Source: Patescibacteria group bacterium (GTDB taxonomy: Bacteria > Patescibacteriota > UBA1384 > CAJBMM01). Taken from it: a stretch of 64,000 nucleotides of DNA. The translations under genes and the position numbers were made by a program. The notes beneath the pieces were generated by a model. That model searched no databases. It saw only the letters and a list, made by a program, of their open reading frames with translations, and was not told the DNA's origin. Shown here piece after piece: positions 1-64,000 of this stretch (within the stretch, counting starts at the first letter, position 1; the number at the start of each line of letters is the position of its first letter). Location: assembly GCA_041660565.1 (NCBI GenBank), contig JBAZWC010000002.1:149520-213519 (forward strand). The letters are read 5' to 3'.

Positions 1-296
1 ACGCGTTGATCGGTTTTGAGCACCGCAATTTGGATAAAGCGAAAAGTGTAATAAAACGGTCTAAACCGGCCGGTACCAAAAATATCGGAGTGAATATAGC
101 CATATGCGTGATTAATAAAGCCCAAACTGGCGGTGGTGGCGTTGTGATAGAGTTCAATAATTTCGTGATCGTCGGTTAGATGGAAACCAGATTTGTATGT
201 GCCGGTAATGGCGTAAAACAACGCCCAAAACACCAAAATTACCGCAAACGCCACGATGTAATGATGCTTTTGATAAAAGGTGCCAAGCTGCTGCAT
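1..296 (-). CDS. Hypothetical hydrophobic membrane protein, N-terminal part only (runs off the window edge).
   Basis: Minus-strand ORF opens with ATG at 294-296 (MQQLGTFYQKHHYIVAFAVILVFWALFY...) and stays open to position 1. It lies directly upstream of the next minus-strand gene. Confidence 0.4.
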   Translation of the reverse strand, partial: MQQLGTFYQKHHYIVAFAVILVFWALFYAITGTYKSGFHLTDDHEIIELYHNATTASLGFINHAYGYIHSDIFGTGRFRPFYYTFRFIQIAVLKTDQR

Positions 297-1070
297 TTAA
301 TCCACTTTCCGGGCCAGAGTTAACGTGGCAAATGATAGTTTGCGACCAATTAGATTTCGCATAAATAATTTATCAACCGCAAAACTAGCCTTTACCAGCC
401 ATTTCCCGCCAATGTTTAACCATGGGAATACATCCGGATTGTAAAATAAGATATATGACAACAATCCGGGGTACATTTGATCTATAACCTCTAAGCGATG
501 ATCTGACATTAATTTATTTAGATCTTTTAAGTCAAAAGCGCGCTCGGTCTCTTCATCAAAAAAATCATTTTTCTGATATGTTTTGGCCCGAATACGCTTA
601 AACAATCGGTTATTTTGGGTTGGCTCAAGCGCAATAAAATAACCGCCTTTATTTAGCCCATCGCTCAAACTAGCCATCAAGGTCTCAACGTAGTCAGGGA
701 CATGATGCAATCCGCCGATCACAATAATTAAATCGTATTTTTTCGTCGGCTTAAAAGTGGTGGCATCACCGACAAAAATTCGACTGTCAGGATGTTTTTT
801 TTGCGCCGCTTCCACCAAGAACTCACTGATATCAAAACCTTCATAAACCACTTTGGTTTTTAGATGATCTTCAAGGATTTCTTTACCCTCTCCGTACCCA
901 CACAACGGCTCTAACACCAACATCTGATCTTTTTTGATCGATTGATGGCGTTTCAAAAAATGACCCCACATTAGATCTTTTAACAGCAAATGGTTGGGTA
1001 GCTGACGACTAGTAAAATATTTTTCGGATACGCTCTTAAAATGCTTGGCCTGCTGTTCCACTTTCGACAT
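297..1070 (-). CDS. Class I SAM-dependent methyltransferase.
   Basis: 257-aa ORF. Gly-rich motif I 'VLEPLCGYGEG' and motif II-like 'DLIIVIGGLHHV' are present. Confidence 0.55.
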   Translation of the reverse strand: MSKVEQQAKHFKSVSEKYFTSRQLPNHLLLKDLMWGHFLKRHQSIKKDQMLVLEPLCGYGEGKEILEDHLKTKVVYEGFDISEFLVEAAQKKHPDSRIFVGDATTFKPTKKYDLIIVIGGLHHVPDYVETLMASLSDGLNKGGYFIALEPTQNNRLFKRIRAKTYQKNDFFDEETERAFDLKDLNKLMSDHRLEVIDQMYPGLLSYILFYNPDVFPWLNIGGKWLVKASFAVDKLFMRNLIGRKLSFATLTLARKVD

Positions 1071-1075
1071 TTTTA

Positions 1076-1411
1076 TTACCCCTTTCGCCCATCTAAATAA
1101 AATAACACAATGCCGCTTAATACCAACAAGATGGCGACTAGTTTTAACGAACTGAATTTTTCGCCAAGTGCAAAATAACCTACCAGCTGTGTAGCGATAA
1201 TCAAAGAACTGGCGGCAATCGGAAAGGCGGTTGAAAGCGGATTAAGTTTAAGAATAATAATCCAAATCACAAAACCGGCACCGTAGCAAAACAGTCCGAA
1301 TAAAAATGGGAAACCAAAATATCCACCACCCGCATTTTTAATTTGAAATAATCCATACGAGCTCACAATTACATAAAATAGATACAACAAGATGTCTCTG
1401 TATATCACCAA
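1076..1411 (-). CDS. Small four-TM membrane protein, SMR/ArnE-ArnF-like candidate flippase subunit.
   Basis: 111 aa and almost entirely hydrophobic, with four predicted helices. Overlaps the downstream GT2 gene by 7 nt, which is operon-like. Confidence 0.4.
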   Translation of the reverse strand: MVIYRDILLYLFYVIVSSYGLFQIKNAGGGYFGFPFLFGLFCYGAGFVIWIIILKLNPLSTAFPIAASSLIIATQLVGYFALGEKFSSLKLVAILLVLSGIVLFYLDGRKG

Positions 1412-2376
1412 ATCTCCTCATCTTTAATAAATCGTGGGCGCTTTTTGACTTCTTGATATATTTTGCCAATATATTCACCCACCACTCCCAAAGAGAGTAG
1501 CTGCACCCCACCAATAAAGTAGATCGGCAGTACAGTAGATGCCCATCCCGGAACAGTGTGATTCACTACTACCGATTCATACAAAACATATCCACCCATT
1601 ATCAGACTAAGTAGAAAAATTATAAAACCGATTAGTGCCACCACCCGCAGCGGCACCACGCTAAACGAGGTCACCCCGTTTAAGGCAAAGGAAATCATCT
1701 TTCGCATATTGTATTTGGATTTACCCAAAGCGCGATCTGTAACGTCAAAATAGACAATCGCTGTTTCGTACCCAAGGTCGGTAACGATGCCACGCAAAAA
1801 CAGGTTTGTTTCTTGATATTCCGCCAAGGTGTCCAAAGCACGTTTAGAAATTAAGCGATAGTCGGCGTGATTGCGAATCACCCCCGTGCCCATTAATTTC
1901 ATGAATCGATAGAAGAATAACGCCGTCAGCTTTTTGATCATACTGTCGGTTTGGCGATTAGACCTAATGCCATAAACAATATCTGCTCCATCCAGATATT
2001 TCTGCACAAATTGATGGATCGCTTTTTGATCCTGTTGCAAATCGGCATCAATCGAAATTACACAATCAGCTTTATCTTTAACAGACAACAGCCCGGCCAG
2101 CAGTGCGTTCTGATGCCCGACGTTTTTGGCTAACTTTAGTCCTTTAACCCGATCGTTTTGGCGGTTAGTTTGAGTAATAATTTGCCATGTAGAGTCTTTG
2201 CACCCGTCATCAACCAAAAACAAAAAGCTGTCATTGTGAATCGATTTTTGGCATTTTAGTTCATCAACCACCTTTAATAACTTGGCAATGGTGGTAGGAA
2301 GCACCTCTTCTTCGTTAAAGCACGGCACCACAATGGCTAAAATTGGTTGAGCTGTTTTTTGCGATCGAGCCATCAC
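1405..2376 (-). CDS. GT2 polyprenyl-phosphate glycosyltransferase (ArnC/DPM-synthase-like) with C-terminal TM helices.
   Basis: 323 aa. 'IVVPCFNEE' GT2 start, 'VDDGCKDST', 'ISIDADLQQD' (DxD), and two C-terminal hydrophobic helices. Confidence 0.7.
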   Translation of the reverse strand: MMARSQKTAQPILAIVVPCFNEEEVLPTTIAKLLKVVDELKCQKSIHNDSFLFLVDDGCKDSTWQIITQTNRQNDRVKGLKLAKNVGHQNALLAGLLSVKDKADCVISIDADLQQDQKAIHQFVQKYLDGADIVYGIRSNRQTDSMIKKLTALFFYRFMKLMGTGVIRNHADYRLISKRALDTLAEYQETNLFLRGIVTDLGYETAIVYFDVTDRALGKSKYNMRKMISFALNGVTSFSVVPLRVVALIGFIIFLLSLIMGGYVLYESVVVNHTVPGWASTVLPIYFIGGVQLLSLGVVGEYIGKIYQEVKKRPRFIKDEEIW

Positions 2377-2382
2377 TCCACC

Positions 2383-3300
2383 TTATTTTTTAATATAAAC
2401 CGCGGTGACGGTATGCCCATACGGTGCCGTTTTTACCGACATTCCGCGCTTGAAAAACAATGCCAAAACTTCTGCTTTAATTAGCGACAGCCAAAACACA
2501 ATCGAAGTATCAACTACACGCTGTTTACGCCAAAATAATTTGTAAAAACTTTTCATAAAGATCGTCCGCAAATACAGTTTGTACTGGGTTGGTGGCAGGG
2601 TTTCGTGATAAATGTCCTTCATTTCAAGATTAAACAAGGTAGCTATCCCGGCTAGTGCGCCATCCGTCCATCTGGTTTGATGATGAGGCGGTAGGTTTAA
2701 TGCCCCATTAATAATTTCGCCAACATAGCTATCTTCACTTGGCACCGACATTATTAACGTGCCACCTTTTTTCAAACATTTCACCGCAGACTGTAAAAAT
2801 TCGCGCGGATTTTCGATATGCTCCAATACTTGAAAAGAGCAAACCACGTCGTACTTTTCGGCGTTAGACTTAGCGTGAGTGGCGATATCCTCTATCAAGA
2901 TCTGAGGATTTTGCTTGGCCGCCTCTTTATTGATCTCTAACCCAACATATTTTTTAGTCGGAATCAGTTTAGAAAAATACCCGTTGCCGCTACCGATACT
3001 TAACACATGGTCAGATTCAGAAATCAGTTTTTTGGCATAATCATATTCATCTTTATGCTGAGCGTAATACCAAGGAATTGCAGATAATTTGTGATAAAAA
3101 CCACCGTCGCCCACAATCGCCGGAGTATAAAATCTCAGTTGGCATCCCTCGCATTGCATCAGATTAACTCGTGAAATCTCTTTGGGCATTTCGATATTCA
3201 GTTTCAAAGAAATCCGATACAAAAATTTAATACTACGCGTAGAAATCGACTGAACGGACGTTAAATTTTGACTCTGGCAAAGCGGGCAAGTATTTTTCAT
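2383..3300 (-). CDS. SAM-dependent methyltransferase with N-terminal zinc ribbon.
   Basis: 305 aa. 'CPLCQS...CEGCQ' Cys4 ribbon and 'VLSIGSGNGYFS' MTase motif I. Confidence 0.55.
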   Translation of the reverse strand: MKNTCPLCQSQNLTSVQSISTRSIKFLYRISLKLNIEMPKEISRVNLMQCEGCQLRFYTPAIVGDGGFYHKLSAIPWYYAQHKDEYDYAKKLISESDHVLSIGSGNGYFSKLIPTKKYVGLEINKEAAKQNPQILIEDIATHAKSNAEKYDVVCSFQVLEHIENPREFLQSAVKCLKKGGTLIMSVPSEDSYVGEIINGALNLPPHHQTRWTDGALAGIATLFNLEMKDIYHETLPPTQYKLYLRTIFMKSFYKLFWRKQRVVDTSIVFWLSLIKAEVLALFFKRGMSVKTAPYGHTVTAVYIKK

Positions 3301-5147
3301 GGTTTAATCTCGTATAATTGGCTGTTAGGGTTATTTACTATTAATGTAGCGTGACTGATAAAATACTGCTCAAGGGCAATTCCGTTATCGGTATAAGCGC
3401 CCCAATTTTTTAAGTCAATAAACTTTTGGCGCAATCGCACGTCAACCGCCAGTAATTTGATCTTATTTTGGCTGATAAAACCGGCATAATCTGAATCGCT
3501 AGGGACGGCATAGGTGTAACTATTACCGTTTTCTAAATAATACTGAGCGGTGTGATTCCAAATATTCAACGTTACGACACCTTGATAATGATGGTTAATG
3601 TAATCCGTCACCAGTGCAAAATCGCCCAGCTTATAACGCAAATAGGCGCTTTCACCAATGCGCCCGGTGGCGTACGCCGCTTCTTCCACCTTAAATGTAT
3701 CATAAAATAGGGAATTTAGAATACGTCTGGTCGGAACAAAAGGATTTAGACTGTTAATTATCACTACCGCGATCAGAATAACTCCACCGACTTTGTAGGC
3801 AATCGGCTTTAGGTTTGACAAAGTGATGGCAGATAAAATTGATAGTACTACCAACGCCGGAAACAAAAATCGCTGTTGGTGACTAATGACAAAAAACCAC
3901 GCCACAATGTCGACTACGACCAAGGAAGACAATAGCAGTGTAGTGCGACGATTTTTAGGATTGAGAAGGGCAAACGGGGCGAAAAATGATGAAAAGATGA
4001 ATAGATTATAATATCCGGCGGTATTCTGCCAAAATATCTCCGGAATACGTAGAAAATTGGTCAACGTGCGCGGAACTGAGAAGTTTTTGATCGCCGCGTT
4101 TAAGGTATTAATTTCATTATCGGTATATCCCGGGTGAACCAAAATTAGCGGATAGGTGGGATTATGAAATACGATCCAGTTTTTGACGTACCAAAACCCA
4201 CCTACCAGCGCGGCGATTCCGGTAAAATACAACATAGTTTTAAGAAATTTCGCCGACCACTGACGACGAACCGTTAAGAATATTGCTACCACCACCACTG
4301 TGGTCAAAATACCATAAAAAGCCGAGTATTTGATTCCCGCTGCTGCCCCAAAAAAGAATCCGGATAACCAAATATAACGCTCGGATTTTGATTCAAGCCA
4401 CGCTGTCATCGATAAAATAGCCATTACCTCCATCACCGCCTCGCCTGCGTCGATGTAACCACTAGTGGCGTTCTCGATTAGTTGAGGCACAAAAAATATC
4501 AATATAGCAGCAATAAGGCCGGTATTGAGCGAATACCTCTTGTGCAAGAACCCAATAATTGCCACCATCATCGCCAAAAAGTAGCTAAAGTGCAGCAAAT
4601 GCATTAACGATACACCTTTAACCATCATTCCAAACGCAAAGAGGGTCTCCATGGATATTGGCAAATTGCCATAAAATTTCGACCCGCCTAGCGGCAAAAC
4701 GAATCCGGATTGATGAACGATGTAATTTGCTTCGGGTAAATGATAAGCCACCTCATCCCAGGCAGTGGCAGGCGCAAAACAAGCTAAAATGTTTACACCG
4801 GCTAAGATAATCAACGGGATAAGCAGCCATTTTTGTTTCTTAATTTCCGCTAAAATATTCCGGCGGTCTATGCGGCGTTTGCGCAGTTGTTTAATTTCGC
4901 CCAGAGCGACTAGAAACATCGCCACAGCGGCAATTGAAACAGTCCAGCCGTTAAACCACCTTAATATGCCCAAAAACTCAAGTAGGAGTACGAATATGGT
5001 CAAGCCAATAAGATACGAAGACGCGACGACAAACAACTTACTTTCGGGTAAATTAAATACCAACCGCCATACCCTTTGCCCCGCGAGTGTAACCACAGCA
5101 ATAAATAACAAAAAAATTGATAGGGTAATAAGCAAATTTAAGATCAT
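3297..5147 (-). CDS. GT-C fold membrane glycosyltransferase (ArnT/PMT, GT39/GT83-like).
   Basis: 616 aa with more than 10 TM helices in the N-terminal two-thirds and a soluble C-terminal domain. Loop motif 'WDEVAYHLPEA' carries the DE motif of the PMT/ArnT family. Confidence 0.5.
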   Translation of the reverse strand: MILNLLITLSIFLLFIAVVTLAGQRVWRLVFNLPESKLFVVASSYLIGLTIFVLLLEFLGILRWFNGWTVSIAAVAMFLVALGEIKQLRKRRIDRRNILAEIKKQKWLLIPLIILAGVNILACFAPATAWDEVAYHLPEANYIVHQSGFVLPLGGSKFYGNLPISMETLFAFGMMVKGVSLMHLLHFSYFLAMMVAIIGFLHKRYSLNTGLIAAILIFFVPQLIENATSGYIDAGEAVMEVMAILSMTAWLESKSERYIWLSGFFFGAAAGIKYSAFYGILTTVVVVAIFLTVRRQWSAKFLKTMLYFTGIAALVGGFWYVKNWIVFHNPTYPLILVHPGYTDNEINTLNAAIKNFSVPRTLTNFLRIPEIFWQNTAGYYNLFIFSSFFAPFALLNPKNRRTTLLLSSLVVVDIVAWFFVISHQQRFLFPALVVLSILSAITLSNLKPIAYKVGGVILIAVVIINSLNPFVPTRRILNSLFYDTFKVEEAAYATGRIGESAYLRYKLGDFALVTDYINHHYQGVVTLNIWNHTAQYYLENGNSYTYAVPSDSDYAGFISQNKIKLLAVDVRLRQKFIDLKNWGAYTDNGIALEQYFISHATLIVNNPNSQLYEIKP

Positions 5148-7060
5148 TATTTTTTAACCAAGTGATAAAACTGTAAATCTTCATTTTCATAGTATAGTTG
5201 GTATTGGCCAAATTGTTCCATCGATTTAATTTTCTGATTATTCGCTTCATTTTTTTGTTTCAATTTTTCTTGCTTGGCATCAAACGAGCTCAACCCTTTG
5301 GCATCTGCTACCGCAATTTGGGCTAACACCGGATTAGTAGGGTACGGCTGTTTTTCAAAAATCAGAAAAACCTGATCGGTACCATAATTCTTTTTCAAAT
5401 TTTCATCGTTAAGCTTGCCGTAAGCTAAACGCTCAGACATCATTGTAAAATCACGGCAACTATCATTGGCTAAAAGCAAAATATGACTGCTTGGAAAATC
5501 ACGGGCAATTTTGGCACTTTCATCAAACCCGGAAGTATAATATCCGCGATAAAAATGAGCCGGGTAAATAAACGGTGATACCCACAGAGCCACTAATAAG
5601 ATATAAAGCGCAATGCGGAATTTCTGACGGTAGAATTCGTCAAAGGCATAAGTAAGCCCGAGTATTGACAACAGCAGCAGATACCACCCGCTTCGTCCGC
5701 GATACAACATCAATTCAAATACTCCGGTTTGGGTGGAGAAACCCAACACCAAACAGAATATGGAAATGATAAATAGTGGCAGGCGTTTTTTAATTAACGC
5801 ATAAATTAGCAACCCAAGCGACAAAATCATCCATAAATACGCTCCGACTGAGAGAATATTATTCATCGGCCGAATGTTTTTAATTTTGACCCAATCTTTG
5901 CCGGTACGTATTGCGGGGGCAATATATCGTTTATAAAATTTGCTGCTAACAAAACCACTCGGTTTGCTACTTATGCTAGGCGGACTGCTGGTAAAGGTAT
6001 TCGGAGCCTGATTTGACTCCAATACAATCTGGCCGTCGGAAGTGGTAGATGATACCGCAACGTTCGGGAATCCGCCGTATCTGCTTAAAACTGTGGCTTG
6101 CAAATAAACATGACCAAACGATAGCAGTAAGCCGATGGCTGCGATAGCGACAAACGTTACCAAATACTTGAAATAGTCGTGATTCCACCGACGCTTAAAA
6201 ATAAAGCCCAACAGCGTCGCAACCAACAGAGCCGGAATGTATTGAACAAAAAAATACGGCACCGTAATTGCCAGCGCGGCCGAAAACCACAGTCCCAGTG
6301 CCACTGAACGTAAAAAGCCAACTGTTTTGACTGAATAAATTAGATAAAGCAAGGGCACAAATAGCATAAAACTTAGAACTGAGGAGAAAAAGCTAATCGT
6401 TTGCAAAGTAAGTTGGTTATAAATCGGACAAGCCAGCAGCAGAAGCAAAAGTATCATCATTATTTGATGCTTAAAGGTGTCTCTCAGCAATAAATAAACT
6501 GACAGCAGAAAGATCAACCCGATCGCTGGTCCGGCATATCGAAAAATCTCGGTGATGCTAACAAAATGAAATAAAGGAAATAAAAATATATGAAACCCTG
6601 GCGCGTAATACCCGGTACTTAAACGCCCCAAAGTTCTTAAACTATCTAACAACACATAATGGCCAAAAGTATCGTTTGCTCCGGGATACATAAAATTATA
6701 TGCGTCGTAGCAGCGCGAATAAAGCAACGGAATTAGTATCGCAACCACCCACCCCACTTGGCGAGGCTTCCATCGTTTGATCCGAGCAACAATGTCTTTC
6801 ATCTTAATTTCTAAAACAAAAGATGCGTATACGTTTACCACAAACACCAGTATCAACCAAGCCGCCGGGTAATATTTGATGATATTCAAATTATAAAAAA
6901 TGTAGCCAAACAAAATTTGGGCGGAGATAGAGACCGGAACGGTGAATTTTTGCGCCATTTTGGCGTCTTTGAAAATGAGAATTAACGGCAAATAGGCAGT
7001 CACCGAGCACAATCCCAAAACGGCAATGATAATTAATGCTGATAGATAGGTGTTCATCAT
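5147..7060 (-). CDS. Large polytopic membrane protein, probable GT-C-like glycosyltransferase.
   Basis: 637 aa, multi-TM N-terminal region followed by a hydrophilic C-terminal domain. Its start overlaps the stop of the upstream gene. No named motif recognised. Confidence 0.35.
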   Translation of the reverse strand: MMNTYLSALIIIAVLGLCSVTAYLPLILIFKDAKMAQKFTVPVSISAQILFGYIFYNLNIIKYYPAAWLILVFVVNVYASFVLEIKMKDIVARIKRWKPRQVGWVVAILIPLLYSRCYDAYNFMYPGANDTFGHYVLLDSLRTLGRLSTGYYAPGFHIFLFPLFHFVSITEIFRYAGPAIGLIFLLSVYLLLRDTFKHQIMMILLLLLLACPIYNQLTLQTISFFSSVLSFMLFVPLLYLIYSVKTVGFLRSVALGLWFSAALAITVPYFFVQYIPALLVATLLGFIFKRRWNHDYFKYLVTFVAIAAIGLLLSFGHVYLQATVLSRYGGFPNVAVSSTTSDGQIVLESNQAPNTFTSSPPSISSKPSGFVSSKFYKRYIAPAIRTGKDWVKIKNIRPMNNILSVGAYLWMILSLGLLIYALIKKRLPLFIISIFCLVLGFSTQTGVFELMLYRGRSGWYLLLLSILGLTYAFDEFYRQKFRIALYILLVALWVSPFIYPAHFYRGYYTSGFDESAKIARDFPSSHILLLANDSCRDFTMMSERLAYGKLNDENLKKNYGTDQVFLIFEKQPYPTNPVLAQIAVADAKGLSSFDAKQEKLKQKNEANNQKIKSMEQFGQYQLYYENEDLQFYHLVKK

Positions 7061-8265
7061 ATTTGATATGTTTTAATTAATTTTGATACCGAATTTGAGA
7101 GAGAAAAGTGGTCTACAAAGCGAACCGTATTTTTTTGCAATGTCTTTTGCAGATCAGTATTGCTTAATATTTGTGATGCCGCTTCAACGGCTGACCCAAC
7201 GTCATCCACTACCCTACCAACGCCCATCTGTTCGATCTCGGGTAGATTACAATCTTTGGAACAAACTACCGGCACCCCTAACGCCGAAGCTTCAAGAACG
7301 GTCATAGGAATACCCTCCGATCGCGACATCAGCAAAAACAAATCGGAGCTTTTCACTACAGATAGTTTTTCTTTGCCCGACAATAAACCAGTATATATTA
7401 CATTATCTGAGATTTTCAATTCTAAGGCAAGTTTGTCTAAATTGGCTTTTTCACCTTCATCCGGGCCAATAATCAAAAAAACCACGTTCATGCCGGGTTT
7501 TTTTAATTGTTTGATAACCTGAAAAGCAATATCCAGTCCTTTAATGTACTGAATTCGCCCCACGAACGAAATCACTTTTGACTCCGGCGCAAGATCAAAT
7601 TTTTGCACCAAGTTAACTTTTGGCACATCTAAAAATTCTAATGGATCCACTCCATTGGTAACAACGACCACCTTACTTTTGACACTCGGATAAAGTACTG
7701 AAATATCTGATAGTTCTTTGGGTGAAAGCGCAATGACCGCGTTCGCACGATCAACAATGCGATGAAATAACCGAATAAATGTAGTTTTGACCCACGATAG
7801 TTTGGCTTGGCGACTAACCAATGATAACACACCATGAGGTTGGACCACGTATGGCACATCATTTGCAACGCAAACACGACTGGTAATGATGTTTTGGACC
7901 GTAAAATAATCGTGACAGTGCACTACGTCAAAATTTTTAACATTTTTTTTCATCCACCCCGCAAACCCGAACGGTAGATAAAAGTTATGAAATTTCGCCA
8001 AATTGTTGCTGGGATTACGAAAACGAACAATTTGGATGCCGTCGATAGTCTCTGCGGTTTTGTTAATGCGATGAGGTGCGTCTCCGGCGTCAGAGGTAGC
8101 CACCGTTACCTTTATCCCCCGCTTTACCAATTCGCAAGCTTGATTATACGCTACCCGTACCACCCCACCGTAACTCCATGCCGGTGCAAAATACGGAATC
8201 ACCATTAGCACGCTTTTTATCTGACGCGGCTTCGGCCCTAAATCAATCTCGCTCTTAGCCATCAC
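7057..8265 (-). CDS. GT4 (GT-B fold) glycosyltransferase.
   Basis: 402 aa. C-terminal 'EGIPMTVLEASALGVPVV' matches the GT4 'EGFGlpvlEAmacGvPVV' signature. Confidence 0.7.
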   Translation of the reverse strand: MMAKSEIDLGPKPRQIKSVLMVIPYFAPAWSYGGVVRVAYNQACELVKRGIKVTVATSDAGDAPHRINKTAETIDGIQIVRFRNPSNNLAKFHNFYLPFGFAGWMKKNVKNFDVVHCHDYFTVQNIITSRVCVANDVPYVVQPHGVLSLVSRQAKLSWVKTTFIRLFHRIVDRANAVIALSPKELSDISVLYPSVKSKVVVVTNGVDPLEFLDVPKVNLVQKFDLAPESKVISFVGRIQYIKGLDIAFQVIKQLKKPGMNVVFLIIGPDEGEKANLDKLALELKISDNVIYTGLLSGKEKLSVVKSSDLFLLMSRSEGIPMTVLEASALGVPVVCSKDCNLPEIEQMGVGRVVDDVGSAVEAASQILSNTDLQKTLQKNTVRFVDHFSLSNSVSKLIKTYQI

Positions 8266-9068
8266 TTTGTCATCCGGTACGCGAGCTTAATTAAGCCGTT
8301 ATGGACAAAATGCAAAAAGATCAAAAAACTATTACTGGAATACTTTTTTACGCTCAAATAATCTTGGTCAAACTGCTTAATGTAGGCCGTTTTGCCTTTA
8401 GAGGCGCTGTGAATACGAAAATTGGCCAAAAATTGTTTGATAATCACCGGACGGTTTACCTTACCAATTTTTAACCAATAGTCATAATCCATAGTGTAGT
8501 GCAGACTTTCATCAAAAAAGCCGAACTGATCCAAAGCTTCTCGACGCCAAAAGGTGGCGGGTTGGCAAACATAATTTAAAACCTGCAGCGTGACGTAAGA
8601 ATATCGCTTCAACCAGAAGTTTTTGTATCGCGTCACCAAGTTCGAAATCAACCGGCCATTCTCGTCAATAATATGACAGTATCCGGTAGCCCATAGTGAT
8701 TTGGGATGATCTGAAAACGCCTTAACTACCTGATCAAACGCACCCGCGCAATAAGTGTCGTCCGAGTTAATGTAGGCAATGATGTCTCCAGATGCGATAC
8801 GCATCCCTTTATTAATCGCATCTGACTGCCCGTGATCTTTTTCGCTATGCCAAATAAAATCAACCAGGTTAGATTGCTTTAACTTTGTCTCATACTCTTG
8901 TAGCACCTTCACGGAATGATCGGTGGAACCGCCGTCCATCACAATATATTCAATCTTAAAATCCCCTTCTTGGTTGATTACGCTTTCGATAGTTTGGCGT
9001 AAAAAATCAGCTTGATTAAAAGAAGGGGTAATAACGCTAATTTTTCTTTGTTTTTTTATTGTCATCAA
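8262..9068 (-). CDS. GT2 family glycosyltransferase.
   Basis: 268 aa. 'ISVITPSFNQADFLRQTIESVINQ', 'YIVMDGGSTD', 'DDTY' (DxD). Confidence 0.7.
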   Translation of the reverse strand: MMTIKKQRKISVITPSFNQADFLRQTIESVINQEGDFKIEYIVMDGGSTDHSVKVLQEYETKLKQSNLVDFIWHSEKDHGQSDAINKGMRIASGDIIAYINSDDTYCAGAFDQVVKAFSDHPKSLWATGYCHIIDENGRLISNLVTRYKNFWLKRYSYVTLQVLNYVCQPATFWRREALDQFGFFDESLHYTMDYDYWLKIGKVNRPVIIKQFLANFRIHSASKGKTAYIKQFDQDYLSVKKYSSNSFLIFLHFVHNGLIKLAYRMTK

Positions 9069-9402
9069 TTTCCCTTAATGATAAATCGCGAATCGTTTTC
9101 TCTAAAGTTTTTCGCAAACGATCCAAATTAACGTAAGTGTAAAACGAAATCCCCAAAACAACCGTAAACCCGAGTACCGAAAAAAGGTCAAAAGCGCGCG
9201 CCGTGCCTAAATTGCTACTAAAAACTTGAAACATGTTCGGGTAAAGAGTAACTAAAACAAAACAAACCCAAATAGTCTGCCATCCTAAATATTCGCGAAT
9301 GGTAAATTGGGTGCGTTTATAGGCTAAATAAGTAAAATAGCTTAAAACTAAACCAAAAAGGACTCCAATGATTTGAATTCCCGAGACCATAATAACCTCC
9401 AC
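9037..9402 (-). CDS. Small membrane protein (DUF2304-like partner of a polyprenyl-phosphate GT2).
   Basis: 121 aa with 3-4 TM helices. Overlaps the end of the upstream GT2 gene, a common arrangement for the DPM-synthase-like GT2 plus small membrane protein pair. The true start may lie at the internal Met (MVSG...). Confidence 0.35.
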   Translation of the reverse strand: MEVIMVSGIQIIGVLFGLVLSYFTYLAYKRTQFTIREYLGWQTIWVCFVLVTLYPNMFQVFSSNLGTARAFDLFSVLGFTVVLGISFYTYVNLDRLRKTLEKTIRDLSLREIDDNKKTKKN

Positions 9403-10058
9403 TTCAACAACGTTCGCAAGATACGCAAACCATCAACAACCGTTGTGCCTTTAAAATTATCTAAGTATATTGTATCGATTTCGACTTCGTGACAGGGGAT
9501 GCGACGATAAGTTGATAATATCAGCATCTCGGTCTCCATGCCATAGTCACTAGATCGCCAGCGAATTTGCGGATAAATTTCGGCGGGAAATGCTCGAAAA
9601 CCGGATTGAGTGTCTCTGACATGAATGTTAAATAGCATTTGAGACAAAAACGAGAGCGACCAATTGGCAAAACGCATGGTCATCGGCATCGCCTTGCATC
9701 GCGGACGGGAACCAATTACTAACGCTGATCGTGATTCCAAAACTGGCGCCACCATTTTGGGAATGTCGTTTACCCGATGCTGGCCATCGCCATCCATTAA
9801 CACAATGACGTCGGCTTTCATTTTGCATGCCGCATCACAACCGGTTTTGGCCGCTGCCCCCTTGCCCAGATTTGTAACGTGCCTAAGTACCGTCACGCCT
9901 TTAACCGATTTGGCATGCCTTGAGGTGTCATCTTTTGAACCGTCGTCAACCACAATCGCACACAGTTCGTGCCCATTAATAAACTGCGGCATTTGCTCAA
10001 GTAATGCTTTGATATGTTTGGATTCGTTGTAGGCCGGAATTACGACCGCAATTTTCAT
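9348..10058 (-). CDS. GT2 dolichyl/polyprenyl-phosphate sugar synthase-like glycosyltransferase.
   Basis: 236 aa. 'KIAVVIPAYNE', 'VVDDGSKDDT', 'LMDGDGQH' (DxD). Confidence 0.7.
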   Translation of the reverse strand: MKIAVVIPAYNESKHIKALLEQMPQFINGHELCAIVVDDGSKDDTSRHAKSVKGVTVLRHVTNLGKGAAAKTGCDAACKMKADVIVLMDGDGQHRVNDIPKMVAPVLESRSALVIGSRPRCKAMPMTMRFANWSLSFLSQMLFNIHVRDTQSGFRAFPAEIYPQIRWRSSDYGMETEMLILSTYRRIPCHEVEIDTIYLDNFKGTTVVDGLRILRTLLKWRLLWSREFKSLESFLV

Positions 10059-10330
10059 ATCTTTATAATGCCAAAAACCAGCTGAAATACAAGGACAGGA
10101 GAAATTGTCTTAATTGGAGTCATCGGAATTTGGAGTTTTTTACATAAATTCCGGGTACTTCTCGCAACCTTGCGGTTGGAGTCGTTAGTTCCTAAAGGAA
10201 CAATCAAGCCCGTAATGACAGTGATGGCGCTTGCAAAACGATTGATTTACTGTCATTATGACCTGTTCTGGGAGGGGCACAAAAAATAATTTTAAATTTT
10301 CAATTTGAAATTTTAAATTGGAGCCCCACC

Positions 10331-11176
10331 ATGTTAGTTCAACCGAAAATTTTAACCGTAATTATTGCTAGTCCGGACAGCGCTAAAACCTACACTACTA
10401 TTCGTAGTGTGCAACAAATGCGCTATCGTAATCACGAAATCGTTTGCACCGTTCCTTACGAGCGCGATTTATTGCGTCACAATTTATTACGTGATTTTAA
10501 TTGGTTACCGTTAATTACCGCCCCGCGCGCTTCACTAAGTACCCTGTTATCAATTGCAGTTGAGCGCGGCCGATATTCCAATGTCGATGCGGTCTGTTTT
10601 ATTCAATCGGGCTGCACGCCCGAACGTGAATTCCTAGCCGAGATGGCGGTACCTTTACGCACTCACACCAATATTGATTTATTTATGCCCTCCATGGTGC
10701 GCCCAGATGATAAGGGAATTGTTTTTGGCGCCACGCGTTTTGGCAAGTGGCCACATCAGATGAAATCGGTTATCGAAATACCCGAAGACGAATTAAACAT
10801 CGCCAACAGTCACTTCTTGGGGCATTCCGTGTTAGTGAGATTATCAACCTGCTTGAAAAATCAGTTTTCCGATATTAACGACGATCTAACGTTGTTATAC
10901 TGGACTGAAAAAATCATTAACAACAAGCACCAAACCATGGCCATTTCATCAATCAAAATATTTTTTGATGGCGTCATTTTTCCCGATCTTTCCAGCGCGC
11001 TGGTTGTGCCTAAGGGGTGGTATAAGGATATGGAGCGCTATATTCAAATATACGGCTCGTGGTATGATAAAGTAGGTTTTGTGTTGCGATATCGTTGGCG
11101 CCGCGAGGGCAGTCTGTTCTCACGGCTGGTTGATAGCTGGTGGCAAAACCAAGCAGCATACAAGCGCGAATTTTAA
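10331..11176 (+). CDS. Hypothetical protein, possible GT2-like glycosyltransferase.
   Basis: 281 aa. N-terminus 'LTVIIASPDSAKTYTTIRSVQQ' resembles a GT2 Rossmann start, but no DxD motif is obvious. Confidence 0.35.
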   Translation: MLVQPKILTVIIASPDSAKTYTTIRSVQQMRYRNHEIVCTVPYERDLLRHNLLRDFNWLPLITAPRASLSTLLSIAVERGRYSNVDAVCFIQSGCTPEREFLAEMAVPLRTHTNIDLFMPSMVRPDDKGIVFGATRFGKWPHQMKSVIEIPEDELNIANSHFLGHSVLVRLSTCLKNQFSDINDDLTLLYWTEKIINNKHQTMAISSIKIFFDGVIFPDLSSALVVPKGWYKDMERYIQIYGSWYDKVGFVLRYRWRREGSLFSRLVDSWWQNQAAYKREF

Positions 11177-11254
11177 ATTTTTAATTTTAAATTTTAAAAA
11201 ATTCCAATCAGCCCAATTTATCCAATTTGACCAATTGACGAGCAAGGAAATTTT

Positions 11255-12667
11255 GTGAAAAAAATCTATCTGATTACTCTAACTTTACTACTAGCCACGG
11301 TCTCCGGCTTCTTCTTTGCCCACGATTTGGCCATTGTACCAGCGTTAATTTTGGGCGGGCTGGTTTTTATTTTCTTTTTGACAATTATCATTCCAAATCC
11401 CAAGTTTGGCTTACTGGCCTTAATTTTTGCCCTGCCATTTGAACGTATCCCCTCAATGGCTATCGGAGGCACTACCGTACGTATGAGCCAGATCATTCTG
11501 GGCGGTTTGATTATCACCGCCATTGCCCGACTAATTAAAAACCGGCACGCAAAAATTAAATTTTCTCCCTATTTTTATCCCTACATCCTATTTATCATCT
11601 CGATGCTATTATCATTTCAAAATATGGAGAACCTTGGTCGCGGTGTAATGGTGTTCACATTCATTTTATTCACTTCATTGACCATTTGGATTGTGCCATC
11701 CCTGCTAAAAACTTCAGCCGACTTAGATAAAGTGATTCGAGTATTGTTTATTGTTACAATTCTAATCTCGATATTCGGCTTATATCAATTTGCGGGCGAT
11801 ATGATCGGGCTACCAACATCACTTACCGGCTTACGCGAGCTATATACAAAAATTGTTTTTGGCTATCCACGCGTACAATCAACTGAGCTTGAGCCACTAT
11901 ATTTAGCCAACTTCTTGATCATCCCACTCACCCTTGCCTTTACCTTTGTGGTACGTCGCGCCAACTATTTTTCAGCTTGGATGAACTGGGGGGTGATCGG
12001 GTTTGCCGGGCTAGCGTTTATCTTAACCATCTCTCGTGGTGGATATTTAGGGTTGGCATTTAGCTTCTTACTAGTGATATTGGCCAGCGTGTTTGTCTTT
12101 TTGCGACCAAAATTAATCTTTGGTATTACCACCGGTTTGATCATTTTGAGCGTAGTTGCAGTTGTGGCGCTAAATGTTAGCGATATCGGGCAAAAGACTA
12201 TTGCCATTACTGAAAAGCACTTTTTTGAGGCAACACAGACCGCATCAACTCAATTTCGCTTTAACGCCTATAGCCAAGCGCTTGAAGCATTTAGCCAACA
12301 CCCTATTACCGGCGTCGGTATTGGCAATTTTGGCCCGTGGGTGGCAAACTATCCCGACAAATTGCCTGTTAGCGGTTGGGCAATTGTGAATAATCAGACT
12401 TTAGAATCTTTAGCGGAAACCGGCGTGGTCGGGTTGGCCGCATTGGTGATATTTATTTTGATATTATTGATACGGTCTGTTGCGGCATTTTTCCACGCTA
12501 CCGATCCAAAGCTACGCGCTGTGACGATAGGACTGTTCGCAGCGATGATTGGGGTATTAGTGCAATATCAGTTCTTTTCAACTCTTTATGTGATGCATAT
12601 TTGGGTTCTGACAGCACTCATGATTGCAGTTCAAAACATCATTTTAATTCCGGATAAATCAGAATGA
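11255..12667 (+). CDS. O-antigen ligase (Wzy_C)-like polytopic membrane protein.
   Basis: 470 aa with more than 10 TM helices. 'ISRGGYLGLAFSFLLV' motif and periplasmic loop typical of WaaL/O-antigen-ligase domain proteins. Confidence 0.5.
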   Translation: MKKIYLITLTLLLATVSGFFFAHDLAIVPALILGGLVFIFFLTIIIPNPKFGLLALIFALPFERIPSMAIGGTTVRMSQIILGGLIITAIARLIKNRHAKIKFSPYFYPYILFIISMLLSFQNMENLGRGVMVFTFILFTSLTIWIVPSLLKTSADLDKVIRVLFIVTILISIFGLYQFAGDMIGLPTSLTGLRELYTKIVFGYPRVQSTELEPLYLANFLIIPLTLAFTFVVRRANYFSAWMNWGVIGFAGLAFILTISRGGYLGLAFSFLLVILASVFVFLRPKLIFGITTGLIILSVVAVVALNVSDIGQKTIAITEKHFFEATQTASTQFRFNAYSQALEAFSQHPITGVGIGNFGPWVANYPDKLPVSGWAIVNNQTLESLAETGVVGLAALVIFILILLIRSVAAFFHATDPKLRAVTIGLFAAMIGVLVQYQFFSTLYVMHIWVLTALMIAVQNIILIPDKSE

Positions 12668-13908
12668 AAATTTCAAATTTAGTCGCCATTCTTCCTGGTC
12701 TAACCATCTTATATCTGATCAAGCTGACAATTTTCGGTTTACCTACCAATTGGTGGGAGATTTTGGTTTATCTGTGCGCGTTCGTCTTTCTCTTTATCAA
12801 AAAATCGACTCGACTTAAAAAATCCGAGATTGCATCAATTGCACTTATTACGCTCATAACACTTATCGCCACCTATACTTCGCCCGAGAAACGAGAGGCG
12901 CTGGGCATAATTAAAGGCTGGATTGTCCCGGCAATTTTGCTTTACTGGATGCTTAAAAACGCCTGGGCTGATCCAAAGAATATCACGCTGACTATAAAAG
13001 CGATGGTTTACCAAGGCATTTTAGTGGCGCTAGTTGCCATTTTGCAAACTATCCCCGCTATCTCCAACTGGTGGATTACTCGCGCTCCAGATTTAGCCCA
13101 ATATCTAAACACCGGGCGATACACTAGCATTTTTAACTCGCCCAATTCGGCGGCAATGATTTTAGCCCCAGCGTTAATTTTAGCTCTATATTGTCATTTC
13201 GACCCGGGGAGCTGGCTCGAGCGACCACGTTGGCCTCTGGCTCTACTAGCCGATAGGCTCGGAGAGAGAAATCTTAAGAAAGAATCCCTTCCTCTGCTTG
13301 CATCGCTAGTCATAATTATCGGATTGGTCCTAACCCATTCCCGCGGTGGCATCGTCGCGGCCATAATCGGGATTGCTCTACTAGCGCTCAGTCGATTCGA
13401 TAAAATCAGCCGAGCGTGGGCAGTGGTGATTGCCGCCTTGTCGTTACTTATTTTTAACCCCATTATTTTATCACTGTCGGCCTTAAACGACCCTAACCAC
13501 AGCGACATTCGCATTTTAATTTGGCAAAAAAGCTGGCAGATGGTGAGTCAGCACCCAATTTGGGGTATCGGGCTAGGCCATTTTCATCAAGCTTTCGCCT
13601 CCTTCACCCTACATCAGCCTAACTTTGACGAATTTATTACACCTTATGCTCTTCACCCTCATAACGTGATTTTATACGTTTGGTTGAGCTTCGGGATAAT
13701 TGGGTTAATTGGACTAATTGGGTTGATTGGAGCTTCGGTTCGAGCGTTTTTACGAGACAAATCACCGTTACGCGCGTTAGGTTTTGCCTTGCTAGTAGTG
13801 ATGCTGACTCAGGGTATGGTAGATACTACAATTTTTAAAAACGATCTGATAATTTGGTTTATTATTGCGGTTTTATTAACATTCAGACAGTCGGAAAACA
13901 CAAAATGA
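12664..13908 (+). CDS. O-antigen ligase-like membrane protein, paralog of the previous gene.
   Basis: 414 aa, multi-TM. 'LTHSRGGIVAAIIGIALL' motif. Contains an in-frame 9-bp x 3 tandem repeat (GLIGLIGLIG) and a GC-rich internal patch. Confidence 0.5.
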   Translation: MKISNLVAILPGLTILYLIKLTIFGLPTNWWEILVYLCAFVFLFIKKSTRLKKSEIASIALITLITLIATYTSPEKREALGIIKGWIVPAILLYWMLKNAWADPKNITLTIKAMVYQGILVALVAILQTIPAISNWWITRAPDLAQYLNTGRYTSIFNSPNSAAMILAPALILALYCHFDPGSWLERPRWPLALLADRLGERNLKKESLPLLASLVIIIGLVLTHSRGGIVAAIIGIALLALSRFDKISRAWAVVIAALSLLIFNPIILSLSALNDPNHSDIRILIWQKSWQMVSQHPIWGIGLGHFHQAFASFTLHQPNFDEFITPYALHPHNVILYVWLSFGIIGLIGLIGLIGASVRAFLRDKSPLRALGFALLVVMLTQGMVDTTIFKNDLIIWFIIAVLLTFRQSENTK

Positions 13909-14891
13909 CAACAATCGGAATTGATACATTATTGCTCGGGAGTTCCGAGCTTAATGATTATTTTATCTATGGCTTTTTAAATCAACTCGTCAAAAGTAAC
14001 GCCGAGCTTGTTTTTATTATTTTAATTCCCAAGAAACAAGAAAAACGGTGGACAAGCACCGACAAAATTAAATTCGTACCGATTGACCCAGAAGTTAAGA
14101 TTTTTAAAAAAGAGATTACACGATATAGAAAAGATCCCGCCATCTCACTATGGTTGTGTCTAAACGGCCAGGTTAGGTTTGATGGCCGCAAATCGATCTT
14201 ATTTTTAGATCAGCTTCCCGTAATTAAACCACCCGTAGTCAAACATATTATCGCCACTTCGGTTCAACTTAAACGACAGCTAGTGCAAAAATTTCATCTT
14301 GAAGCAAGCCGGATATCGGTTATCTATCCGGGTGTTAACCCACTCTCAGCTAATCCCGAACCAAATCAAATTACCGTCGTTAGCGGCGGATCGGCAAACG
14401 AACTAATAAATGTGGTTGATATTGTGGCAACGTCGGCACTAAAGCACCGCACCAGACATTTTAATTTATTGGTAAACGAGGCGCGAGTTTTAACCACTCG
14501 TGCCAAAGTAGATGCGCGACGCGTTGGAAACATCTCGGTATTGCCAAATCGACCGGATCAATTAGAATCAACTCTGTCGTACACTCAATTTGTGATTGCC
14601 GATCACCTAAAGCCGGATACGCTACCATTAGCCCTGATTGTTTTGTCGTTCGGTATTCCCACTTTATGCGACAAAAACAGTTTTAATTTAGAAATTTTTG
14701 AGGATGGCGCATTATACTGCAACACCGCAGACACGGTAGAGATGGTGGACCAAATTAGCCATACCATTAAACAGACCGGCTTGCGCCAAATTTTATCCGA
14801 AAAAGCCGCGGAACAAAAAAAACGGTTTACTTGGGATGGCTGTGTCGATGCGGTCATTAATCTTATTCGCAATCAAATTTCTAATGACTAA
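13905..14891 (+). CDS. Hypothetical GT-B-like glycosyltransferase.
   Basis: The ORF track gives 13854; I prefer ATG 13905 (MTTIGIDTLL...) to avoid a 55-nt overlap. No strong motif recognised; placement is by genomic context within the glycosylation cluster. Confidence 0.35.
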   Translation: MTTIGIDTLLLGSSELNDYFIYGFLNQLVKSNAELVFIILIPKKQEKRWTSTDKIKFVPIDPEVKIFKKEITRYRKDPAISLWLCLNGQVRFDGRKSILFLDQLPVIKPPVVKHIIATSVQLKRQLVQKFHLEASRISVIYPGVNPLSANPEPNQITVVSGGSANELINVVDIVATSALKHRTRHFNLLVNEARVLTTRAKVDARRVGNISVLPNRPDQLESTLSYTQFVIADHLKPDTLPLALIVLSFGIPTLCDKNSFNLEIFEDGALYCNTADTVEMVDQISHTIKQTGLRQILSEKAAEQKKRFTWDGCVDAVINLIRNQISND

Positions 14892-14897
14892 TGCCTA

Positions 14898-16379
14898 ATG
14901 TCTAATCAATTTCTAATTTTAAAATTTCTAAGCCGTTTCAATATTCGGATTTCGAATTTCAATCGACATTCGTTATTAGTTATTCGTCATTGTTTGTCGT
15001 GGTTCAAGCAAAATTGGCATTGGGTGGCTCTGACGGCGATTATTGTTCTAGGCGCATTTTTAAGATTTTATTTGCTCTATTCCGGAATGCATTTTGATGT
15101 AGACGAAGCAAATCATGTTAAATCCGTCTACGGTATATGGACAAATCATCAGCTGCTAACCCAGGGGCCACCAACATCCAGCGGTCTGGGATTATATCAC
15201 GGCGCATATTACTATTATTTGTTACTAATCCCAGCTGTCATTGGAGAAGGCAACCCGTTAGCGGTCGTTACTTTCTGCGCTTTGTTGAGTACCTTAGCCG
15301 TATTTTTCATCGGCAGTGCGGTGATGAAACAGTATGGGAAGCTACCGGGGATCTTGGCGGCACTGTTGATGGCGGCGTCATTCGACCTAGTCCAATACGG
15401 ACGATGGATCTGGAATCCAAATTTAATCCCGTTTTTTATGGCGTTATCTCTTTTTGCCCTGGTAAAAACTAGCCCAAAACGCCCCAAATACCTAATACTG
15501 TTCTCGTTCGCACTAAGCAGTATTACTCAACTGCACCTGGGCGGCTTTGTGTTTGTACCAATTTATCTACTATTAATTCCATTTCTGATTAGAGTGGTTA
15601 AGAATAAGCGCATTTGGGCAATCAGTATTCTGGCATTCATTATCCCGTGGACGCCTACCATCTATTACGAAACCACCCACAACTTTGAGATGTTTCGAGG
15701 AATTATCTCCTTGCTTTCGGCGCAATCTAATATATCGTTTTGGCAACATCTAACCACCGGCTATAACTATATGTTATTTATGTTTGACCGAACGCTGCAT
15801 CTACCCGAAATCACCCGCTCGATATTTATTTATTCCGGAATTGCAGCTCTGTTACTACAGCTTAAAAACTGGCGCCATGCCGAATCGGTTTTACTGCCCA
15901 TTTATTTATTAATTTCGCTAATTTTTACCTTTTTGATCGTTTCTTTCTACCCGGATTATTTGTACGTTCATTTGGCCGAACAGTTGTTTGTGATTTATAT
16001 CGTGCTAGTCGTATTTATTTTGCAAATATTATTTATGCATAATGAGACCATTATCGTTTCGCTACTGATTTTGGGATTCTTTTTGCAACAAAATCTGACC
16101 CTGTTTCAAGATAAGATTGTAAACGGCAGCCATCAATACGAAATAATCGATAAAGCGTGCCGATCGTTAAAAGATCAGCATTTAGACAACGTTGAGATGA
16201 TGGTTAATAATCAGAAAAATCCGGTTTATCTAACGTACGTTTGTTTAAACCAATACGGCGTTCACACCGGTAGTAAATTCACCCTCACACTGTCACCGGA
16301 TCAAGCAAAAGGACTGGGGCGCCCGATTGAACAATATATGTTCAATAATAAGGTGATAGACCCGAGCATTAAAAATTAG
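14898..16379 (+). CDS. GT-C fold membrane glycosyltransferase (PMT_2/ArnT-like).
   Basis: 493 aa, multi-TM. First loop contains 'HFDVDEANHV' (DE motif). Confidence 0.45.
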   Translation: MSNQFLILKFLSRFNIRISNFNRHSLLVIRHCLSWFKQNWHWVALTAIIVLGAFLRFYLLYSGMHFDVDEANHVKSVYGIWTNHQLLTQGPPTSSGLGLYHGAYYYYLLLIPAVIGEGNPLAVVTFCALLSTLAVFFIGSAVMKQYGKLPGILAALLMAASFDLVQYGRWIWNPNLIPFFMALSLFALVKTSPKRPKYLILFSFALSSITQLHLGGFVFVPIYLLLIPFLIRVVKNKRIWAISILAFIIPWTPTIYYETTHNFEMFRGIISLLSAQSNISFWQHLTTGYNYMLFMFDRTLHLPEITRSIFIYSGIAALLLQLKNWRHAESVLLPIYLLISLIFTFLIVSFYPDYLYVHLAEQLFVIYIVLVVFILQILFMHNETIIVSLLILGFFLQQNLTLFQDKIVNGSHQYEIIDKACRSLKDQHLDNVEMMVNNQKNPVYLTYVCLNQYGVHTGSKFTLTLSPDQAKGLGRPIEQYMFNNKVIDPSIKN

Positions 16380-16783
16380 TGCGAAAACGTCCAGGTTCGA
16401 TTAGCAAAAAAGTTCCAGAACATCGCCACAGCCGTAGCGGTGGCAAGCCCGTATATTGTGTCCAAATTGAGCATTTGCGGGGAAGTGATAATAAAAAATA
16501 TCGAGTTGTTTATCACTAAGCCAACCAATGCGACCAATAAAAATTTGAGCGCCTCACGCCGAATTTGCGGATTAGTCGACCTAAATGTCCAACTTCGATT
16601 CATCGCATAGCTTGAAGATGCCGAGAATACGAACGACATCGCTTTAGCAATTTGAGCGCCAACCTGACCGGCTGGCCTGAGTGACAAGTGAAAAACATAA
16701 AAAAGCGCCCAATCTAGGGCGGTATTAATTGCCCCAACTATCGCAAATTTAACAAATTGTCTAACGGCTGGCTTGTCTCTCAT
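16376..16783 (-). CDS. GtrA-family small membrane protein.
   Basis: 135 aa. 'FVKFAIVGAINTALDWALFYV' GtrA-like N-terminal helix and four TM helices. Convergent and overlapping with the upstream gene end. Confidence 0.6.
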   Translation of the reverse strand: MRDKPAVRQFVKFAIVGAINTALDWALFYVFHLSLRPAGQVGAQIAKAMSFVFSASSSYAMNRSWTFRSTNPQIRREALKFLLVALVGLVINNSIFFIITSPQMLNLDTIYGLATATAVAMFWNFFANRTWTFSH

Positions 16784-16831
16784 TAAAATCCTTCATTTGA
16801 ACAGATCAATCATAACTGATATTATGCGTTT

Positions 16832-17554
16832 ATGGAAGAAAAGAAACCTCAATACAAGACATTATCAATCGTCATTCCGGCATACAACGAAGCCGCTACC
16901 ATTGAGCAACTGATTGATCGGGTCAAAAAAGCCAAATGTTTCGGGATGCAAAAACAGATTATTGTAGTTAACGATTGTTCTAAAGACAAGACCAAGGACG
17001 TGGTGGCTAAAATCGCCGACATCAAATTAATCAATCAAAAAGTCAACGGCGGTAAGGGAAAAGCGTTAAAAACAGGTTTTGAAGCCGCGGACGGCGACAT
17101 TATTATGATTCAAGACGCCGATTTGGAATACAATCCAGATGAATACGAAATTTTACTTGATCCCATTCTGCATGGCACCGCAGATGTAGTTTATGGTTCG
17201 CGTTTTATGGGTGATCACCCTCACCGCGTCCTTTACTATTGGCACAGCGTTGGTAACAGTTTTATTACCTGGCTTTCCAATATGATGACCAACTTAAACA
17301 TCTCCGATATGGAAACCTGCTATAAAGTGTTTAAAAAAGATGTATTAAAACAAATTGTACCTAAATTGACCTCTCCACGTTTTGGGTTTGAGCCCGAGGT
17401 AACCGCCCGTATTGCCCACCTAAAACCGCGAGTTCAAATTTATGAGGTTGGTATTTCTTATGCGGGCCGCACCTACGAAGAAGGTAAAAAAATCAACTGG
17501 AAAGACGGCTTCGAAGCGATCTATTCGATTATCAAATTTAATCTGTTTCGATAG
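16832..17554 (+). CDS. GT2 polyprenyl-phosphate sugar transferase (soluble, DPM1-like).
   Basis: 240 aa. 'LSIVIPAYNEA', 'VVNDCSKDKT', 'IQDADLEY'. Confidence 0.7.
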   Translation: MEEKKPQYKTLSIVIPAYNEAATIEQLIDRVKKAKCFGMQKQIIVVNDCSKDKTKDVVAKIADIKLINQKVNGGKGKALKTGFEAADGDIIMIQDADLEYNPDEYEILLDPILHGTADVVYGSRFMGDHPHRVLYYWHSVGNSFITWLSNMMTNLNISDMETCYKVFKKDVLKQIVPKLTSPRFGFEPEVTARIAHLKPRVQIYEVGISYAGRTYEEGKKINWKDGFEAIYSIIKFNLFR

Positions 17555-17568
17555 CCAGGCTAATAAAT

Positions 17569-19479
17569 ATGACAGGCGACCAATTTCTGATAATTTCTGG
17601 CTATTTTTTGATCGTATTTATCGCCGCATTTTGTTTGGGCACTTTGGCTGCTCAATTTATCCGATATGTTCTCAAGCGATTCAAAATCAACCTAAACTCA
17701 GACGATTCACCCACTTTTTACGGCGTGAATTTAATGGTCGGAATGGGGCTGCTCAGTAATTTATGGTTGGTTTTGGGGTTGTTGGGCTGGTTCACTCGGC
17801 CGGTAATTTTATCTAGCCTAATTTTAGTCGTATTTTTGTTTATTGGCATTTACTGGAAACGAATTCCCAGGCGCTTCACCATCAAACCAGTCGATCTTCG
17901 TCATCTTTCATACATTCACCTAGTCCTAATTGGCATTGCAACTTACTTTTTACTAACGTTTTATGCTGCCGCCATGCTACCTCCGCACTTATGGGACGAG
18001 CTCTCTTATCACTTGCCTGAAGCCGGTAACATCGTGCAACATCATCGCATATTCCCTCATTTTGAGGCGTATCTGTTTTTCGGCAACATCCCCAAATTAA
18101 TGGAGGTTTTATACGCCGGCGCAATTTCGTTAAGCGGCACTACGGCGGTTGGAGCGTTGGCGCATTTGATGCATTTCACCGTGATTTTAGGATTGTTAAT
18201 GTTGGTGTACCAATGGCTTCGCCATAGATTTGGCACCAGAACGGCGGCAATTGGCTTGATAATGCTCGTTCTGTGCGATCAACTGATGCAAAATGGGATT
18301 ATCGGATATATCGACGCCGCAACCGCCGCATTTGAAGTGGCGGCTGTAATTATGGCAATTGAGTGGATAATTAGCAAAAACACTTACGCACTATCACTAT
18401 CGATGCTGTTAATTGGTTTTGGATTAGCATCTAAATACTCCGCGTCTCCTTCCTTTTTGGCTGTTTTGGCATTGTTAGCTGGAGGACTATTTAGATTTAA
18501 ACTACCCCAAGTACAAATTAAAAAACTGGCAGTCTGGTTAATATTATTGTTCGTATTTGCGTGCGGTTATTGGTATATCAAAAACATCTATTTTTATGGC
18601 AATCCGTTTTATCCGTTATATTTTGGCCACCGCTTTATTAGTGATTCGGAATACCTCGAGATACTGGCTTCGGTGCGACAAATAAGCGACCGCAGCTTAT
18701 CCGGAATTATCGAGATTGTGACTAATTTTCTGACCCCGGCCAACTTTAACGTATTTTGGGCCATTATTTTATTTCCAATTGCCTTATTGGTGCGCAAATC
18801 TCGATCAATTACTGCCATTTTAGTAGTGTACGCAGCCAGCTATTTTGCATACTGGTATTTCTTTGCCTCACGCCAAGATCGATTTATGATCGCCGCAATC
18901 GTGGCCGCCACCATTTTGATTGCGATATTACTTGGCTCAATTCGTTATCGATGGTCAATTCCGATAGTGGCAGTTTTTCTGATAATGTCGTATTTCTTAA
19001 TCAATCACCACGCCAATGGAGTGGTAGAATACCGCAAAGCGTTAAAAGAAAAGCGAAACCAAGTTGGTGTACAATACGTTCTTGGCCAGGTCTCAACCAG
19101 ACAGTATATGAGTAGCTTATTTGGCTGCGCGTATCTCACTTTTGATGATATGAAAATTAATGGCTGGAACGGCAACGTAATTGATAACTGGACGGTCTGG
19201 CACGACCCAAACGTCGGTTTCTTCGCCACCAACATCGGGTTAGTTCAATTTAATGCCCCATTAGGCACTACCGACGCTCAATTAAATGAAATGGTGCACA
19301 AGCAAAGTCTCAAATTTTTGTACTTTAACCAAGGGACCAAAGAGCGATTTGCTCAAGAGACAAACACGGGAATGGTGGAATACCGCCAAGGCCGAGCAGA
19401 AGTGGAAGCTAGATTGCTGCAAAACGCCACACTGATTAGTCAGCAAGGGCCGTGCATGCTATACAAATTAAATTATTGA
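17569..19479 (+). CDS. GT-C fold membrane glycosyltransferase, paralog of 3297..5147.
   Basis: 636 aa, multi-TM. Loop motif 'WDELSYHLPEA' is near-identical to 'WDEVAYHLPEA' in 3297..5147. Confidence 0.5.
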   Translation: MTGDQFLIISGYFLIVFIAAFCLGTLAAQFIRYVLKRFKINLNSDDSPTFYGVNLMVGMGLLSNLWLVLGLLGWFTRPVILSSLILVVFLFIGIYWKRIPRRFTIKPVDLRHLSYIHLVLIGIATYFLLTFYAAAMLPPHLWDELSYHLPEAGNIVQHHRIFPHFEAYLFFGNIPKLMEVLYAGAISLSGTTAVGALAHLMHFTVILGLLMLVYQWLRHRFGTRTAAIGLIMLVLCDQLMQNGIIGYIDAATAAFEVAAVIMAIEWIISKNTYALSLSMLLIGFGLASKYSASPSFLAVLALLAGGLFRFKLPQVQIKKLAVWLILLFVFACGYWYIKNIYFYGNPFYPLYFGHRFISDSEYLEILASVRQISDRSLSGIIEIVTNFLTPANFNVFWAIILFPIALLVRKSRSITAILVVYAASYFAYWYFFASRQDRFMIAAIVAATILIAILLGSIRYRWSIPIVAVFLIMSYFLINHHANGVVEYRKALKEKRNQVGVQYVLGQVSTRQYMSSLFGCAYLTFDDMKINGWNGNVIDNWTVWHDPNVGFFATNIGLVQFNAPLGTTDAQLNEMVHKQSLKFLYFNQGTKERFAQETNTGMVEYRQGRAEVEARLLQNATLISQQGPCMLYKLNY

Positions 19480-19522
19480 TCGTAATTTTGCTTAAACGCC
19501 TAATTTAACCTAAAATAGAGTT

Positions 19523-20560
19523 ATGCTAAAAAAACTGTTAATCGCCGGTGTAGCCATCACCCTAATTGGGGTGATTGTTTTGGTCGTCCTAAATTATCGA
19601 AGTAAGAACAGTAGCTCATCCCAAACTCCGGTAGTGGTCAGCCCCATCGCCGCACCAACCGACTTTCACTGGGGGGCGCAACTTAGAGCATACAATTTGT
19701 CTACTTTTGATGCTGCTGAAGTACACCAATCAATTGCAGATCAAATTGCTTTGGCAAAAGAGCTAAAATTAACCGATATTCGAGCCAATATAGAAGCAAG
19801 CGACGTAGTTAACGATGACTTTGTGAATCAAACCATCGCCGCCGGTCTGAATCCGGTAGTAATTATTGAACCCAATTATTCTGTGGCCGGATTTAATCGC
19901 CAAAGCGCCTACGATTATGCCTATAAATACGCATTACGGTATAAGGGCAAGGTTCATTATTATCAACTAGCCAACGAAGCCAGCGGAGTTACACTCAAAC
20001 CGACTCATGGTGGCGATAAAACAGACGACTACGATGTTGCTAAATATCAAGCATTTAAAGAGCTACTACTTGGATTTAGCGAGGGTGTGTATGCCGCTGA
20101 TCCGGCTGCAAAGCGTATTATTAGCTCAAATTGGGTTGGGGTAGCGGTAATTGATAAGTTAATTACCGACCAAGTTAAATTCGAGGTGATTGGTTGGAAT
20201 TGGTACTCCAGTATGGGCAACGATTTAATCGTCAAAGCAAGCGGAAACACGCTGAATATTCCCGAATATCTTAAAAAATACGGCAAACCAATTTGGGTGG
20301 TTGAGTTGAACCGAACCGAGGGCACCCTAGACGGCAACTTGTCCGCTCAATCAGACTTTTTATATACGTTCATCAACAATACCCTTTCACATAACAATAT
20401 TAATGGGATCTTCGTTTACTTATTAACCGATCAATGTGCTGAACTGAGCAAGGGCGTCGGCAACATGGGTATTGTAAAGCTAATCAAATCCGGCACCACC
20501 TGCACTCTGGGTGACAAAAAGCCGGCATTTACAACCTACAAGAATATCATTAGTCAATAG
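19523..20560 (+). CDS. Membrane-anchored secreted protein, possible TIM-barrel glycoside hydrolase.
   Basis: 345 aa. N-terminal TM helix (LLIAGVAITLIGVIVLVVL), then a domain with 'YQLANE' and 'WVVELN' acid/nucleophile-like motifs. Weak call. Confidence 0.3.
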   Translation: MLKKLLIAGVAITLIGVIVLVVLNYRSKNSSSSQTPVVVSPIAAPTDFHWGAQLRAYNLSTFDAAEVHQSIADQIALAKELKLTDIRANIEASDVVNDDFVNQTIAAGLNPVVIIEPNYSVAGFNRQSAYDYAYKYALRYKGKVHYYQLANEASGVTLKPTHGGDKTDDYDVAKYQAFKELLLGFSEGVYAADPAAKRIISSNWVGVAVIDKLITDQVKFEVIGWNWYSSMGNDLIVKASGNTLNIPEYLKKYGKPIWVVELNRTEGTLDGNLSAQSDFLYTFINNTLSHNNINGIFVYLLTDQCAELSKGVGNMGIVKLIKSGTTCTLGDKKPAFTTYKNIISQ

Positions 20561-20647
20561 ACTTTTTAAAGAACTTCCGATTGTTTAAAAATTTAAAATT
20601 TAAAATTTAAAATTTTCTATGTTACTCTAAATACGGAGGGGTTTATT

Positions 20648-22252
20648 GTGCCCAACAACGTCGGTGACAAAATTTTACAGTTAGACCGAGATCAAGAAGA
20701 GGTTCAGGCTAAAATTAAAGCCGAGGCTCTTAAAATGCCGTACATTAATTTGTCCGGACGGCACATTGACGAAAATATTCTAAAACTAATTCCCAAAGAA
20801 CAGATTGAGGGTTTGCAGTGCGTACCGATCGCACTAGCCGGTCACCTTTTAACTGTCGGCGTAGTTGATCCACAAAGCCAGGGTGTGGTAGATGGGTTGA
20901 AAACTCTGCAAGAAATGACCGGCTATCAAATTAAAACCGCACTCGTATCTGCCACCAGTTTTGCTTACGGCAAAAAGTCATACGATCTTCTAGTTAAAAC
21001 CAACGAGGGTGAACGCCCGGTTGTGCTTGATAGTAAAAATCAAGACGAGCTTTTGCAACTATCTGCGCAGCTTAAAAGTGGCAAAGTTGACCGAGAAGTA
21101 ACGGTGTCGGATTTATTTCTGGCGATTATGGCCGAAGCGGTGCAGCAAAAATCATCGGATATTCACTTTGAACCAGATTCAGAAAGCTTAAAAATCCGCT
21201 TCCGCATTGACGGTGTTTTACATTTGGTAATGGAGCGCCCAACCGGCGATTATCACGGTCTGGAATCTCGCATCAAATATCTGGCAAAGATGCCCTTATC
21301 TGCCACCTCAAAGCCGCAGGACGGCCGTTTTACCATCCAAGTGTCAGACGCGGCACTAGATCTCCGCGTAGCCAGTCTGCCCACCGTATACGGCGAGATG
21401 ATGGTAATTAGAATTCTAAATCAAAGCCAAGTAATGCTGCCACTTAGCCAACTGGGCTTAAGGCCAGACCTGGAGCAGATGGCCAGAAGCGCGTTTACCA
21501 AACCGCACGGACTAATTCTAGTTACCGGCCCTACCGGATCTGGTAAAACCACTACCCTGTATGCCATCTTGCAAGAGTTAAACACGCCCGAGCGCAAAAT
21601 TATTACTATTGAAGATCCGGTGGAATATAAAATTGCCGGGCTAGAACAAAGTCAGGTAGATGCCGAGCGTGGCTATGATTTTGTCGATGCTTTGCGCGGC
21701 GCACTGCGCCAAGACCCAGACATTATTATGATCGGTGAAATTCGCGATAAAGAAACCGCCAACATTGGCATCCGTGCCGCTTTAACCGGACACATCGTGT
21801 TAGCTACGTTGCACAGTAACACCGCTCCGGCATCGTACAGTCGATTACTAGAAATGGAAATTGAACCATTTTTGTTTTCCGGCAGCATCAATCTAATTAT
21901 TGCTCAACGATTAGTGCGACTGCTTTGCCCAAACTGCAAAAAGGGGCGCGAAGTCACCAGTCAGGAAGCAAAAACCTTTCAAAAAGAGATTGGCCGCATT
22001 CCCAGCCAAATTTTTGACGCGGTTGGTTGTAGTCAGTGCCGCAATATCGGCTACTCCGGCCGCACCGCAATTTTAGAGGCATTCACACCTAGCCGAGCCA
22101 TCGAGCAAATGGCCATCTTACAGGCATCGGTAGCCGACTTTGAGCAACAGGCGCACAAAGACGGCATGATCACCATGACTCAAGATGGATTATTGAAAGT
22201 AGAACAAGGCATCACCACGATATCAGAGATCTATCGGGTAACGGCTGAATAA
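20648..22252 (+). CDS. pilB: Type IV pilus assembly ATPase PilB (GspE family).
   Basis: 534 aa. Walker A 'GPTGSGKTTT', 'DPDIIMIGEIRD', His box, and the C-terminal tetracysteine 'CPNC...CSQC' typical of PilB/GspE. Confidence 0.85.
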   Translation: MPNNVGDKILQLDRDQEEVQAKIKAEALKMPYINLSGRHIDENILKLIPKEQIEGLQCVPIALAGHLLTVGVVDPQSQGVVDGLKTLQEMTGYQIKTALVSATSFAYGKKSYDLLVKTNEGERPVVLDSKNQDELLQLSAQLKSGKVDREVTVSDLFLAIMAEAVQQKSSDIHFEPDSESLKIRFRIDGVLHLVMERPTGDYHGLESRIKYLAKMPLSATSKPQDGRFTIQVSDAALDLRVASLPTVYGEMMVIRILNQSQVMLPLSQLGLRPDLEQMARSAFTKPHGLILVTGPTGSGKTTTLYAILQELNTPERKIITIEDPVEYKIAGLEQSQVDAERGYDFVDALRGALRQDPDIIMIGEIRDKETANIGIRAALTGHIVLATLHSNTAPASYSRLLEMEIEPFLFSGSINLIIAQRLVRLLCPNCKKGREVTSQEAKTFQKEIGRIPSQIFDAVGCSQCRNIGYSGRTAILEAFTPSRAIEQMAILQASVADFEQQAHKDGMITMTQDGLLKVEQGITTISEIYRVTAE

Positions 22253-22350
22253 AATTCTAAATTCGAAATCCGAAGCACGAAACAAACATCAAGCACAAAA
22301 CCTCAAATTCAAAATTTTTCGAATTTCGAGTTTCGAATTTCGTGCTTAAA
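22253..22350. repeat. About 100-bp AT-rich dispersed intergenic element with inverted 'cgaagcacgaaa/tttcgtgctt' ends, copy A.
   Basis: 'aaattcgaaatccgaagcacgaaacaaa...ttcaaaatttttcgaatttcgagtttcgaatttcgtgcttaaa'. A related copy is at 42141-42262 and a partial one at about 60925-60990. Confidence 0.65.
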
Positions 22351-22356
22351 AGTTAT

Positions 22357-22671
22357 TTACATGAACATTCTGGCGACGGTCTTTTCGATCACGAACGCTA
22401 ACACAATCACAATAATACCAATAACCGCGTTGACAATACCTTGTCGAGCTTTTCCGGCTTTGGCTTCGTCTCCACCGGCAGTAATGTATTGAATACCGGC
22501 AATTAACAGGTAAATAACGGCTAATGCACCGGCGATGAATAGAATATCACCGATAATAATGTCAACCAAAGCGCTGAACGTGTAGTTTCCGGTTAGAGGT
22601 TGTAATGGCGAGAAGTTAGCTGAATACCCTAGGTTCTGTGCATGTGCGGTGGCGATGTGGAATAGTGACAT
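22357..22671 (-). CDS. Two-TM hairpin small protein, VirB2/T4SS-pilin-like (paralog 1 of 5).
   Basis: 104 aa: TM1 - 'GIQYITAGGDEAKAGKARQG' loop - TM2. No class III (type IV pilin) leader. Confidence 0.5.
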   Translation of the reverse strand: MSLFHIATAHAQNLGYSANFSPLQPLTGNYTFSALVDIIIGDILFIAGALAVIYLLIAGIQYITAGGDEAKAGKARQGIVNAVIGIIVIVLAFVIEKTVARMFM

Positions 22672-22694
22672 ATTGTCCCCTTTGTTAATTATTA

Positions 22695-23105
22695 TTAAAG
22701 AGATATTTGATCAGATACTGGAGTTGGTGAGGATGTCGAGGTTGAATCACCTTTGAAAATTCGGGTTGCGGCGGCCTGAATGGCTACTGCCAACAGAATG
22801 ATAACAATTCCAATGATAGCATTCAAGATGGTGTTACGTGCCTTAGTCGCCTTCGACTCGTCGCCGGCCGAGGCAATGTAGCTAATACCTCCCCAAAGCA
22901 GGAAAATAATCGCCACCACGCCACCCACATAAAAAAGAATATTTAACACGGTGTCTATAATGTTGCCAATGCTCCAACCGCTATCTAAAACCGGCACCAA
23001 CTTGGTGTAATATTTAAGGCCACTGCCTAATTCTTTATTAACGTTGGCGTTAATGTCGGTAGCTGCGTGTACAGCAGCGATATGAAACAAATTCGAAAAA
23101 ATCAT
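22695..23105 (-). CDS. Two-TM hairpin small protein, VirB2/T4SS-pilin-like (paralog 2).
   Basis: 136 aa. 'WGGISYIASAGDESKATKARN' loop between two hydrophobic helices. N-terminus 'LFHIAAVHAAT' parallels paralog 1's 'LFHIATAHAQ'. Confidence 0.5.
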   Translation of the reverse strand: MIFSNLFHIAAVHAATDINANVNKELGSGLKYYTKLVPVLDSGWSIGNIIDTVLNILFYVGGVVAIIFLLWGGISYIASAGDESKATKARNTILNAIIGIVIILLAVAIQAAATRIFKGDSTSTSSPTPVSDQISL

Positions 23106-23164
23106 AATAACCTCTCTGATAATAGCTTAGATTAAAAAGCAAATGGTTGTCAAATGGTGTGGCG

Positions 23165-23461
23165 TTATGAAAGAATTCGGCCGATTACTTCTATCATCGT
23201 AAACGACAATATCACAATCATCATTCCAATTAACCCGTTAATGGCTGCTTGGCGGCCCTTTTTGGCTTTAGCTTCATCACCCGCCGAAGAAATATACAAG
23301 ATTCCACCCCAAACAATCGCCACCACCGTTACCACGCCGGCGAGTGTTAATAAAATGTTAATCCCGATAATTGCAAAAGACACCAAATAGCTGCTCGAAC
23401 CATCACCCGGATTCGGTGAGTTAATGGGGGTAAATAATTTGGCTAAAGCGGCTAAATCCAT
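23165..23461 (-). CDS. Two-TM hairpin small protein, VirB2/T4SS-pilin-like (paralog 3).
   Basis: 98 aa. 'WGGILYISSAGDEAKAKKGRQ' loop between two TM helices. Confidence 0.5.
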   Translation of the reverse strand: MDLAALAKLFTPINSPNPGDGSSSYLVSFAIIGINILLTLAGVVTVVAIVWGGILYISSAGDEAKAKKGRQAAINGLIGMMIVILSFTMIEVIGRILS

Positions 23462-23818
23462 TTAATTTCCTAGCGGCGAAACCACGTTCACCGGAATTGG
23501 GTTGATGTTTGATGCGGGCATAATGAATCGCAACACTTCATAGATTATCACATTGGCTAGAATGATAATAATCATCCCGATAAAAATATACAAAATACGC
23601 TTCTTTGCCGTTTCGGCCTTGGCTTCGTTGCCATACGCCGTAAAGTAGGTGATAGACGCCATAATCAATCCGACAAAAGCGGAAACGGCGCCAATCCAAA
23701 TTAGTAGGGTACGAGCATAATCTAAAATGTTTTGTACATCGGACAACGTTAAGCTGGTCGGATCTTTCCCGCCCGTGACAATCTCGATAATAGTTTTTCC
23801 GGTGTTCATTCCTGCCAT
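23462..23818 (-). CDS. Two-TM hairpin small protein, divergent paralog 4.
   Basis: 118 aa. 'ITYFTAYGNEAKAETAKKR' loop between two TM helices. Directly abuts paralog 3. Confidence 0.45.
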   Translation of the reverse strand: MAGMNTGKTIIEIVTGGKDPTSLTLSDVQNILDYARTLLIWIGAVSAFVGLIMASITYFTAYGNEAKAETAKKRILYIFIGMIIIILANVIIYEVLRFIMPASNINPIPVNVVSPLGN

Positions 23819-23849
23819 GTTTCTATCCTAGCATCCTTATTCTAATCAC

Positions 23850-24992
23850 CTATTGAATATAATTTACTAGCCGACTGACTATCGTGATAACGGTTATCGA
23901 AGAAATCATTATCGCCACCCCAATTGACGCCCAAACCAAATTTTTCTTCGCTTTTTCCGCTTTTGCCGCATCTCCAAACGATAATCCGTACTGTATGCCA
24001 CTAACAATGAACGCAATTCCGGCTAGTAAGCTGGCAATAATAATAAACAGGTCAATCACCGTTTTGGCTAGCCAAACAATGATTTCAGAACCGGTTTTGC
24101 CTTTCAGTGTGGATAAATCTGGCACGGAAAATGAAATGGGCGAAAGAGATCCGGAGCCACCTGAGCCTCCAGAATCTGGCGGAGTGACACCATCTTTGCT
24201 GGTGGTTGTCACGGTGTTATCGTTGTTTTTATACGCGATGAAATCTGCCCCCGTCACCAACGATCCGGTTGATCCGGATTGAAAACGGGCGTTTAGGGTG
24301 TGAGCGCCTGCGGCACTGCCCGATGCGTCCCAAGTAAACGTCATCGCTCCACCCGATAGTTTATAATCAGCGGTTTTGTCCACGCCATCAACTAACAAAT
24401 GGAACTGGTTGCCAGAAGTGTAAGCAGTCAAGTTTGATGCCGAAACCGACACTGTCACACTCGCCTGACCCCCGCTAATCCCCGATATTGCCAGATCACT
24501 GGCGTTAGGCACAATCTCGCTACTTGACGCGGCACAACCACCTTTGTAGCTGGCGATCACAAACGAGGTGGTAGCAAGGTCGTTCGTCACACTCGGCAAG
24601 CTGGCCAAACCGGTGCCTCGTAATATTATGGTGATATTTCCGTTAGTAAAGTCTTGATTACCGGCGCACAAATCCCAAGTATACGGAGAGTTAAAAACCT
24701 TGGTTTTGTCGCCACCATGTTTTTTGAATTCAGAACCACCGTTCATAATATACAGATCGTATATATTGTATAAACGTTCCGTTGGGCCTGATACCGAAAT
24801 GGTAATTTGCGGATGACTGCCGCTTTCAAAAGTGTACGACGAAGTACCCAAGGTACTACCGGGGGTTGGTGATAAAGTGATGCTGTAATCAGCCGCGTGA
24901 ACCGGCTTGGCTAGAAAAATGAACGCGAAAAGAAATAAGAAGCTTAAGTTTCTTAAGATACTTAACGTCTTGGAAATTTGTTTATATTTCAT
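23850..24992 (-). CDS. Extended pilin-like surface protein: signal peptide, Ser/Thr/Gly-rich domain, and C-terminal two-TM pilin module.
   Basis: 380 aa. Signal peptide '...FLAKPVHA/ADYS'. About 270 aa rich in S/T/G (GGSGGSGS linker). C-terminus 'VSGIQYGLSFGDAAKAEKAKKN' flanked by two TM helices, the same module as the four upstream paralogs. Confidence 0.5.
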   Translation of the reverse strand: MKYKQISKTLSILRNLSFLFLFAFIFLAKPVHAADYSITLSPTPGSTLGTSSYTFESGSHPQITISVSGPTERLYNIYDLYIMNGGSEFKKHGGDKTKVFNSPYTWDLCAGNQDFTNGNITIILRGTGLASLPSVTNDLATTSFVIASYKGGCAASSSEIVPNASDLAISGISGGQASVTVSVSASNLTAYTSGNQFHLLVDGVDKTADYKLSGGAMTFTWDASGSAAGAHTLNARFQSGSTGSLVTGADFIAYKNNDNTVTTTSKDGVTPPDSGGSGGSGSLSPISFSVPDLSTLKGKTGSEIIVWLAKTVIDLFIIIASLLAGIAFIVSGIQYGLSFGDAAKAEKAKKNLVWASIGVAIMISSITVITIVSRLVNYIQ

Positions 24993-25018
24993 AATTATTT
25001 AAAATTGTGATTTGTTTT

Positions 25019-26392
25019 TCACTTCTGCAACAAATCAGTAACAGTATTGGCGGCGGCATCGATGGATTGCTGCAACGGTTGCCCCTTTAGCACGTTGTTA
25101 ATCATATCGTTAAAGGCCGCAGTTACTTTTTCTGGTGATTTACCTTGTTCCCAAGTAGTAGATGTAGTTACCTGATCGATAAACGGATCTGAAGTTTTGG
25201 GGTTTCGCGGATCTGGCAATAACGCCGAGGTACGCTTGGTGGCATTCAAATAGCTATTGGCGTGTGTGGCAGCATAAGCCAGAAAGTCCCAAGCAGTTGA
25301 TTGATTTCGACTGTTGTTTGTTACGGTCTCGGTCCAATAATTGGCGTAATTAACCGTGGTTGCGCCTTTAACTTGAGGCATATACGTAACTTGATATTGC
25401 AACGTAGGTGCTTGTTGCTTTAAGGTTTGAGCGATGTATTGGTAGCCAATCATCATTGCCAGCTGGCCGTTCTCGAATGCTTGCAGAGCATTAGGCTGGC
25501 TATTGTTCCATGTGTAGTTACTTTTTGCAGGGTTAGAAAAACTGGTATAGAAATCAAGAGCGTTAGTGCCATTATAAATTGGTTTACCGGATGCATCGTT
25601 GACCAGAGTATTAAACCGCGCCGATTTTGTTGGAGTATCAACCATGGTAGTGCCGTTTTGCATCATCAACAGAGACAAAATGTCAGCCGAGAACGACGTA
25701 TTATTAGCGGTGCCAAGCGCAATGCCACCTTGGGTGATGTTGCCACTTGCATCCTTTTTAGTCAAATATGGCAGTTCAGCCAACAGCTCATCCCATGTAC
25801 CCGGGAAATTGCGGAAAAGCGAGTCATCAAAGCTTTGATTATTCGAGTTTGCTTTGCGATAGGCGCTGCGGCCGTTATCCCATAGTTGCTGGTTAACGTA
25901 TAACGCTAAGTTATCTACGTACATTGGCAATCCATAAATCTTACCATCGATAAGATTATCGTTGGACACGATTTTAGCGAACGTTTGACTGTAATAATCT
26001 TGATTGTTACGCGTCTCTTTCTTGGTCTTAAAGAAGTCGTCCGGCATCGTAACCAGCTTATCCAAATCTCGCGGGATCCAGGTGTTGTTAATACTCCAAA
26101 TATCCGGCCCGGTACCGGCCGCCAAAGCATTTATTGTGGCATCTTCGTAATCTGCCAAATCTTTTTTAACATATTTGATAGTAACGTTGGGGTGAGCTTC
26201 TTGATAGTTCTGGATAATCTGAGAATACGTGTAATCTTCATCAAAAGTGCGCCACACGGTTAGCGTAATGTTACCGTTGGTTGTGGGGGTGGTGGTTTTT
26301 GTTTTGCCGCTAGACAACGCAAAAATCACAATAATTACCACAATAATTAGAGCAAATATCGCAATTGCCGCCGCAATCAGTTTGTTGTTCAT
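25019..26392 (-). CDS. Extracellular solute-binding protein (ABC transporter SBP family 1, sugar-type), membrane-anchored orphan.
   Basis: I prefer the internal start MNNKLIAAAIAIFALIIVV (ATG 26390-26392) over the track's 26440. N-terminal anchor, then SBP_bac_1-like features ('WRTFDEDY', 'PDIWSINNTWIP'). No permease or ATPase gene is adjacent. Confidence 0.55.
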   Translation of the reverse strand: MNNKLIAAAIAIFALIIVVIIVIFALSSGKTKTTTPTTNGNITLTVWRTFDEDYTYSQIIQNYQEAHPNVTIKYVKKDLADYEDATINALAAGTGPDIWSINNTWIPRDLDKLVTMPDDFFKTKKETRNNQDYYSQTFAKIVSNDNLIDGKIYGLPMYVDNLALYVNQQLWDNGRSAYRKANSNNQSFDDSLFRNFPGTWDELLAELPYLTKKDASGNITQGGIALGTANNTSFSADILSLLMMQNGTTMVDTPTKSARFNTLVNDASGKPIYNGTNALDFYTSFSNPAKSNYTWNNSQPNALQAFENGQLAMMIGYQYIAQTLKQQAPTLQYQVTYMPQVKGATTVNYANYWTETVTNNSRNQSTAWDFLAYAATHANSYLNATKRTSALLPDPRNPKTSDPFIDQVTTSTTWEQGKSPEKVTAAFNDMINNVLKGQPLQQSIDAAANTVTDLLQK

Positions 26393-26484
26393 CCCACCCC
26401 TTACTCGACTTTGTCGAAAAAATTCTAACCAAACTTCCAATTATCTCAATCCAGCCAATCAGTCCAATCTAGACCGATCGACAT

Positions 26485-27354
26485 TCACAGCTTCCCCAGA
26501 TACTTTCGTAAATCTTCCCCAATATCAGGGCGCTGCAATGCAAATTCTATGTTGGCTTTAATATATTCCAATTTGTTACCACAATCGTAATGACGCCCAT
26601 TTTGGACATCATACGCCAACACACTACCATTCTGCGCTAATTGGTTAATGGCGTCAACTAACCAAATCTCGCCATTTTTACCCGGGGTGATTGATTCTAA
26701 AGCGTCAAAAACCTCAGGATTAAAAACATAACCTCCGACACTAACAGCGTAAGGTGGGATTGCAGACGATCCGGGTTTTTCGATTACCGATTTAAGCTTA
26801 ATCAGTCGATCATCTACTTTTTCCCCAACTGCGATTGCGTACAAATCAGTCACCTTTGGATCTGTGCTTTGGTAAGTCATAATGATATTGGTTTGGTGCT
26901 GATTGTAAGCATCGATTAACTGCTTAATTCTGGGAGGATTTGCCTGAAACAGTTCATCACCCCAAACTACTACAAACGGAGAATCGCCAATAACCGATTT
27001 AGCTTGCAAGACAGCGTGGCCGTTACCTAATTGTTCGCGTTGGCGAATATAAACAAACCGCGCCATATCTGAAATGGCCCGGATTTCTTCGTACTGCTCA
27101 GTTTTTCCCGATCGTTTTAACAACTCTTCTAACTCAAAGTTATAATCAAAATGATCCTCAATCGGGCGCTTGGTACTACCGGTAATCAACACCACTTCTT
27201 CGATGCCCGAAGCAACGGCTTCTTCTACGATGTATTGAATAACCGGTTTATCCACAATCGGCAGCATCTCTTTTGGACTGGCTTTGGTCACCGGCAAGAA
27301 ACGAGTACCGAATCCGGCGGCCGGAATGACAATTTTAGTTACTTTTTTAGCCAT
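26485..27354 (-). CDS. galU: UTP-glucose-1-phosphate uridylyltransferase.
   Basis: 289 aa. 'KIVIPAAGFGTRFLPVTKASPKEMLPIVDKPVIQYIVEEA' is the canonical GalU N-terminus. Confidence 0.85.
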   Translation of the reverse strand: MAKKVTKIVIPAAGFGTRFLPVTKASPKEMLPIVDKPVIQYIVEEAVASGIEEVVLITGSTKRPIEDHFDYNFELEELLKRSGKTEQYEEIRAISDMARFVYIRQREQLGNGHAVLQAKSVIGDSPFVVVWGDELFQANPPRIKQLIDAYNQHQTNIIMTYQSTDPKVTDLYAIAVGEKVDDRLIKLKSVIEKPGSSAIPPYAVSVGGYVFNPEVFDALESITPGKNGEIWLVDAINQLAQNGSVLAYDVQNGRHYDCGNKLEYIKANIEFALQRPDIGEDLRKYLGKL

Positions 27355-27726
27355 TTATCCCGCCTGCACCGTTACAACTTTAGTACGGGAACGCGCGTCT
27401 TTTGGTACAGTAATGGTTAAAATGCCTTCTTTGAGAAGCGCGTTAGCTTTGTCGGCAATCACCAGCGCCGGCAAGGTATATGTGCGTGAAAATGGCCCCC
27501 AGTAGCACTCTTGAACTAAATAATCGCCTGCATCAGCTTGGTTTTGATTATGTCTCTCACCTTTAATGATAATGGTTTCGTCGGTGATAGAGATGTCCAA
27601 ATCTTCGGGACGAACTCCGGCAATCGGGGCTTTTAATACGATGTTCTCGACAGACTGATAAACATCAATGGCCAGTTGGCCGTCTTCGGTGTTTTCTGGG
27701 CTATTTGCTTCCATAAAAACCTCCAC
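27355..27726 (-). CDS. Hsp20/alpha-crystallin small heat-shock protein.
   Basis: 123 aa. 'LAIDVYQ...IVLKAPIAGVRPEDLDISI...GILTITVPK' alpha-crystallin domain pattern. Confidence 0.75.
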   Translation of the reverse strand: MEVFMEANSPENTEDGQLAIDVYQSVENIVLKAPIAGVRPEDLDISITDETIIIKGERHNQNQADAGDYLVQECYWGPFSRTYTLPALVIADKANALLKEGILTITVPKDARSRTKVVTVQAG

Positions 27727-27846
27727 TTCTTACAAATATTATACCTTAAATACAAATATTTTTCACATGTCATTCCCGCGAAGGCGGGAATCCAGTCTAT
27801 AAATAAAATATTCAATCATTTCAAATTTTAAATTTTAAATTGTTTT

Positions 27847-28548
27847 TTATACTCTCGCCACTGTAACACCAACCACTTTTTTTGCTCCGGCGTGCTTTAA
27901 CGCCGCCGCGCAAGCGGATAAAGTTGACCCGGTGGTGGCAATATCGTCGATCAAGAAAACGGTCTGATTTTGCATCTCTAAGCACTCAAAAACACCTTCG
28001 AGATTGTGTAAACGGCCGCGTCGTTGCAGTTTCATTTGGGGGATGGTGTAAACGGTGCGAAACAATCGATTAGATAAAATGGGCAAACCAAACTGATCCG
28101 CAAAAATGCGGGCAATTAAATCACTTTGATTAAAACCACGCCACCACAATCTCTGGCGATAAAGTGGGACTGGCACGATTATACTGTCGGGTTTGATCAA
28201 AGAGTTAAGATCTTTGATAACGGTTTGATTTTGGTTGATGATTTGCTTAAAACTATTTAGTGCATCGACGCGGCCTTCGTATTTGTACTGATGCATTGCT
28301 TCTTTAATTGGCCCTTCGTAATAGGCAAAAGCGAGTAAGTTATCGAGCTCTGAATGCTCGCGACATTTGGGGCAAGTGCGGCCAAGCGAAGATAATTTTT
28401 CACACCTCACGCAGCGCTGTTTAAGCATCAGCGTTATTTGATCAAAACATTTGGGGCAAATAGTCTGGTCTGCCTCACCACACCCTACACACAGCCGCGG
28501 AAACACCGTGTCAACTATGGGCGTGATGATTTTCTCTGCGATTCTCAT
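27847..28548 (-). CDS. comFC: ComF/ComFC-family phosphoribosyltransferase-domain protein.
   Basis: 233 aa. N-terminal double zinc ribbon (CVGC...CPKC; CVRC...CPKC) and C-terminal PRTase motif 'VFLIDDIATTGSTL'. Confidence 0.7.
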   Translation of the reverse strand: MRIAEKIITPIVDTVFPRLCVGCGEADQTICPKCFDQITLMLKQRCVRCEKLSSLGRTCPKCREHSELDNLLAFAYYEGPIKEAMHQYKYEGRVDALNSFKQIINQNQTVIKDLNSLIKPDSIIVPVPLYRQRLWWRGFNQSDLIARIFADQFGLPILSNRLFRTVYTIPQMKLQRRGRLHNLEGVFECLEMQNQTVFLIDDIATTGSTLSACAAALKHAGAKKVVGVTVARV

Positions 28549-28674
28549 AGCTCAATAATACGCTTCACTTTACGGCCAGTGTAGGGGCAATTCACGTTGA
28601 CCGGTAGGTCATCCGATGCGTTAGCTAGGACGGCGCCCGTCTAATTGAAAATATCCATCATTAGTCTAGAATAA

Positions 28675-29061
28675 TTGGTGTCGGAGAGGAAAAATATGAA
28701 TAAATATCAATCACAAATCAAAGATTTTGCCGTCGAACGGGACTGGAGTCAATTCCACAACCCCAAAGACCTACTACTTGGAATCGTAGAAGAGATCGGA
28801 GAAATTAGAAACATTATCAAATGGGAACAAGATCCAGAGACCTTACGCAAAGTGCTAAATGATAACAAGGCGAAGCTAGAAGACGAAATTGGCGATATCT
28901 ATTGGTTTTTGGCTTTACTGGCAAACGGTACAGATATTGATATTGATCAGGCAATTGAGAATGTGATTGCGAACAATAAAAAAAGATTTCCGGTTAAGAA
29001 AGTAAAATCACGCCATACCAACCTGTACCTCGGTGGCTCCGACGGCCAATACGAAAAATAA
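28675..29061 (+). CDS. MazG-like nucleotide pyrophosphohydrolase (small, all-alpha NTP-PPase).
   Basis: 128 aa. 'LLLGIVEEIGEI' and 'EDEIGDIYWFLALLA' are the paired EExxE/D metal-binding helices of the MazG/HisE fold. Confidence 0.6.
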   Translation: MVSERKNMNKYQSQIKDFAVERDWSQFHNPKDLLLGIVEEIGEIRNIIKWEQDPETLRKVLNDNKAKLEDEIGDIYWFLALLANGTDIDIDQAIENVIANNKKRFPVKKVKSRHTNLYLGGSDGQYEK

Positions 29062-29155
29062 CCGAAGCCATCGCAGTTTTTATTGTACATTAGCTCAAAA
29101 AATGTTATTGTAAGTGTGCTGTTAATTGTTAATTGTCAGCCGTTAATAGTTGTAT

Positions 29156-29248
29156 GGAGAGGTACCCAAGTGGCTGAAGGGGCGGGTTTGCTAAACCTGT
29201 AGTAGGCCGTAAGGCTTAGCGAGAGTTCGAATCTCTCCCTCTCCGCCA
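29156..29248 (+). tRNA. tRNA-Ser (anticodon GCT), type II with long variable arm.
   Basis: GGAGAGG acceptor, GCT anticodon in the 'TTGCTAA' loop, long extra arm, GTTCGAATC T-loop, G73 discriminator, encoded CCA. Confidence 0.85.
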
Positions 29249-29350
29249 TCCTTCGCTAACGCTTCGGAATGGCAAGCCATTTTGGAGCGATTAGTGAAGG
29301 AAAAGGAGAATTGGTATTCCGTAGCATTTGCGTAGGATACCTCTCCGCCA
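29239..29350. repeat. 112-bp perfect inverted repeat, left arm: tRNA-Ser 3' end plus 92-nt trailer plus a second copy of the 10-nt tRNA 3' end.
   Basis: 29239-29350 is the exact reverse complement of 30662-30773. Both arms begin and end with 'ctctccgcca' (the tRNA-Ser 3' end). Confidence 0.85.
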
Positions 29351-29391
29351 CGCTTAGCGTGGCATTTGGGACGCTCAGCGTCCCGCCATAT

Positions 29392-29467
29392 GTGCCTGTA
29401 GCTCAGTGGATAGAGCGTCAGATTGCGGATCTGAAGGTCGGAGGTTCAAGTCCTCCCAGGCATACCA
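29392..29467 (+). tRNA. tRNA-Arg (anticodon GCG as read).
   Basis: GTGCCTG acceptor (G1:U72), 'TAGCTCAGTGGATAGAGCG' D-arm typical of tRNA-Arg, anticodon loop 'TTGCGGA', GGTTCAAGTCC T-arm, encoded CCA. Confidence 0.75.
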
Positions 29468-29521
29468 AGCCAAAATTTCAAATTTTAAATTCTAAATTTT
29501 AAAACATTAAGGAAGCTCTTA

Positions 29522-29974
29522 ATGGATCAAGCGGAGTATCGTTCTAATCCTAACAATCTCTATCACATTTCTTGTGGCGGCGTGGTTTATCGTCAAAATA
29601 ATCAAAAAACTGAAATCGCTCTCCTCTACAAGAACAAGCGCACTGCATGGAATTTACCAAAAGGAACATTGCATCACAATGAAACTCTTGAACGCTGCTG
29701 CCTGCGCGAAATCAAAGAAGAAACTGGCTTCGAAACTATCGTTGAACAGTATCTTGGTGCGCTGACAGACCAGTGGTTCGATGAAACCCAAGGATACGAC
29801 ATCGATAAAACAGTGCATTATTTTCTGTGCAAATACGTTCCGTCTGGCAGCGAGATAATGGATGAAGAACACGACCGTGTTGAGTGGCTTGATGTCACGA
29901 AAGTTAGAGAACTCCTAACCGAGGGTCCAAAAAACGAGCATTTGATTATTGATCGAGCTGCTTTGCATTTTTGA
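29522..29974 (+). CDS. NUDIX hydrolase.
   Basis: 150 aa. Nudix box 'GTLHHNETLERCCLREIKEETGF' (Gx5Ex7REUxEExGU). Confidence 0.75.
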   Translation: MDQAEYRSNPNNLYHISCGGVVYRQNNQKTEIALLYKNKRTAWNLPKGTLHHNETLERCCLREIKEETGFETIVEQYLGALTDQWFDETQGYDIDKTVHYFLCKYVPSGSEIMDEEHDRVEWLDVTKVRELLTEGPKNEHLIIDRAALHF

Positions 29975-29978
29975 TTGA

Positions 29979-30224
29979 TTGTGCCAGAATATAAATATGG
30001 CAGATGATAACGACAAAAAACCAATTGAAAGCGATTTAGGGCAAGTTTTTGCATTCAAAAACGATATTCGCTGGTATGCCAGTGCGTTTGGCATTGCTGT
30101 AATTTTGATCGCTATTGCCTTTGTAGCGAAAGATTATCTGTTAATTTCACCCTGGATAACCGTTGCCGCCATTACTGTTTGTCTGATAGCTTTAATAGCA
30201 CACGGCCTGCAGCAGAAAAAATAA
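29979..30224 (+). CDS. Small membrane protein (two TM helices).
   Basis: 81 aa. Acidic N-terminus, then 'WYASAFGIAVILIAIAFVAK' and 'WITVAAITVCLIALIAHGL' helices. Confidence 0.35.
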   Translation: MCQNINMADDNDKKPIESDLGQVFAFKNDIRWYASAFGIAVILIAIAFVAKDYLLISPWITVAAITVCLIALIAHGLQQKK

Positions 30225-30256
30225 TTATTTAGTATTTTCATTGACCAAACCACCAT

Positions 30257-30499
30257 ATGGTGGTATTTTGTTGTTGGAAGGGAGACGGACTAATGGACGA
30301 AGTGTCTGGAGTAGTGAAGGGCATTGATCCGACCATGGGTCATATCGCCGTGGACGTTCTCGACGAAGGCATCCGACACGTTGTTCGCGCAAAGGTGCGT
30401 GATAAGGTCTCAGAAGGCGATCCGGTGGTGGTAACCAGAGCTCGCGGAACCGAGATCATCACAAGCGTTCGTCTGGCAAACTCGGGCGTTAGCAGGTAG
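30257..30499 (+). CDS. Small hypothetical protein.
   Basis: 80-aa ORF followed by two hairpins and a T-tract (terminator). Composition slightly GC-richer than the flanks. Confidence 0.3.
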   Translation: MVVFCCWKGDGLMDEVSGVVKGIDPTMGHIAVDVLDEGIRHVVRAKVRDKVSEGDPVVVTRARGTEIITSVRLANSGVSR

Positions 30500-30550
30500 C
30501 GACGCCACACTCCCTATTCAATCATCGGCCGAAAATTTCGGCCGCTCCAC

Positions 30551-30579
30551 GACGGCCGGCCTCCGGTCGTCTTTTCTTA
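30551..30579 (+). terminator. Rho-independent terminator candidate downstream of 30257..30499.
   Basis: Hairpin 'gacggccggcctccggtcgtc' followed by 'ttttctt'. It is preceded by a second perfect 9-bp-stem hairpin, 'cggccgaaaatttcggccg', at 30526-30544. Confidence 0.5.
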
Positions 30580-30630
30580 ACAAAAAAGGATTGAGTATTT
30601 AATCAATCCTCTATTCTCCACATTCCAAAT

Positions 30631-30773
30631 TGGCTTGCCATTCCGAAGCGCTAGCGAAGGATGGCGGAGAGGTATCCTACGCAAATGCTACGGAATACCA
30701 ATTCTCCTTTTCCTTCACTAATCGCTCCAAAATGGCTTGCCATTCCGAAGCGTTAGCGAAGGATGGCGGAGAG
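30631..30773. repeat. Right arm of the 112-bp inverted repeat (30662-30773) plus a 41-bp tandem partial copy (30631-30671).
   Basis: Arm 30662-30773 is the reverse complement of 29239-29350. The sequence 'tggcttgccattccgaagcg(c/t)tagcgaaggatggcggagag' occurs at 30631-30671 and again at 30733-30773. Confidence 0.85.
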
Positions 30774-30853
30774 GGTGGGATTCGAACCCACGAGGAGCTT
30801 GCACCCCTGACAGTTTTCAAGACTGCTGCACTAGACCACTATGCGACCTCTCC
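30764..30853 (-). tRNA. tRNA-Ser (anticodon TGA), type II.
   Basis: The reverse complement reads GGAGAGGTCGCATAGTGGTCTAGTGC...CTTGAAA (anticodon TGA)..., a long variable arm, ...GGGTTCGAATCCCACCCTCTCCGCCA. Confidence 0.85.
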
Positions 30854-30991
30854 ATTAATATAATCATAACATAAATTAACATCTGCGTCTATTAACGCGA
30901 AAACAACATTATAAATAATCGAATTAGTCACATTTTTTGTTAACAAAACCGACCCAGAACCACTGGCGAATGAAAAATTATTCATTAGCCG

Positions 30992-32206
30992 TTAGTTATT
31001 AGCTTGAATAATTTCTAGATATTTCTCGGCGCTAGGGAAAGTACCGCCGCTATTAGTCTTGCTCATGTCTGTGCGGAAATCATCAAACGTATAACGGGTA
31101 AAGAAAATGCGCTCGGCTCCAGCCGCAATCGCACCAGACACGCTAGTCTTAGTACTTTGGTAATTTTCTTCCCCGGTAGTACCGTAAAATGCCTCGGCTT
31201 CTGTGACCCAAATTGGCTTGGCTGTCACACCAGCATCTGAGAGCATTTTTTTGTACGCAGCCACATTAAAATCATGAGTCATACGATCATTAGAAATGCA
31301 ATGAACGTTGCCGATATCAAACGACGTCAACGCTTCAGCGTTAGTAAATACTTGACGATAAAAATTCAGCATCCGGCTATCTGCACCTGCCGCGCCAGCG
31401 ATTAAAACGTTCGCATTTGTGTCAGATTTCTTTACCGCTTGGTATGTTTTAACTAGCAACTGAGCGTATTCATCTGGTCCTTGTTTATAAAAATTCAGAC
31501 TACTTTCACCTGCCTGCGGTAGATTGTTTTGATATTGTAAATCGGGCTCATTCATTACTTCCCAGTACTTTACCGGCATTACCAGCCCGGGCATATCGTT
31601 TACCCCATCGCCGTCGTACCGCTCTACAATTTTTTGCACAAAAGTTTGGTACGCTACCCAGTCGCTCGGATTACATCGATACTGGGGAATATATGCTCCG
31701 CGACCCTTTTTATCATTCTTAGACAAAAACTCATCATTATCACCAACTTTGCAGGCTACGGGGTTGGTAAGTTTTTGTTGATCCCAATCTGCAAACGGCC
31801 AGATTGTTACCATTATTGCCACATTATTTTTCGAATAATTCTGGATTTCTTGATCGGCTAGGGTAAAATCGATCTCGCTACTAGCTGATTTCTGCATTGC
31901 ATCCCATACAAACGAACCGGGGTGCGGCCGAACCCACGCACCTCCTCGATCGATAATCGTCGACCCATCGTCTTCAGCGCCACCACCTAACCAACCAAAT
32001 TTATTTGTCAAAATCTTTTGTGATATTGATACAGGCGCGCCTGAGCTGGCGGTTGCGGATGCAGCGGTAGAGGTGCTATTTTTCTCGTTGCCTGACCGGT
32101 CTTTGACAACAAAAAACCAGATTAAAAATCCGGCGACTATTAGTACAAGTAAAGAGACGAACACCCACAACCATACCCTTGAACCATTTTGTTTATTTTC
32201 ATCCAT
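30992..32206 (-). CDS. Membrane-anchored glycoside hydrolase, GH5-like (TIM barrel).
   Basis: 404 aa. N-terminal TM anchor plus Ser/Ala-rich linker. 'KYWEVMNEPD' is the conserved NEP catalytic-acid motif of clan GH-A/GH5. A 'TEAE' candidate nucleophile region is present. Confidence 0.5.
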   Translation of the reverse strand: MDENKQNGSRVWLWVFVSLLVLIVAGFLIWFFVVKDRSGNEKNSTSTAASATASSGAPVSISQKILTNKFGWLGGGAEDDGSTIIDRGGAWVRPHPGSFVWDAMQKSASSEIDFTLADQEIQNYSKNNVAIMVTIWPFADWDQQKLTNPVACKVGDNDEFLSKNDKKGRGAYIPQYRCNPSDWVAYQTFVQKIVERYDGDGVNDMPGLVMPVKYWEVMNEPDLQYQNNLPQAGESSLNFYKQGPDEYAQLLVKTYQAVKKSDTNANVLIAGAAGADSRMLNFYRQVFTNAEALTSFDIGNVHCISNDRMTHDFNVAAYKKMLSDAGVTAKPIWVTEAEAFYGTTGEENYQSTKTSVSGAIAAGAERIFFTRYTFDDFRTDMSKTNSGGTFPSAEKYLEIIQANN

Positions 32207-32293
32207 ATTTCCCTCCCTTGTTTAATTATACAACCATATTTCAGCCCTGTACCAGAGTTGGCACAGGGCTGTTTCAGACATTGCGCTTAAAGT

Positions 32294-34069
32294 TCAGCGC
32301 TTCACCGGCGCCAGCGTCATCGTCCCACCCGGGACTAGTTTGGCGCCAAGGTTGACCGATCGCGGTGTTGACGGTCCCGACCCGTCCTTGTCTAGCAGTT
32401 GGAACCGCTTATGGGACGAGAACGGCCGATTGGCGCTGTCAGTACCATTCACCCACAGGTCAATGGTCTTGGCATGGGAATCGTACGATGTGTTTCCATA
32501 CGAATTCCAGTACTTGTCGAAAGTACACCCGATGAGCGGCAACGCATACTCGCCGTCTCGCGGCACCGTTATGTCAACCAGCGTCCGGGTATCTGGGAAA
32601 TACCCGCCGAAGAAATTGGTAGCGTACCACTGCCTCCAATATTCGGTTCCGCTCCGGTTGGAGGTTTTGAAGATGATCTCGTTAACATGGTAAGGTGCAC
32701 CGACCGTTTGCCCTCCCAACAGGTCAACGTAATAGTTCCAGCCGCTGTCAGTCGGCTTGCCGTAGTTGGTGCCGATAACAGTGATAGATGGGCCATTATT
32801 CAGCTTGGTGGCGATCAGTAAGTCAATCAACTTGTTGCTTAGACTGACGGACCAGAAATCCGTATGACCGCAACCCCACCTCCGGCTCGTATCGCGCGGC
32901 CCAAGCGTTGCTCCATCGGGCAGATGAGCGGCGCTCCCCACGGTAACAAACTGGTCATTGGTCCCACCAACCGTGTAGTATGACACGCTGTTCAGATGAT
33001 TGGTCGGGTAGTCCAGATCGTGGATGAAAGTGGACCAAGTCAGCATCTGCGTGATCGATAGCGCGATGGACTTGAGGCTGGACCACTGGCAGTCGGCGCT
33101 TTCCGGATTCATCACAGCGTCGTCACGCAGGGCAGTCAGAATCACATCAGCTTGTAACGACCCTGCGTTAGGTGTGGCCAACATGACCAGTTCTTGGACA
33201 TGATTCGACGCCCTATCTGACAGGTCAGTGTCTTGCTCAAGAGCGTAGCGAGACACCAAACCGCCCATAGAATGGGCAATCATGACGACCCGCTGTTCTT
33301 TTGGTTGTAGTTTGAGTAGGCGATTCAGCTCTTGTGCGTTCAGTGTGATATCGATCGCCCATGGATATTCGAAGGCATAAACCGCCTTGAATCCCCCTTG
33401 ACTGACAAGCGCCTGAGCAGTTGACTTCAGTTTGGAAGCGTCAGTCCACATACCGTGTACTAGCAACGCCACTCGACCGGTCGACGGGAAGACATGAGCG
33501 TCTCCTGTACCTGCAAGTAGCGAAATCTGGCAGACGGTTTCCTTTTGGTCAGAAAACGCAAGCAAGACGCCGTAGATGATAAACTGCGCCACGCCGCGGC
33601 TGGAGGATGACACTGGCATGGCAATCGTGGCCTTGCCGCCGGACTCGGTAACGTCTGCCCACTTCCACGTGGTACCATCAGACAAACGATACGCGCCCAC
33701 CAACACCGTGTTGGCTGGGTGAGTTGATGGCATGGACACAGTTGCCACACCATCGTTCACCGTCGTCGCCGTCTTGGCTTCGAACGCCAGTATCGGATTC
33801 GGAGCCGATGGTGGTTTGGACGGGATTGACGCGCCCTTGTACACCGTCGCGGTTACCGTGCCATTGGCATTCAACACGCCCGATGGGACAGAGACCGAGA
33901 CGCCGGTTGCACCTACATCAATCGTACCACCCGACGGAGTCATATCCTTGGTCACCGAGAACTTGTTCGACGCTGGCGGGGCGGGCGTTCCGCCTCCTCC
34001 ACCGCCACATCCAGACAACGTCGGCGCTGTGAACAACACGCCGATCAAGCAGACCCACGAAAGCTTCAT
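32294..34069 (-). CDS. Lipoprotein with alpha/beta-hydrolase (lipase-like, GxSxG) domain, encoded on a GC-rich island.
   Basis: 591 aa. Lipobox 'TLSGC' followed by a poly-Gly linker. 'IAHSMGGLV' nucleophile elbow. The DNA is markedly GC-richer than its surroundings. Confidence 0.5.
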   Translation of the reverse strand: MKLSWVCLIGVLFTAPTLSGCGGGGGGTPAPPASNKFSVTKDMTPSGGTIDVGATGVSVSVPSGVLNANGTVTATVYKGASIPSKPPSAPNPILAFEAKTATTVNDGVATVSMPSTHPANTVLVGAYRLSDGTTWKWADVTESGGKATIAMPVSSSSRGVAQFIIYGVLLAFSDQKETVCQISLLAGTGDAHVFPSTGRVALLVHGMWTDASKLKSTAQALVSQGGFKAVYAFEYPWAIDITLNAQELNRLLKLQPKEQRVVMIAHSMGGLVSRYALEQDTDLSDRASNHVQELVMLATPNAGSLQADVILTALRDDAVMNPESADCQWSSLKSIALSITQMLTWSTFIHDLDYPTNHLNSVSYYTVGGTNDQFVTVGSAAHLPDGATLGPRDTSRRWGCGHTDFWSVSLSNKLIDLLIATKLNNGPSITVIGTNYGKPTDSGWNYYVDLLGGQTVGAPYHVNEIIFKTSNRSGTEYWRQWYATNFFGGYFPDTRTLVDITVPRDGEYALPLIGCTFDKYWNSYGNTSYDSHAKTIDLWVNGTDSANRPFSSHKRFQLLDKDGSGPSTPRSVNLGAKLVPGGTMTLAPVKR

Positions 34070-34216
34070 AGTCTCTCTCCCCCGAGAAAAGTGTTGTTCA
34101 CGTACACTAGCTCAGCCATTACATCAACTTTGTTATAGCAGAAAAATGCATACCTGTCACGAAACTTTTGACTTTTTTTACATCATTCTTTACACTTAAA
34201 TAAATAAGGAGGGCAA

Positions 34217-34801
34217 ATGCATGTTCCCATAGAGAACATCGTTTCGGTTAGTTCTATGAAGGATAAATTAGAGAAGGCTGTTAATGATATGGGGCGTGAT
34301 GATATTTACGTCATCACTCACGGCGATAAGCCAGCTGCTGCGTTAGTTAGCATGGATCATCTTAAAAGTTTGATGAACAAAAGCGGCGAGAATGTTGATG
34401 TTCCGGCGCCAAAACCATCATCACCTTTGCCTCCACCGCCATCATTTAACTCAAACCCAACTCCGCCACCAGCTCCGATGGCGCCAAAACCATTACCGCC
34501 GCTACCGCCACTGCCTCCTTTGCCACCGGCACCTAAACCGATGATCGATGAGAAACCGGCCGATGCGCCGCTAGTAACTGAAAAAGAAGCCGACAAAGCG
34601 GTCTCAACCGGCACAGTTCTACCACCGCTACCTCCTTTGCCTCCTATCGGATCGACCCCAACTCCTCCACCAGCACCTAAACCATTTGCTCCTGAGCCAC
34701 CAAAAGTGACATCACCGTTTAGTAATTTGCCAAGCGCAGACATCAACGCTTCCAAACCGGCCGACGAGCCAGAGGAAGAAGATGGGGATAGCATACTATA
34801 G
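34217..34801 (+). CDS. Phd/YefM-like N-terminal domain fused to a long proline-rich acidic tail.
   Basis: 194 aa. The N-terminal 55 aa ('...DDIYVITHGDKPAAALVSMDHLKSL') resemble the Phd/YefM antitoxin fold. The rest is PLPPLPPLPP/PxxP repeats ending in an acidic tail. Confidence 0.4.
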   Translation: MHVPIENIVSVSSMKDKLEKAVNDMGRDDIYVITHGDKPAAALVSMDHLKSLMNKSGENVDVPAPKPSSPLPPPPSFNSNPTPPPAPMAPKPLPPLPPLPPLPPAPKPMIDEKPADAPLVTEKEADKAVSTGTVLPPLPPLPPIGSTPTPPPAPKPFAPEPPKVTSPFSNLPSADINASKPADEPEEEDGDSIL

Positions 34802-34907
34802 TAAAATTTTAAATTCTAAATTTTTAATATTAAAACAATGATGAAGAGCGGACCGAAACGTCCGCTTTTCTTGTGTTTTTGTGCTACATTAATAGAAAAG
34901 GAGAGTT

Positions 34908-35294
34908 ATGAACGAACAAGGATTTGGATCACCGGAAAAAGAAGTAAAAAGCCCTGAAGAGGCTAGAGCGGAGGCAGCTGATCGAGATTTGCGAAAGCTG
35001 GCCGAGTTAAGAGAATCCGGAGAGATCGAACCAGAAGATTTTCCGATCGACACTCTATTACAGCTTAATGAATACGACCAGCCAGTGGCTCGCAAAGATG
35101 CTGGGAATCAGGCAATCGTGATTAACCCTGGCCAATTCGAAGAGTTAGGATACATTGACTTTGTTGGGGCGGGCGGAGAGTTAATTACACTCGACTTTGA
35201 AGATCAAGTTACAACGCACCCGCTGATAATTTTCCCATCCGAACTCGGCGACTTACCAGAAAATGTCATTCCGGGCCCGGCTCAGAATTTATAA
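34908..35294 (+). CDS. Acidic hypothetical protein.
   Basis: 128-aa ORF, strongly acidic (E/D-rich), no recognisable motif. Confidence 0.3.
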   Translation: MNEQGFGSPEKEVKSPEEARAEAADRDLRKLAELRESGEIEPEDFPIDTLLQLNEYDQPVARKDAGNQAIVINPGQFEELGYIDFVGAGGELITLDFEDQVTTHPLIIFPSELGDLPENVIPGPAQNL

Positions 35295-35820
35295 TAATAA
35301 AGTTTACTTTTCCAGCATAATTATCTCGCACAGTGTATATCCCAAGGCTATGCCCGGCTTGATAGCCATTTATCGTGTTTGGGAGAGCTTGAATAGAATA
35401 TGAGTTACACAGACTGTTGAGTCTGATTAATTCTTGAAAATCCGTATCGTTTGAGACGACTACTACTCGGTTAGATACCAGCAGTACTCGTACTATTTCA
35501 GGATTAATTTGATTAAGTAACATGTCAATCTTATTCTTGACGGTGATATTCAGCTGTTCGACATTGCCTTTTCCTCGATTGCATAATAGACACAGGGTTT
35601 GATAGTTATTCAGATCTCCCGATCCCCCCTTGGAGAAAGGCTTAATGTGGTCAGCCTCCAGTTTGACCGCGTCGATCTCCAACTCAGGGTATAAAGAAGG
35701 AGACTTGCCACAAGACCGACAAGTAAAATTATCCCGTTGCAAAATTTGTAATCTTTTTTTGGCCGAAACAGGTGGCCGGCGCTTATTCTCCATTTGTTTA
35801 AAATCCCTTAACGATATCAA
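35266..35820 (-). CDS. HNH endonuclease-domain protein.
   Basis: 184 aa. 'CRSCGKS...LEADHIKPFSKGGSGDLNNYQTLCLLCNRGKGN' is the HNH motif with its Cys4 zinc site. Confidence 0.65.
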   Translation of the reverse strand: MISLRDFKQMENKRRPPVSAKKRLQILQRDNFTCRSCGKSPSLYPELEIDAVKLEADHIKPFSKGGSGDLNNYQTLCLLCNRGKGNVEQLNITVKNKIDMLLNQINPEIVRVLLVSNRVVVVSNDTDFQELIRLNSLCNSYSIQALPNTINGYQAGHSLGIYTVRDNYAGKVNFIIINSEPGPE

Positions 35821-36280
35821 CTTCTTTTTCTAGCACCGTGTCGCCCTCACCAAAGACAAACTTGGCTTTTAGCTTTTTGCCCTCTATTACCTGCGGCAAC
35901 CAAAAAATATCGTCTGGCCACATTTCTTTATATGGTAGCTTATTTACCTCAAACCATTTTGGAGACATCTCTTCAGATTCGGTTGGCTCCCCTGTCCACT
36001 TTTCGCACAAATAAGCATAGACAATTTGATTCCACTCCGGTTTATGCGGAAAAGTAAAATCTATTTCCGCAACTTTGTCTAAATCTTTTACATCAACATC
36101 AATTTCTTCTTTGGCTTCTCTAATAGCAGCTTGTTCCACCGTCTCACCTTCGTCAATTTTGCCACCAACCCCGTTCCAACGATTAACCCCGAACCCGCGC
36201 TTTTTCATCGCCAGACAAATTTGGGTTATCTTTCCCCCATCACGTTTGATTAGAAATACCAACGTAGCATTTTTCATCAT
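35798..36280 (-). CDS. NUDIX hydrolase, paralog of 29522..29974.
   Basis: 160 aa. Nudix box 'GGKIDEGETVEQAAIREAKEEIDV'. Confidence 0.7.
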   Translation of the reverse strand: MMKNATLVFLIKRDGGKITQICLAMKKRGFGVNRWNGVGGKIDEGETVEQAAIREAKEEIDVDVKDLDKVAEIDFTFPHKPEWNQIVYAYLCEKWTGEPTESEEMSPKWFEVNKLPYKEMWPDDIFWLPQVIEGKKLKAKFVFGEGDTVLEKEVDIVKGF

Positions 36281-36630
36281 CAGCCTTTCGTGATATTATT
36301 CTCCGCGTTTTTGTGGTTGTATTTAGCTAAAATCTCGGTTTTAACCTGATTAAATGCACTTTCGATATCCACATCTAGCTGATTAGCCAACCGGCACGTC
36401 GCAAAAAACAGATCACCGATACCGTCTACAAATATCTCTTTATTTTCTTGCACAAATTTGATGCGCTCCGGCTCAGACTTGTATCGCAAATGCTGTGACA
36501 TTTCAATCAACTCTTCATGCAAGTGATCAAATTTATCGACGTTGGGCACGTCTTTCCAGCCGTTTCGTTCGGCAAAAAACCGCAGCAACTCCTGCGCCTC
36601 TTTCAAGGTGGAAATTCGCTTATCTTTCAT
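36280..36630 (-). CDS. MazG-like nucleotide pyrophosphohydrolase, paralog of 28675..29061.
   Basis: 116 aa. 'HLHEELIEMSQHL' and 'VDGIGDLFFATCRLA' paired acidic helices. Its start overlaps the NUDIX stop, so the two are translationally coupled. Confidence 0.6.
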   Translation of the reverse strand: MKDKRISTLKEAQELLRFFAERNGWKDVPNVDKFDHLHEELIEMSQHLRYKSEPERIKFVQENKEIFVDGIGDLFFATCRLANQLDVDIESAFNQVKTEILAKYNHKNAENNITKG

Positions 36631-36644
36631 TTATACTCCAACAT

Positions 36645-37193
36645 TTATTCAATAACATAATCCCAACCCGGTTGCCAAGCTTTTCTTTTGCGCCAATCTT
36701 CCGCAAACGCCTGCTCCCATGATTTACCCTTGAGTAATACATCAAGCGCTAATTGCGGCGCTTTGTGAGCAACTATAGCCACAGTTTTGCCATCATAGTC
36801 ATCTTTTAGGAAACTGACGAAATTGGATATACGATTTTTAACATCCTCGTAACTCTCGCCTTCTGGAAATGGCTCGGAAATGCACTTTTCTTGCATGGGC
36901 TCGACAATTTCTGATGATTGAGCGTTAAATTTTCCATAATTGCACTCTCTTAACCGCTCGTCTATTACGATCGGCACGATCCCCTTGAAAGTCAAGTTTG
37001 CAGAGTCAATGGCTCGTTTTAAATCGGAGCAGAACACTGCATCAAACTTCTTACCCACGATTTGCTCTTTGAGATCAATTGACTGCTTGACGCCTAAGCC
37101 TGATAAGCCAACATCAAACCAACCAGACGACACCCCTTTTTCATTGTCTGTTGTAGTGCCATGAACGAAATAAGTAATGTTTATCGACATCAC
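36645..37193 (-). CDS. Histidine phosphatase superfamily (phosphoglycerate-mutase-like) protein, atypical.
   Basis: 182 aa. 'YFVHGTTTDNE' sits at the position of the RHG motif, but has V in place of R, so activity is uncertain. Confidence 0.4.
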   Translation of the reverse strand: MMSINITYFVHGTTTDNEKGVSSGWFDVGLSGLGVKQSIDLKEQIVGKKFDAVFCSDLKRAIDSANLTFKGIVPIVIDERLRECNYGKFNAQSSEIVEPMQEKCISEPFPEGESYEDVKNRISNFVSFLKDDYDGKTVAIVAHKAPQLALDVLLKGKSWEQAFAEDWRKRKAWQPGWDYVIE

Positions 37194-37972
37194 GATTTCT
37201 TTTCTAATTGCTTAACCAAATCCTTAACTCGTTCGTGGGCGTAAAGCCGGCCGGTTTCACGAATCCGAGGCATTTGCGAAAAGTCATACCAACTGAACTC
37301 TTGTACCATCGGTGTAAAGACAAAATCTGCCTTGTCTAGCTCGTAAGCGTTGATACGGCTTTCCATAATATCAAACGCGCGCGAGGCAATTTGCACTCGG
37401 CTGGGGCGACGCAGTTGTTTATTAAAATCCGCTAGTTTATATACCGATGATACGATCACAAAACCAACTCCTTGATCTTTTAATGGGCTAACAGGCAAGT
37501 TTAGGCTGATTCCCCCATCTATATAGTGATGCTCACCCACTTTTTGTATTGGGAATAACCCCGGATACGCGGCCGAAGCGATGACGCACTTAACCGGATC
37601 TCCGGTAGTAAACAATTTAACCTCACCGCTAATAATATCGGTAGCAACACACGAAAAATGAATTGGCAGCTGGTCAAATCGATCAACTTTTACAATCTTG
37701 CGAATAATTTCTTCCAGTTGTTTGAATATTCTTTCCGGACGGCGCAGGCGGATGACGTTCTTAAACGTAAAAATGCCCAGCTTATCCAGTTGGACAAAAA
37801 ATTCATCTATACCATCACTACCTTTCGCAGCGTATAAAACGCCCGCGATTGCACCTACCGATGTACCGCAAACACTGTTTATTTTGATGTGATTTTTCTC
37901 TAGACTTTCAATCACACCGGCGTGTGCCGCGCCCAGAACTCCCCCACTACTTAACGCTAATCCAATTTTCAT
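37190..37972 (-). CDS. Patatin-like phospholipase.
   Basis: 260 aa. 'LSSGGVLGAAHAG' oxyanion Gly-rich loop, 'CGTSVGAIAG' GxSxG, and 'IDGG' catalytic Asp motif. Confidence 0.7.
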   Translation of the reverse strand: MKIGLALSSGGVLGAAHAGVIESLEKNHIKINSVCGTSVGAIAGVLYAAKGSDGIDEFFVQLDKLGIFTFKNVIRLRRPERIFKQLEEIIRKIVKVDRFDQLPIHFSCVATDIISGEVKLFTTGDPVKCVIASAAYPGLFPIQKVGEHHYIDGGISLNLPVSPLKDQGVGFVIVSSVYKLADFNKQLRRPSRVQIASRAFDIMESRINAYELDKADFVFTPMVQEFSWYDFSQMPRIRETGRLYAHERVKDLVKQLEKKS

Positions 37973-38017
37973 AAGTTAATAATATCATAATATGAAATTA
38001 TTGAAGCGGTGGTGAAA

Positions 38018-38593
38018 TTATGATGGCTTTTGAATAATCAACTCTAATACCTTATGCTTATGCTCAACAGGTACGTAGTCAGTCCGTTCGAATACAACTT
38101 GATCAATGAGGCTAAATTTTGCAGTTAATCCCGCCACATCTTCTAGTTTATACGAATAATCGACTTTACCAGTTTTGTCAGATATTTCGATATTAAAATG
38201 AACAAAGAAATAGCCGTTTGGTTTTAGCGCTCTAACAATCTCCGAGATCGCTTTTTCTTTATCCACGTAGTGGATTACATTAATCATATAAAACGCATCT
38301 ACCGAATTGTCAGCAAGTTTCAATTTTTCTACATCTTGAACTTCAAACGTTAACTCCGGGTAATTTTTACGCGACAGGGCAACCTCATCGGTTTTGTTGT
38401 CGACCCCGATGGAACGAAATCCCATTTTGACAAAACAATCTACGTCGCGCCCATTTCCACATCCAATATCGACTAATAATCCGCCAAAGCCAACCTCTTT
38501 GAGAAATTTCGCAAAAGTCTCGGCATACACGGTTGGGTGGTTTTCCCAATGACGTCCATTAGAATATTTTTGGTAAAGTTTTTCTGATTTCAT
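38018..38593 (-). CDS. Class I SAM-dependent methyltransferase.
   Basis: 191 aa. 'LLVDIGCGNGRD' motif I; 'LKPNGYFFV' motif. Confidence 0.6.
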   Translation of the reverse strand: MKSEKLYQKYSNGRHWENHPTVYAETFAKFLKEVGFGGLLVDIGCGNGRDVDCFVKMGFRSIGVDNKTDEVALSRKNYPELTFEVQDVEKLKLADNSVDAFYMINVIHYVDKEKAISEIVRALKPNGYFFVHFNIEISDKTGKVDYSYKLEDVAGLTAKFSLIDQVVFERTDYVPVEHKHKVLELIIQKPS

Positions 38594-38615
38594 AGCGTAA
38601 TGTTAGCACATTTTG

Positions 38616-39191
38616 CTAGATAACTTGTAGGACGTCTGTTAGTTGTTTGATCCGGATGATGTTTTTGTGATCTGAAACGCCATGGTTCCACGGCCTGTCA
38701 AACAGCAACACCCTCACCCCGGAATTGGCGCATTTCTCTGCCCATTCCGGCGAATCGTCAATTATCAGATCAACTTTTTCACGTAAACAAACATCGTTTT
38801 TCTCTCCTCGTGCGTTACCGTCATTAGAAAAATGATGGGTCAAAATAATCTTAGAGAATCGTTGTGGAAAATGGCTGTCTAACCAGCTTGTAGTCTCAGC
38901 GGTTAACTGTGTTGGACGGGAAGTGATAACAATTAATTCGTGATCTTTTGATAATTTTTCCACCACGTCGACCGCTTTGTTCTGAGGTTGCAATGACTTA
39001 AGACTGCCCGATTGGTAAAACTTAAATACCTTATCGACTATCTCTGCGTGAGGGCGCTTGAACAACGGCTGTAAATCGTATTCAAGAACGTCTGATAATA
39101 CAAAACTCGTGCCGTCGTTTTCGTTGCAGTAGCGCAAAAACTCAGACACAAAGTCGGTTAGCACATCATCAAAATCAAAAGCAATTTTCAT
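38616..39191 (-). CDS. HAD-superfamily 5'(3')-deoxyribonucleotidase-like phosphatase.
   Basis: 191 aa. 'MKIAFDFDDVL' is the HAD motif I (DxD) at the N-terminus; length and architecture are NT5C-like. Confidence 0.5.
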   Translation of the reverse strand: MKIAFDFDDVLTDFVSEFLRYCNENDGTSFVLSDVLEYDLQPLFKRPHAEIVDKVFKFYQSGSLKSLQPQNKAVDVVEKLSKDHELIVITSRPTQLTAETTSWLDSHFPQRFSKIILTHHFSNDGNARGEKNDVCLREKVDLIIDDSPEWAEKCANSGVRVLLFDRPWNHGVSDHKNIIRIKQLTDVLQVI

Positions 39192-39209
39192 AAAGCCATA
39201 TTAGCACAT

Positions 39210-39785
39210 TTAGGAAACGCCGGCCTCATCTTCCGAGTTAATCTGATGAAAATACTTCATTACGGATTCTCCAATAATGTCTAGGTCCGTCAATAATTCT
39301 TCGCGATCATCTTTTGGATCAATAATTCCTTTTGCCTGCGATGGAGATAAAATATAGTAAATCGGCATATCCATAGATGTATTGGCGCTATAAACTTCAA
39401 TAAGCCACGGGAATTTCTTGTGTACAGTTCGCCTATAAACTACTTCGATGATATCCTTTAATAATTGTTTATCGTCGCAAGCAAACCAAATTACTGGTAA
39501 TTCCTCGCCGTGACCCTCACAAGATTCTACGGTTATAAGACCGTTGTTTGTCAACACCTGACAAATTCTTTTCATTGGTTCGTCTGTGATTGGTAAGTTC
39601 AGTTCAATATCTCTGTACCGCTGAACTGATTTCTCGGTTTCCGCTCTGTATTGCGCAATTCCCTCCGGGGACCATCTTTCATCACATATTCGACTAACAA
39701 TTAAGTCAGCACTAATTCTTGGCTTTACGCCTGATTGACCAACCTCGGATTCGCCTGAGATATATTCATTCATTTGTGACTCCAA
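39210..39785 (-). CDS. Hypothetical protein, flanked by 33-bp direct repeats.
   Basis: 191-aa ORF, no motif recognised. Identical 33-bp sequences at 39183-39215 and 39793-39825 bracket it. Confidence 0.3.
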   Translation of the reverse strand: MESQMNEYISGESEVGQSGVKPRISADLIVSRICDERWSPEGIAQYRAETEKSVQRYRDIELNLPITDEPMKRICQVLTNNGLITVESCEGHGEELPVIWFACDDKQLLKDIIEVVYRRTVHKKFPWLIEVYSANTSMDMPIYYILSPSQAKGIIDPKDDREELLTDLDIIGESVMKYFHQINSEDEAGVS

Positions 39786-39828
39786 ATGATTTAATTTTCA
39801 TAAAGCCATATTAGCACATTTAGGATTG

Positions 39829-39866
39829 TTAGGGGATTTGGGGGGATTGGGGGCTTTTGGGAAGTG
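39829..39866. repeat. G-rich half-element of the same family.
   Basis: 'aggggatttggggggattgggggcttttgggaagtg' between the 33-bp direct repeat and tRNA-Ser(CGA). Confidence 0.55.
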
Positions 39867-39906
39867 ACAATTCCATCCTCCATCTTCTATTTTCCATCCT
39901 CTGATA

Positions 39907-39996
39907 TGGCGGAGACGAGAGGATTTGAACCTCTGAAGGGCTTGCACCCTTACCGCGTTTCGAATGCGGCGCAATCAACCACTATGCGACGTCTCC
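39907..39996 (-). tRNA. tRNA-Ser (anticodon CGA as read), type II.
   Basis: The reverse complement reads GGAGACGTCGCATAGTGGTTGATTGCG... anticodon loop TTCGAAA ... long variable arm ... GGTTCAAATCCTCTCGTCTCCGCCA, with G73 discriminator. One mismatch in the anticodon stem. Confidence 0.7.
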
Positions 39997-40251
39997 ATTT
40001 AACTTCGTTATTATATCACGATATTGCTGTTTTAGTAACCGCTTCCCCTCAGTCGTTTTTAGAAATCTTTCGCGCCTCTGTGCATCGGTTTTAAGCGCGT
40101 AGCACTCGTACCCGATTAAGGTTAATGGTCGCTTGAATTTTGTCGACGTTACGCCACCTTGATTATGTTGACCAACGCGTCTTTTTAAATCGCTGGCACT
40201 ACCAGTATAAATATGACTGTCGTTTTGCATTAAAAAATAAACATAGTACAT
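39982..40251 (-). CDS. GIY-YIG nuclease-domain protein (YhbQ/UPF0213-like).
   Basis: 89 aa. 'YYVYFLMQNDSHIYTGSASDLKRRVGQHNQG' is the GIY-YIG signature. The last ~20 codons run through a duplicated segment and 15 nt of the tRNA-Ser(CGA) 5' end, so the functional CDS probably ends earlier. Confidence 0.55.
   Translation of the reverse strand: MYYVYFLMQNDSHIYTGSASDLKRRVGQHNQGGVTSTKFKRPLTLIGYECYALKTDAQRRERFLKTTEGKRLLKQQYRDIITKLNGDVA
39984..40043. repeat. About 60-bp direct repeat, copy 1: tRNA-Ser(CGA) 5' end plus upstream flank.
   Basis: 'atgcgacgtctccatttaacttcgttattatatcacgatattgctgttttagtaaccg' recurs at 40433-40492 with two mismatches. Confidence 0.8.
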
Positions 40252-40325
40252 GGCTTCATAATTTTACCGCATTTCGCCCTATCATTCGATAGCGCGCCCT
40301 GTCGCATGACAGGGCGAAACCGGAG

Positions 40326-40351
40326 CACTAGGCCACTATGCGACCTCTCCA
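40326..40351 (-). pseudogene. tRNA-Ser 5' fragment (pseudo-tRNA) followed by a cloverleaf-like palindrome.
   Basis: The reverse complement 'GGAGAGGTCGCATAGTGGCCTAGTGC' matches the first 26 nt of tRNA-Ser(TGA) at 30764-30853, then diverges into nested palindromes with no T-arm. Confidence 0.4.
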
Positions 40352-40432
40352 GATAACAGTTAACATTTAACTTGAAACAATTAACAGGATCGACAAGGGA
40401 AAATAAGGGATTGCGATGGATTCCACAAAGGG

Positions 40433-40492
40433 ATGCGACGTCTCCATTTGACTTCGTTATTATATCACGATATTGCTGTTTTAGTAACCGTT
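40433..40492. repeat. About 60-bp direct repeat, copy 2 (displaced tRNA-Ser 5' end plus flank).
   Basis: Near-identical to 39984-40043. Lies at the left edge of the GC-rich patch 40500-40920. Confidence 0.8.
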
Positions 40493-40518
40493 TCTTCCTG
40501 GCTTGATTTGTTTCGACT

Positions 40519-40914
40519 TTGCGCATAAAATCAATTCGGAGCAACACTGTCTCAGAGGAGATAACGATGCAGATGATTGGAGACGTGAATCTGCTATCGC
40601 AATACTCGGGTTACGGCAACCTGCTAGCCCATCTAAGGAACCTCCCAGAAATGCTGGAGTTATACAGCGGTTACTGTTTCGAGAAGGGAAGCCGTGGCAG
40701 GGGAAATGGGCAAGCATCATCACCGCTTGCTGGGAGTAACATTTGGCTTGCGGACGAAGACGAGTGCGTCATCATTTGCCAAGCCGAGAGAGGCCGCGGC
40801 GCGCTGGTAATCCGTGTCTACACGCTTAACCATGGTTCGAAGTGTCTTAGTCAGCGCATTTGGCAGATCATTCATCAGCACAACCTGCCTTACGCCATCA
40901 CTGGCTCGCCGTAA
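40519..40914 (+). CDS. Hypothetical protein on a small GC-rich island.
   Basis: 131-aa ORF in a roughly 420-bp GC-rich patch immediately beside the tRNA-Ser fragments. Confidence 0.3.
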   Translation: MRIKSIRSNTVSEEITMQMIGDVNLLSQYSGYGNLLAHLRNLPEMLELYSGYCFEKGSRGRGNGQASSPLAGSNIWLADEDECVIICQAERGRGALVIRVYTLNHGSKCLSQRIWQIIHQHNLPYAITGSP

Positions 40915-41021
40915 AAGCGGGCCAGCTATTTTTTTATTCAATTAACAGGGTGCTTTTAGATATTTAGGAATTAGACATTTTTCTATATAGATTCAAAGGT
41001 CTTGCCCGGAATGACAGGTGA

Positions 41022-41861
41022 TTATTTTTTCTTCACCGTAACCGTAACGCCGCCTTTTTTCTTCTCCACCTTCACCGGGGCAGATGAAGTGGGCGCACTC
41101 GAGGTTGTTTTTTCGGCTTTATCAATTGTCTTTTCAGTTCGGGTGGCTTCTTTTTGCAGCTCTTGAAGCGTCAAACCCTGTTTTTTAAGCACATATTGCT
41201 GTTGAGCCACGCCAAACAAGTTGGTCACCGCCCAGTAAAGCGGCAGGGCGGCCGGCAAACTACGGGCAATTATTAAGGTGATTAACGGCGCCAAATAAAT
41301 CATTTGTTTCGAAAACGCCGCTGTTGGATCGTCTGGATTGTTGTTCGGGATAAAGGTTACTTTGGTTTGCCAGTACTGAGTTAGCCCGGCAATGATAGGT
41401 AAAATGTACAGATCTGGTTTAGCTAGATTGATGCCAAAAAAGTTAGTATTTACGTCTGACGGGCGCAAGGTGAACGAATAGAGCTGATCAAAATGCGCGG
41501 TAGTTAAACCGTTACGGAAGACTTGGTACAACACCACCAAAATTACCAGCTGTACGATCATCGGCAAACAACTTGAGAACGGGCTAACGCCCTCTTCTTT
41601 ATACAGCGCCATTAACGCCTGAGACTGCAGAGCTTTGTCTTCTTTGTGCTTAGCGCGTAGCTCGTCTATCTTTGGTTGCAGCAATCTCATTCTCACCTGA
41701 ACCCGAGCGGTGTGAACTGTAACCGGCAAAAGTACGATGCGGATTATTAAGGTAAGAATGATGATAGCCCATCCCAGCTCGTGTCCCGGCATAATTGCCA
41801 TCAAAAATACCAAAAAATTGAACATTGGTGTGTATAAAATGGTGGTGAATAATTTGATCAT
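41022..41861 (-). CDS. yidC: Membrane protein insertase YidC (short, Gram-positive/CPR type).
   Basis: 279 aa, five TM helices with a 60-kDa_IMP-like core and a lysine-rich C-terminal tail. Conserved position yidD-yidC. Confidence 0.8.
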   Translation of the reverse strand: MIKLFTTILYTPMFNFLVFLMAIMPGHELGWAIIILTLIIRIVLLPVTVHTARVQVRMRLLQPKIDELRAKHKEDKALQSQALMALYKEEGVSPFSSCLPMIVQLVILVVLYQVFRNGLTTAHFDQLYSFTLRPSDVNTNFFGINLAKPDLYILPIIAGLTQYWQTKVTFIPNNNPDDPTAAFSKQMIYLAPLITLIIARSLPAALPLYWAVTNLFGVAQQQYVLKKQGLTLQELQKEATRTEKTIDKAEKTTSSAPTSSAPVKVEKKKGGVTVTVKKK

Positions 41862-41876
41862 TGTTGTCCTTAAATT

Positions 41877-42134
41877 TTATGGAACTGGATCGTGGCCAAC
41901 CTCGTGCCAAGGGTTACATCTTAAAATTCGGGCCGTTCCCAATCGTACGCCCTTAACAATACCATATTTTGCCACTGCCTGATAGGTGTATTGGCTGCAC
42001 GTTGGGGTAAACCGACAAACGCCACTGGGATAAAATACCCTTACCCAGCTGTGGTCAGGCGACAAAGTGTACTGATAGATAACGATCAGCATCAATACAA
42101 TTTTCCGTGGCAAAAGATATATTTTTTTTAACAT
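41877..42134 (-). CDS. yidD: Membrane protein insertion efficiency factor YidD.
   Basis: 85 aa. 'YQYTLSP...CRFTPTCSQYTYQAVAKYG...RCNPWH' is the YidD (haemolytic-domain) signature. Confidence 0.8.
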   Translation of the reverse strand: MLKKIYLLPRKIVLMLIVIYQYTLSPDHSWVRVFYPSGVCRFTPTCSQYTYQAVAKYGIVKGVRLGTARILRCNPWHEVGHDPVP

Positions 42135-42140
42135 ATAGTT

Positions 42141-42262
42141 ATAAATTCGAAACTCGAAGCACGAAATAAATTCGAAAGTTCAAAATCAGAAATTCAAATT
42201 TTTGGATTTTTTTATTTTTTGTACTTGTTTCGGATTTCGGATTTAGTGCTTCGTGCTTAAAC
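42141..42262. repeat. About 100-bp AT-rich dispersed intergenic element, copy B (yidD-rnpA spacer).
   Basis: 'aaattcgaaactcgaagcacgaaataaattcgaaa...aaattcaaatttttgga...tcggatttcggatttagtgcttcgtgcttaaa'. Confidence 0.65.
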
Positions 42263-42589
42263 TTTTTGGATTTGCCCAAAAAGTTCCATGCACTCTTGCT
42301 TAATATCCACACCGGCGCCGTAGTTGCTAACATAAACACACAAATCGAATGCTAGAGCTGGATTATCTTTGATAAATTGATCAAATTGAGCACGAATTTG
42401 GCGCTTGACTCTGTTACGATCCGTGGCGTGCTTGATGGTTTTAGTGCCCACGATAACCGTGAATCTAATGTGCCCGGAGCGATTTGGTAAAATTTGGATA
42501 CGTAAATTGCGCCCGGACAGCTTTTTGCCTTTTTGCTGTACCCGACGCACATCGCGGTTACTTTGCAATCGATATTTTCGACTGACCAT
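42257..42589 (-). CDS. rnpA: Ribonuclease P protein component.
   Basis: 110 aa, basic. 'RLQSNRDVRRVQQKGKK' RNase P protein motif. Immediately downstream of rpmH. Confidence 0.8.
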   Translation of the reverse strand: MVSRKYRLQSNRDVRRVQQKGKKLSGRNLRIQILPNRSGHIRFTVIVGTKTIKHATDRNRVKRQIRAQFDQFIKDNPALAFDLCVYVSNYGAGVDIKQECMELFGQIQKV

Positions 42590-42598
42590 TATTAGATC

Positions 42599-42733
42599 CT
42601 ACACAGTTAACTTAGCGCGACCTTTGTTTCGACGTCTTTGTAGTACGTTTTGACCGTCTTTATTGGACATACGCGCCAAAAAGCCGTGATCCTTTTTAGA
42701 TTTGACGTTCTTGTGTTTATAATTTAGAAACAT
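42599..42733 (-). CDS. rpmH: 50S ribosomal protein L34.
   Basis: Hand-translated 44 aa: [44 protein letters not shown]. Missing from the ORF track because it is under 60 aa. Confidence 0.85.
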
Positions 42734-42758
42734 TACATTGCTCCGCTGTTGTTTGTCT

Positions 42759-42794
42759 TAAAATATCACGTTTCGGCTAAAAAAGCAAACGGCG
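42759..42794. repeat. 36-bp direct repeat, copy 1 (left boundary of the GC-rich rpmH-dnaA island).
   Basis: 'taaaatatcacgtttcggctaaaaaagcaaacggcg' recurs at 43809-43844 with one mismatch (g/a). Confidence 0.8.
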
Positions 42795-42847
42795 ACCCCC
42801 TACAAGTAGAAGGCCGCCGAATTGTGTCTTCATGCCGATTCCTTAGC

Positions 42848-43255
42848 CTAACTCTCTGCCACCGTCACCAAGATGGCATTGCAGCCCTGGTACTTCACAA
42901 ACAGAACGTCGTTGAACGCAATGTCGACGGCATGGAGGCCGCCCCCGATCGGGGAACAGTCAGCAAAGTGAAGCCATTTCGGTCCCCGATAGAATCGCAC
43001 CCTCCATCGTTCTCCGTCGAGACGAACTATGCGCATTTTGTTGTGTTCGTTGATGGCCTGGTAGGCATCCTCCGGAAATACGGCCTTGATTGCCGGCCAC
43101 CAGCCATCAACATGGTCGTCGTTGACCTGCCTCAGACGAACCAGGACCGCGCCTGCTGGAATAAGCGCGTCGCGAACCGCTGCCCTGATCTTCATGTGCA
43201 CGTACGCTAGAAATACAACAGCCAGCGCCGCCGCAATCCAGAAACTCGCGTGCAT
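42848..43255 (-). CDS. Hypothetical membrane-anchored protein on the GC-rich rpmH-dnaA island.
   Basis: 135 aa. N-terminal TM helix (FWIAAALAVVFLAYV). GC-rich coding sequence. Confidence 0.3.
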   Translation of the reverse strand: MHASFWIAAALAVVFLAYVHMKIRAAVRDALIPAGAVLVRLRQVNDDHVDGWWPAIKAVFPEDAYQAINEHNKMRIVRLDGERWRVRFYRGPKWLHFADCSPIGGGLHAVDIAFNDVLFVKYQGCNAILVTVAES

Positions 43256-43267
43256 CTCACCGCCCTC

Positions 43268-43939
43268 CTAGAGCTTCGGTAGATAGCTGGAAACCACGAT
43301 GCGGTCGCAACCGCACTCCGCTGCTAGCCGTAGACAGTTAGCGGTAATACGAGCCCCGCCAAGAGTCATTGGCGCATACTCAGCGTTGCTTTCGTCTAGG
43401 TACACTATGGTCGCGTCGCCCCGCTTGAACTCCACAACGACCTTAAGATATGATCGCTTGGCAAAGACATGCAACGCGTACTCCCCAGACACACAACTAG
43501 TCTCAAAGGAGGACTGAAGGGTGAATTGCTCGGGCGGGAAGAGACTCCTAATCCGTCCCCAGCACTCCTCACAGACACGCCCCTGAGTCAGACAATCACA
43601 GTCAAGGTCGATCGGCTCGTCCATCAGCCGCTTCTTGCGACCCCGACCTAGTGTCAAAGCAGCGCCGAATGCGATGACACAGATCGCCGCGAAGGCCACA
43701 CTCAAAACCCCGATCCCGATCACCAAAGGCACATCCACGGTCACTTTCGTAACCTTTCTGCCCCCAAATGGGCGGTATATGTTGTCAGGTACTGCGCTAT
43801 CAGATTGATAAAATATCACATTTCGGCTAAAAAAGCAAACGGCGGCCTTACTGTAATGGAAGACTGTCCATCCCCCATCCCCTATAGATACTATGCATCT
43901 AAGAGCCAAAAACTCACAGATTGAGGCTCTATTTACCAT
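43268..43939 (-). CDS. Hypothetical membrane-anchored Cys-rich protein on the GC-rich rpmH-dnaA island.
   Basis: 223-aa ORF. Central TM helix (LVIGIGVLSVAFAAICVIAF), then 'DLDCDCLTQGRVCEECWGR'. The true start may be an internal Met. Confidence 0.3.
   Translation of the reverse strand: MVNRASICEFLALRCIVSIGDGGWTVFHYSKAAVCFFSRNVIFYQSDSAVPDNIYRPFGGRKVTKVTVDVPLVIGIGVLSVAFAAICVIAFGAALTLGRGRKKRLMDEPIDLDCDCLTQGRVCEECWGRIRSLFPPEQFTLQSSFETSCVSGEYALHVFAKRSYLKVVVEFKRGDATIVYLDESNAEYAPMTLGGARITANCLRLAAECGCDRIVVSSYLPKL
43809..43844. repeat. 36-bp direct repeat, copy 2 (right boundary of the GC-rich rpmH-dnaA island).
   Basis: 'taaaatatcacatttcggctaaaaaagcaaacggcg'. AT-rich sequence resumes immediately after it. 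Confidence 0.8.
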
Positions 43940-43957
43940 CTTCCAAATATGCTATGC

Positions 43958-43966
43958 TGTGGATAA
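43958..43966 (+). promoter_or_regulatory. Consensus DnaA box (TGTGGATAA) in the dnaA upstream region.
   Basis: Perfect 9-mer TGTGGATAA lies 14 bp upstream of the dnaA start. Confidence 0.5.
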
Positions 43967-43979
43967 CTTTTAAGGCGAG

Positions 43980-45359
43980 GTGATTATGATCGACAACGAA
44001 AAATTATGGCAAACCGCTCTGGGAGAGTTTGAGGTTAGCTTAAGTAAAGGCAACTACACCACCTGGTTTAGGGGCTCGTTTATTTATAAAATTGATGATC
44101 ACTTGGCCACGATAGGCGTATTCAATAACTTCTCTCTTGAATGGCTGCGGAAGAAATTTCATCAGCAGATTATTGATACTCTTAACAAGCTAACCAAAGG
44201 ACAGGTTACCGAAGTTGAATACATGGTGGCTAGTAAAGACGAGCAGCCAAAGCACATCAATAGTTCTCCACTTATCAACAACCCTGTGGATAAAAAAGCG
44301 ACCCCTGTTAACCCAACATTAACACCGTTGAGCAAACCGCAATTGAACGCGAAATACACCTTTGACCACTACATTGTCGGCAACAGCAACCGCATGGCAC
44401 ACGCCGCCGCCGAAGCAGTAGCAGACAATCCCGGCCACGCTTACAACCCGTTATTTATTTGGGGTGGCGTTGGTTTGGGAAAAACTCACTTAATCCAAGC
44501 TATCGCGCATCGTGTGTTGCAAAAAGACAGCAATAAGAAGGTGGTCTATACCACTTCGGAACAGTTTACTAACAGCTTTGTAGATTCATTAAGAAAAGGT
44601 AAAGCGAACGAATTTAAGCACCTTTATCGGGGCGTCGACGTTCTTATCATCGACGATATTCAATTTATTGCCGGCAAAGAAGCGGTGCAAGAGGAATTTT
44701 TTCACACCTTTAACGCCCTGCACCAACAAAACAGTCAGATCATTATCACTTCTGATCGAATCCCCAAAGCCATTCCCACATTAGAAGATCGCTTGTCATC
44801 TCGCTTCGAAATGGGATTGATTGTGGATATCAATTTACCCGATGTCGAAACCAGAACCGCTATTATTAAATCTGCATGCGAAGAAAAGGGATTTGAGATT
44901 ACCGATGAAATCGTGAATTATTTGGCGGTTAGAATATCGCGGAATATTCGCGAAATCGAGGGAGCAGTAAACCGATTGGTAGCTTATTGTGGATTAAGCA
45001 ACATTGAGCCAACCGAAGCTTTAATCGAATCCACCTTACAGCAATATCTAAACAACGAAGAAACCAAACAAGTAACCGCCAACAAAATCATCAAAATGGT
45101 TGCATCGTTTTATAACATCACCGTTGATCAGATTTTGGGCCAACGTCGCACCAAAGACTTGGTGCACCCTCGCCAGGTAGCAATGCACTTACTTAGATCA
45201 GAACTAAACATCTCATTACCAAACGTAGGCAAAGAGATGGGTGGTAAAGATCATACTACGGTAATGTATGCCTGTAATAAGATTGAAAAAGAATTGCTTA
45301 AAAACAATACACTTCAACAAGAAATAGCTACTTTGAAAGAAAGATTGTATTCGGTATAG
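43980..45359 (+). CDS. dnaA: Chromosomal replication initiator DnaA.
   Basis: 459 aa. Walker A 'GGVGLGKTHL', 'VLIIDDIQF' Walker B, and the C-terminal DNA-binding domain 'HPRQVAMHLLR...GGKDHTTVMYACNKI'. Confidence 0.9.
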   Translation: MIMIDNEKLWQTALGEFEVSLSKGNYTTWFRGSFIYKIDDHLATIGVFNNFSLEWLRKKFHQQIIDTLNKLTKGQVTEVEYMVASKDEQPKHINSSPLINNPVDKKATPVNPTLTPLSKPQLNAKYTFDHYIVGNSNRMAHAAAEAVADNPGHAYNPLFIWGGVGLGKTHLIQAIAHRVLQKDSNKKVVYTTSEQFTNSFVDSLRKGKANEFKHLYRGVDVLIIDDIQFIAGKEAVQEEFFHTFNALHQQNSQIIITSDRIPKAIPTLEDRLSSRFEMGLIVDINLPDVETRTAIIKSACEEKGFEITDEIVNYLAVRISRNIREIEGAVNRLVAYCGLSNIEPTEALIESTLQQYLNNEETKQVTANKIIKMVASFYNITVDQILGQRRTKDLVHPRQVAMHLLRSELNISLPNVGKEMGGKDHTTVMYACNKIEKELLKNNTLQQEIATLKERLYSV

Positions 45360-45593
45360 ACATTAATATTATTTAATTAATATACCTAGTAGTAATAATA
45401 AGGGATGTTAATAGCGGGGATAAGTGGTATTTTAATCTTGATAATACCGGTAAAACGTCTAAAAACTCTGGGGAAAATAAAGGATAAGTTGGGTAGTTTT
45501 GCACAGGTTAGCGGTATTAACAAGATCAGGAAAATCTCTGTGGAAAACAATAAGAGTAATTAAATAATTATCAACAGGCAAAAAGGAGATAAA
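45360..45593. promoter_or_regulatory. Candidate oriC (dnaA-dnaN spacer) with an AT-rich unwinding element and degenerate DnaA boxes.
   Basis: AT-rich 'cattaatattatttaattaatata...' at 45360-45400. DnaA-box-like 9-mers 'tgtggaaaa' (45539-45547) and 'ctggggaaaa', and 'ggataag' repeats inside two similar ~30-bp units. Confidence 0.45.
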
Positions 45594-46700
45594 ATGAAGG
45601 TCGTAGTTACACAAGAAAACCTACATAAAGCGATGAACGCCATTAGTCGGGTGGTTAGTAACCGCGTTAGCCTGCCAATTTTAGGAAACGTTTTGTTACA
45701 AACCGATAACGGTCGGCTTAAATTATCGGCTACCGATCTTGAAATCGGCTTGACCACTCAAATTGGGGCCAAGGTTGAATCCGACGGGGCCATCACTGTG
45801 CCGTGTCGCGCCTTTAATGAATTTGTTGGCTCGGTGTTTGATTCCACCATCACCTTGGAAACATCAGAGTTGATTCTAAAGCTGTCCAGCGAACGTAATA
45901 AAGCTAATCTACGCGGTGTGGATGCGGAAGAATATCCGGTTATCCCAAGTGTGGATAAAAAGTCCGACTTATCGGTTACCGCCGCCGAATTCCTATCTGC
46001 CCTCAAACAAGTAACCATTGCCGCTGCCACCGACGATACACGTCCGGTATTGGCGGGGATATTGCTGAATTGGAGTGAGGATCAGCTTATTCTGGCCGCA
46101 ACCGACAGTTATCGCCTGGCCGAAAAGAGATTAAAGTTGGCCGAAAAGGTAGCCGAGGAGAAAGCGGTCATTGTGCCGATTCGCTGCGTTAACGAGCTAA
46201 TTCGAGTGCTATCCGGTTACACGCAAGAGAAGGTTAGCATTACCATTAAAGATAATCAGATTCTGTTTGCGTTTGGCGATGTTGAAATTGTGTCGCGTTT
46301 AATTGACGGCAAATATCCCGACTACGTCAAAATCATTCCTGACAAAAAAACCACCACTATTACCGTGAGCGCCGAGTTGTTTCGCCAAACATTACGTTCG
46401 GCCAGTATTTTCGCCAAAGAATCGGCCAATACCGCTAAATTAGTATTTAACACAGCAGGCACGTTGGCAATTAAATCGACCGCTTCGAATTTAGGTGATA
46501 CCGAAACCACCGCGGCGGTAGAGGTGGATGGGGAAGACGTAGAAGCGAATTTTAATATCAAATATCTGCTAGACGCGGTCAGCGTGATTACCGATGAAAA
46601 GGTAGAGTTTGGGCTGTCCGGCAAGTTCTCTGCCGCCCTGCTGGTTGGCGTCGGTTCACCAGACTTTAGATATGTAATAATGCCGCTTAAAACAGAGTAG
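45594..46700 (+). CDS. dnaN: DNA polymerase III beta sliding clamp.
   Basis: 368 aa, three-domain beta-clamp pattern. Conserved position after dnaA. Confidence 0.85.
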   Translation: MKVVVTQENLHKAMNAISRVVSNRVSLPILGNVLLQTDNGRLKLSATDLEIGLTTQIGAKVESDGAITVPCRAFNEFVGSVFDSTITLETSELILKLSSERNKANLRGVDAEEYPVIPSVDKKSDLSVTAAEFLSALKQVTIAAATDDTRPVLAGILLNWSEDQLILAATDSYRLAEKRLKLAEKVAEEKAVIVPIRCVNELIRVLSGYTQEKVSITIKDNQILFAFGDVEIVSRLIDGKYPDYVKIIPDKKTTTITVSAELFRQTLRSASIFAKESANTAKLVFNTAGTLAIKSTASNLGDTETTAAVEVDGEDVEANFNIKYLLDAVSVITDEKVEFGLSGKFSAALLVGVGSPDFRYVIMPLKTE

Positions 46701-46792
46701 GGGCAGTTAGGGGGGGGCTTAGGGAGATTTGGGGCATTGGGGGAACCGTTGGCTCTCCCAATCACCCCAATGTCCCCAATCCCCCTAATAGG
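46698..46792. repeat. G-rich/C-rich imperfect palindromic intergenic element of the TTAGGG/TTGGGG...CCCCAAT family.
   Basis: 'ggggcagttagggggggcttagggagatttggggcattgggggaacc...tcccaatcaccccaatgtccccaatccccctaatagg' in the dnaN-recF spacer. It shares 'aatcaccccaatgtccccaat' with 63821-63845. Confidence 0.7.
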
Positions 46793-46801
46793 CCTTTAAC
46801 T

Positions 46802-47869
46802 ATGATAACAAATTTAACTCTAAAAAATTGGAGATGCTACTCTGACGCTAGTTTTGACTTTGGTCAAACTACGGTAATTTTGGGACCAAACGGGGTGGGC
46901 AAAACAAACATCATTGAGGCAATTTATTATTTATCCACCGCGCGTTCGTTTCGTACTATTCATGACAAAGATTTAATCAAGGCCAAAGCGCCTTTTGCCC
47001 AAATTTCTTCGGGCCCGGTGCAAATTACTATCGTTGATGGTCTAAAAATCCAAAAACAGCTTAAAGTGCATCAAAAACCGGCGCGGATGTTGCAAATTTT
47101 AGGGGTGCAACCGTCGGTGCTGTTTACCCCGGAAAGTATGGCGCTTGCAAACGGCTCACCGAGCTTAAGACGGCTTTTTATGGATGTGGTGCTGTCCCAG
47201 ACCGATTTGGTTTATGCGCGCCAACTGATCGAATATCAGCGTGCTCTACGGCAGCGCAACTTACTACTACATCAAATTAAGCTAGGTACGTCCTCAACCG
47301 AATCGCTTAAAATGTGGGATGAGTTGTTGGTAACGTGTGCCATTCCGATTGTGCTGGCGCGTAAAAAATTTGTAAATCAGATGGCAGGCATCAACCAGTA
47401 CTATCGCCAAATTAGCCAAAGTGCCGGCGAGCTATCAGTTAATTATTTGTGTTCGATTGAGAGGCATGGGGCGGTGGTTGAAACCGAAGCGGCGCTAACC
47501 TCGCGATTTCATCAGCGTTTAATTGATCGCCGGGTAGCCGAAATGCAAAGTGCACGCACGTTGGTTGGCCCGCACCGAGACGATCTGGAAATTTTACTGG
47601 ATCAGAATTTGCTGGCGACGTTTGGCTCACGCGGGCAAATGCGCACCGCGGTAGTGGCGCTAAAGTTGTTTGAGTTTGAATATATGAAATCTCAGTCTGA
47701 TAGGGTGCCAACATTGTTGTTTGATGATGTTTTTTCCGAATTTGACTTAACACACCGCCGCCAGATGTTAGATTTGGCGCTTGGTGCTCAAATAATCTTC
47801 ACCGCCACTGATCTAAGCGGGTTAGGGGAGTTGGGGAAAGAAGTAAAGATTATAAACTTAGGGGCGTAA
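46802..47869 (+). CDS. recF: DNA replication/repair protein RecF.
   Basis: 355 aa. Walker A 'GPNGVGKTN' and an SMC-like signature region. dnaA-dnaN-recF synteny. Confidence 0.85.
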   Translation: MITNLTLKNWRCYSDASFDFGQTTVILGPNGVGKTNIIEAIYYLSTARSFRTIHDKDLIKAKAPFAQISSGPVQITIVDGLKIQKQLKVHQKPARMLQILGVQPSVLFTPESMALANGSPSLRRLFMDVVLSQTDLVYARQLIEYQRALRQRNLLLHQIKLGTSSTESLKMWDELLVTCAIPIVLARKKFVNQMAGINQYYRQISQSAGELSVNYLCSIERHGAVVETEAALTSRFHQRLIDRRVAEMQSARTLVGPHRDDLEILLDQNLLATFGSRGQMRTAVVALKLFEFEYMKSQSDRVPTLLFDDVFSEFDLTHRRQMLDLALGAQIIFTATDLSGLGELGKEVKIINLGA

Positions 47870-47950
47870 GGGTGGTTTGGGAAGTTAGGGGTGTTGGAAA
47901 AGCCGATGGTCTACCAACCGCCCAAACTACCCCAACGACCCTAACCGTCT
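47860..47950. repeat. G-rich/C-rich palindromic intergenic element (same family).
   Basis: 'ggggcgtaagggtggtttgggaagttaggggtgttgg...ccaaccgcccaaactaccccaacgaccctaaccg' downstream of recF. Confidence 0.65.
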
Positions 47951-48039
47951 TAGTTGACAAAAACTGGCAAAAAGTGTATAACCTAGTCAGCTAGGTTCTT
48001 TAAGATTGGCCCAAACCGTTGGGCCATTAACCGCCTCTT

Positions 48040-48645
48040 GTGGGGCAGAAAGAGACAGGGCTGACCATGTCTGATGACATGCTCGGCAAGGTTGTAAAGA
48101 AGCTCGCGAAGGTCCCCGAAATGTGGGGGTTGATCGACGACCTTCTGACGAAGATCGAGAATCCTGATATGCTCGCGGCCATTAAGCAGTGTTTGCGCGG
48201 GAGTAATCCTTGGCCGCGCACGCGGCGAGAACTGCTGCAGGCCTGCGCTAACGCTGGCATTTCGTTGTTTGGTGGGAGCGTTGAGTCGGCGGACCACGAA
48301 GGCCAACAGCTTCCGATCAGGGGTGATCTACCAGAGCTGCTGCGCGACTTCGACGAGGTCCTCCGATTGCAGGAACAAGGAAAATCGCCAGTCGACCCGA
48401 TCTTAGGTCAGCCTGACGATGACAACTGCCGACTGCTAAGTGTCGAAGAGACTCTCGTGGTTATTCTGGCGTGGTTTCGCAAGAACAAGCGGGCGCCGGA
48501 TAGAGTTGTTTATCTGAGGTGCCGCAACACCTGCGGCCGCGGCTTCTCGCTCCTCGTCTACTGGGGCCCCGATGACGGGCTGTGCGTCCGCTGGTACGGC
48601 AATGGCAATCGCGTTTCGGACGCCGGTGGGCTGCTCAGGGCGTGA
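48040..48645 (+). CDS. Hypothetical protein on a GC-rich island.
   Basis: 201-aa ORF. DNA is GC-rich relative to its flanks. Inserted between recF and the DUF721-like gene. No motif recognised. Confidence 0.3.
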   Translation: MGQKETGLTMSDDMLGKVVKKLAKVPEMWGLIDDLLTKIENPDMLAAIKQCLRGSNPWPRTRRELLQACANAGISLFGGSVESADHEGQQLPIRGDLPELLRDFDEVLRLQEQGKSPVDPILGQPDDDNCRLLSVEETLVVILAWFRKNKRAPDRVVYLRCRNTCGRGFSLLVYWGPDDGLCVRWYGNGNRVSDAGGLLRA

Positions 48646-48656
48646 CGGGGGACATG

Positions 48657-48692
48657 ACGGGTGTGGTGCAAGATGCACCGCACCCGTTTTCA
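48657..48692 (+). terminator. Rho-independent terminator candidate.
   Basis: GC-rich imperfect hairpin 'gggtgtggtgcaagatgcaccgcaccc' followed by 'gttttcatt'. Confidence 0.5.
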
Positions 48693-48722
48693 TTATCAAA
48701 AATAATCAGATAGAATCAAGCC

Positions 48723-48992
48723 ATGGATGACATTAAAGAACTATTACTAAAGCGGATGAATCAACATCATTTGGGTAGTGAAGCGATTGCCTCCCAAGTG
48801 TGCTACAGCATTAACCAAATTGCCGAAGGTAGATTTGAAGCCATTCGGTATAAAAATGGCGTGTTGACCGTTACAGTGCCGTCTAGCAGTGCCGCCAGCG
48901 ACCTTCAAGGTGGTATGTCGGCCTTAAAAATCAGATTATCACAAAGAGTCAGTCCGAATAGAATTATTAGAATAATTATAAAAACAAAATAA
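48723..48992 (+). CDS. DUF721/DciA-like small protein (candidate helicase-loader).
   Basis: 89 aa. The 'LGSEAIASQVCYSINQIA...EAIRYKNGVLTVTVPSSSAASDLQ' pattern and the position right after recF match the DUF721 family seen in dnaA-dnaN-recF-DUF721-gyrB neighbourhoods. Confidence 0.4.
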   Translation: MDDIKELLLKRMNQHHLGSEAIASQVCYSINQIAEGRFEAIRYKNGVLTVTVPSSSAASDLQGGMSALKIRLSQRVSPNRIIRIIIKTK

Positions 48993-49110
48993 TTCCAAAT
49001 TTCCAATCAAGCCAATTTATCCAATTTGGCCAATTGGATTTTTTTTATACAGATTTCTCCAACAGCTCGACAAGGCTCGCAGGGTCGAAATGACAGGCTG
49101 TGGCATTGGC

Positions 49111-52100
49111 CTAGAACCCTAGGTGAACTCTATCTGTCGTTTTATCAAACCATCCCGGGCCAATTTTGGCTGGACGGGTGGTTAGGTTGCCGTAGAGCGA
49201 TGTCGAAATTGTCTCAAACAAATTTAGGTCGTTGGTATCGTACGTGCCAATTTGATTTGGTTTAAGGTTGGTATTGCGGGTGCGATCTTTCATTAACAAT
49301 AACGAACCAATTACGCGCCGTACTTCGTATTGCGCCCCCGCTTTGATCCCTTTGCGATACGAATCGTTGCTGGTGCCGCTAAACTGGTTGGGTAGTTTAA
49401 GTTGTGAATCCAAGCTGGAGCTGGCGGTGATGTTAGCCGTTTCGGTAGTCTGACTGTTTAGAGCAGTTTTGAGTGCGGCTAACGAAGCGTTAGCTTGATT
49501 GGCGTCGGCTGATCCCGAAAGCGGGTAGTAGTCGATGGCGCAGGTAACGGTGGTTTTTCCCCAGATAAAGTTGAAGAAGATAAATAATCCTAAGCTAATT
49601 GGATCGGGATGAATTAGATATTGGATTAGGTAAATTAGCGTGCCGGATTGCAATCCCAGCACTGATTCAACTTGTCCAATTTGTTTTTGGAAGATCACGT
49701 TGGCTACCGCGGCAATAATCATCGATGTCTGGGTTTTAAACTGACGCGAGGCAGAGTTCATGTTACTGCTGGCGTTATCTAACGCTTCGTTAAACGCTTC
49801 GGTGCCCATGGTGCTGGCGTCTGACAGGCTTTGCATCGCTTGCATAGAGGCGTTTTGATAGGTGGCCAGGGCAGTTTGGTATTGGGTGATGCCTTGGTAG
49901 ATGGTCATTGTGGTGCCGGATTGCATCCCTAGCGTTTTATCGGCCCAGTTAAAAGCGGCACCTTGCCACGATGTCCACAAGTTGGCTTGCAATTTGGCAG
50001 TGTCGCCACTGAATGCGTATCCAACCAGCGCTGAGCCGGTGCCCGGGGCCAGATCGATGTTGAATACTTTGTTGGTTAGTCGATCAAAGCTGGTGCCCAG
50101 TTTATCGATGCCGGTGCGGCCGCCGGCGTCTCTGGCGGTTAGTTGAGTCTCGAGCCAAGCGTCATCACCGGAATGTGAAGTAACGTAGTCGGTTAAAATC
50201 CCCAGCGTGTCGGCCGGAATGCCCATATCTTTAAGAATTGGGATGTTGTTTACCGCGTAAGACACCATAAAGTCTTTGGCGTAGCGCCAGCGGGCGGCGT
50301 CGCCGGTTAGGCTGATCGTTTTGCCGGTGATATCAACGTAGGTGTATTGCCCGCCAATTAATGCTTTGGCGAATCCGGGCTGAATGAATTTGGCGACATC
50401 ATCAGGCAACAGTTTGCGCGCCTGATAATCCATATATTTGTACGATAGATTTTGGCGGGCGTTGTTCATAAACTGACGGTTTAGAGATTCTACATCGGAC
50501 ATATAAAGTAAGGCAATGTCGCCACCGGCGGCCGCTAGCTCAGGGTGAGCGGTTGCTAGTTGGGCGTTGATGTAATCTTGCTGTGCAATCGGATCGCCGA
50601 TAATCGAATTACGGATGTCGGCGTAGGTAATGCCAGCCTCTTTCATATCAGCGGTGTTAGCCATCATGGCGGCGCCGATGTAGGTCATGCCAATGGTAAA
50701 GTGACCATTAAATAGGTTTGCCGCATCCACGCTGGTAAACCCGTTAACGTTGACTATCTTAGCCGCTTCTTCGCTTAGAGCGTTAGTGTAGTTCCCTCGA
50801 AACATCATCTGGAGCGAAACGGTGCTAATGCCGGTGATTTGCGATAGTTTGAGAGCGCCTTGATAAATTAGAGTCCGTTTAAGCTCGGTAACGTTGTTCA
50901 TATTGGCCAGCAAGTGCGAAAAAGTACCCCTGTCCCAACCGACTTGCGCGTCAACATAAGTGCCACCAAAGCCGCCGACTAAATCTTGAAACGCTTTCAT
51001 ATTCTCACCGTTGGCCAACGCGCTGATTACGTCTTTGCCGAGAATCGAATATTTATCCGGAATACCTAAAATGCTAGCCAGCTCACCCGCAATGCCATCG
51101 GTAACGGCTTTCTTGCTGGTGGCTTGAACATAATCATCGGGTGATATGCCGCCTTGCATCATCTTCAAGGTCGAACCGCTTTCAATGCCTAACGATTGGT
51201 CGATAATATCAAATCGTTTTAGGGTGACATCAGAGAAATGACCTTCCGCGCCAACGCTTGGGCCGATGGTAGAGGTTAGATAATTGTAAACAATTTGGTC
51301 GCGCTGAGATTTCATCGCATTGGTGCTGTACGAAAAACTGACTGCGTTTAGTTGCGCTTGTACCGTGCTAGGTAAAATGATGCCGTACGCGCTGGCAAAC
51401 GATTCCGCACCGGTTTTCTTAGCCACATCTAGCACGGTATTACCGTAAAATGAACTTGCGCCGAAACCAAGTGCTTGTTCGATGGTTGACTGCCCGATGG
51501 CGGATTGTACACCGGCAATCGAATTGGCGTGGGATAGATCGATGGTGTTAAGGTGAAAGACCGAGGCGACTACGTTAGTACCTAAAGCATACAGGCTGAT
51601 GTTATCTGTTCCGGTTAGCAGAGAGGTTGCCAATGCACCCACCGGCAGACCGTGATTTTTTTCGGTGATGCGCTGGCCAATACGATTTAGGACGTTATAG
51701 TACGAACCATCAATCAAATCGTAGAAATCTTGTCCGCTTAAACGATAACCGGCTACTTTGACATCAAACTGCGACGCTAAAACCGATCCGGCATTATAAC
51801 GCAATTGAGCATTGCCAATGCGTTTTTTATAATCCGCAAAGGTGATTTTGCCGTCAAATAAATCTTTAGTCGAGCCGTAGTCGATGTGGTAATAATCATC
51901 GGTTGAGCCAAGTTGAGGCGCGATTGAGGTGAGATATCCACTGTCTTTGTTCACGATTTTAGTGTAATCAACGGACTGTAATCTGAATATTTGTTGCGCT
52001 TGTGATTGGGTTAGCGCCGATTGCCAGTTGTCACTATTTAGACTACCGGTCAATAATCCGGCAATGTTCTCTAAAGCGGATTGTCCCACGCCACCAACTC

Positions 52101-54912
52101 CGCTGTTACCGTTGGCGCCAAGTAAGTTGGCGGCAAACGAAAGGGCGGTTGGAGGCAGGTTAAGGGCGGTTGAAACCTTCATCGCGCCATATTGCAAAGC
52201 GATACTGTTTAAGGCGGTCGGGTTGTTGAGTAGCGAATAAACCAGATTCGGCGTAATTTCGGAAGGATTCGAGGCTTTAGTGGCAAGGGCGGTGTACTTG
52301 ATGGTGACGGTGTTGCTACCCAGGTTGTTGTATTGGTTGCTGGGTAGAGTAACGGTGGTGCCATCGGCGCTGACACTGTAGCTGGACGGCGAAAGCGGTG
52401 CCCCTTCGCGATCGGTAACTGTAACAGACGAAACTTTAACCGCTTTGTTTGATAGATGGTAGGTCAAAGCACTGGCGTCGCTGACCGGGAACGACTCAAT
52501 GGTTTCGCTGGTTGACGGCCGAGATCTGTCGTATTGATACAACAGATTAGCTAGGTTTTGATCGCCGATTGCTTTGGTAGCAATATTGCTGAAAGTGTAG
52601 TTCATTTGGCTTTCCGCAACTTGACGAATGGTGTTTTGGCGCTGGGTGGCCGCGGTCTGGTAGTTTTTTGATGATGAAGTTGGTGCCAAAAATGATCCGA
52701 CAACACTCAAAAACTGGTTTGGTGATAGATTTGAGGTTAGACTGGCGTTGGCGGCGGAAAAATTAAACGTCCGTTTGCCGTTAATGGCATCAAACACCAT
52801 TCCGGTATTTGATAGCACCGCATTATCTTTGTAGCTCTGGCTGAAGATTTTATCTGAGCTCATTTGCAGCGACTTGGCCACGGCATCAACCCCCAATGCT
52901 ACCCAGTAATTCTTATTGCCTTTAATCAGCTCGGATAAAAATTGATTTTGCGGATATTTGTGCAGAGTGGCGCTAGGTGGCACCGGGGTGGTTCCGCCGA
53001 AAATACTAGACTCAATACGCACGTTTGTGCCGTCAGACGTGGTGTAATAACTCGGTTGATCCATCGGTAGATCATAGGCGGTGGTGGTGCTTTGATATGC
53101 GCCGTATTGGTTTAATATTGACCCGTATCCCAACGCCGCTTCGTAATCGGGCAGGCTTAAATCACCCACTACAAAACGGTACGTCATATCGTTGCGGTCG
53201 GTATTTTTAATCTGGTCGATGTACGAAATGTAACCATCACTGAAAACCGATTTATTCTCGGTGTTAGACATATCCGGGAAAAGCTGTTGATCAAAATTAC
53301 TTAAGTTAGCTTTATATTTTTGGCCCTGGGCGCTGTTCCAAAACGAACTGTTTTTATTGGTCAAATCGCCTACCGACACGCTCGTTGGGATATTCAAGGC
53401 GCCTTTGATTAAACTGCTGGCGTAGCTAGAACTGGAACCGGTTAGACCTAATTTTCCGGTAATATTGTTGATGATGGTATTGATGGCCGAATTGGCTGAA
53501 TTAGACACATCGCCCGCACCGGTGGGTAGGTGATAATAGGTTTCCAGCTTTGCTTGCCCGATGGATAGTAATACGTTTTGCGGGCTATCTAGACTACCGC
53601 GCAGGCTTTGATTTTGCAGCCCCAAGCTTTTTTCTAGATAGCGCTGGCCGGCATTGGTCATTACTTCTTCTACAGAATTACCGTTTAAACTGCCAGCGGA
53701 CAAGTTCAGATTTTTTTCCACTGATCTGAGTAAACTGTTAGAAAGTAACGTTTCGACGTTGTTTTGGCTGGTGTTAAGTGGATTAGCGGTAGTGTCGGAA
53801 GCGTTGATGTAAGGATTAAAGACGGCCGAGTTAGGTAAATCCATTAGGTCGGCTAATGCAGCATAACCAAGAGTGCGATAATCGAGTGCGGCGGTGTTAG
53901 GATCAAACGTAGATGGTTTAATGCCCATTTGATTTGCCAACAAGTTATATCCCATCATGGTAAATGCGCCTTTTAAGGCTTGAGCTTGAAAAGTGCCATC
54001 AGACGATTCAAATCCGGCCAAAAACTGGTCTAGCCCGGCAGTGGTAGACATTGAGTCATAGGTGTTGCCGAACGGTGTTTGCACATTGGCTACGCCAGCG
54101 TCGGTTTGCCACGCCACTTTGACCGGCCGCGGCGCTTGCCGAGTGATTTTAGCACCAATCCCCATTACTCCACCCGATTTAGTGGTGCACATCACCAAGC
54201 CAGCCGCGGTAATGTCCGCCGCCTGGCCTTTTTTATGCACCGTAGACACGCCGTTGGGTTCAGTCTGCGCAGAGGTGTTTACGCTCGCGGCTTCGGTAAG
54301 CGGGGCGATGACCCCTGAGATCGACTTGTAAATCTTGATGGCGGCCGAGCTGTTAGATGGGCTAGCGCTAGCACTTGGTTGTGAGCTGGGCGCGGTTTTA
54401 AGTAACGGATAACCCGGGTTGTTTGGATCGGCTGTCTCGCCGTCAAATATTACCGGATAAGCGGTGCCAATTGAATCCGGTGAGTTCTCTTCGGCGCAAC
54501 TTTTACCAAAAGTCACATAAAGGTAAGTCATACCGGCGCCGCCATTGCTTACCGGAGTAACCAAGTAGTTTAGTGATTGCAGTACGCGCTGATCAATTTG
54601 ACCCGATCGTACCAGCTGTTGATCGCACTGAGACATCCCAATTTTGGGTAAGGTCTGATTGTTGTTGCTAAAGTTGGGGCGACGCGACTGCATATCCGAT
54701 AAATTGCTGTAAATATTGGCAATGTAGTTTGCGGATAAACTAGGAGTAAAATCTTGGGTGATATCATCTTCCCCATCTCCGGTGTCTATCTCGCCCGAGG
54801 TTACAATAGTATCACCAATACCACCCTCGGCACGCGCCTGGCCAAGTTGAGCCAACGCAATTGATGGCACCATAGTCAAACAAATTAAAATATAGGTTAT
54901 GACTTTTTGCAT
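49111..54912 (-). CDS. Giant secreted or surface protein (1933 aa), terminal gene of the T4SS-like operon.
   Basis: Uninterrupted 5.8-kb ORF. Signal peptide 'MQKVITYILICLTMVPSIALA/QLG'. S/T/N/G/A/Q-rich, largely hydrophilic, with one hydrophobic segment near the C-terminus (ISLGLFIFFNFIWG). Its start overlaps the stop of the upstream hydrolase gene. Confidence 0.6.
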   Translation of the reverse strand: MQKVITYILICLTMVPSIALAQLGQARAEGGIGDTIVTSGEIDTGDGEDDITQDFTPSLSANYIANIYSNLSDMQSRRPNFSNNNQTLPKIGMSQCDQQLVRSGQIDQRVLQSLNYLVTPVSNGGAGMTYLYVTFGKSCAEENSPDSIGTAYPVIFDGETADPNNPGYPLLKTAPSSQPSASASPSNSSAAIKIYKSISGVIAPLTEAASVNTSAQTEPNGVSTVHKKGQAADITAAGLVMCTTKSGGVMGIGAKITRQAPRPVKVAWQTDAGVANVQTPFGNTYDSMSTTAGLDQFLAGFESSDGTFQAQALKGAFTMMGYNLLANQMGIKPSTFDPNTAALDYRTLGYAALADLMDLPNSAVFNPYINASDTTANPLNTSQNNVETLLSNSLLRSVEKNLNLSAGSLNGNSVEEVMTNAGQRYLEKSLGLQNQSLRGSLDSPQNVLLSIGQAKLETYYHLPTGAGDVSNSANSAINTIINNITGKLGLTGSSSSYASSLIKGALNIPTSVSVGDLTNKNSSFWNSAQGQKYKANLSNFDQQLFPDMSNTENKSVFSDGYISYIDQIKNTDRNDMTYRFVVGDLSLPDYEAALGYGSILNQYGAYQSTTTAYDLPMDQPSYYTTSDGTNVRIESSIFGGTTPVPPSATLHKYPQNQFLSELIKGNKNYWVALGVDAVAKSLQMSSDKIFSQSYKDNAVLSNTGMVFDAINGKRTFNFSAANASLTSNLSPNQFLSVVGSFLAPTSSSKNYQTAATQRQNTIRQVAESQMNYTFSNIATKAIGDQNLANLLYQYDRSRPSTSETIESFPVSDASALTYHLSNKAVKVSSVTVTDREGAPLSPSSYSVSADGTTVTLPSNQYNNLGSNTVTIKYTALATKASNPSEITPNLVYSLLNNPTALNSIALQYGAMKVSTALNLPPTALSFAANLLGANGNSGVGGVGQSALENIAGLLTGSLNSDNWQSALTQSQAQQIFRLQSVDYTKIVNKDSGYLTSIAPQLGSTDDYYHIDYGSTKDLFDGKITFADYKKRIGNAQLRYNAGSVLASQFDVKVAGYRLSGQDFYDLIDGSYYNVLNRIGQRITEKNHGLPVGALATSLLTGTDNISLYALGTNVVASVFHLNTIDLSHANSIAGVQSAIGQSTIEQALGFGASSFYGNTVLDVAKKTGAESFASAYGIILPSTVQAQLNAVSFSYSTNAMKSQRDQIVYNYLTSTIGPSVGAEGHFSDVTLKRFDIIDQSLGIESGSTLKMMQGGISPDDYVQATSKKAVTDGIAGELASILGIPDKYSILGKDVISALANGENMKAFQDLVGGFGGTYVDAQVGWDRGTFSHLLANMNNVTELKRTLIYQGALKLSQITGISTVSLQMMFRGNYTNALSEEAAKIVNVNGFTSVDAANLFNGHFTIGMTYIGAAMMANTADMKEAGITYADIRNSIIGDPIAQQDYINAQLATAHPELAAAGGDIALLYMSDVESLNRQFMNNARQNLSYKYMDYQARKLLPDDVAKFIQPGFAKALIGGQYTYVDITGKTISLTGDAARWRYAKDFMVSYAVNNIPILKDMGIPADTLGILTDYVTSHSGDDAWLETQLTARDAGGRTGIDKLGTSFDRLTNKVFNIDLAPGTGSALVGYAFSGDTAKLQANLWTSWQGAAFNWADKTLGMQSGTTMTIYQGITQYQTALATYQNASMQAMQSLSDASTMGTEAFNEALDNASSNMNSASRQFKTQTSMIIAAVANVIFQKQIGQVESVLGLQSGTLIYLIQYLIHPDPISLGLFIFFNFIWGKTTVTCAIDYYPLSGSADANQANASLAALKTALNSQTTETANITASSSLDSQLKLPNQFSGTSNDSYRKGIKAGAQYEVRRVIGSLLLMKDRTRNTNLKPNQIGTYDTNDLNLFETISTSLYGNLTTRPAKIGPGWFDKTTDRVHLGF

Positions 54913-56261
54913 GATGCTACCTTTAATCTGGCAATAGTGTCGAGTATTTTGCTGTAACTTTTTGAGACTGTGGGATTGTGGCTACCGATTGAAGCGGCAG
55001 CGATCTGGCCATTGCCGATGTAAAAACCGACATGCCCGTATCCTCCGCCTACTTTCTTACCGTGCGAGTCGTATCTGATGGGGCTTTTGCCAGATCGGTA
55101 AAGTAAATCACCCTGGGCAAATTGTGAGTAAAAATCGGACCCGGACTTTGAGAAATCAACCTTAATTACTTCATAGCACGCTGTTTGTTGTTTGACGTAT
55201 AAATACTGATCGTAAGCGACACCAGTGAGGTTATCGTCAGCGTCGGTCTCGTGCATCACGCGAATGGCAAATGAGTTACAAGCGGTTTTATCACTAACAT
55301 CGCAAGTTGCGTATTTTTTAATTCCTTCCGGATCCGAGGCGTAATATCGAGCCAACTTAGCGATTTTTTGTCCGATTTCACTGGCTGGCACGCCACCGTA
55401 TCCCCAAATGTTTAGTTGATTAATATCATCCATCATTGCGATCAACGATTTTTTATCCACATCTGTGTCGTTGCTGGAGTAGGTAGCTAGTCGAGTGGAT
55501 AGATCGGTTAGCTTGTCTAGCGCAGCTTGATCTGGTTTTGGCCGTCCGGTTGGGGGATTGTTGGTGGCGGCACTTTGGGCGCTTTTGATTACATCGAGAA
55601 TGATTTGTTTACTGGCCGCGTCTAACTGACGGCGCGAGATTATATCCCCGGCATTCATTAAGGTGATGGTTTTTTCAGACGAGGCACTGGCTTGTTTAGG
55701 ACTACTGCCACCGTTTATTGAGACGGCGATAGCAATTGCGATCGCAATAATTATTAGTATAACCAGAAAAATAATCGCTGATACCGGATTTGCAAATAGC
55801 GCCATCGCCCCTCGCGCCACTCCTTGCCCGACTAACTTAACTCCCTGAGCTACGACTTTTGTTGCTTCAGTAGCGGCTTTTCCCGCTACTTTACCCACTT
55901 GCCCGGCGGCTTTACCGGTTTGGCTGGCTACTCTGGTGGTCTGCTCGGCCGCTTTACTGGCTTGGCTGGCAACTTTGGCTGATGCTTCAGTTGTTTTACC
56001 AACTTTGCCTACCGAGGAAGCCTCTGCCGTACTTTCCGGGCTATGCAAAAATCGATTAAAAATTGACTGACGCGGATTTACATCGTCATTAATGCCTTTA
56101 CTGGGAGTGCCGGTTGGGTTGCGGTTAATTGGTTTAAGGCCGGCTTGCTGGGCTTGGTCGTACCGGGTTTTCTGATCATCAGCATCGACAGCGCCAACCT
56201 CGCCCGTTGGTATTTCGGGAGTAACTTCATCGTCTACTATGTCAAAGTTTGGGTCTGGCAT
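54897..56261 (-). CDS. Bitopic membrane protein with C-terminal CHAP/NlpC-P60-like peptidoglycan hydrolase domain (PrgK/CwlT-like).
   Basis: 454 aa. Hydrophilic N-terminal region, central TM (VSAIIFLVILIIIAIAIAIAV). The C-terminal domain has conserved Cys ('ATCDVSDKTACNS') and 'GHVGFYIGNGQ' His motifs typical of CHAP/NlpC-P60. Confidence 0.45.
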   Translation of the reverse strand: MPDPNFDIVDDEVTPEIPTGEVGAVDADDQKTRYDQAQQAGLKPINRNPTGTPSKGINDDVNPRQSIFNRFLHSPESTAEASSVGKVGKTTEASAKVASQASKAAEQTTRVASQTGKAAGQVGKVAGKAATEATKVVAQGVKLVGQGVARGAMALFANPVSAIIFLVILIIIAIAIAIAVSINGGSSPKQASASSEKTITLMNAGDIISRRQLDAASKQIILDVIKSAQSAATNNPPTGRPKPDQAALDKLTDLSTRLATYSSNDTDVDKKSLIAMMDDINQLNIWGYGGVPASEIGQKIAKLARYYASDPEGIKKYATCDVSDKTACNSFAIRVMHETDADDNLTGVAYDQYLYVKQQTACYEVIKVDFSKSGSDFYSQFAQGDLLYRSGKSPIRYDSHGKKVGGGYGHVGFYIGNGQIAAASIGSHNPTVSKSYSKILDTIARLKVASCKKS

Positions 56262-56264
56262 ATT

Positions 56265-57518
56265 TTACTCGTAGGTTGGGGTGGTTAAGCTAATCGACAT
56301 TAATTGATTGCCAACAGTAAACATCACCCGATCGTCGTTTGGAATAGTAATCAAATTGTCGGGAGAAAAATCAATTCCGCTTGGCTTAGTGTATTGATAA
56401 TCTGTAACCGTGCCGTCAAGCGTCACATTGACCAGTTTTTGTCCGGTTGCGCTTGAAGTAACGGCAATGATCGATTTGCTACTATTCACCCAGGCAATTT
56501 TGGATACGCCGGATAGTTCTACGTTCAATGGTATAACACCACTGCCGTCAGATTTGGCCACCCACAGCAAGTTAGATGTTCCCCCGCTGGAAGTAGTGCC
56601 CGGAGCAACGTAAGCGACGTACTGGCCGTTTGGACTCCATTTTGCCCCTTCAACATCGCCCTCGGTGGTTAGACGGGTCATTTTTTGGGCAAAAATATCG
56701 TAAACATACAAATAGTTGGTTTTGGTCTGGGTGCTGTTTGATTTAAGGAAGATCTGCTGCCCGTCCGGTGACCAGGTAATAGTGGGGTGATCGATGTTGT
56801 CGATGGTCAAATTGTAAACGCGACGCAAGTTAGCGTTTTGGACATCGGACAAGATTAAAGTTTGCTCGCCATTGGTGCCGTAATAGGTGTATGCTGCTTG
56901 AATGGAGCTTGGCGACCACGCAAAATCATCAATATTGGTGCCCCATAAAGTGAGAGTTTGATTTAGTAAATCGTGGCGGGCAAAATCATATAAATACACC
57001 CCGTCTGCCTTTTTCATTAGCGCTACCGCTCCGTCCGGGCGCATTTGCACTTTGGAAATATCGGTGAGGCTGTCTGGAGTAAGCGCTACTACGTTAACGG
57101 CGGTCTGGCCGGTGACGGTTTGAGTGCGGTATAGGGTGTGCCCCAAATTTCCGACAAAATAGACGTCGCTTTTATCTAGCAACTTAGGCGAATTGGTGAC
57201 CGACGCGCTAAGCACTACCGGTGTGGGGATGTTTTTCATTAGCACGGGTAGCACCAGCTTTTGAGCGCGGGTTAAGGTGATTTTTTTCTGATAGGTTACG
57301 TATCCGTCGGCGGTTAGTTTGACCAAATGATCGCCAACCGTGGTAGTGATGGAATGGCTGTGAATAACGGCGTTATCAAAAGTGATCTCGGCGTTGTCCG
57401 GGCTAGATTGAATGATCAGCTTGGGTGAACTTAAGACAAAAGTGTACAACAAAAGCGCTCCGGCCAAAACGGCCAGCGTGGCGATAATTCCGATTAATAA
57501 GGCTTTATGTGCTTTCAT
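56265..57518 (-). CDS. Membrane-anchored TolB-like (PD40) beta-propeller protein.
   Basis: 417 aa. N-terminal TM. Repeated 'WSPDGQQIFL', 'WSPNGQYVAYVAP' and 'WSPSSIQAAY' PD40-type blades. Confidence 0.5.
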   Translation of the reverse strand: MKAHKALLIGIIATLAVLAGALLLYTFVLSSPKLIIQSSPDNAEITFDNAVIHSHSITTTVGDHLVKLTADGYVTYQKKITLTRAQKLVLPVLMKNIPTPVVLSASVTNSPKLLDKSDVYFVGNLGHTLYRTQTVTGQTAVNVVALTPDSLTDISKVQMRPDGAVALMKKADGVYLYDFARHDLLNQTLTLWGTNIDDFAWSPSSIQAAYTYYGTNGEQTLILSDVQNANLRRVYNLTIDNIDHPTITWSPDGQQIFLKSNSTQTKTNYLYVYDIFAQKMTRLTTEGDVEGAKWSPNGQYVAYVAPGTTSSGGTSNLLWVAKSDGSGVIPLNVELSGVSKIAWVNSSKSIIAVTSSATGQKLVNVTLDGTVTDYQYTKPSGIDFSPDNLITIPNDDRVMFTVGNQLMSISLTTPTYE

Positions 57519-57525
57519 TCATCTC

Positions 57526-58269
57526 CTACGACCCCGACAATGATGGTAAGGGAGACGCAAAATTATCTCGGGTGCAACCATTCCCTACATATATTGTAGC
57601 ACCAGAAACGTTTAAGTCACCTAGGTCGCCATTGGTTGAATTAATATAGCTTGAGTCGCTGGTGGCGATGTCAAAGTGAAATGGATTGTTACCAAATTCA
57701 CTAAATGCTCCGGTATCTACTATCCGAAACTCAATTCCTTTGCCGTTTAATTTTGCGGCAACACCGGCTTTTTTCTCTAAATCCGGAATATATGCCTTGG
57801 TACCGTATTTGTAAGTATTAGTGCTACCCTTTAATGTCTCCAGGTTGGCGGCCAAGCCTGCGTAATTGCCCTCCTTGGCACTTGAATATTTGCCATTAAG
57901 ATAATCTTCAAGTTTGTGTACTACTACGCCGCGAGCATCATTTACCCCTCCTTCAATGCCGCCTTTGCCAGGAACATAGGTGGTTGCCTCTTTTAGCGTG
58001 ACGGCGTTGCAATCCGGGCCAACGTTGACTGTTCCGCCGGCGACAGTTGAATTGCCGGTTGGTTTATTCCACGTGCCGCTGGGGTTGTAAAAAACAGCAA
58101 AGATCACGCCAAACATGATCAACGGGATAGCAATGGCGGCCACGCCTAAAATAATCATCAGAATTTTGCGTCCGGATTTCTTTGGTGCAGGTTGTTGATT
58201 TTCAGTCTCGTCAGGCATATAAACATCCAAACAATTTTTAATTTTTAATTTTAAATGAAAGGTAGCCAA
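57526..58269 (-). CDS. Membrane-anchored protein with possible 3D/DPBB (lytic) domain.
   Basis: 247 aa. TM (ILMIILGVAAIAIPLIMFGVIFAV). C-terminal 'FRIVDTGAFSEFGNNPFHFDIATSD' resembles the Asp-rich 3D domain of MltA/YuiC-type hydrolases. Weak call. Confidence 0.3.
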   Translation of the reverse strand: MATFHLKLKIKNCLDVYMPDETENQQPAPKKSGRKILMIILGVAAIAIPLIMFGVIFAVFYNPSGTWNKPTGNSTVAGGTVNVGPDCNAVTLKEATTYVPGKGGIEGGVNDARGVVVHKLEDYLNGKYSSAKEGNYAGLAANLETLKGSTNTYKYGTKAYIPDLEKKAGVAAKLNGKGIEFRIVDTGAFSEFGNNPFHFDIATSDSSYINSTNGDLGDLNVSGATIYVGNGCTRDNFASPLPSLSGS

Positions 58270-58355
58270 TTTTTAAATGACTAAATAAGGAACCATTTTT
58301 AAAATTTAATCATTCGGTACTTATTCATTTAAAATTTAGCCTTTAAAATTTAAAA

Positions 58356-60149
58356 TTATTCTTGTACTTTCTGTTGATCCATAATTTCTTGTGGGTTGGT
58401 GGTGATAATTTGGTGCTCGTTATAACTGGCGATAATCTTAATGGCCACGTGTTCTTGACCGGCAAAGAACAGCCCTTCACCAATGTCTGATTCTAATAGC
58501 AGCATTTTCTCACCGTCGGTTAAGCCAAATATTTGACTGATTTTTTCGATTGATGAGGTGGATTGTTTGAGCAAAATCTGTAATGACGAGTTGGAAACCA
58601 CCGCCTTACCATATTGCCCTTGCAAAAAATCCTCAACGTCTTGGCTGATAATGGTTAATCCTAAGAAATATTTACGCGATCGCTTGGCTAATCCGTACAA
58701 AAATCGCGCCGAATCTTCGTATTGCATCATGGTCCACGCTTCATCCACCACCATAATACGCTTCTTAAAGTTAAGTCTAATTTGAGTCCAAATGTAGTTC
58801 AAAATCACATACATTGCTACCGGTCGTAACTGCTCTTCCAAATCGCGAATGGAAAACACCACAAAGCCCTCACCCAAAGCAAAGTTGGTTGGTTGATTAA
58901 ACAGGCCGGCATAGGTGCCCTCAGTATATTTGGAGAGGCGCTTGGTTAGCGAATCTGTGCCCGAAAGGTTGGCCAGCACCGAGACTAAATCGGACATTAC
59001 CGGCGGCTCGTTAGTTTGAGTTTTTGGATCAACGGTAATATCTTTGATGGCGTAGGTTTCATACAGCGCTTTGTCCAAAATCGAATCTTCCTCGGGAGTT
59101 AAGCCGCCAGTCATCAGTGAAATTAGACCGTGTAAATCGGTGATAGTCGAACGTAAAACATCGTCACCGGTTTGATCGTTGTCGGCGTGCGGTAAATCAA
59201 ACGGGTTAATGCGTTTTTCGGAATTCAGGCTAACCTCAAGATAACTGCCTCCTACTGCATCACACAGTGCTTTGTACTCGTTTTCCGGATCAACAATAAT
59301 GATGTCGGTGCCTAGCATTAGGCTGCGCAGCACCTCTAACTTGACCACGTATGATTTTCCGGCGCCCGCCTTGGCAAAGACCACCGAGTTGGCGTTTTCC
59401 AACTTAAACCGATCAAATAAAATTAACGAATTATTGTGACGGTTAACGCCATACAAAATGCCTTCGTTGCTGGTCAGTGTGGCGGTGGTAAAGGGGAAGG
59501 TGGTGGAAAGCGAACCGGTGTCTAGGTTGCGGGTGATGTTTAGTTGATCGTTGTGCAAGGGCAGTGAGGCGTTAAAACCCTGCTCCATCTGATAAAGCGC
59601 CTGTTTGGTGTAAATTAACATTCCGCCAAGCACCGATTCCAGCTGTCTGGTGATGGTTTTCAAATCTTCGCGTGATTTAGCGTAAATAGTGAAATATAAC
59701 GCGTAGTGAAATAGGCGAGATTCGCCTTTTTGTAACACATCGCGCAACTCTTCGATATCACCCACCGCTGTTTCTAATTCGGGATCTCGCACCATCCCTT
59801 TTTCCTGTTTGATGGTGACGGACGATGAAAGTTGCCCCAACTCTTTTTTAAGATCGGTCATTACATCTTTGGTATCAAGCGGATAAATGAACATCGAAAT
59901 GTCCATTGGGATATCGTAGTCAATGATGTTAGCCAGCCAGTTAGTCTCCAAATAACGCGGGTAAGTGTAGGTGAACAGGGTTTTGACAAACTGTTCGCCC
60001 AGTTGAATATCGTTTGGCGACACTACAAAAACCGACGGCGCAATAATATCTAGCACGCTCGCCATGCCCTCGGTAAAGACTTGCTGGGCATTGTTTTGAG
60101 CCGCAACTGCTTGCTTGTCTAGTTTAATTGGGTTTGGCGTGTCGGTCAT
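58356..60149 (-). CDS. VirB4/TraC/ConE-family type IV secretion ATPase, C-terminal (ATPase) part.
   Basis: 597 aa. Walker A 'AKAGAGKSY', 'IIVDPENEY', Walker B 'MVVDEAWT'. Its ATG overlaps the stop of the upstream ORF as ATGA. Confidence 0.75.
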   Translation of the reverse strand: MTDTPNPIKLDKQAVAAQNNAQQVFTEGMASVLDIIAPSVFVVSPNDIQLGEQFVKTLFTYTYPRYLETNWLANIIDYDIPMDISMFIYPLDTKDVMTDLKKELGQLSSSVTIKQEKGMVRDPELETAVGDIEELRDVLQKGESRLFHYALYFTIYAKSREDLKTITRQLESVLGGMLIYTKQALYQMEQGFNASLPLHNDQLNITRNLDTGSLSTTFPFTTATLTSNEGILYGVNRHNNSLILFDRFKLENANSVVFAKAGAGKSYVVKLEVLRSLMLGTDIIIVDPENEYKALCDAVGGSYLEVSLNSEKRINPFDLPHADNDQTGDDVLRSTITDLHGLISLMTGGLTPEEDSILDKALYETYAIKDITVDPKTQTNEPPVMSDLVSVLANLSGTDSLTKRLSKYTEGTYAGLFNQPTNFALGEGFVVFSIRDLEEQLRPVAMYVILNYIWTQIRLNFKKRIMVVDEAWTMMQYEDSARFLYGLAKRSRKYFLGLTIISQDVEDFLQGQYGKAVVSNSSLQILLKQSTSSIEKISQIFGLTDGEKMLLLESDIGEGLFFAGQEHVAIKIIASYNEHQIITTNPQEIMDQQKVQE

Positions 60150-60835
60150 GTTGTCTTGTTTTCAGTTGATATTATATTTTCGGTTAACTCGGTTGGTTGC
60201 TCAACACGCTCAGATGCGGCAATGTCAAAGTTATAAGTGTTATAAAGCGATCGAATGATACCATCGGAGTCTAAAACAGTAGTCTTCAATCCAAAAGATG
60301 CCAAGCCGCTGGCAACCACGTTGGCTCGCTGCATCAACTCTTCGCGATGAATGTTAAATTGTGATTCGCTAATTTTTAAGTAAGATGGCGCTTTGCTCTT
60401 AAACAATCCGGCAAAAAGTGATTTGCTGTCCTGCACCACCGGCGAATACGAAATCACCACAAAAAATTTTTTATCCATAATGTTAGCCACCGTAATTAGC
60501 TCGCGCACATAGGCGACGTAATCGGTAGTCTGAGTTTTAATCAGCTCATTTTTCTGCCCCACGGTAGTAGATTCAAGCTGTTTTAAGTACGGCTCCAAAT
60601 CTAACGAACGTGATTGCATTACAATCTGAATTGAGTAATTAAGAGAGTTCAAAAAGTTTTGATAGGCCATTATGAGGGCGTTTTGTTCTTGCTCAGATTT
60701 CAACATAAAGTTGGTTGAGCCAACAGAAATTATGGCACGATAAGATCCATCGTGCATAATTACTACCCCGTTTTCAACTCCAACCAGAGGAAGGTGAGAC
60801 TGGGTGCTGGCCGGTTTGGCAGTTTTTTCTGCCAT
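60146..60835 (-). CDS. VirB4-family ATPase, N-terminal domain as a separate ORF (split VirB4).
   Basis: 229 aa. 'LPLVGVENGVVIMHDGSYRAIISVGSTNFMLKSEQEQNALIMAYQNFLNSL' matches the N-terminal domain of Gram-positive-type VirB4 (Tn916 Orf16/ConE-like). The stop overlaps the next ORF's start, and combined length is 826 aa. Confidence 0.6.
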   Translation of the reverse strand: MAEKTAKPASTQSHLPLVGVENGVVIMHDGSYRAIISVGSTNFMLKSEQEQNALIMAYQNFLNSLNYSIQIVMQSRSLDLEPYLKQLESTTVGQKNELIKTQTTDYVAYVRELITVANIMDKKFFVVISYSPVVQDSKSLFAGLFKSKAPSYLKISESQFNIHREELMQRANVVASGLASFGLKTTVLDSDGIIRSLYNTYNFDIAASERVEQPTELTENIISTENKTT

Positions 60836-60991
60836 TACAAAACCCCTCCTGATTTAAGGATAACACAATTATTTAATCTTTGTAATTTTCCTTTTAATCG
60901 TGTCGAGGGCGGTCAAAATAAAAAAGCACTAAGCACTAAATTCTAAATCCGAAATAAATTCAAATTGTAAATTGTAAATTTCAAATTCGGT

Positions 60992-62440
60992 CTATATCGG
61001 CACGTATTCCGTGACCCAGGTGATAATCAGCGCTACCATTTGTATAATCGCTTTTTGAATATACTTAGCCATTAATTTTAGCGCATTACCGATAGTGTTA
61101 TTGAGAGCCGTATTAACTGCGTCAGAATTTATTGTATTCCCCTGTGATGTAAATAAACCTTTTTTTGTATCAATTTGGCATCCCCCGGTAGCTTGTGTCA
61201 TAGCAATTGTGCCGAAATCTAAATCCGCAGTTGTAGTGGTGCTTTCTTGGGCTGATGTAATGGTTAAGCTTTTCTTTCCTTCGAAATTATCACTCCCAAC
61301 GGCTTTGCAGGCGTAAAGAAACACGGTTTGTCCTTGCGGAACATAATTTAATTGTATCGCTTCAGTACCGGACCCTGGCCAGGAAATGGTAGCGTTATTA
61401 TCCTCGCCTTCTAATTGAGGTTGGGATGGGACATCGACATGAAAGGTGACTCGTCCATCAGCGATGTCAGGGATACTGGCTTTGATGTTAAACTTTGCCA
61501 AATGACCACTAAGAAACTGATATCCTGGCGAATTATCACCGTTTATTCCATAGTCGCCCATCCAAACGAGTGGGGTATCGCCAGATAGCGCAGTCCATAT
61601 CCCACCAAATGAAGGAAGTGTTGCGTAAATATTCCAGTAATTCGGGCCAGCGGCTGCAACACATCCCGAACTTGAACAAAACGCATAAGCGTCACGTCTA
61701 ACTGGGCTCCCTCCTGACACTGCATTTCCTAATGCGGTGTAACTTGTGATGTGTACAACGCCAATGAATGCATAAGCGGTGTCTGCTTTTGAATATCGGT
61801 AAAGTGTTTTATAGGTGCGTGGGTCAAGAAAATATGGGTCAAGATCTTGATAACCACTATCTGACGCGTGGATTAGTATCAAGTGGGATGCGTCAATAAC
61901 ATCAGTCGAATGGTTGTTGATGTAGTTTGATAAATCAGATTGATATGGGTCGCTTAGATTGCTGGTTTTCTGGGTTGCCTGACCATTAGAGTCAAGAAAA
62001 TACAAACCATACTTAATTGAAGTTGGCGTTGTAGTCGACAGTATTATTCCGATATTAGTATTGGATAATTGGTAAATCGGCCCCGAGAAAGTACCCCCAC
62101 TATTATTGTCAGCAGGGATACTCGATGTTTTACCAGTATTTTGAAATTGTGCGGTCGATTCGGTAACATTACCATTAACCGTTGAAAGATATCTGTCTGT
62201 GATTGTGTTTTGCCCGTTGCTGTAATAAAAGTAATGGCTGAAAACATTAGTGCCAGATGGGGTTGGAATATTTGGCGTGTCGGCGCGGGCGGAGAGCTGA
62301 TAAATTGTGTATCCAACCACAGCCAAGATCACCAAAACCACGCCCACATTGACGTAGTCAATCGAGCGCTTTGTTAGCCATTTTCTTAAAACTTTTTGGC
62401 GCATTATCTTTAGCTTAAGACAAAGCGTCATTAGTTGCAA
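60992..62440 (-). CDS. Secreted/bitopic hypothetical protein, first gene of the T4SS-like operon.
   Basis: 482-aa ORF. N-terminal TM (VGVVLVILAVVGYTIY), S/T/N/G/Y-rich body, C-terminal hydrophobic helix (IIQMVALIITWV). The probable start is an internal Met (MRQKV...). Confidence 0.35.
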   Translation of the reverse strand: MQLMTLCLKLKIMRQKVLRKWLTKRSIDYVNVGVVLVILAVVGYTIYQLSARADTPNIPTPSGTNVFSHYFYYSNGQNTITDRYLSTVNGNVTESTAQFQNTGKTSSIPADNNSGGTFSGPIYQLSNTNIGIILSTTTPTSIKYGLYFLDSNGQATQKTSNLSDPYQSDLSNYINNHSTDVIDASHLILIHASDSGYQDLDPYFLDPRTYKTLYRYSKADTAYAFIGVVHITSYTALGNAVSGGSPVRRDAYAFCSSSGCVAAAGPNYWNIYATLPSFGGIWTALSGDTPLVWMGDYGINGDNSPGYQFLSGHLAKFNIKASIPDIADGRVTFHVDVPSQPQLEGEDNNATISWPGSGTEAIQLNYVPQGQTVFLYACKAVGSDNFEGKKSLTITSAQESTTTTADLDFGTIAMTQATGGCQIDTKKGLFTSQGNTINSDAVNTALNNTIGNALKLMAKYIQKAIIQMVALIITWVTEYVPI

Positions 62441-62501
62441 TAAAATGCGAAGACCGCCGTATGGAAACGTCCACGCGGCGGTCTATTAGGCGGATGATAC
62501 T

Positions 62502-63041
62502 TCATGATTGTTCGTATCGCCGATCGACGACCTTGTTTGTCGCTGGATCAACGATTATATACAGCACCTCAAGCACGGTGTGCGGGTCAGCGGTGCGATA
62601 TACGTCATATGGTACCCACACAAGCCCGCCGACCACCTTGGAGTCCTGGGTTCTCGAGCGCCCACTGAACTTATCCAGTCCGAACTTGGATGTGCCGCCG
62701 GTCAGGAAATCGGATGGGCTGAGCAATGCAAGCGACTTAGCGAACTCGGACGACATGTACTGAGTCGCGGCGTCGAAGGCAGCGGTGTCGGCGTCGCCCC
62801 ACCTGACGTTGTTCATCATCGTGATGGCGGCTTGAATTGCTGGGAAGTACTGGCTGTTCGATCCGACCGGCTGGTCGAAAACGACTTGATTGGTCGTTGA
62901 TGGTGCAGTTGTCGTGCGTGGCATGAACATTACTGCTAGCACAAGCAACACCGCACCGATGCTGATCCCGCCGGCGGCTTGAAAGACCACGGGCGGAATG
63001 CGGGAGCTGCTGACGCTCCCATGAGGATGTGCGACGGACAT
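62502..63041 (-). CDS. Hypothetical membrane-anchored protein on a GC-rich island.
   Basis: 179-aa ORF. TM (ISIGAVLLVLAVMFM). GC-rich DNA bounded by AT-rich flanks. Confidence 0.3.
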   Translation of the reverse strand: MSVAHPHGSVSSSRIPPVVFQAAGGISIGAVLLVLAVMFMPRTTTAPSTTNQVVFDQPVGSNSQYFPAIQAAITMMNNVRWGDADTAAFDAATQYMSSEFAKSLALLSPSDFLTGGTSKFGLDKFSGRSRTQDSKVVGGLVWVPYDVYRTADPHTVLEVLYIIVDPATNKVVDRRYEQS

Positions 63042-63201
63042 TGTAGTTTCTCCTACCCACGCGAAGTGGGTCTGGTATGGGCGGTTAAGCCCGAAGTTGT
63101 GAATGGGGCACGTAGTGAAGCCCCTCGATTGATATATTAACTATACACTATTACGCTTGATTTGTCAATCACGCACATAGTATGATGAGCGTGAGAATAG
63201 C

Positions 63202-63789
63202 TTATTGATCTCCATAATTTGGATCGAGCTCGAGTGCGTGCTGATGGGCGGTTGCGGCAATATCAGCATTATTTTTGGCTTTTGCGACAGTTTCTAAAAG
63301 TGCCCAACCATCGCGAAACTGGGGCCAAACAGTGGTTAAATTCTGAGCACAAACCAACGCCAGTTCTGGTTGATTCTGGTTATAAATATTTTGGCAGACG
63401 GCCAGGGCTGTTGGGGGAGTTAGGGCGGTTAGGGATTTTTGACTGGTTTGATCAAATAAATCAATCATTTTGGTATTACCTTGATCAATATAGAATTGGC
63501 GCAGGGTCAGCACGTCTTTTTGTCCATCTCGCGCCGTTTTTATCAAGCTGATGGCTTTAGCGTCACTCATTTTGATCAGGCGAAGTTTTTGATAATCGGT
63601 GATCGCTTGGGAATAGTTACCATTTGAGAGCGCGTTGTTGCCCGCTTTCATAATTTCACGGTAGGCGTGATTTTTTAACGGCTGCACGGCCAGAATTAGC
63701 ATTAAAACCATGGTCCAATAAAAAACCGACCAACGTTTTTTGGTGGAGGTGGTTTTTTTAATTAGGGATTTTAGGGAGATTAGGGTCAT
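63202..63789 (-). CDS. Membrane-anchored TPR-like repeat protein.
   Basis: 195 aa. N-terminal TM (WSVFYWTMVLMLILAV). The C-terminus ends in a TPR-like '...ALELDPNYGDQ'. The start codon lies inside the G-rich dispersed repeat. Confidence 0.35.
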   Translation of the reverse strand: MTLISLKSLIKKTTSTKKRWSVFYWTMVLMLILAVQPLKNHAYREIMKAGNNALSNGNYSQAITDYQKLRLIKMSDAKAISLIKTARDGQKDVLTLRQFYIDQGNTKMIDLFDQTSQKSLTALTPPTALAVCQNIYNQNQPELALVCAQNLTTVWPQFRDGWALLETVAKAKNNADIAATAHQHALELDPNYGDQ

Positions 63790-63850
63790 AAGGGTAATTG
63801 GGGGTTCTTATGTTCCCCCAATATCCCCAATCACCCCAATGTCCCCAATT
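63762..63850. repeat. G-rich/C-rich palindromic intergenic element (same family).
   Basis: 'tagggattttagggagattagggtcataagggtaattggggg...cccccaatatccccaatcaccccaatgtccccaattgg'. The G-rich half encodes the first residues (MTLISLKSL) of the upstream TPR-like ORF. Confidence 0.7.
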
Positions 63851-63857
63851 GGTCCTA

Positions 63858-64000
63858 TTATTCTGGCCACTTGGCCGATATAAGCATTGGTTCGGTGACC
63901 AATTTTTGCTTACTCAGTTCTTGCCAGATTGCTTCGGTCACAAACGGCATAAACGGATGAATTAGTTTTAATGACGTGGTTAGCGTGGTCAATAACGCGA
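63858..64000 (-). CDS. valS: Class I aminoacyl-tRNA synthetase C-terminus, probably valyl-tRNA synthetase (partial).
   Basis: The minus-strand reading 'LIHPFMPFVTEAIWQEL...' matches the conserved 'LHPFMPFITEELWQ' motif of ValRS. The ORF continues beyond the window edge. Confidence 0.5.
   Translation of the reverse strand, partial: ALLTTLTTSLKLIHPFMPFVTEAIWQELSKQKLVTEPMLISAKWPE

Follow-up and report, generated by a model that had tools for sequence, protein, structure and literature searches.

In conjugation systems of Gram-positive bacteria, the VirB1-like hydrolases, among them PrgK of pCF10, TraG of pIP501, CwlT of ICEBs1 and TcpG, are proteins of 300-900 aa with domains of the lytic transglycosylase, CHAP or LytM type. 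Among phages, tape-measure proteins that include lytic domains, e.g. Pb2 of T5, are very long and helical and combine a wall-enzyme-type domain with late hydrophobic segments. The T4SSs of Patescibacteria are MPF-FATA-like, lie near dnaA and have neither a relaxase nor a nearby coupling protein (PMC12102498). Surveys seeking known T4SS parts have detected no adhesin in them and few VirB6, VirB8 or VirB1 homologues, VirB6 being scarce in several Patescibacteria classes (PMC12102498). In Southlakia epibionticum (Saccharibacteria), the one species tested, the T4SS is essential for epibiotic growth (PMC10633639). From the same species SEML1_0007 has been described, an essential protein of 1113 aa with a Hedgehog/DD-peptidase (M15B-like) domain (Wang et al. 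2023, PMC10633639). The cargo of the Patescibacterial T4SS and its route through cell walls are unsettled in the literature (PMC11665869, PMC12102498, PMC10633639).

The window used in this work, i.e. the whole stretch of DNA analysed, covers 64,000 nucleotides of contig JBAZWC010000002.1 from a Patescibacteria group bacterium. The following genes were considered, with coordinates referring to the window.

22357..24992, minus strand: five VirB2-like T4SS pilin genes; four encode proteins of 104, 136, 98 and 118 aa, the fifth one of 380 aa whose pilin domain is C-terminal (Pfam T4SS_pilin)
49111..54912, minus strand: giant gene, 1933 aa plus stop (ORF list and translation)
54897..56261, minus strand: upstream partner, 454 aa, predicted to have a repeat region in the cytoplasm and, beyond a single TM helix, an NlpC/P60-like wall hydrolase domain outside the cell
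56265..57518, minus strand: PEGA and TolB-like beta-propeller protein, 417 aa (Pfam PEGA 1.4e-7 and PD40/DPPIV_N; TolB propeller 1.3e-8)
57526..58269, minus strand: bitopic protein, 247 aa, a probable wall-remodelling module (from its fusion partner in locus L001)
58356..60149, minus strand: VirB4 ATPase, 597 aa, of the conjugative CD1110/MPF-FATA type (NCBIfam NF045971 E 1e-108, above cut-off; Pfam P-loop_TraG 6.5e-29)
60146..60835, minus strand: TrsD-like protein, 229 aa, resembling the VirB4 N-terminal domain (TrsD 9e-7 and VirB4_plasma N-terminal region 9e-10, both below the NCBIfam cut-off)

By its gene content the operon is predicted to encode a chromosomal, conjugation-like (MPF-FATA-like) T4SS of Patescibacteria. 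The virB4 gene lies four genes upstream of the giant gene on the same strand, with overlapping ends or short gaps between neighbours, and is itself overlapped by 4 nt by the TrsD-like gene. The start of the giant gene, an ATG with AAAGG ahead of it, lies within the end of the upstream gene, the two overlapping by 16 nt, and is translationally coupled to that gene, which encodes a membrane-anchored NlpC/P60-like hydrolase. Residues 365-434 of this 454-aa partner match a 'cell wall hydrolase' of known structure (PDB 7cfl, E 0.006). For the 247-aa bitopic protein no Pfam or PDB match was obtained. In L001 its counterpart is fused, within a 370-aa protein, to the NlpC/P60-like domain of the 454-aa partner, and judged from this fusion partner only, the 247-aa protein may be a (3D-domain) lytic transglycosylase.

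The five pilin genes lie about 24 kb from the operon and were also matched by tblastn with a pilin of locus L006. Their T4SS_pilin matches range from 5.5e-13 to 1.5e-5, and four of the five reach the cut-off of 26.6 bits, the 380-aa protein scoring 25.4 bits. Three tandem 191-aa ORFs at 38-39.8 kb were considered as pilins and rejected; they are instead a methyltransferase, an NT5C nucleotidase and one ORF without match.

Synteny was compared in a sample of 8 loci out of 274 clusters of the giant family; a related-locus search using the alignment of close homologues had returned 3 genomes. An earlier note on this DNA, made from the sequence alone, had placed the giant gene at the end of an operon of envelope-spanning components, and this position was recovered throughout. 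In each of the eight loci that were informative, namely L001, L003-L008 and the window itself, the giant gene is the last of the operon of a VirB4-based T4SS, which in the window is a tightly packed, co-directional string. The order shared by L001 and L003-L008 is TrsD, VirB4, hydrolase(s), PEGA/propeller, a bitopic protein of 450-560 aa and the giant protein, as in the window, and it is retained even in relatives only 23-25% identical. The PEGA/propeller gene was kept in all loci compared; genes with CHAP, Amidase_2, Amidase_3 and Peptidase_C39_2 domains occur in the operon loci of L006-L008, and in four loci, the window included, the operon adjoins recF-dnaN-dnaA. Identity between loci is 24-46% for the giant protein versus 65-85% for VirB4, and such fast divergence is as expected for an exposed component. 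The operon position is in itself a matter of linkage, and a structural role of the giant protein in the machine is putative.

The giant gene is one unbroken ORF of 1933 aa with an ATG start on the minus strand, in agreement with the earlier note, which had called it a single uninterrupted ORF and the largest gene in the window; the next-largest ORFs encode 637, 636, 616 and 597 aa. The protein matches NCBI WC773_03630 with 100% identity and has 11 further homologues. The identical protein is present in NCBI, JGI and Logan, and nine full-length orthologues share 40-49% identity with it. The same note had regarded two outcomes as evidence against its own reading, namely an assembly artefact caused by repeats and a match to phage tape-measure proteins amid phage genes. 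The DNA of the gene has no repeats able to cause misassembly: a search for tandem repeats found none, and the only direct repeats are two short ones attributable to chance. A PHROG search (E<=0.01) with the giant protein and five operon or upstream neighbours gave no match, hence no tape-measure match for the giant protein. Since the flanks moreover consist of recF, dnaN, dnaA and T4SS genes, the protein was rejected as a phage tape-measure protein.

That the gene is not real or not native to the genome, whether as a product of misassembly, as a tape-measure gene of a prophage or as the cargo of a mobile element, is hardly credible and already effectively refuted. A large ORF from a metagenome bin may be a chimera, and the giant gene has a slightly higher GC content (0.47-0.50) than the bulk of the window (about 0.41-0.45). 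The raised GC content is, however, common to the whole T4SS operon, and independent assemblies give orthologues with the same recF-dnaN-dnaA flanks in four loci, which together with the missing repeats and PHROG matches argues against such an origin.

The giant protein belongs to a family of very large exported proteins in Patescibacteria that has no annotation so far. With a profile of residues 1000-1933, and clusters counted at 50% identity, the family comprises 274 clusters at E<=1e-3 and 185 at E<=1e-30, nearly all members having a length of 1400-3300 aa. Nothing above threshold was found for the giant protein and six of its sub-segments in Pfam, NCBIfam and PHROGs, the full-family profile matched no PDB sequence, and the three largest family members showed no extra domains in Pfam. 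The layout is the same across the family: a signal sequence and an M15-like domain in the N-terminal part, helical repeats over about 1400 aa, then a hydrophobic hairpin followed by a conserved tail. In most members the hydrophobic segments sit at the N-terminus and 120-200 aa before the C-terminus, with none in the middle of the protein. In the window protein the parts are as follows.

54850..54912, minus strand: predicted Sec-type signal peptide, residues 1-21, with a predicted SPase I cut after SIALA (hydrophobicity, A-L-A at -3 to -1)
54043..54651, minus strand: conserved N-terminal domain, M15/VanY-like (LAS-type), residues about 88-290 (profile and motif comparison)
54211..54243, minus strand: [ST]xHxxGxAxD[IV] motif, here TVHKKGQAADI, residues 224-234 (alignment to M15 motifs)
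54106..54111, minus strand: W268-Q269, at the second-His-ligand position by manual register to the VanY EPWH (alignment of 124 domains)
49738..54042, minus strand: predicted long alpha-helical body with about nine copies of a degenerate 'GQxxlExxLGLpxGSl' helical repeat, residues about 291-1725
52285..52518, minus strand: predicted small beta-sandwich (Ig-like) insert, residues 799-876 (AF2 strands, pLDDT about 65-80)
49555..49734, minus strand: most conserved stretch, two to three amphipathic or hydrophobic helices around an HPDP turn, a putative membrane-inserted hairpin, residues 1727-1786
49114..49554, minus strand: conserved C-terminal domain, CxxDxYP ... NDSYRxGxxAGAQYEV ... DRIHLGY, residues 1787-1933 (invariant columns)

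The N-terminus, MQK-VITYILICLTMVPSIALA followed by Q after the proposed cut, has a Sec-like n/h/c layout with A-x-A ahead of this position, and cleavage after SIALA is likely. The sole strongly hydrophobic 19-mer of the protein (Kyte-Doolittle 1.96; the only segment above 1.4) falls within the signal region, and a hydrophobic N-terminal segment is found in most family members. A Sec signal and export to the envelope of a CPR cell, both proposed in the earlier note, are supported here as well.

The N-domain was found in 132 of the 156 family members fetched. Conserved in it are D107-x-R109, GGAG at 124-127, H226, A231, D233, W268 and Q269. The family motif [ST]xHxxGQAxDI is of the M15 peptidase type and holds the positions of the M15 His and Asp zinc ligands; TVHKKGQAADI aligns with SEHQLGLAVDI of VanY-B and SYHTKGQAMDF of E. 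coli MepK. Over 124 N-domains the motif is conserved at H (90%), A (88%), D (90%) and I (92%), and in its strict form it occurs in 82 of 156 sequences. The second half of an M15 active site is different. In the VanY alignment E-x-W-H, with the catalytic Glu and a zinc His, is invariant. The corresponding segment in the 124 N-domains, aligned by eye, is x-x-W268-Q269, in which no acid is conserved two positions ahead of the Trp, and the second His ligand and the catalytic Glu/Asp (E-x-x-H/D-x-x-H) are thus absent. Gln269 is invariant (124/124) and Trp268 is conserved in 84%. Q269 probably occupies the VanY second-His position, the hhalign alignment having stopped short of this segment.

Database scores for the N-domain are consistent in direction and all below threshold. 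Seven weak Pfam matches were obtained among 21 N-domains, five of them to M15 families (three to Peptidase_M15_3, two to VanY) and a sixth to DUF5715. The best scores were 16.6 bits for VanY (cut-off 25) and 13.8 bits for M15_3 (cut-off 23.2); no Pfam match reached the gathering score and no high HH probability was seen. In the PDB the only sequence matches were VanY-B structures at E about 0.9. Using hhalign, the N-domain aligned with VanY at P 8e-4 (probability 24%) and with MepK at P 9e-3. With the 124-sequence N-domain alignment, which contains long inserts, the VanY match was weaker (P 0.023, probability 2%), and a word-indexed search with the N-domain profile gave no match. AF2, run with a 9-sequence alignment, gave pLDDT below 50 over residues 1-323, the N-domain included. 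We take these results as consistent but sub-threshold similarity to M15/VanY peptidases. The earlier note had reported no recognisable catalytic motif; this stands as far as all Pfam models fall below threshold, and it fails at residues 224-234, where the M15-type motif is family-wide.

The note had also pictured the body as a low-complexity fibre, to be recognised by beta-solenoid or Ig-like repeats. About 50% of the protein consists of S, T, N, G, A and Q, against only about 15% for K, R, D and E. Shannon entropy is nonetheless 3.7-4.0 bits in every 100-aa block and sequence repeats are lacking, which contradicts low complexity. AlphaFold2 was run on the two halves of the protein with alignments of 9-12 sequences, and the models (mean pLDDT 54 and 66) are usable for secondary structure only. 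At low to moderate confidence they predict a mostly alpha-helical protein, the body almost entirely helical with one small beta-sandwich at 799-876, and so speak against the fibre picture. For the beta insert, sub-threshold matches were to Shr-like_HID (E 0.002) and to the RrgB isopeptide domain D2 (E 2e-4), and Foldseek returned weak pilin, S-layer and phage Ig-like matches.

These data bear on whether the giant protein is a surface adhesin or fibre by which the cell attaches to a host, acting independently of the secretion machine and sharing its operon for co-expression only. The signal peptide, the huge size, the polar composition with 27 N-x-S/T sequons and the Ig-like insert would fit such a protein, as would its divergence being faster than that of VirB4; no adhesin has so far been identified for Patescibacterial T4SSs (PMC12102498). 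We nevertheless consider this reading rather improbable. The predicted fold is helical and not one of beta-solenoid or Ig repeats, fold searches found no adhesin fold, and adhesin domains and an LPXTG motif are absent. Among 137 family members none has an LPxTG-like motif within its final 60 residues, nor does the window protein have one; the lipoprotein and the LPXTG-anchor readings were both rejected. Conservation is highest in the N-domain and in the hairpin and tail at the C-terminus, unlike what a variable tip would show, and the strict synteny with the T4SS operon and the translational coupling persist even in relatives below 25% identity. The five VirB2-like pilins are better candidates for a filament.

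Towards the C-terminus, conservation reaches 0.83 across residues 1751-1800. Where the earlier note had counted only one hydrophobic segment near the C-terminus, the location was right and the number imprecise: two to three moderately hydrophobic segments are clustered at residues 1730-1785, and this cluster is conserved. Most family members have one to three segments above Kyte-Doolittle 1.6, located 120-200 aa before the C-terminus. In this clade the hairpin is of moderate hydrophobicity (peak Kyte-Doolittle about 1.66 over 15 residues) and might not cross the membrane. The C-terminal domain that follows is common to relatives of 23% identity, has no Pfam match and was modelled with pLDDT mostly below 60.

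Because the operon shows no polytopic VirB6, it may be asked whether the giant protein replaces VirB6 functionally, with a membrane channel formed by its C-terminal helices in the manner of 'extended VirB6' proteins. The operon genes tested give no VirB6/TrbL or PrgH match, VirB6 is scarce in several classes of Patescibacteria, and extended VirB6 proteins do exist (PMC12857230). VirB6, however, has five or more TM helices versus the two to three weak segments at 1730-1785, and the giant protein has no TrbL/VirB6 Pfam signal. Furthermore, the window ends at 64000 and a VirB6 or PrgI gene could sit just upstream, as does a PrgI gene in L001 and L007, where it lies just upstream of the operon. 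A replacement of VirB6 is on these grounds very unlikely.

The hairpin also enters into a reading in which the giant protein leaves the cell. As a secreted substrate or a translocator, it would be exported by Sec and then released or pushed out by the T4SS, as pertussis toxin is by Ptl, the hairpin thereafter inserting into the host membrane and the M15-like head breaching the host wall in a tape-measure-like manner. A Sec signal and a moderately hydrophobic hairpin fit a switch from soluble to membrane-bound, the long helical body, wall-enzyme-like domain and late hydrophobic segments fit the translocator, and a nearby coupling protein and a relaxase are absent from these T4SSs (PMC12102498). 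On the other side, the PHROG search showed no sequence similarity to tape-measure proteins or any phage family, and no precedent is known from monoderm T4SSs. The hairpin of many relatives is also far more hydrophobic, with up to three to six segments, which suits a permanent anchor, and we regard release or translocation as improbable.

Our main reading is that the giant protein is a Sec-exported, membrane-tethered envelope subunit of the T4SS, whose M15-like head binds, or atypically cleaves, peptidoglycan; we give it a probability of roughly 55%. The protein would be exported by Sec and its signal peptide removed, and the C-terminal hairpin and tail would then tether it to its own membrane beside the VirB4-powered translocon. 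The long helical body would span the wall and project through it. In the head, the His/Asp half of the zinc site appears to be kept, with an invariant Gln in place of the second His of VanY and no conserved catalytic Glu, and for this reason it may bind peptidoglycan peptide stems or cleave them atypically. Together with the neighbouring hydrolases it could open and hold a passage through the own or the host wall for the secretion channel and the VirB2-like pilus. Its place at the end of the T4SS operon makes the family a good candidate for the component that engages a cell wall. A bolder version, unlikely but worth stating, makes the protein a host-engaging, tape-measure-like conduit: a pseudo-M15 head would read host peptidoglycan stems and thereby influence host range, the body would bridge the two cells, and the hairpin would form or gate a passage for host macromolecules or effectors.

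The giant protein adds a concrete, conserved and previously unannotated component to these T4SS operons, being the largest protein of the operon, represented by at least 274 clusters and having a testable domain plan. If its M15-like head binds or cuts peptidoglycan, it offers an experimental handle on how ultra-small parasites dock a secretion machine on a wall, and the head becomes a candidate determinant of host specificity. Even on a conservative reading the family merits its own profile in annotation databases.

Among known proteins, the M15 (LAS) group, i.e. the VanY D,D-carboxypeptidases and MepK (M15A), provides the only database similarities found for the N-domain, with a common motif, a preceding D-x-R helix and the same order of elements. 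VanY has E-x-W-H, whereas the giant family has x-x-W-Q and no conserved acid, and all scores are below the family thresholds. The VirB1-like hydrolases are membrane-associated proteins of T4SS operons that act on peptidoglycan where the channel crosses a thick wall, and the neighbours of the giant gene bring NlpC/P60 or CHAP modules. Unlike the giant protein, they are not known to have an M15-like head, a 1400-aa helical body or a C-terminal hairpin; the giant protein in turn has no Pfam SLT, CHAP or M23 signal. Extended VirB6 of Rickettsiales and the VirB6-like ConG, TcpH and PrgH share with it very large hydrophilic extensions on T4SS membrane proteins, but these have five or more TM helices and a recognisable TrbL/VirB6 domain, compared with two to three weak segments and no such signal. 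The pCF10 surface proteins PrgA, PrgB and PrgC are also among the closest known systems, the LPXTG signal of a sortase-anchored (PrgB-like) protein being absent from the giant protein. Tape-measure proteins such as T5 Pb2 are comparable by analogy, whereas the giant protein has no PHROG match or nearby phage genes and a conserved core chromosomal position.

SEML1_0007 was compared by description only. It has 1113 aa and directly follows virB4, whereas the giant protein has 1933 aa and is last in its operon, and its M15 domain is C-terminal (residues 951-1105), the M15-like domain of the giant protein being N-terminal. Like the giant protein, SEML1_0007 is a large exported 'hypothetical protein' in a virB4 operon beside the recF/origin region, and its flanking genes, a lysozyme/cysteine-peptidase protein and a PEGA protein, recall the locus described here (PMC10633639).

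The virB4 operon of the window is a tightly packed, single-strand run of genes that ends with the gene for the 1933-aa protein, here called the giant. In order of transcription it contains:

60146-60835 (-), TrsD-like protein similar to the N-terminal domain of VirB4
58356-60149 (-), VirB4 ATPase, monoderm conjugative CD1110 type (E 1e-108 in NCBIfam, above cut-off)
57526-58269 (-), 247-aa bitopic protein, next after VirB4
between the 247-aa and 454-aa genes (-), PEGA + TolB-like beta-propeller protein
54897-56261 (-), 454-aa protein, one TM helix, NlpC/P60-like domain at the C-terminus (matching the cell wall hydrolase PDB 7cfl at E 0.006)
49111..54912 (-), giant, one ATG-started frame of 1933 codons

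The giant's ATG overlaps the stop of the 454-aa gene by 16 nt. Its position after VirB4, the PEGA/propeller protein and the NlpC/P60-like protein agrees with the earlier note, which had placed it at the end of an operon of envelope-spanning components. The other flank, on the plus strand, carries a DciA-like gene, recF, dnaN and dnaA. VirB4 is split over two genes (58356-60835, -) overlapping by 4 nt, a 229-aa TrsD/VirB4-N-domain-like protein and a 597-aa ATPase which matches full-length VirB4 models over their C-terminal three quarters only. Upstream and co-directional lie genes for 482-aa bitopic, 179-aa and 195-aa TPR proteins (60992-62440, 62502-63041, 63202-63789, -), without counterpart in any related locus and with TPR as the only Pfam match.

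The single uninterrupted frame, noted earlier as the largest in the window, is three times as long as any other in the ORF list. A repeat search of its DNA returned two short direct repeats, both due to chance, and no tandem repeat. Identical copies of the protein occur in NCBI (WC773_03630, MAG 'Patescibacteria group bacterium'), JGI and Logan. Full-length orthologues number nine, at 40-49% identity. With an intact frame, no tandem repeats, identical copies and full-length orthologues, the gene is taken as real and not as an assembly artefact; that the giant is an artefact or a prophage gene is exceedingly improbable.

The N-terminus (MQK, a hydrophobic core, then A-L-A with the predicted cut before Q) looks like a Sec signal, as proposed earlier, and is the only strongly hydrophobic stretch of the protein. 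S, T, N, G, A and Q are abundant and charged residues scarce, but the earlier label 'low-complexity' does not hold at an entropy of 3.7-4.0 bits per 100 residues.

Word-indexed searches gave 15 relatives of the giant, and an exhaustive profile search using residues 1000-1933 gave 274 cluster representatives at E<=1e-3 (185 at E<=1e-30), nearly all 1400-3300 aa long. Those few members that have a name come from MAGs of Patescibacteria or Berkelbacteria and are called 'hypothetical protein'. Three modules, near residues 105-520, 1020-1360 and 1600-1933, make up an architecture that the family shares down to 21-26% identity, and the N-terminal domain (N-domain, residues about 88-290) is detectable in 132 of the 156 sequences fetched. 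No relatives of the family were found in Pfam, NCBIfam or PDB, and no member tested, three of >3100 aa included, carried a Pfam domain.

Synteny was compared between the window and seven related loci (L001, L003-L008), of which L006-L008 encode giants only 23-25% identical. Wherever upstream sequence is available, TrsD comes first, then VirB4, one or more hydrolases, PEGA/propeller, a protein of 450-560 aa and, last, the giant. The giant is thereby shown to be a member of this operon, and in the window it is coupled to a wall hydrolase. The operon abuts DciA-recF-dnaN-dnaA in the window, L001, L006 and L007. The hydrolase genes differ from locus to locus (CHAP, Amidase_2, Amidase_3, Peptidase_C39_2). 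Domains are shuffled between the orthologous operons of L001 and the window (57526-58269, 54897-56261): a 370-aa protein of L001 (5805-6917) joins the 247-aa protein of the window to the NlpC/P60-like C-terminus of the window's 454-aa protein, and the 464-aa protein of L001 (8607-10001) matches only the N-terminal part of the latter. The fusion in L001 is Rosetta-stone evidence that the 247-aa and NlpC/P60 modules work together, probably in one wall-remodelling task. Across all eight loci, identity was 65-85% for VirB4, 31-69% for TrsD-like, 27-52% for PEGA/propeller and 24-46% for the giant, as expected where a conserved motor has a partner that is exposed and evolves fast.

In a set of 124 N-domains, conservation was seen at D107-x-R109, L-x-Y-L-x-x-P, GGAG 124-127, [ST]224-x-H226, A231-x-D233-I234, D238, P263 and W268-Q269, with Q269 present in 124/124. 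In M15 (LAS) peptidases the zinc-binding His and Asp lie in the motif [ST]xHxxGxAxD[IV]; with this motif present, the earlier statement that the protein has no recognisable catalytic motif is only partly right. Seven weak Pfam matches were obtained among 21 N-domains, including Peptidase_M15_3 (3) and VanY (2, best E 0.007), both M15; a sixth was DUF5715. Against PDB, VanY-B structures were the sole matches of the N-domain profile (E about 0.9), aligned from the D-x-R helix to the motif. With hhalign, a six-sequence VanY alignment gave P 8e-4 (probability 24%), and E. coli MepK was matched at SYHTKGQAMDF (P 9e-3). These four independent tests, each non-significant alone, point to M15 (LAS). 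VanY has an invariant E-x-W-H, the catalytic Glu and second zinc His, whereas the giant has x-x-W-Q in a manually set register, without a conserved acid. Because this defining feature fails, the N-domain was rejected as an M15 peptidase proper; we consider it most likely, at slightly better than even odds, a divergent domain of LAS type, either binding peptide stems or working by an atypical mechanism.

For AlphaFold2 the giant was divided into two halves, with alignments of 9 and 12 sequences; mean pLDDT was 54 and 66 and pTM 0.42 and 0.35, trustworthy for coarse features only. At this low to moderate pLDDT, residues from about 290 to 1790 are predicted to be overwhelmingly alpha-helical, with one small beta-sandwich (799-876), the site of its only weak Pfam/NCBIfam matches. 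A degenerate helical repeat, 'GQxxlExxLGLpxGSl', occurs in about nine copies (5-11 in relatives). The earlier suggestion of a fibre or adhesin, read as an autonomous one, is weakened by the predicted fold, which is helical and not a beta fibre, by the conservation pattern and by the strict operon linkage; we consider it improbable.

In place of the single C-terminal hydrophobic segment noted earlier, two or three helices of moderate hydrophobicity form a conserved cluster around an HPDP turn (1730-1785). This hairpin region is the best conserved stretch (0.83 over residues 1751-1800), and many relatives have 1-3 or more segments there that score above the usual transmembrane thresholds, in every case 120-200 residues before the C-terminus. 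The conserved tail of roughly 145 aa (CxxDxYP ... AQYEV ... DRIHLGY) gave no known relatives; the side of the membrane on which it sits would depend on the number of spans. The giant could be a Sec-exported substrate or host-membrane translocator, in analogy to the Ptl system or to tape-measure proteins of phages; the weak hairpin is compatible with this, but no similarity to phage families was found, and the reading is unlikely. Still less likely is a VirB6 substitute: the spans are too few, the TrbL signal is absent, and a true VirB6 or PrgI could sit past the end of the window, where L001 and L007 have PrgI. No PrgI/VirB3 gene was seen within the window, and its own may be situated past position 64000.

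From context and sub-threshold similarity we infer that the giant is an additional, lineage-specific envelope component of the monoderm-type T4SS. In the mechanism we propose, at a probability of roughly 0.55 as a whole, the giant would be exported by Sec and its signal cleaved, the hairpin and tail would tether it beside the VirB4 translocon, and the helical body would cross the wall and project beyond. The M15-like head would grip or trim peptidoglycan peptide stems and, with the neighbouring NlpC/P60-type enzymes, might open and stabilise a passage for channel and pilus, either in the wall of the cell itself or in that of the host.

Elsewhere in the window, a GC peak at 32001-34000 (0.54 against about 0.43), which may be foreign DNA, coincides with an ORF of 591 aa that resembles alpha/beta-hydrolases or lipases (32294-34069; DUF7379/PGAP1/LCAT matches). 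ORFs without Pfam match and with raised GC (0.48-0.50) lie at 42700-43940 and 47980-48700, inside the rnpA-dnaA and recF-DciA intervals (e.g. 223 aa at 43268-43939, 201 aa at 48040-48645); related loci carry other genes or none at these spots of otherwise conserved intervals. A run of small enzymes at 35266-39191 (-) comprises HNH endonuclease, NUDIX, histidine phosphatase, patatin-like phospholipase, methyltransferase and NT5C 5'-nucleotidase, of which the nucleotidase and NUDIX may have a part in how a CPR cell salvages nucleotides.

A pilin array is located about 24 kb away from the virB4 operon:

22357-24992 (-), five VirB2-like T4SS pilin genes (104, 136, 98 and 118 aa and a 380-aa protein)

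The 380-aa protein fuses an N-terminal extracellular region to a C-terminal pilin domain, and a divergent 534-aa ORF adjoining the array (20648-22252, +) is a putative PilB/T2SSE-type ATPase. Patescibacteria chromosomal T4SS are MPF-FATA-like, near dnaA, usually without relaxase and with pilin arrays; no adhesin was reported in the survey, and homologues of VirB6, VirB8 and VirB1 were few (PMC12102498). The operon, flanks and pilins of the window match this system, which is itself already known; the giant family, by full-text search, is absent from the two papers that catalogue its genes. It offers a concrete, testable handle on this T4SS and its function in CPR biology. In S. epibionticum, the essential, 1113-aa SEML1_0007 lies directly downstream of virB4 and has a Hedgehog/DD-peptidase domain with 'Peptidase M15B' as best Foldseek match, followed by a lysozyme/cysteine-peptidase protein and then a PEGA protein (PMC10633639). 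SEML1_0007 is an independent precedent for an M15-like domain in a large virB4-linked protein.
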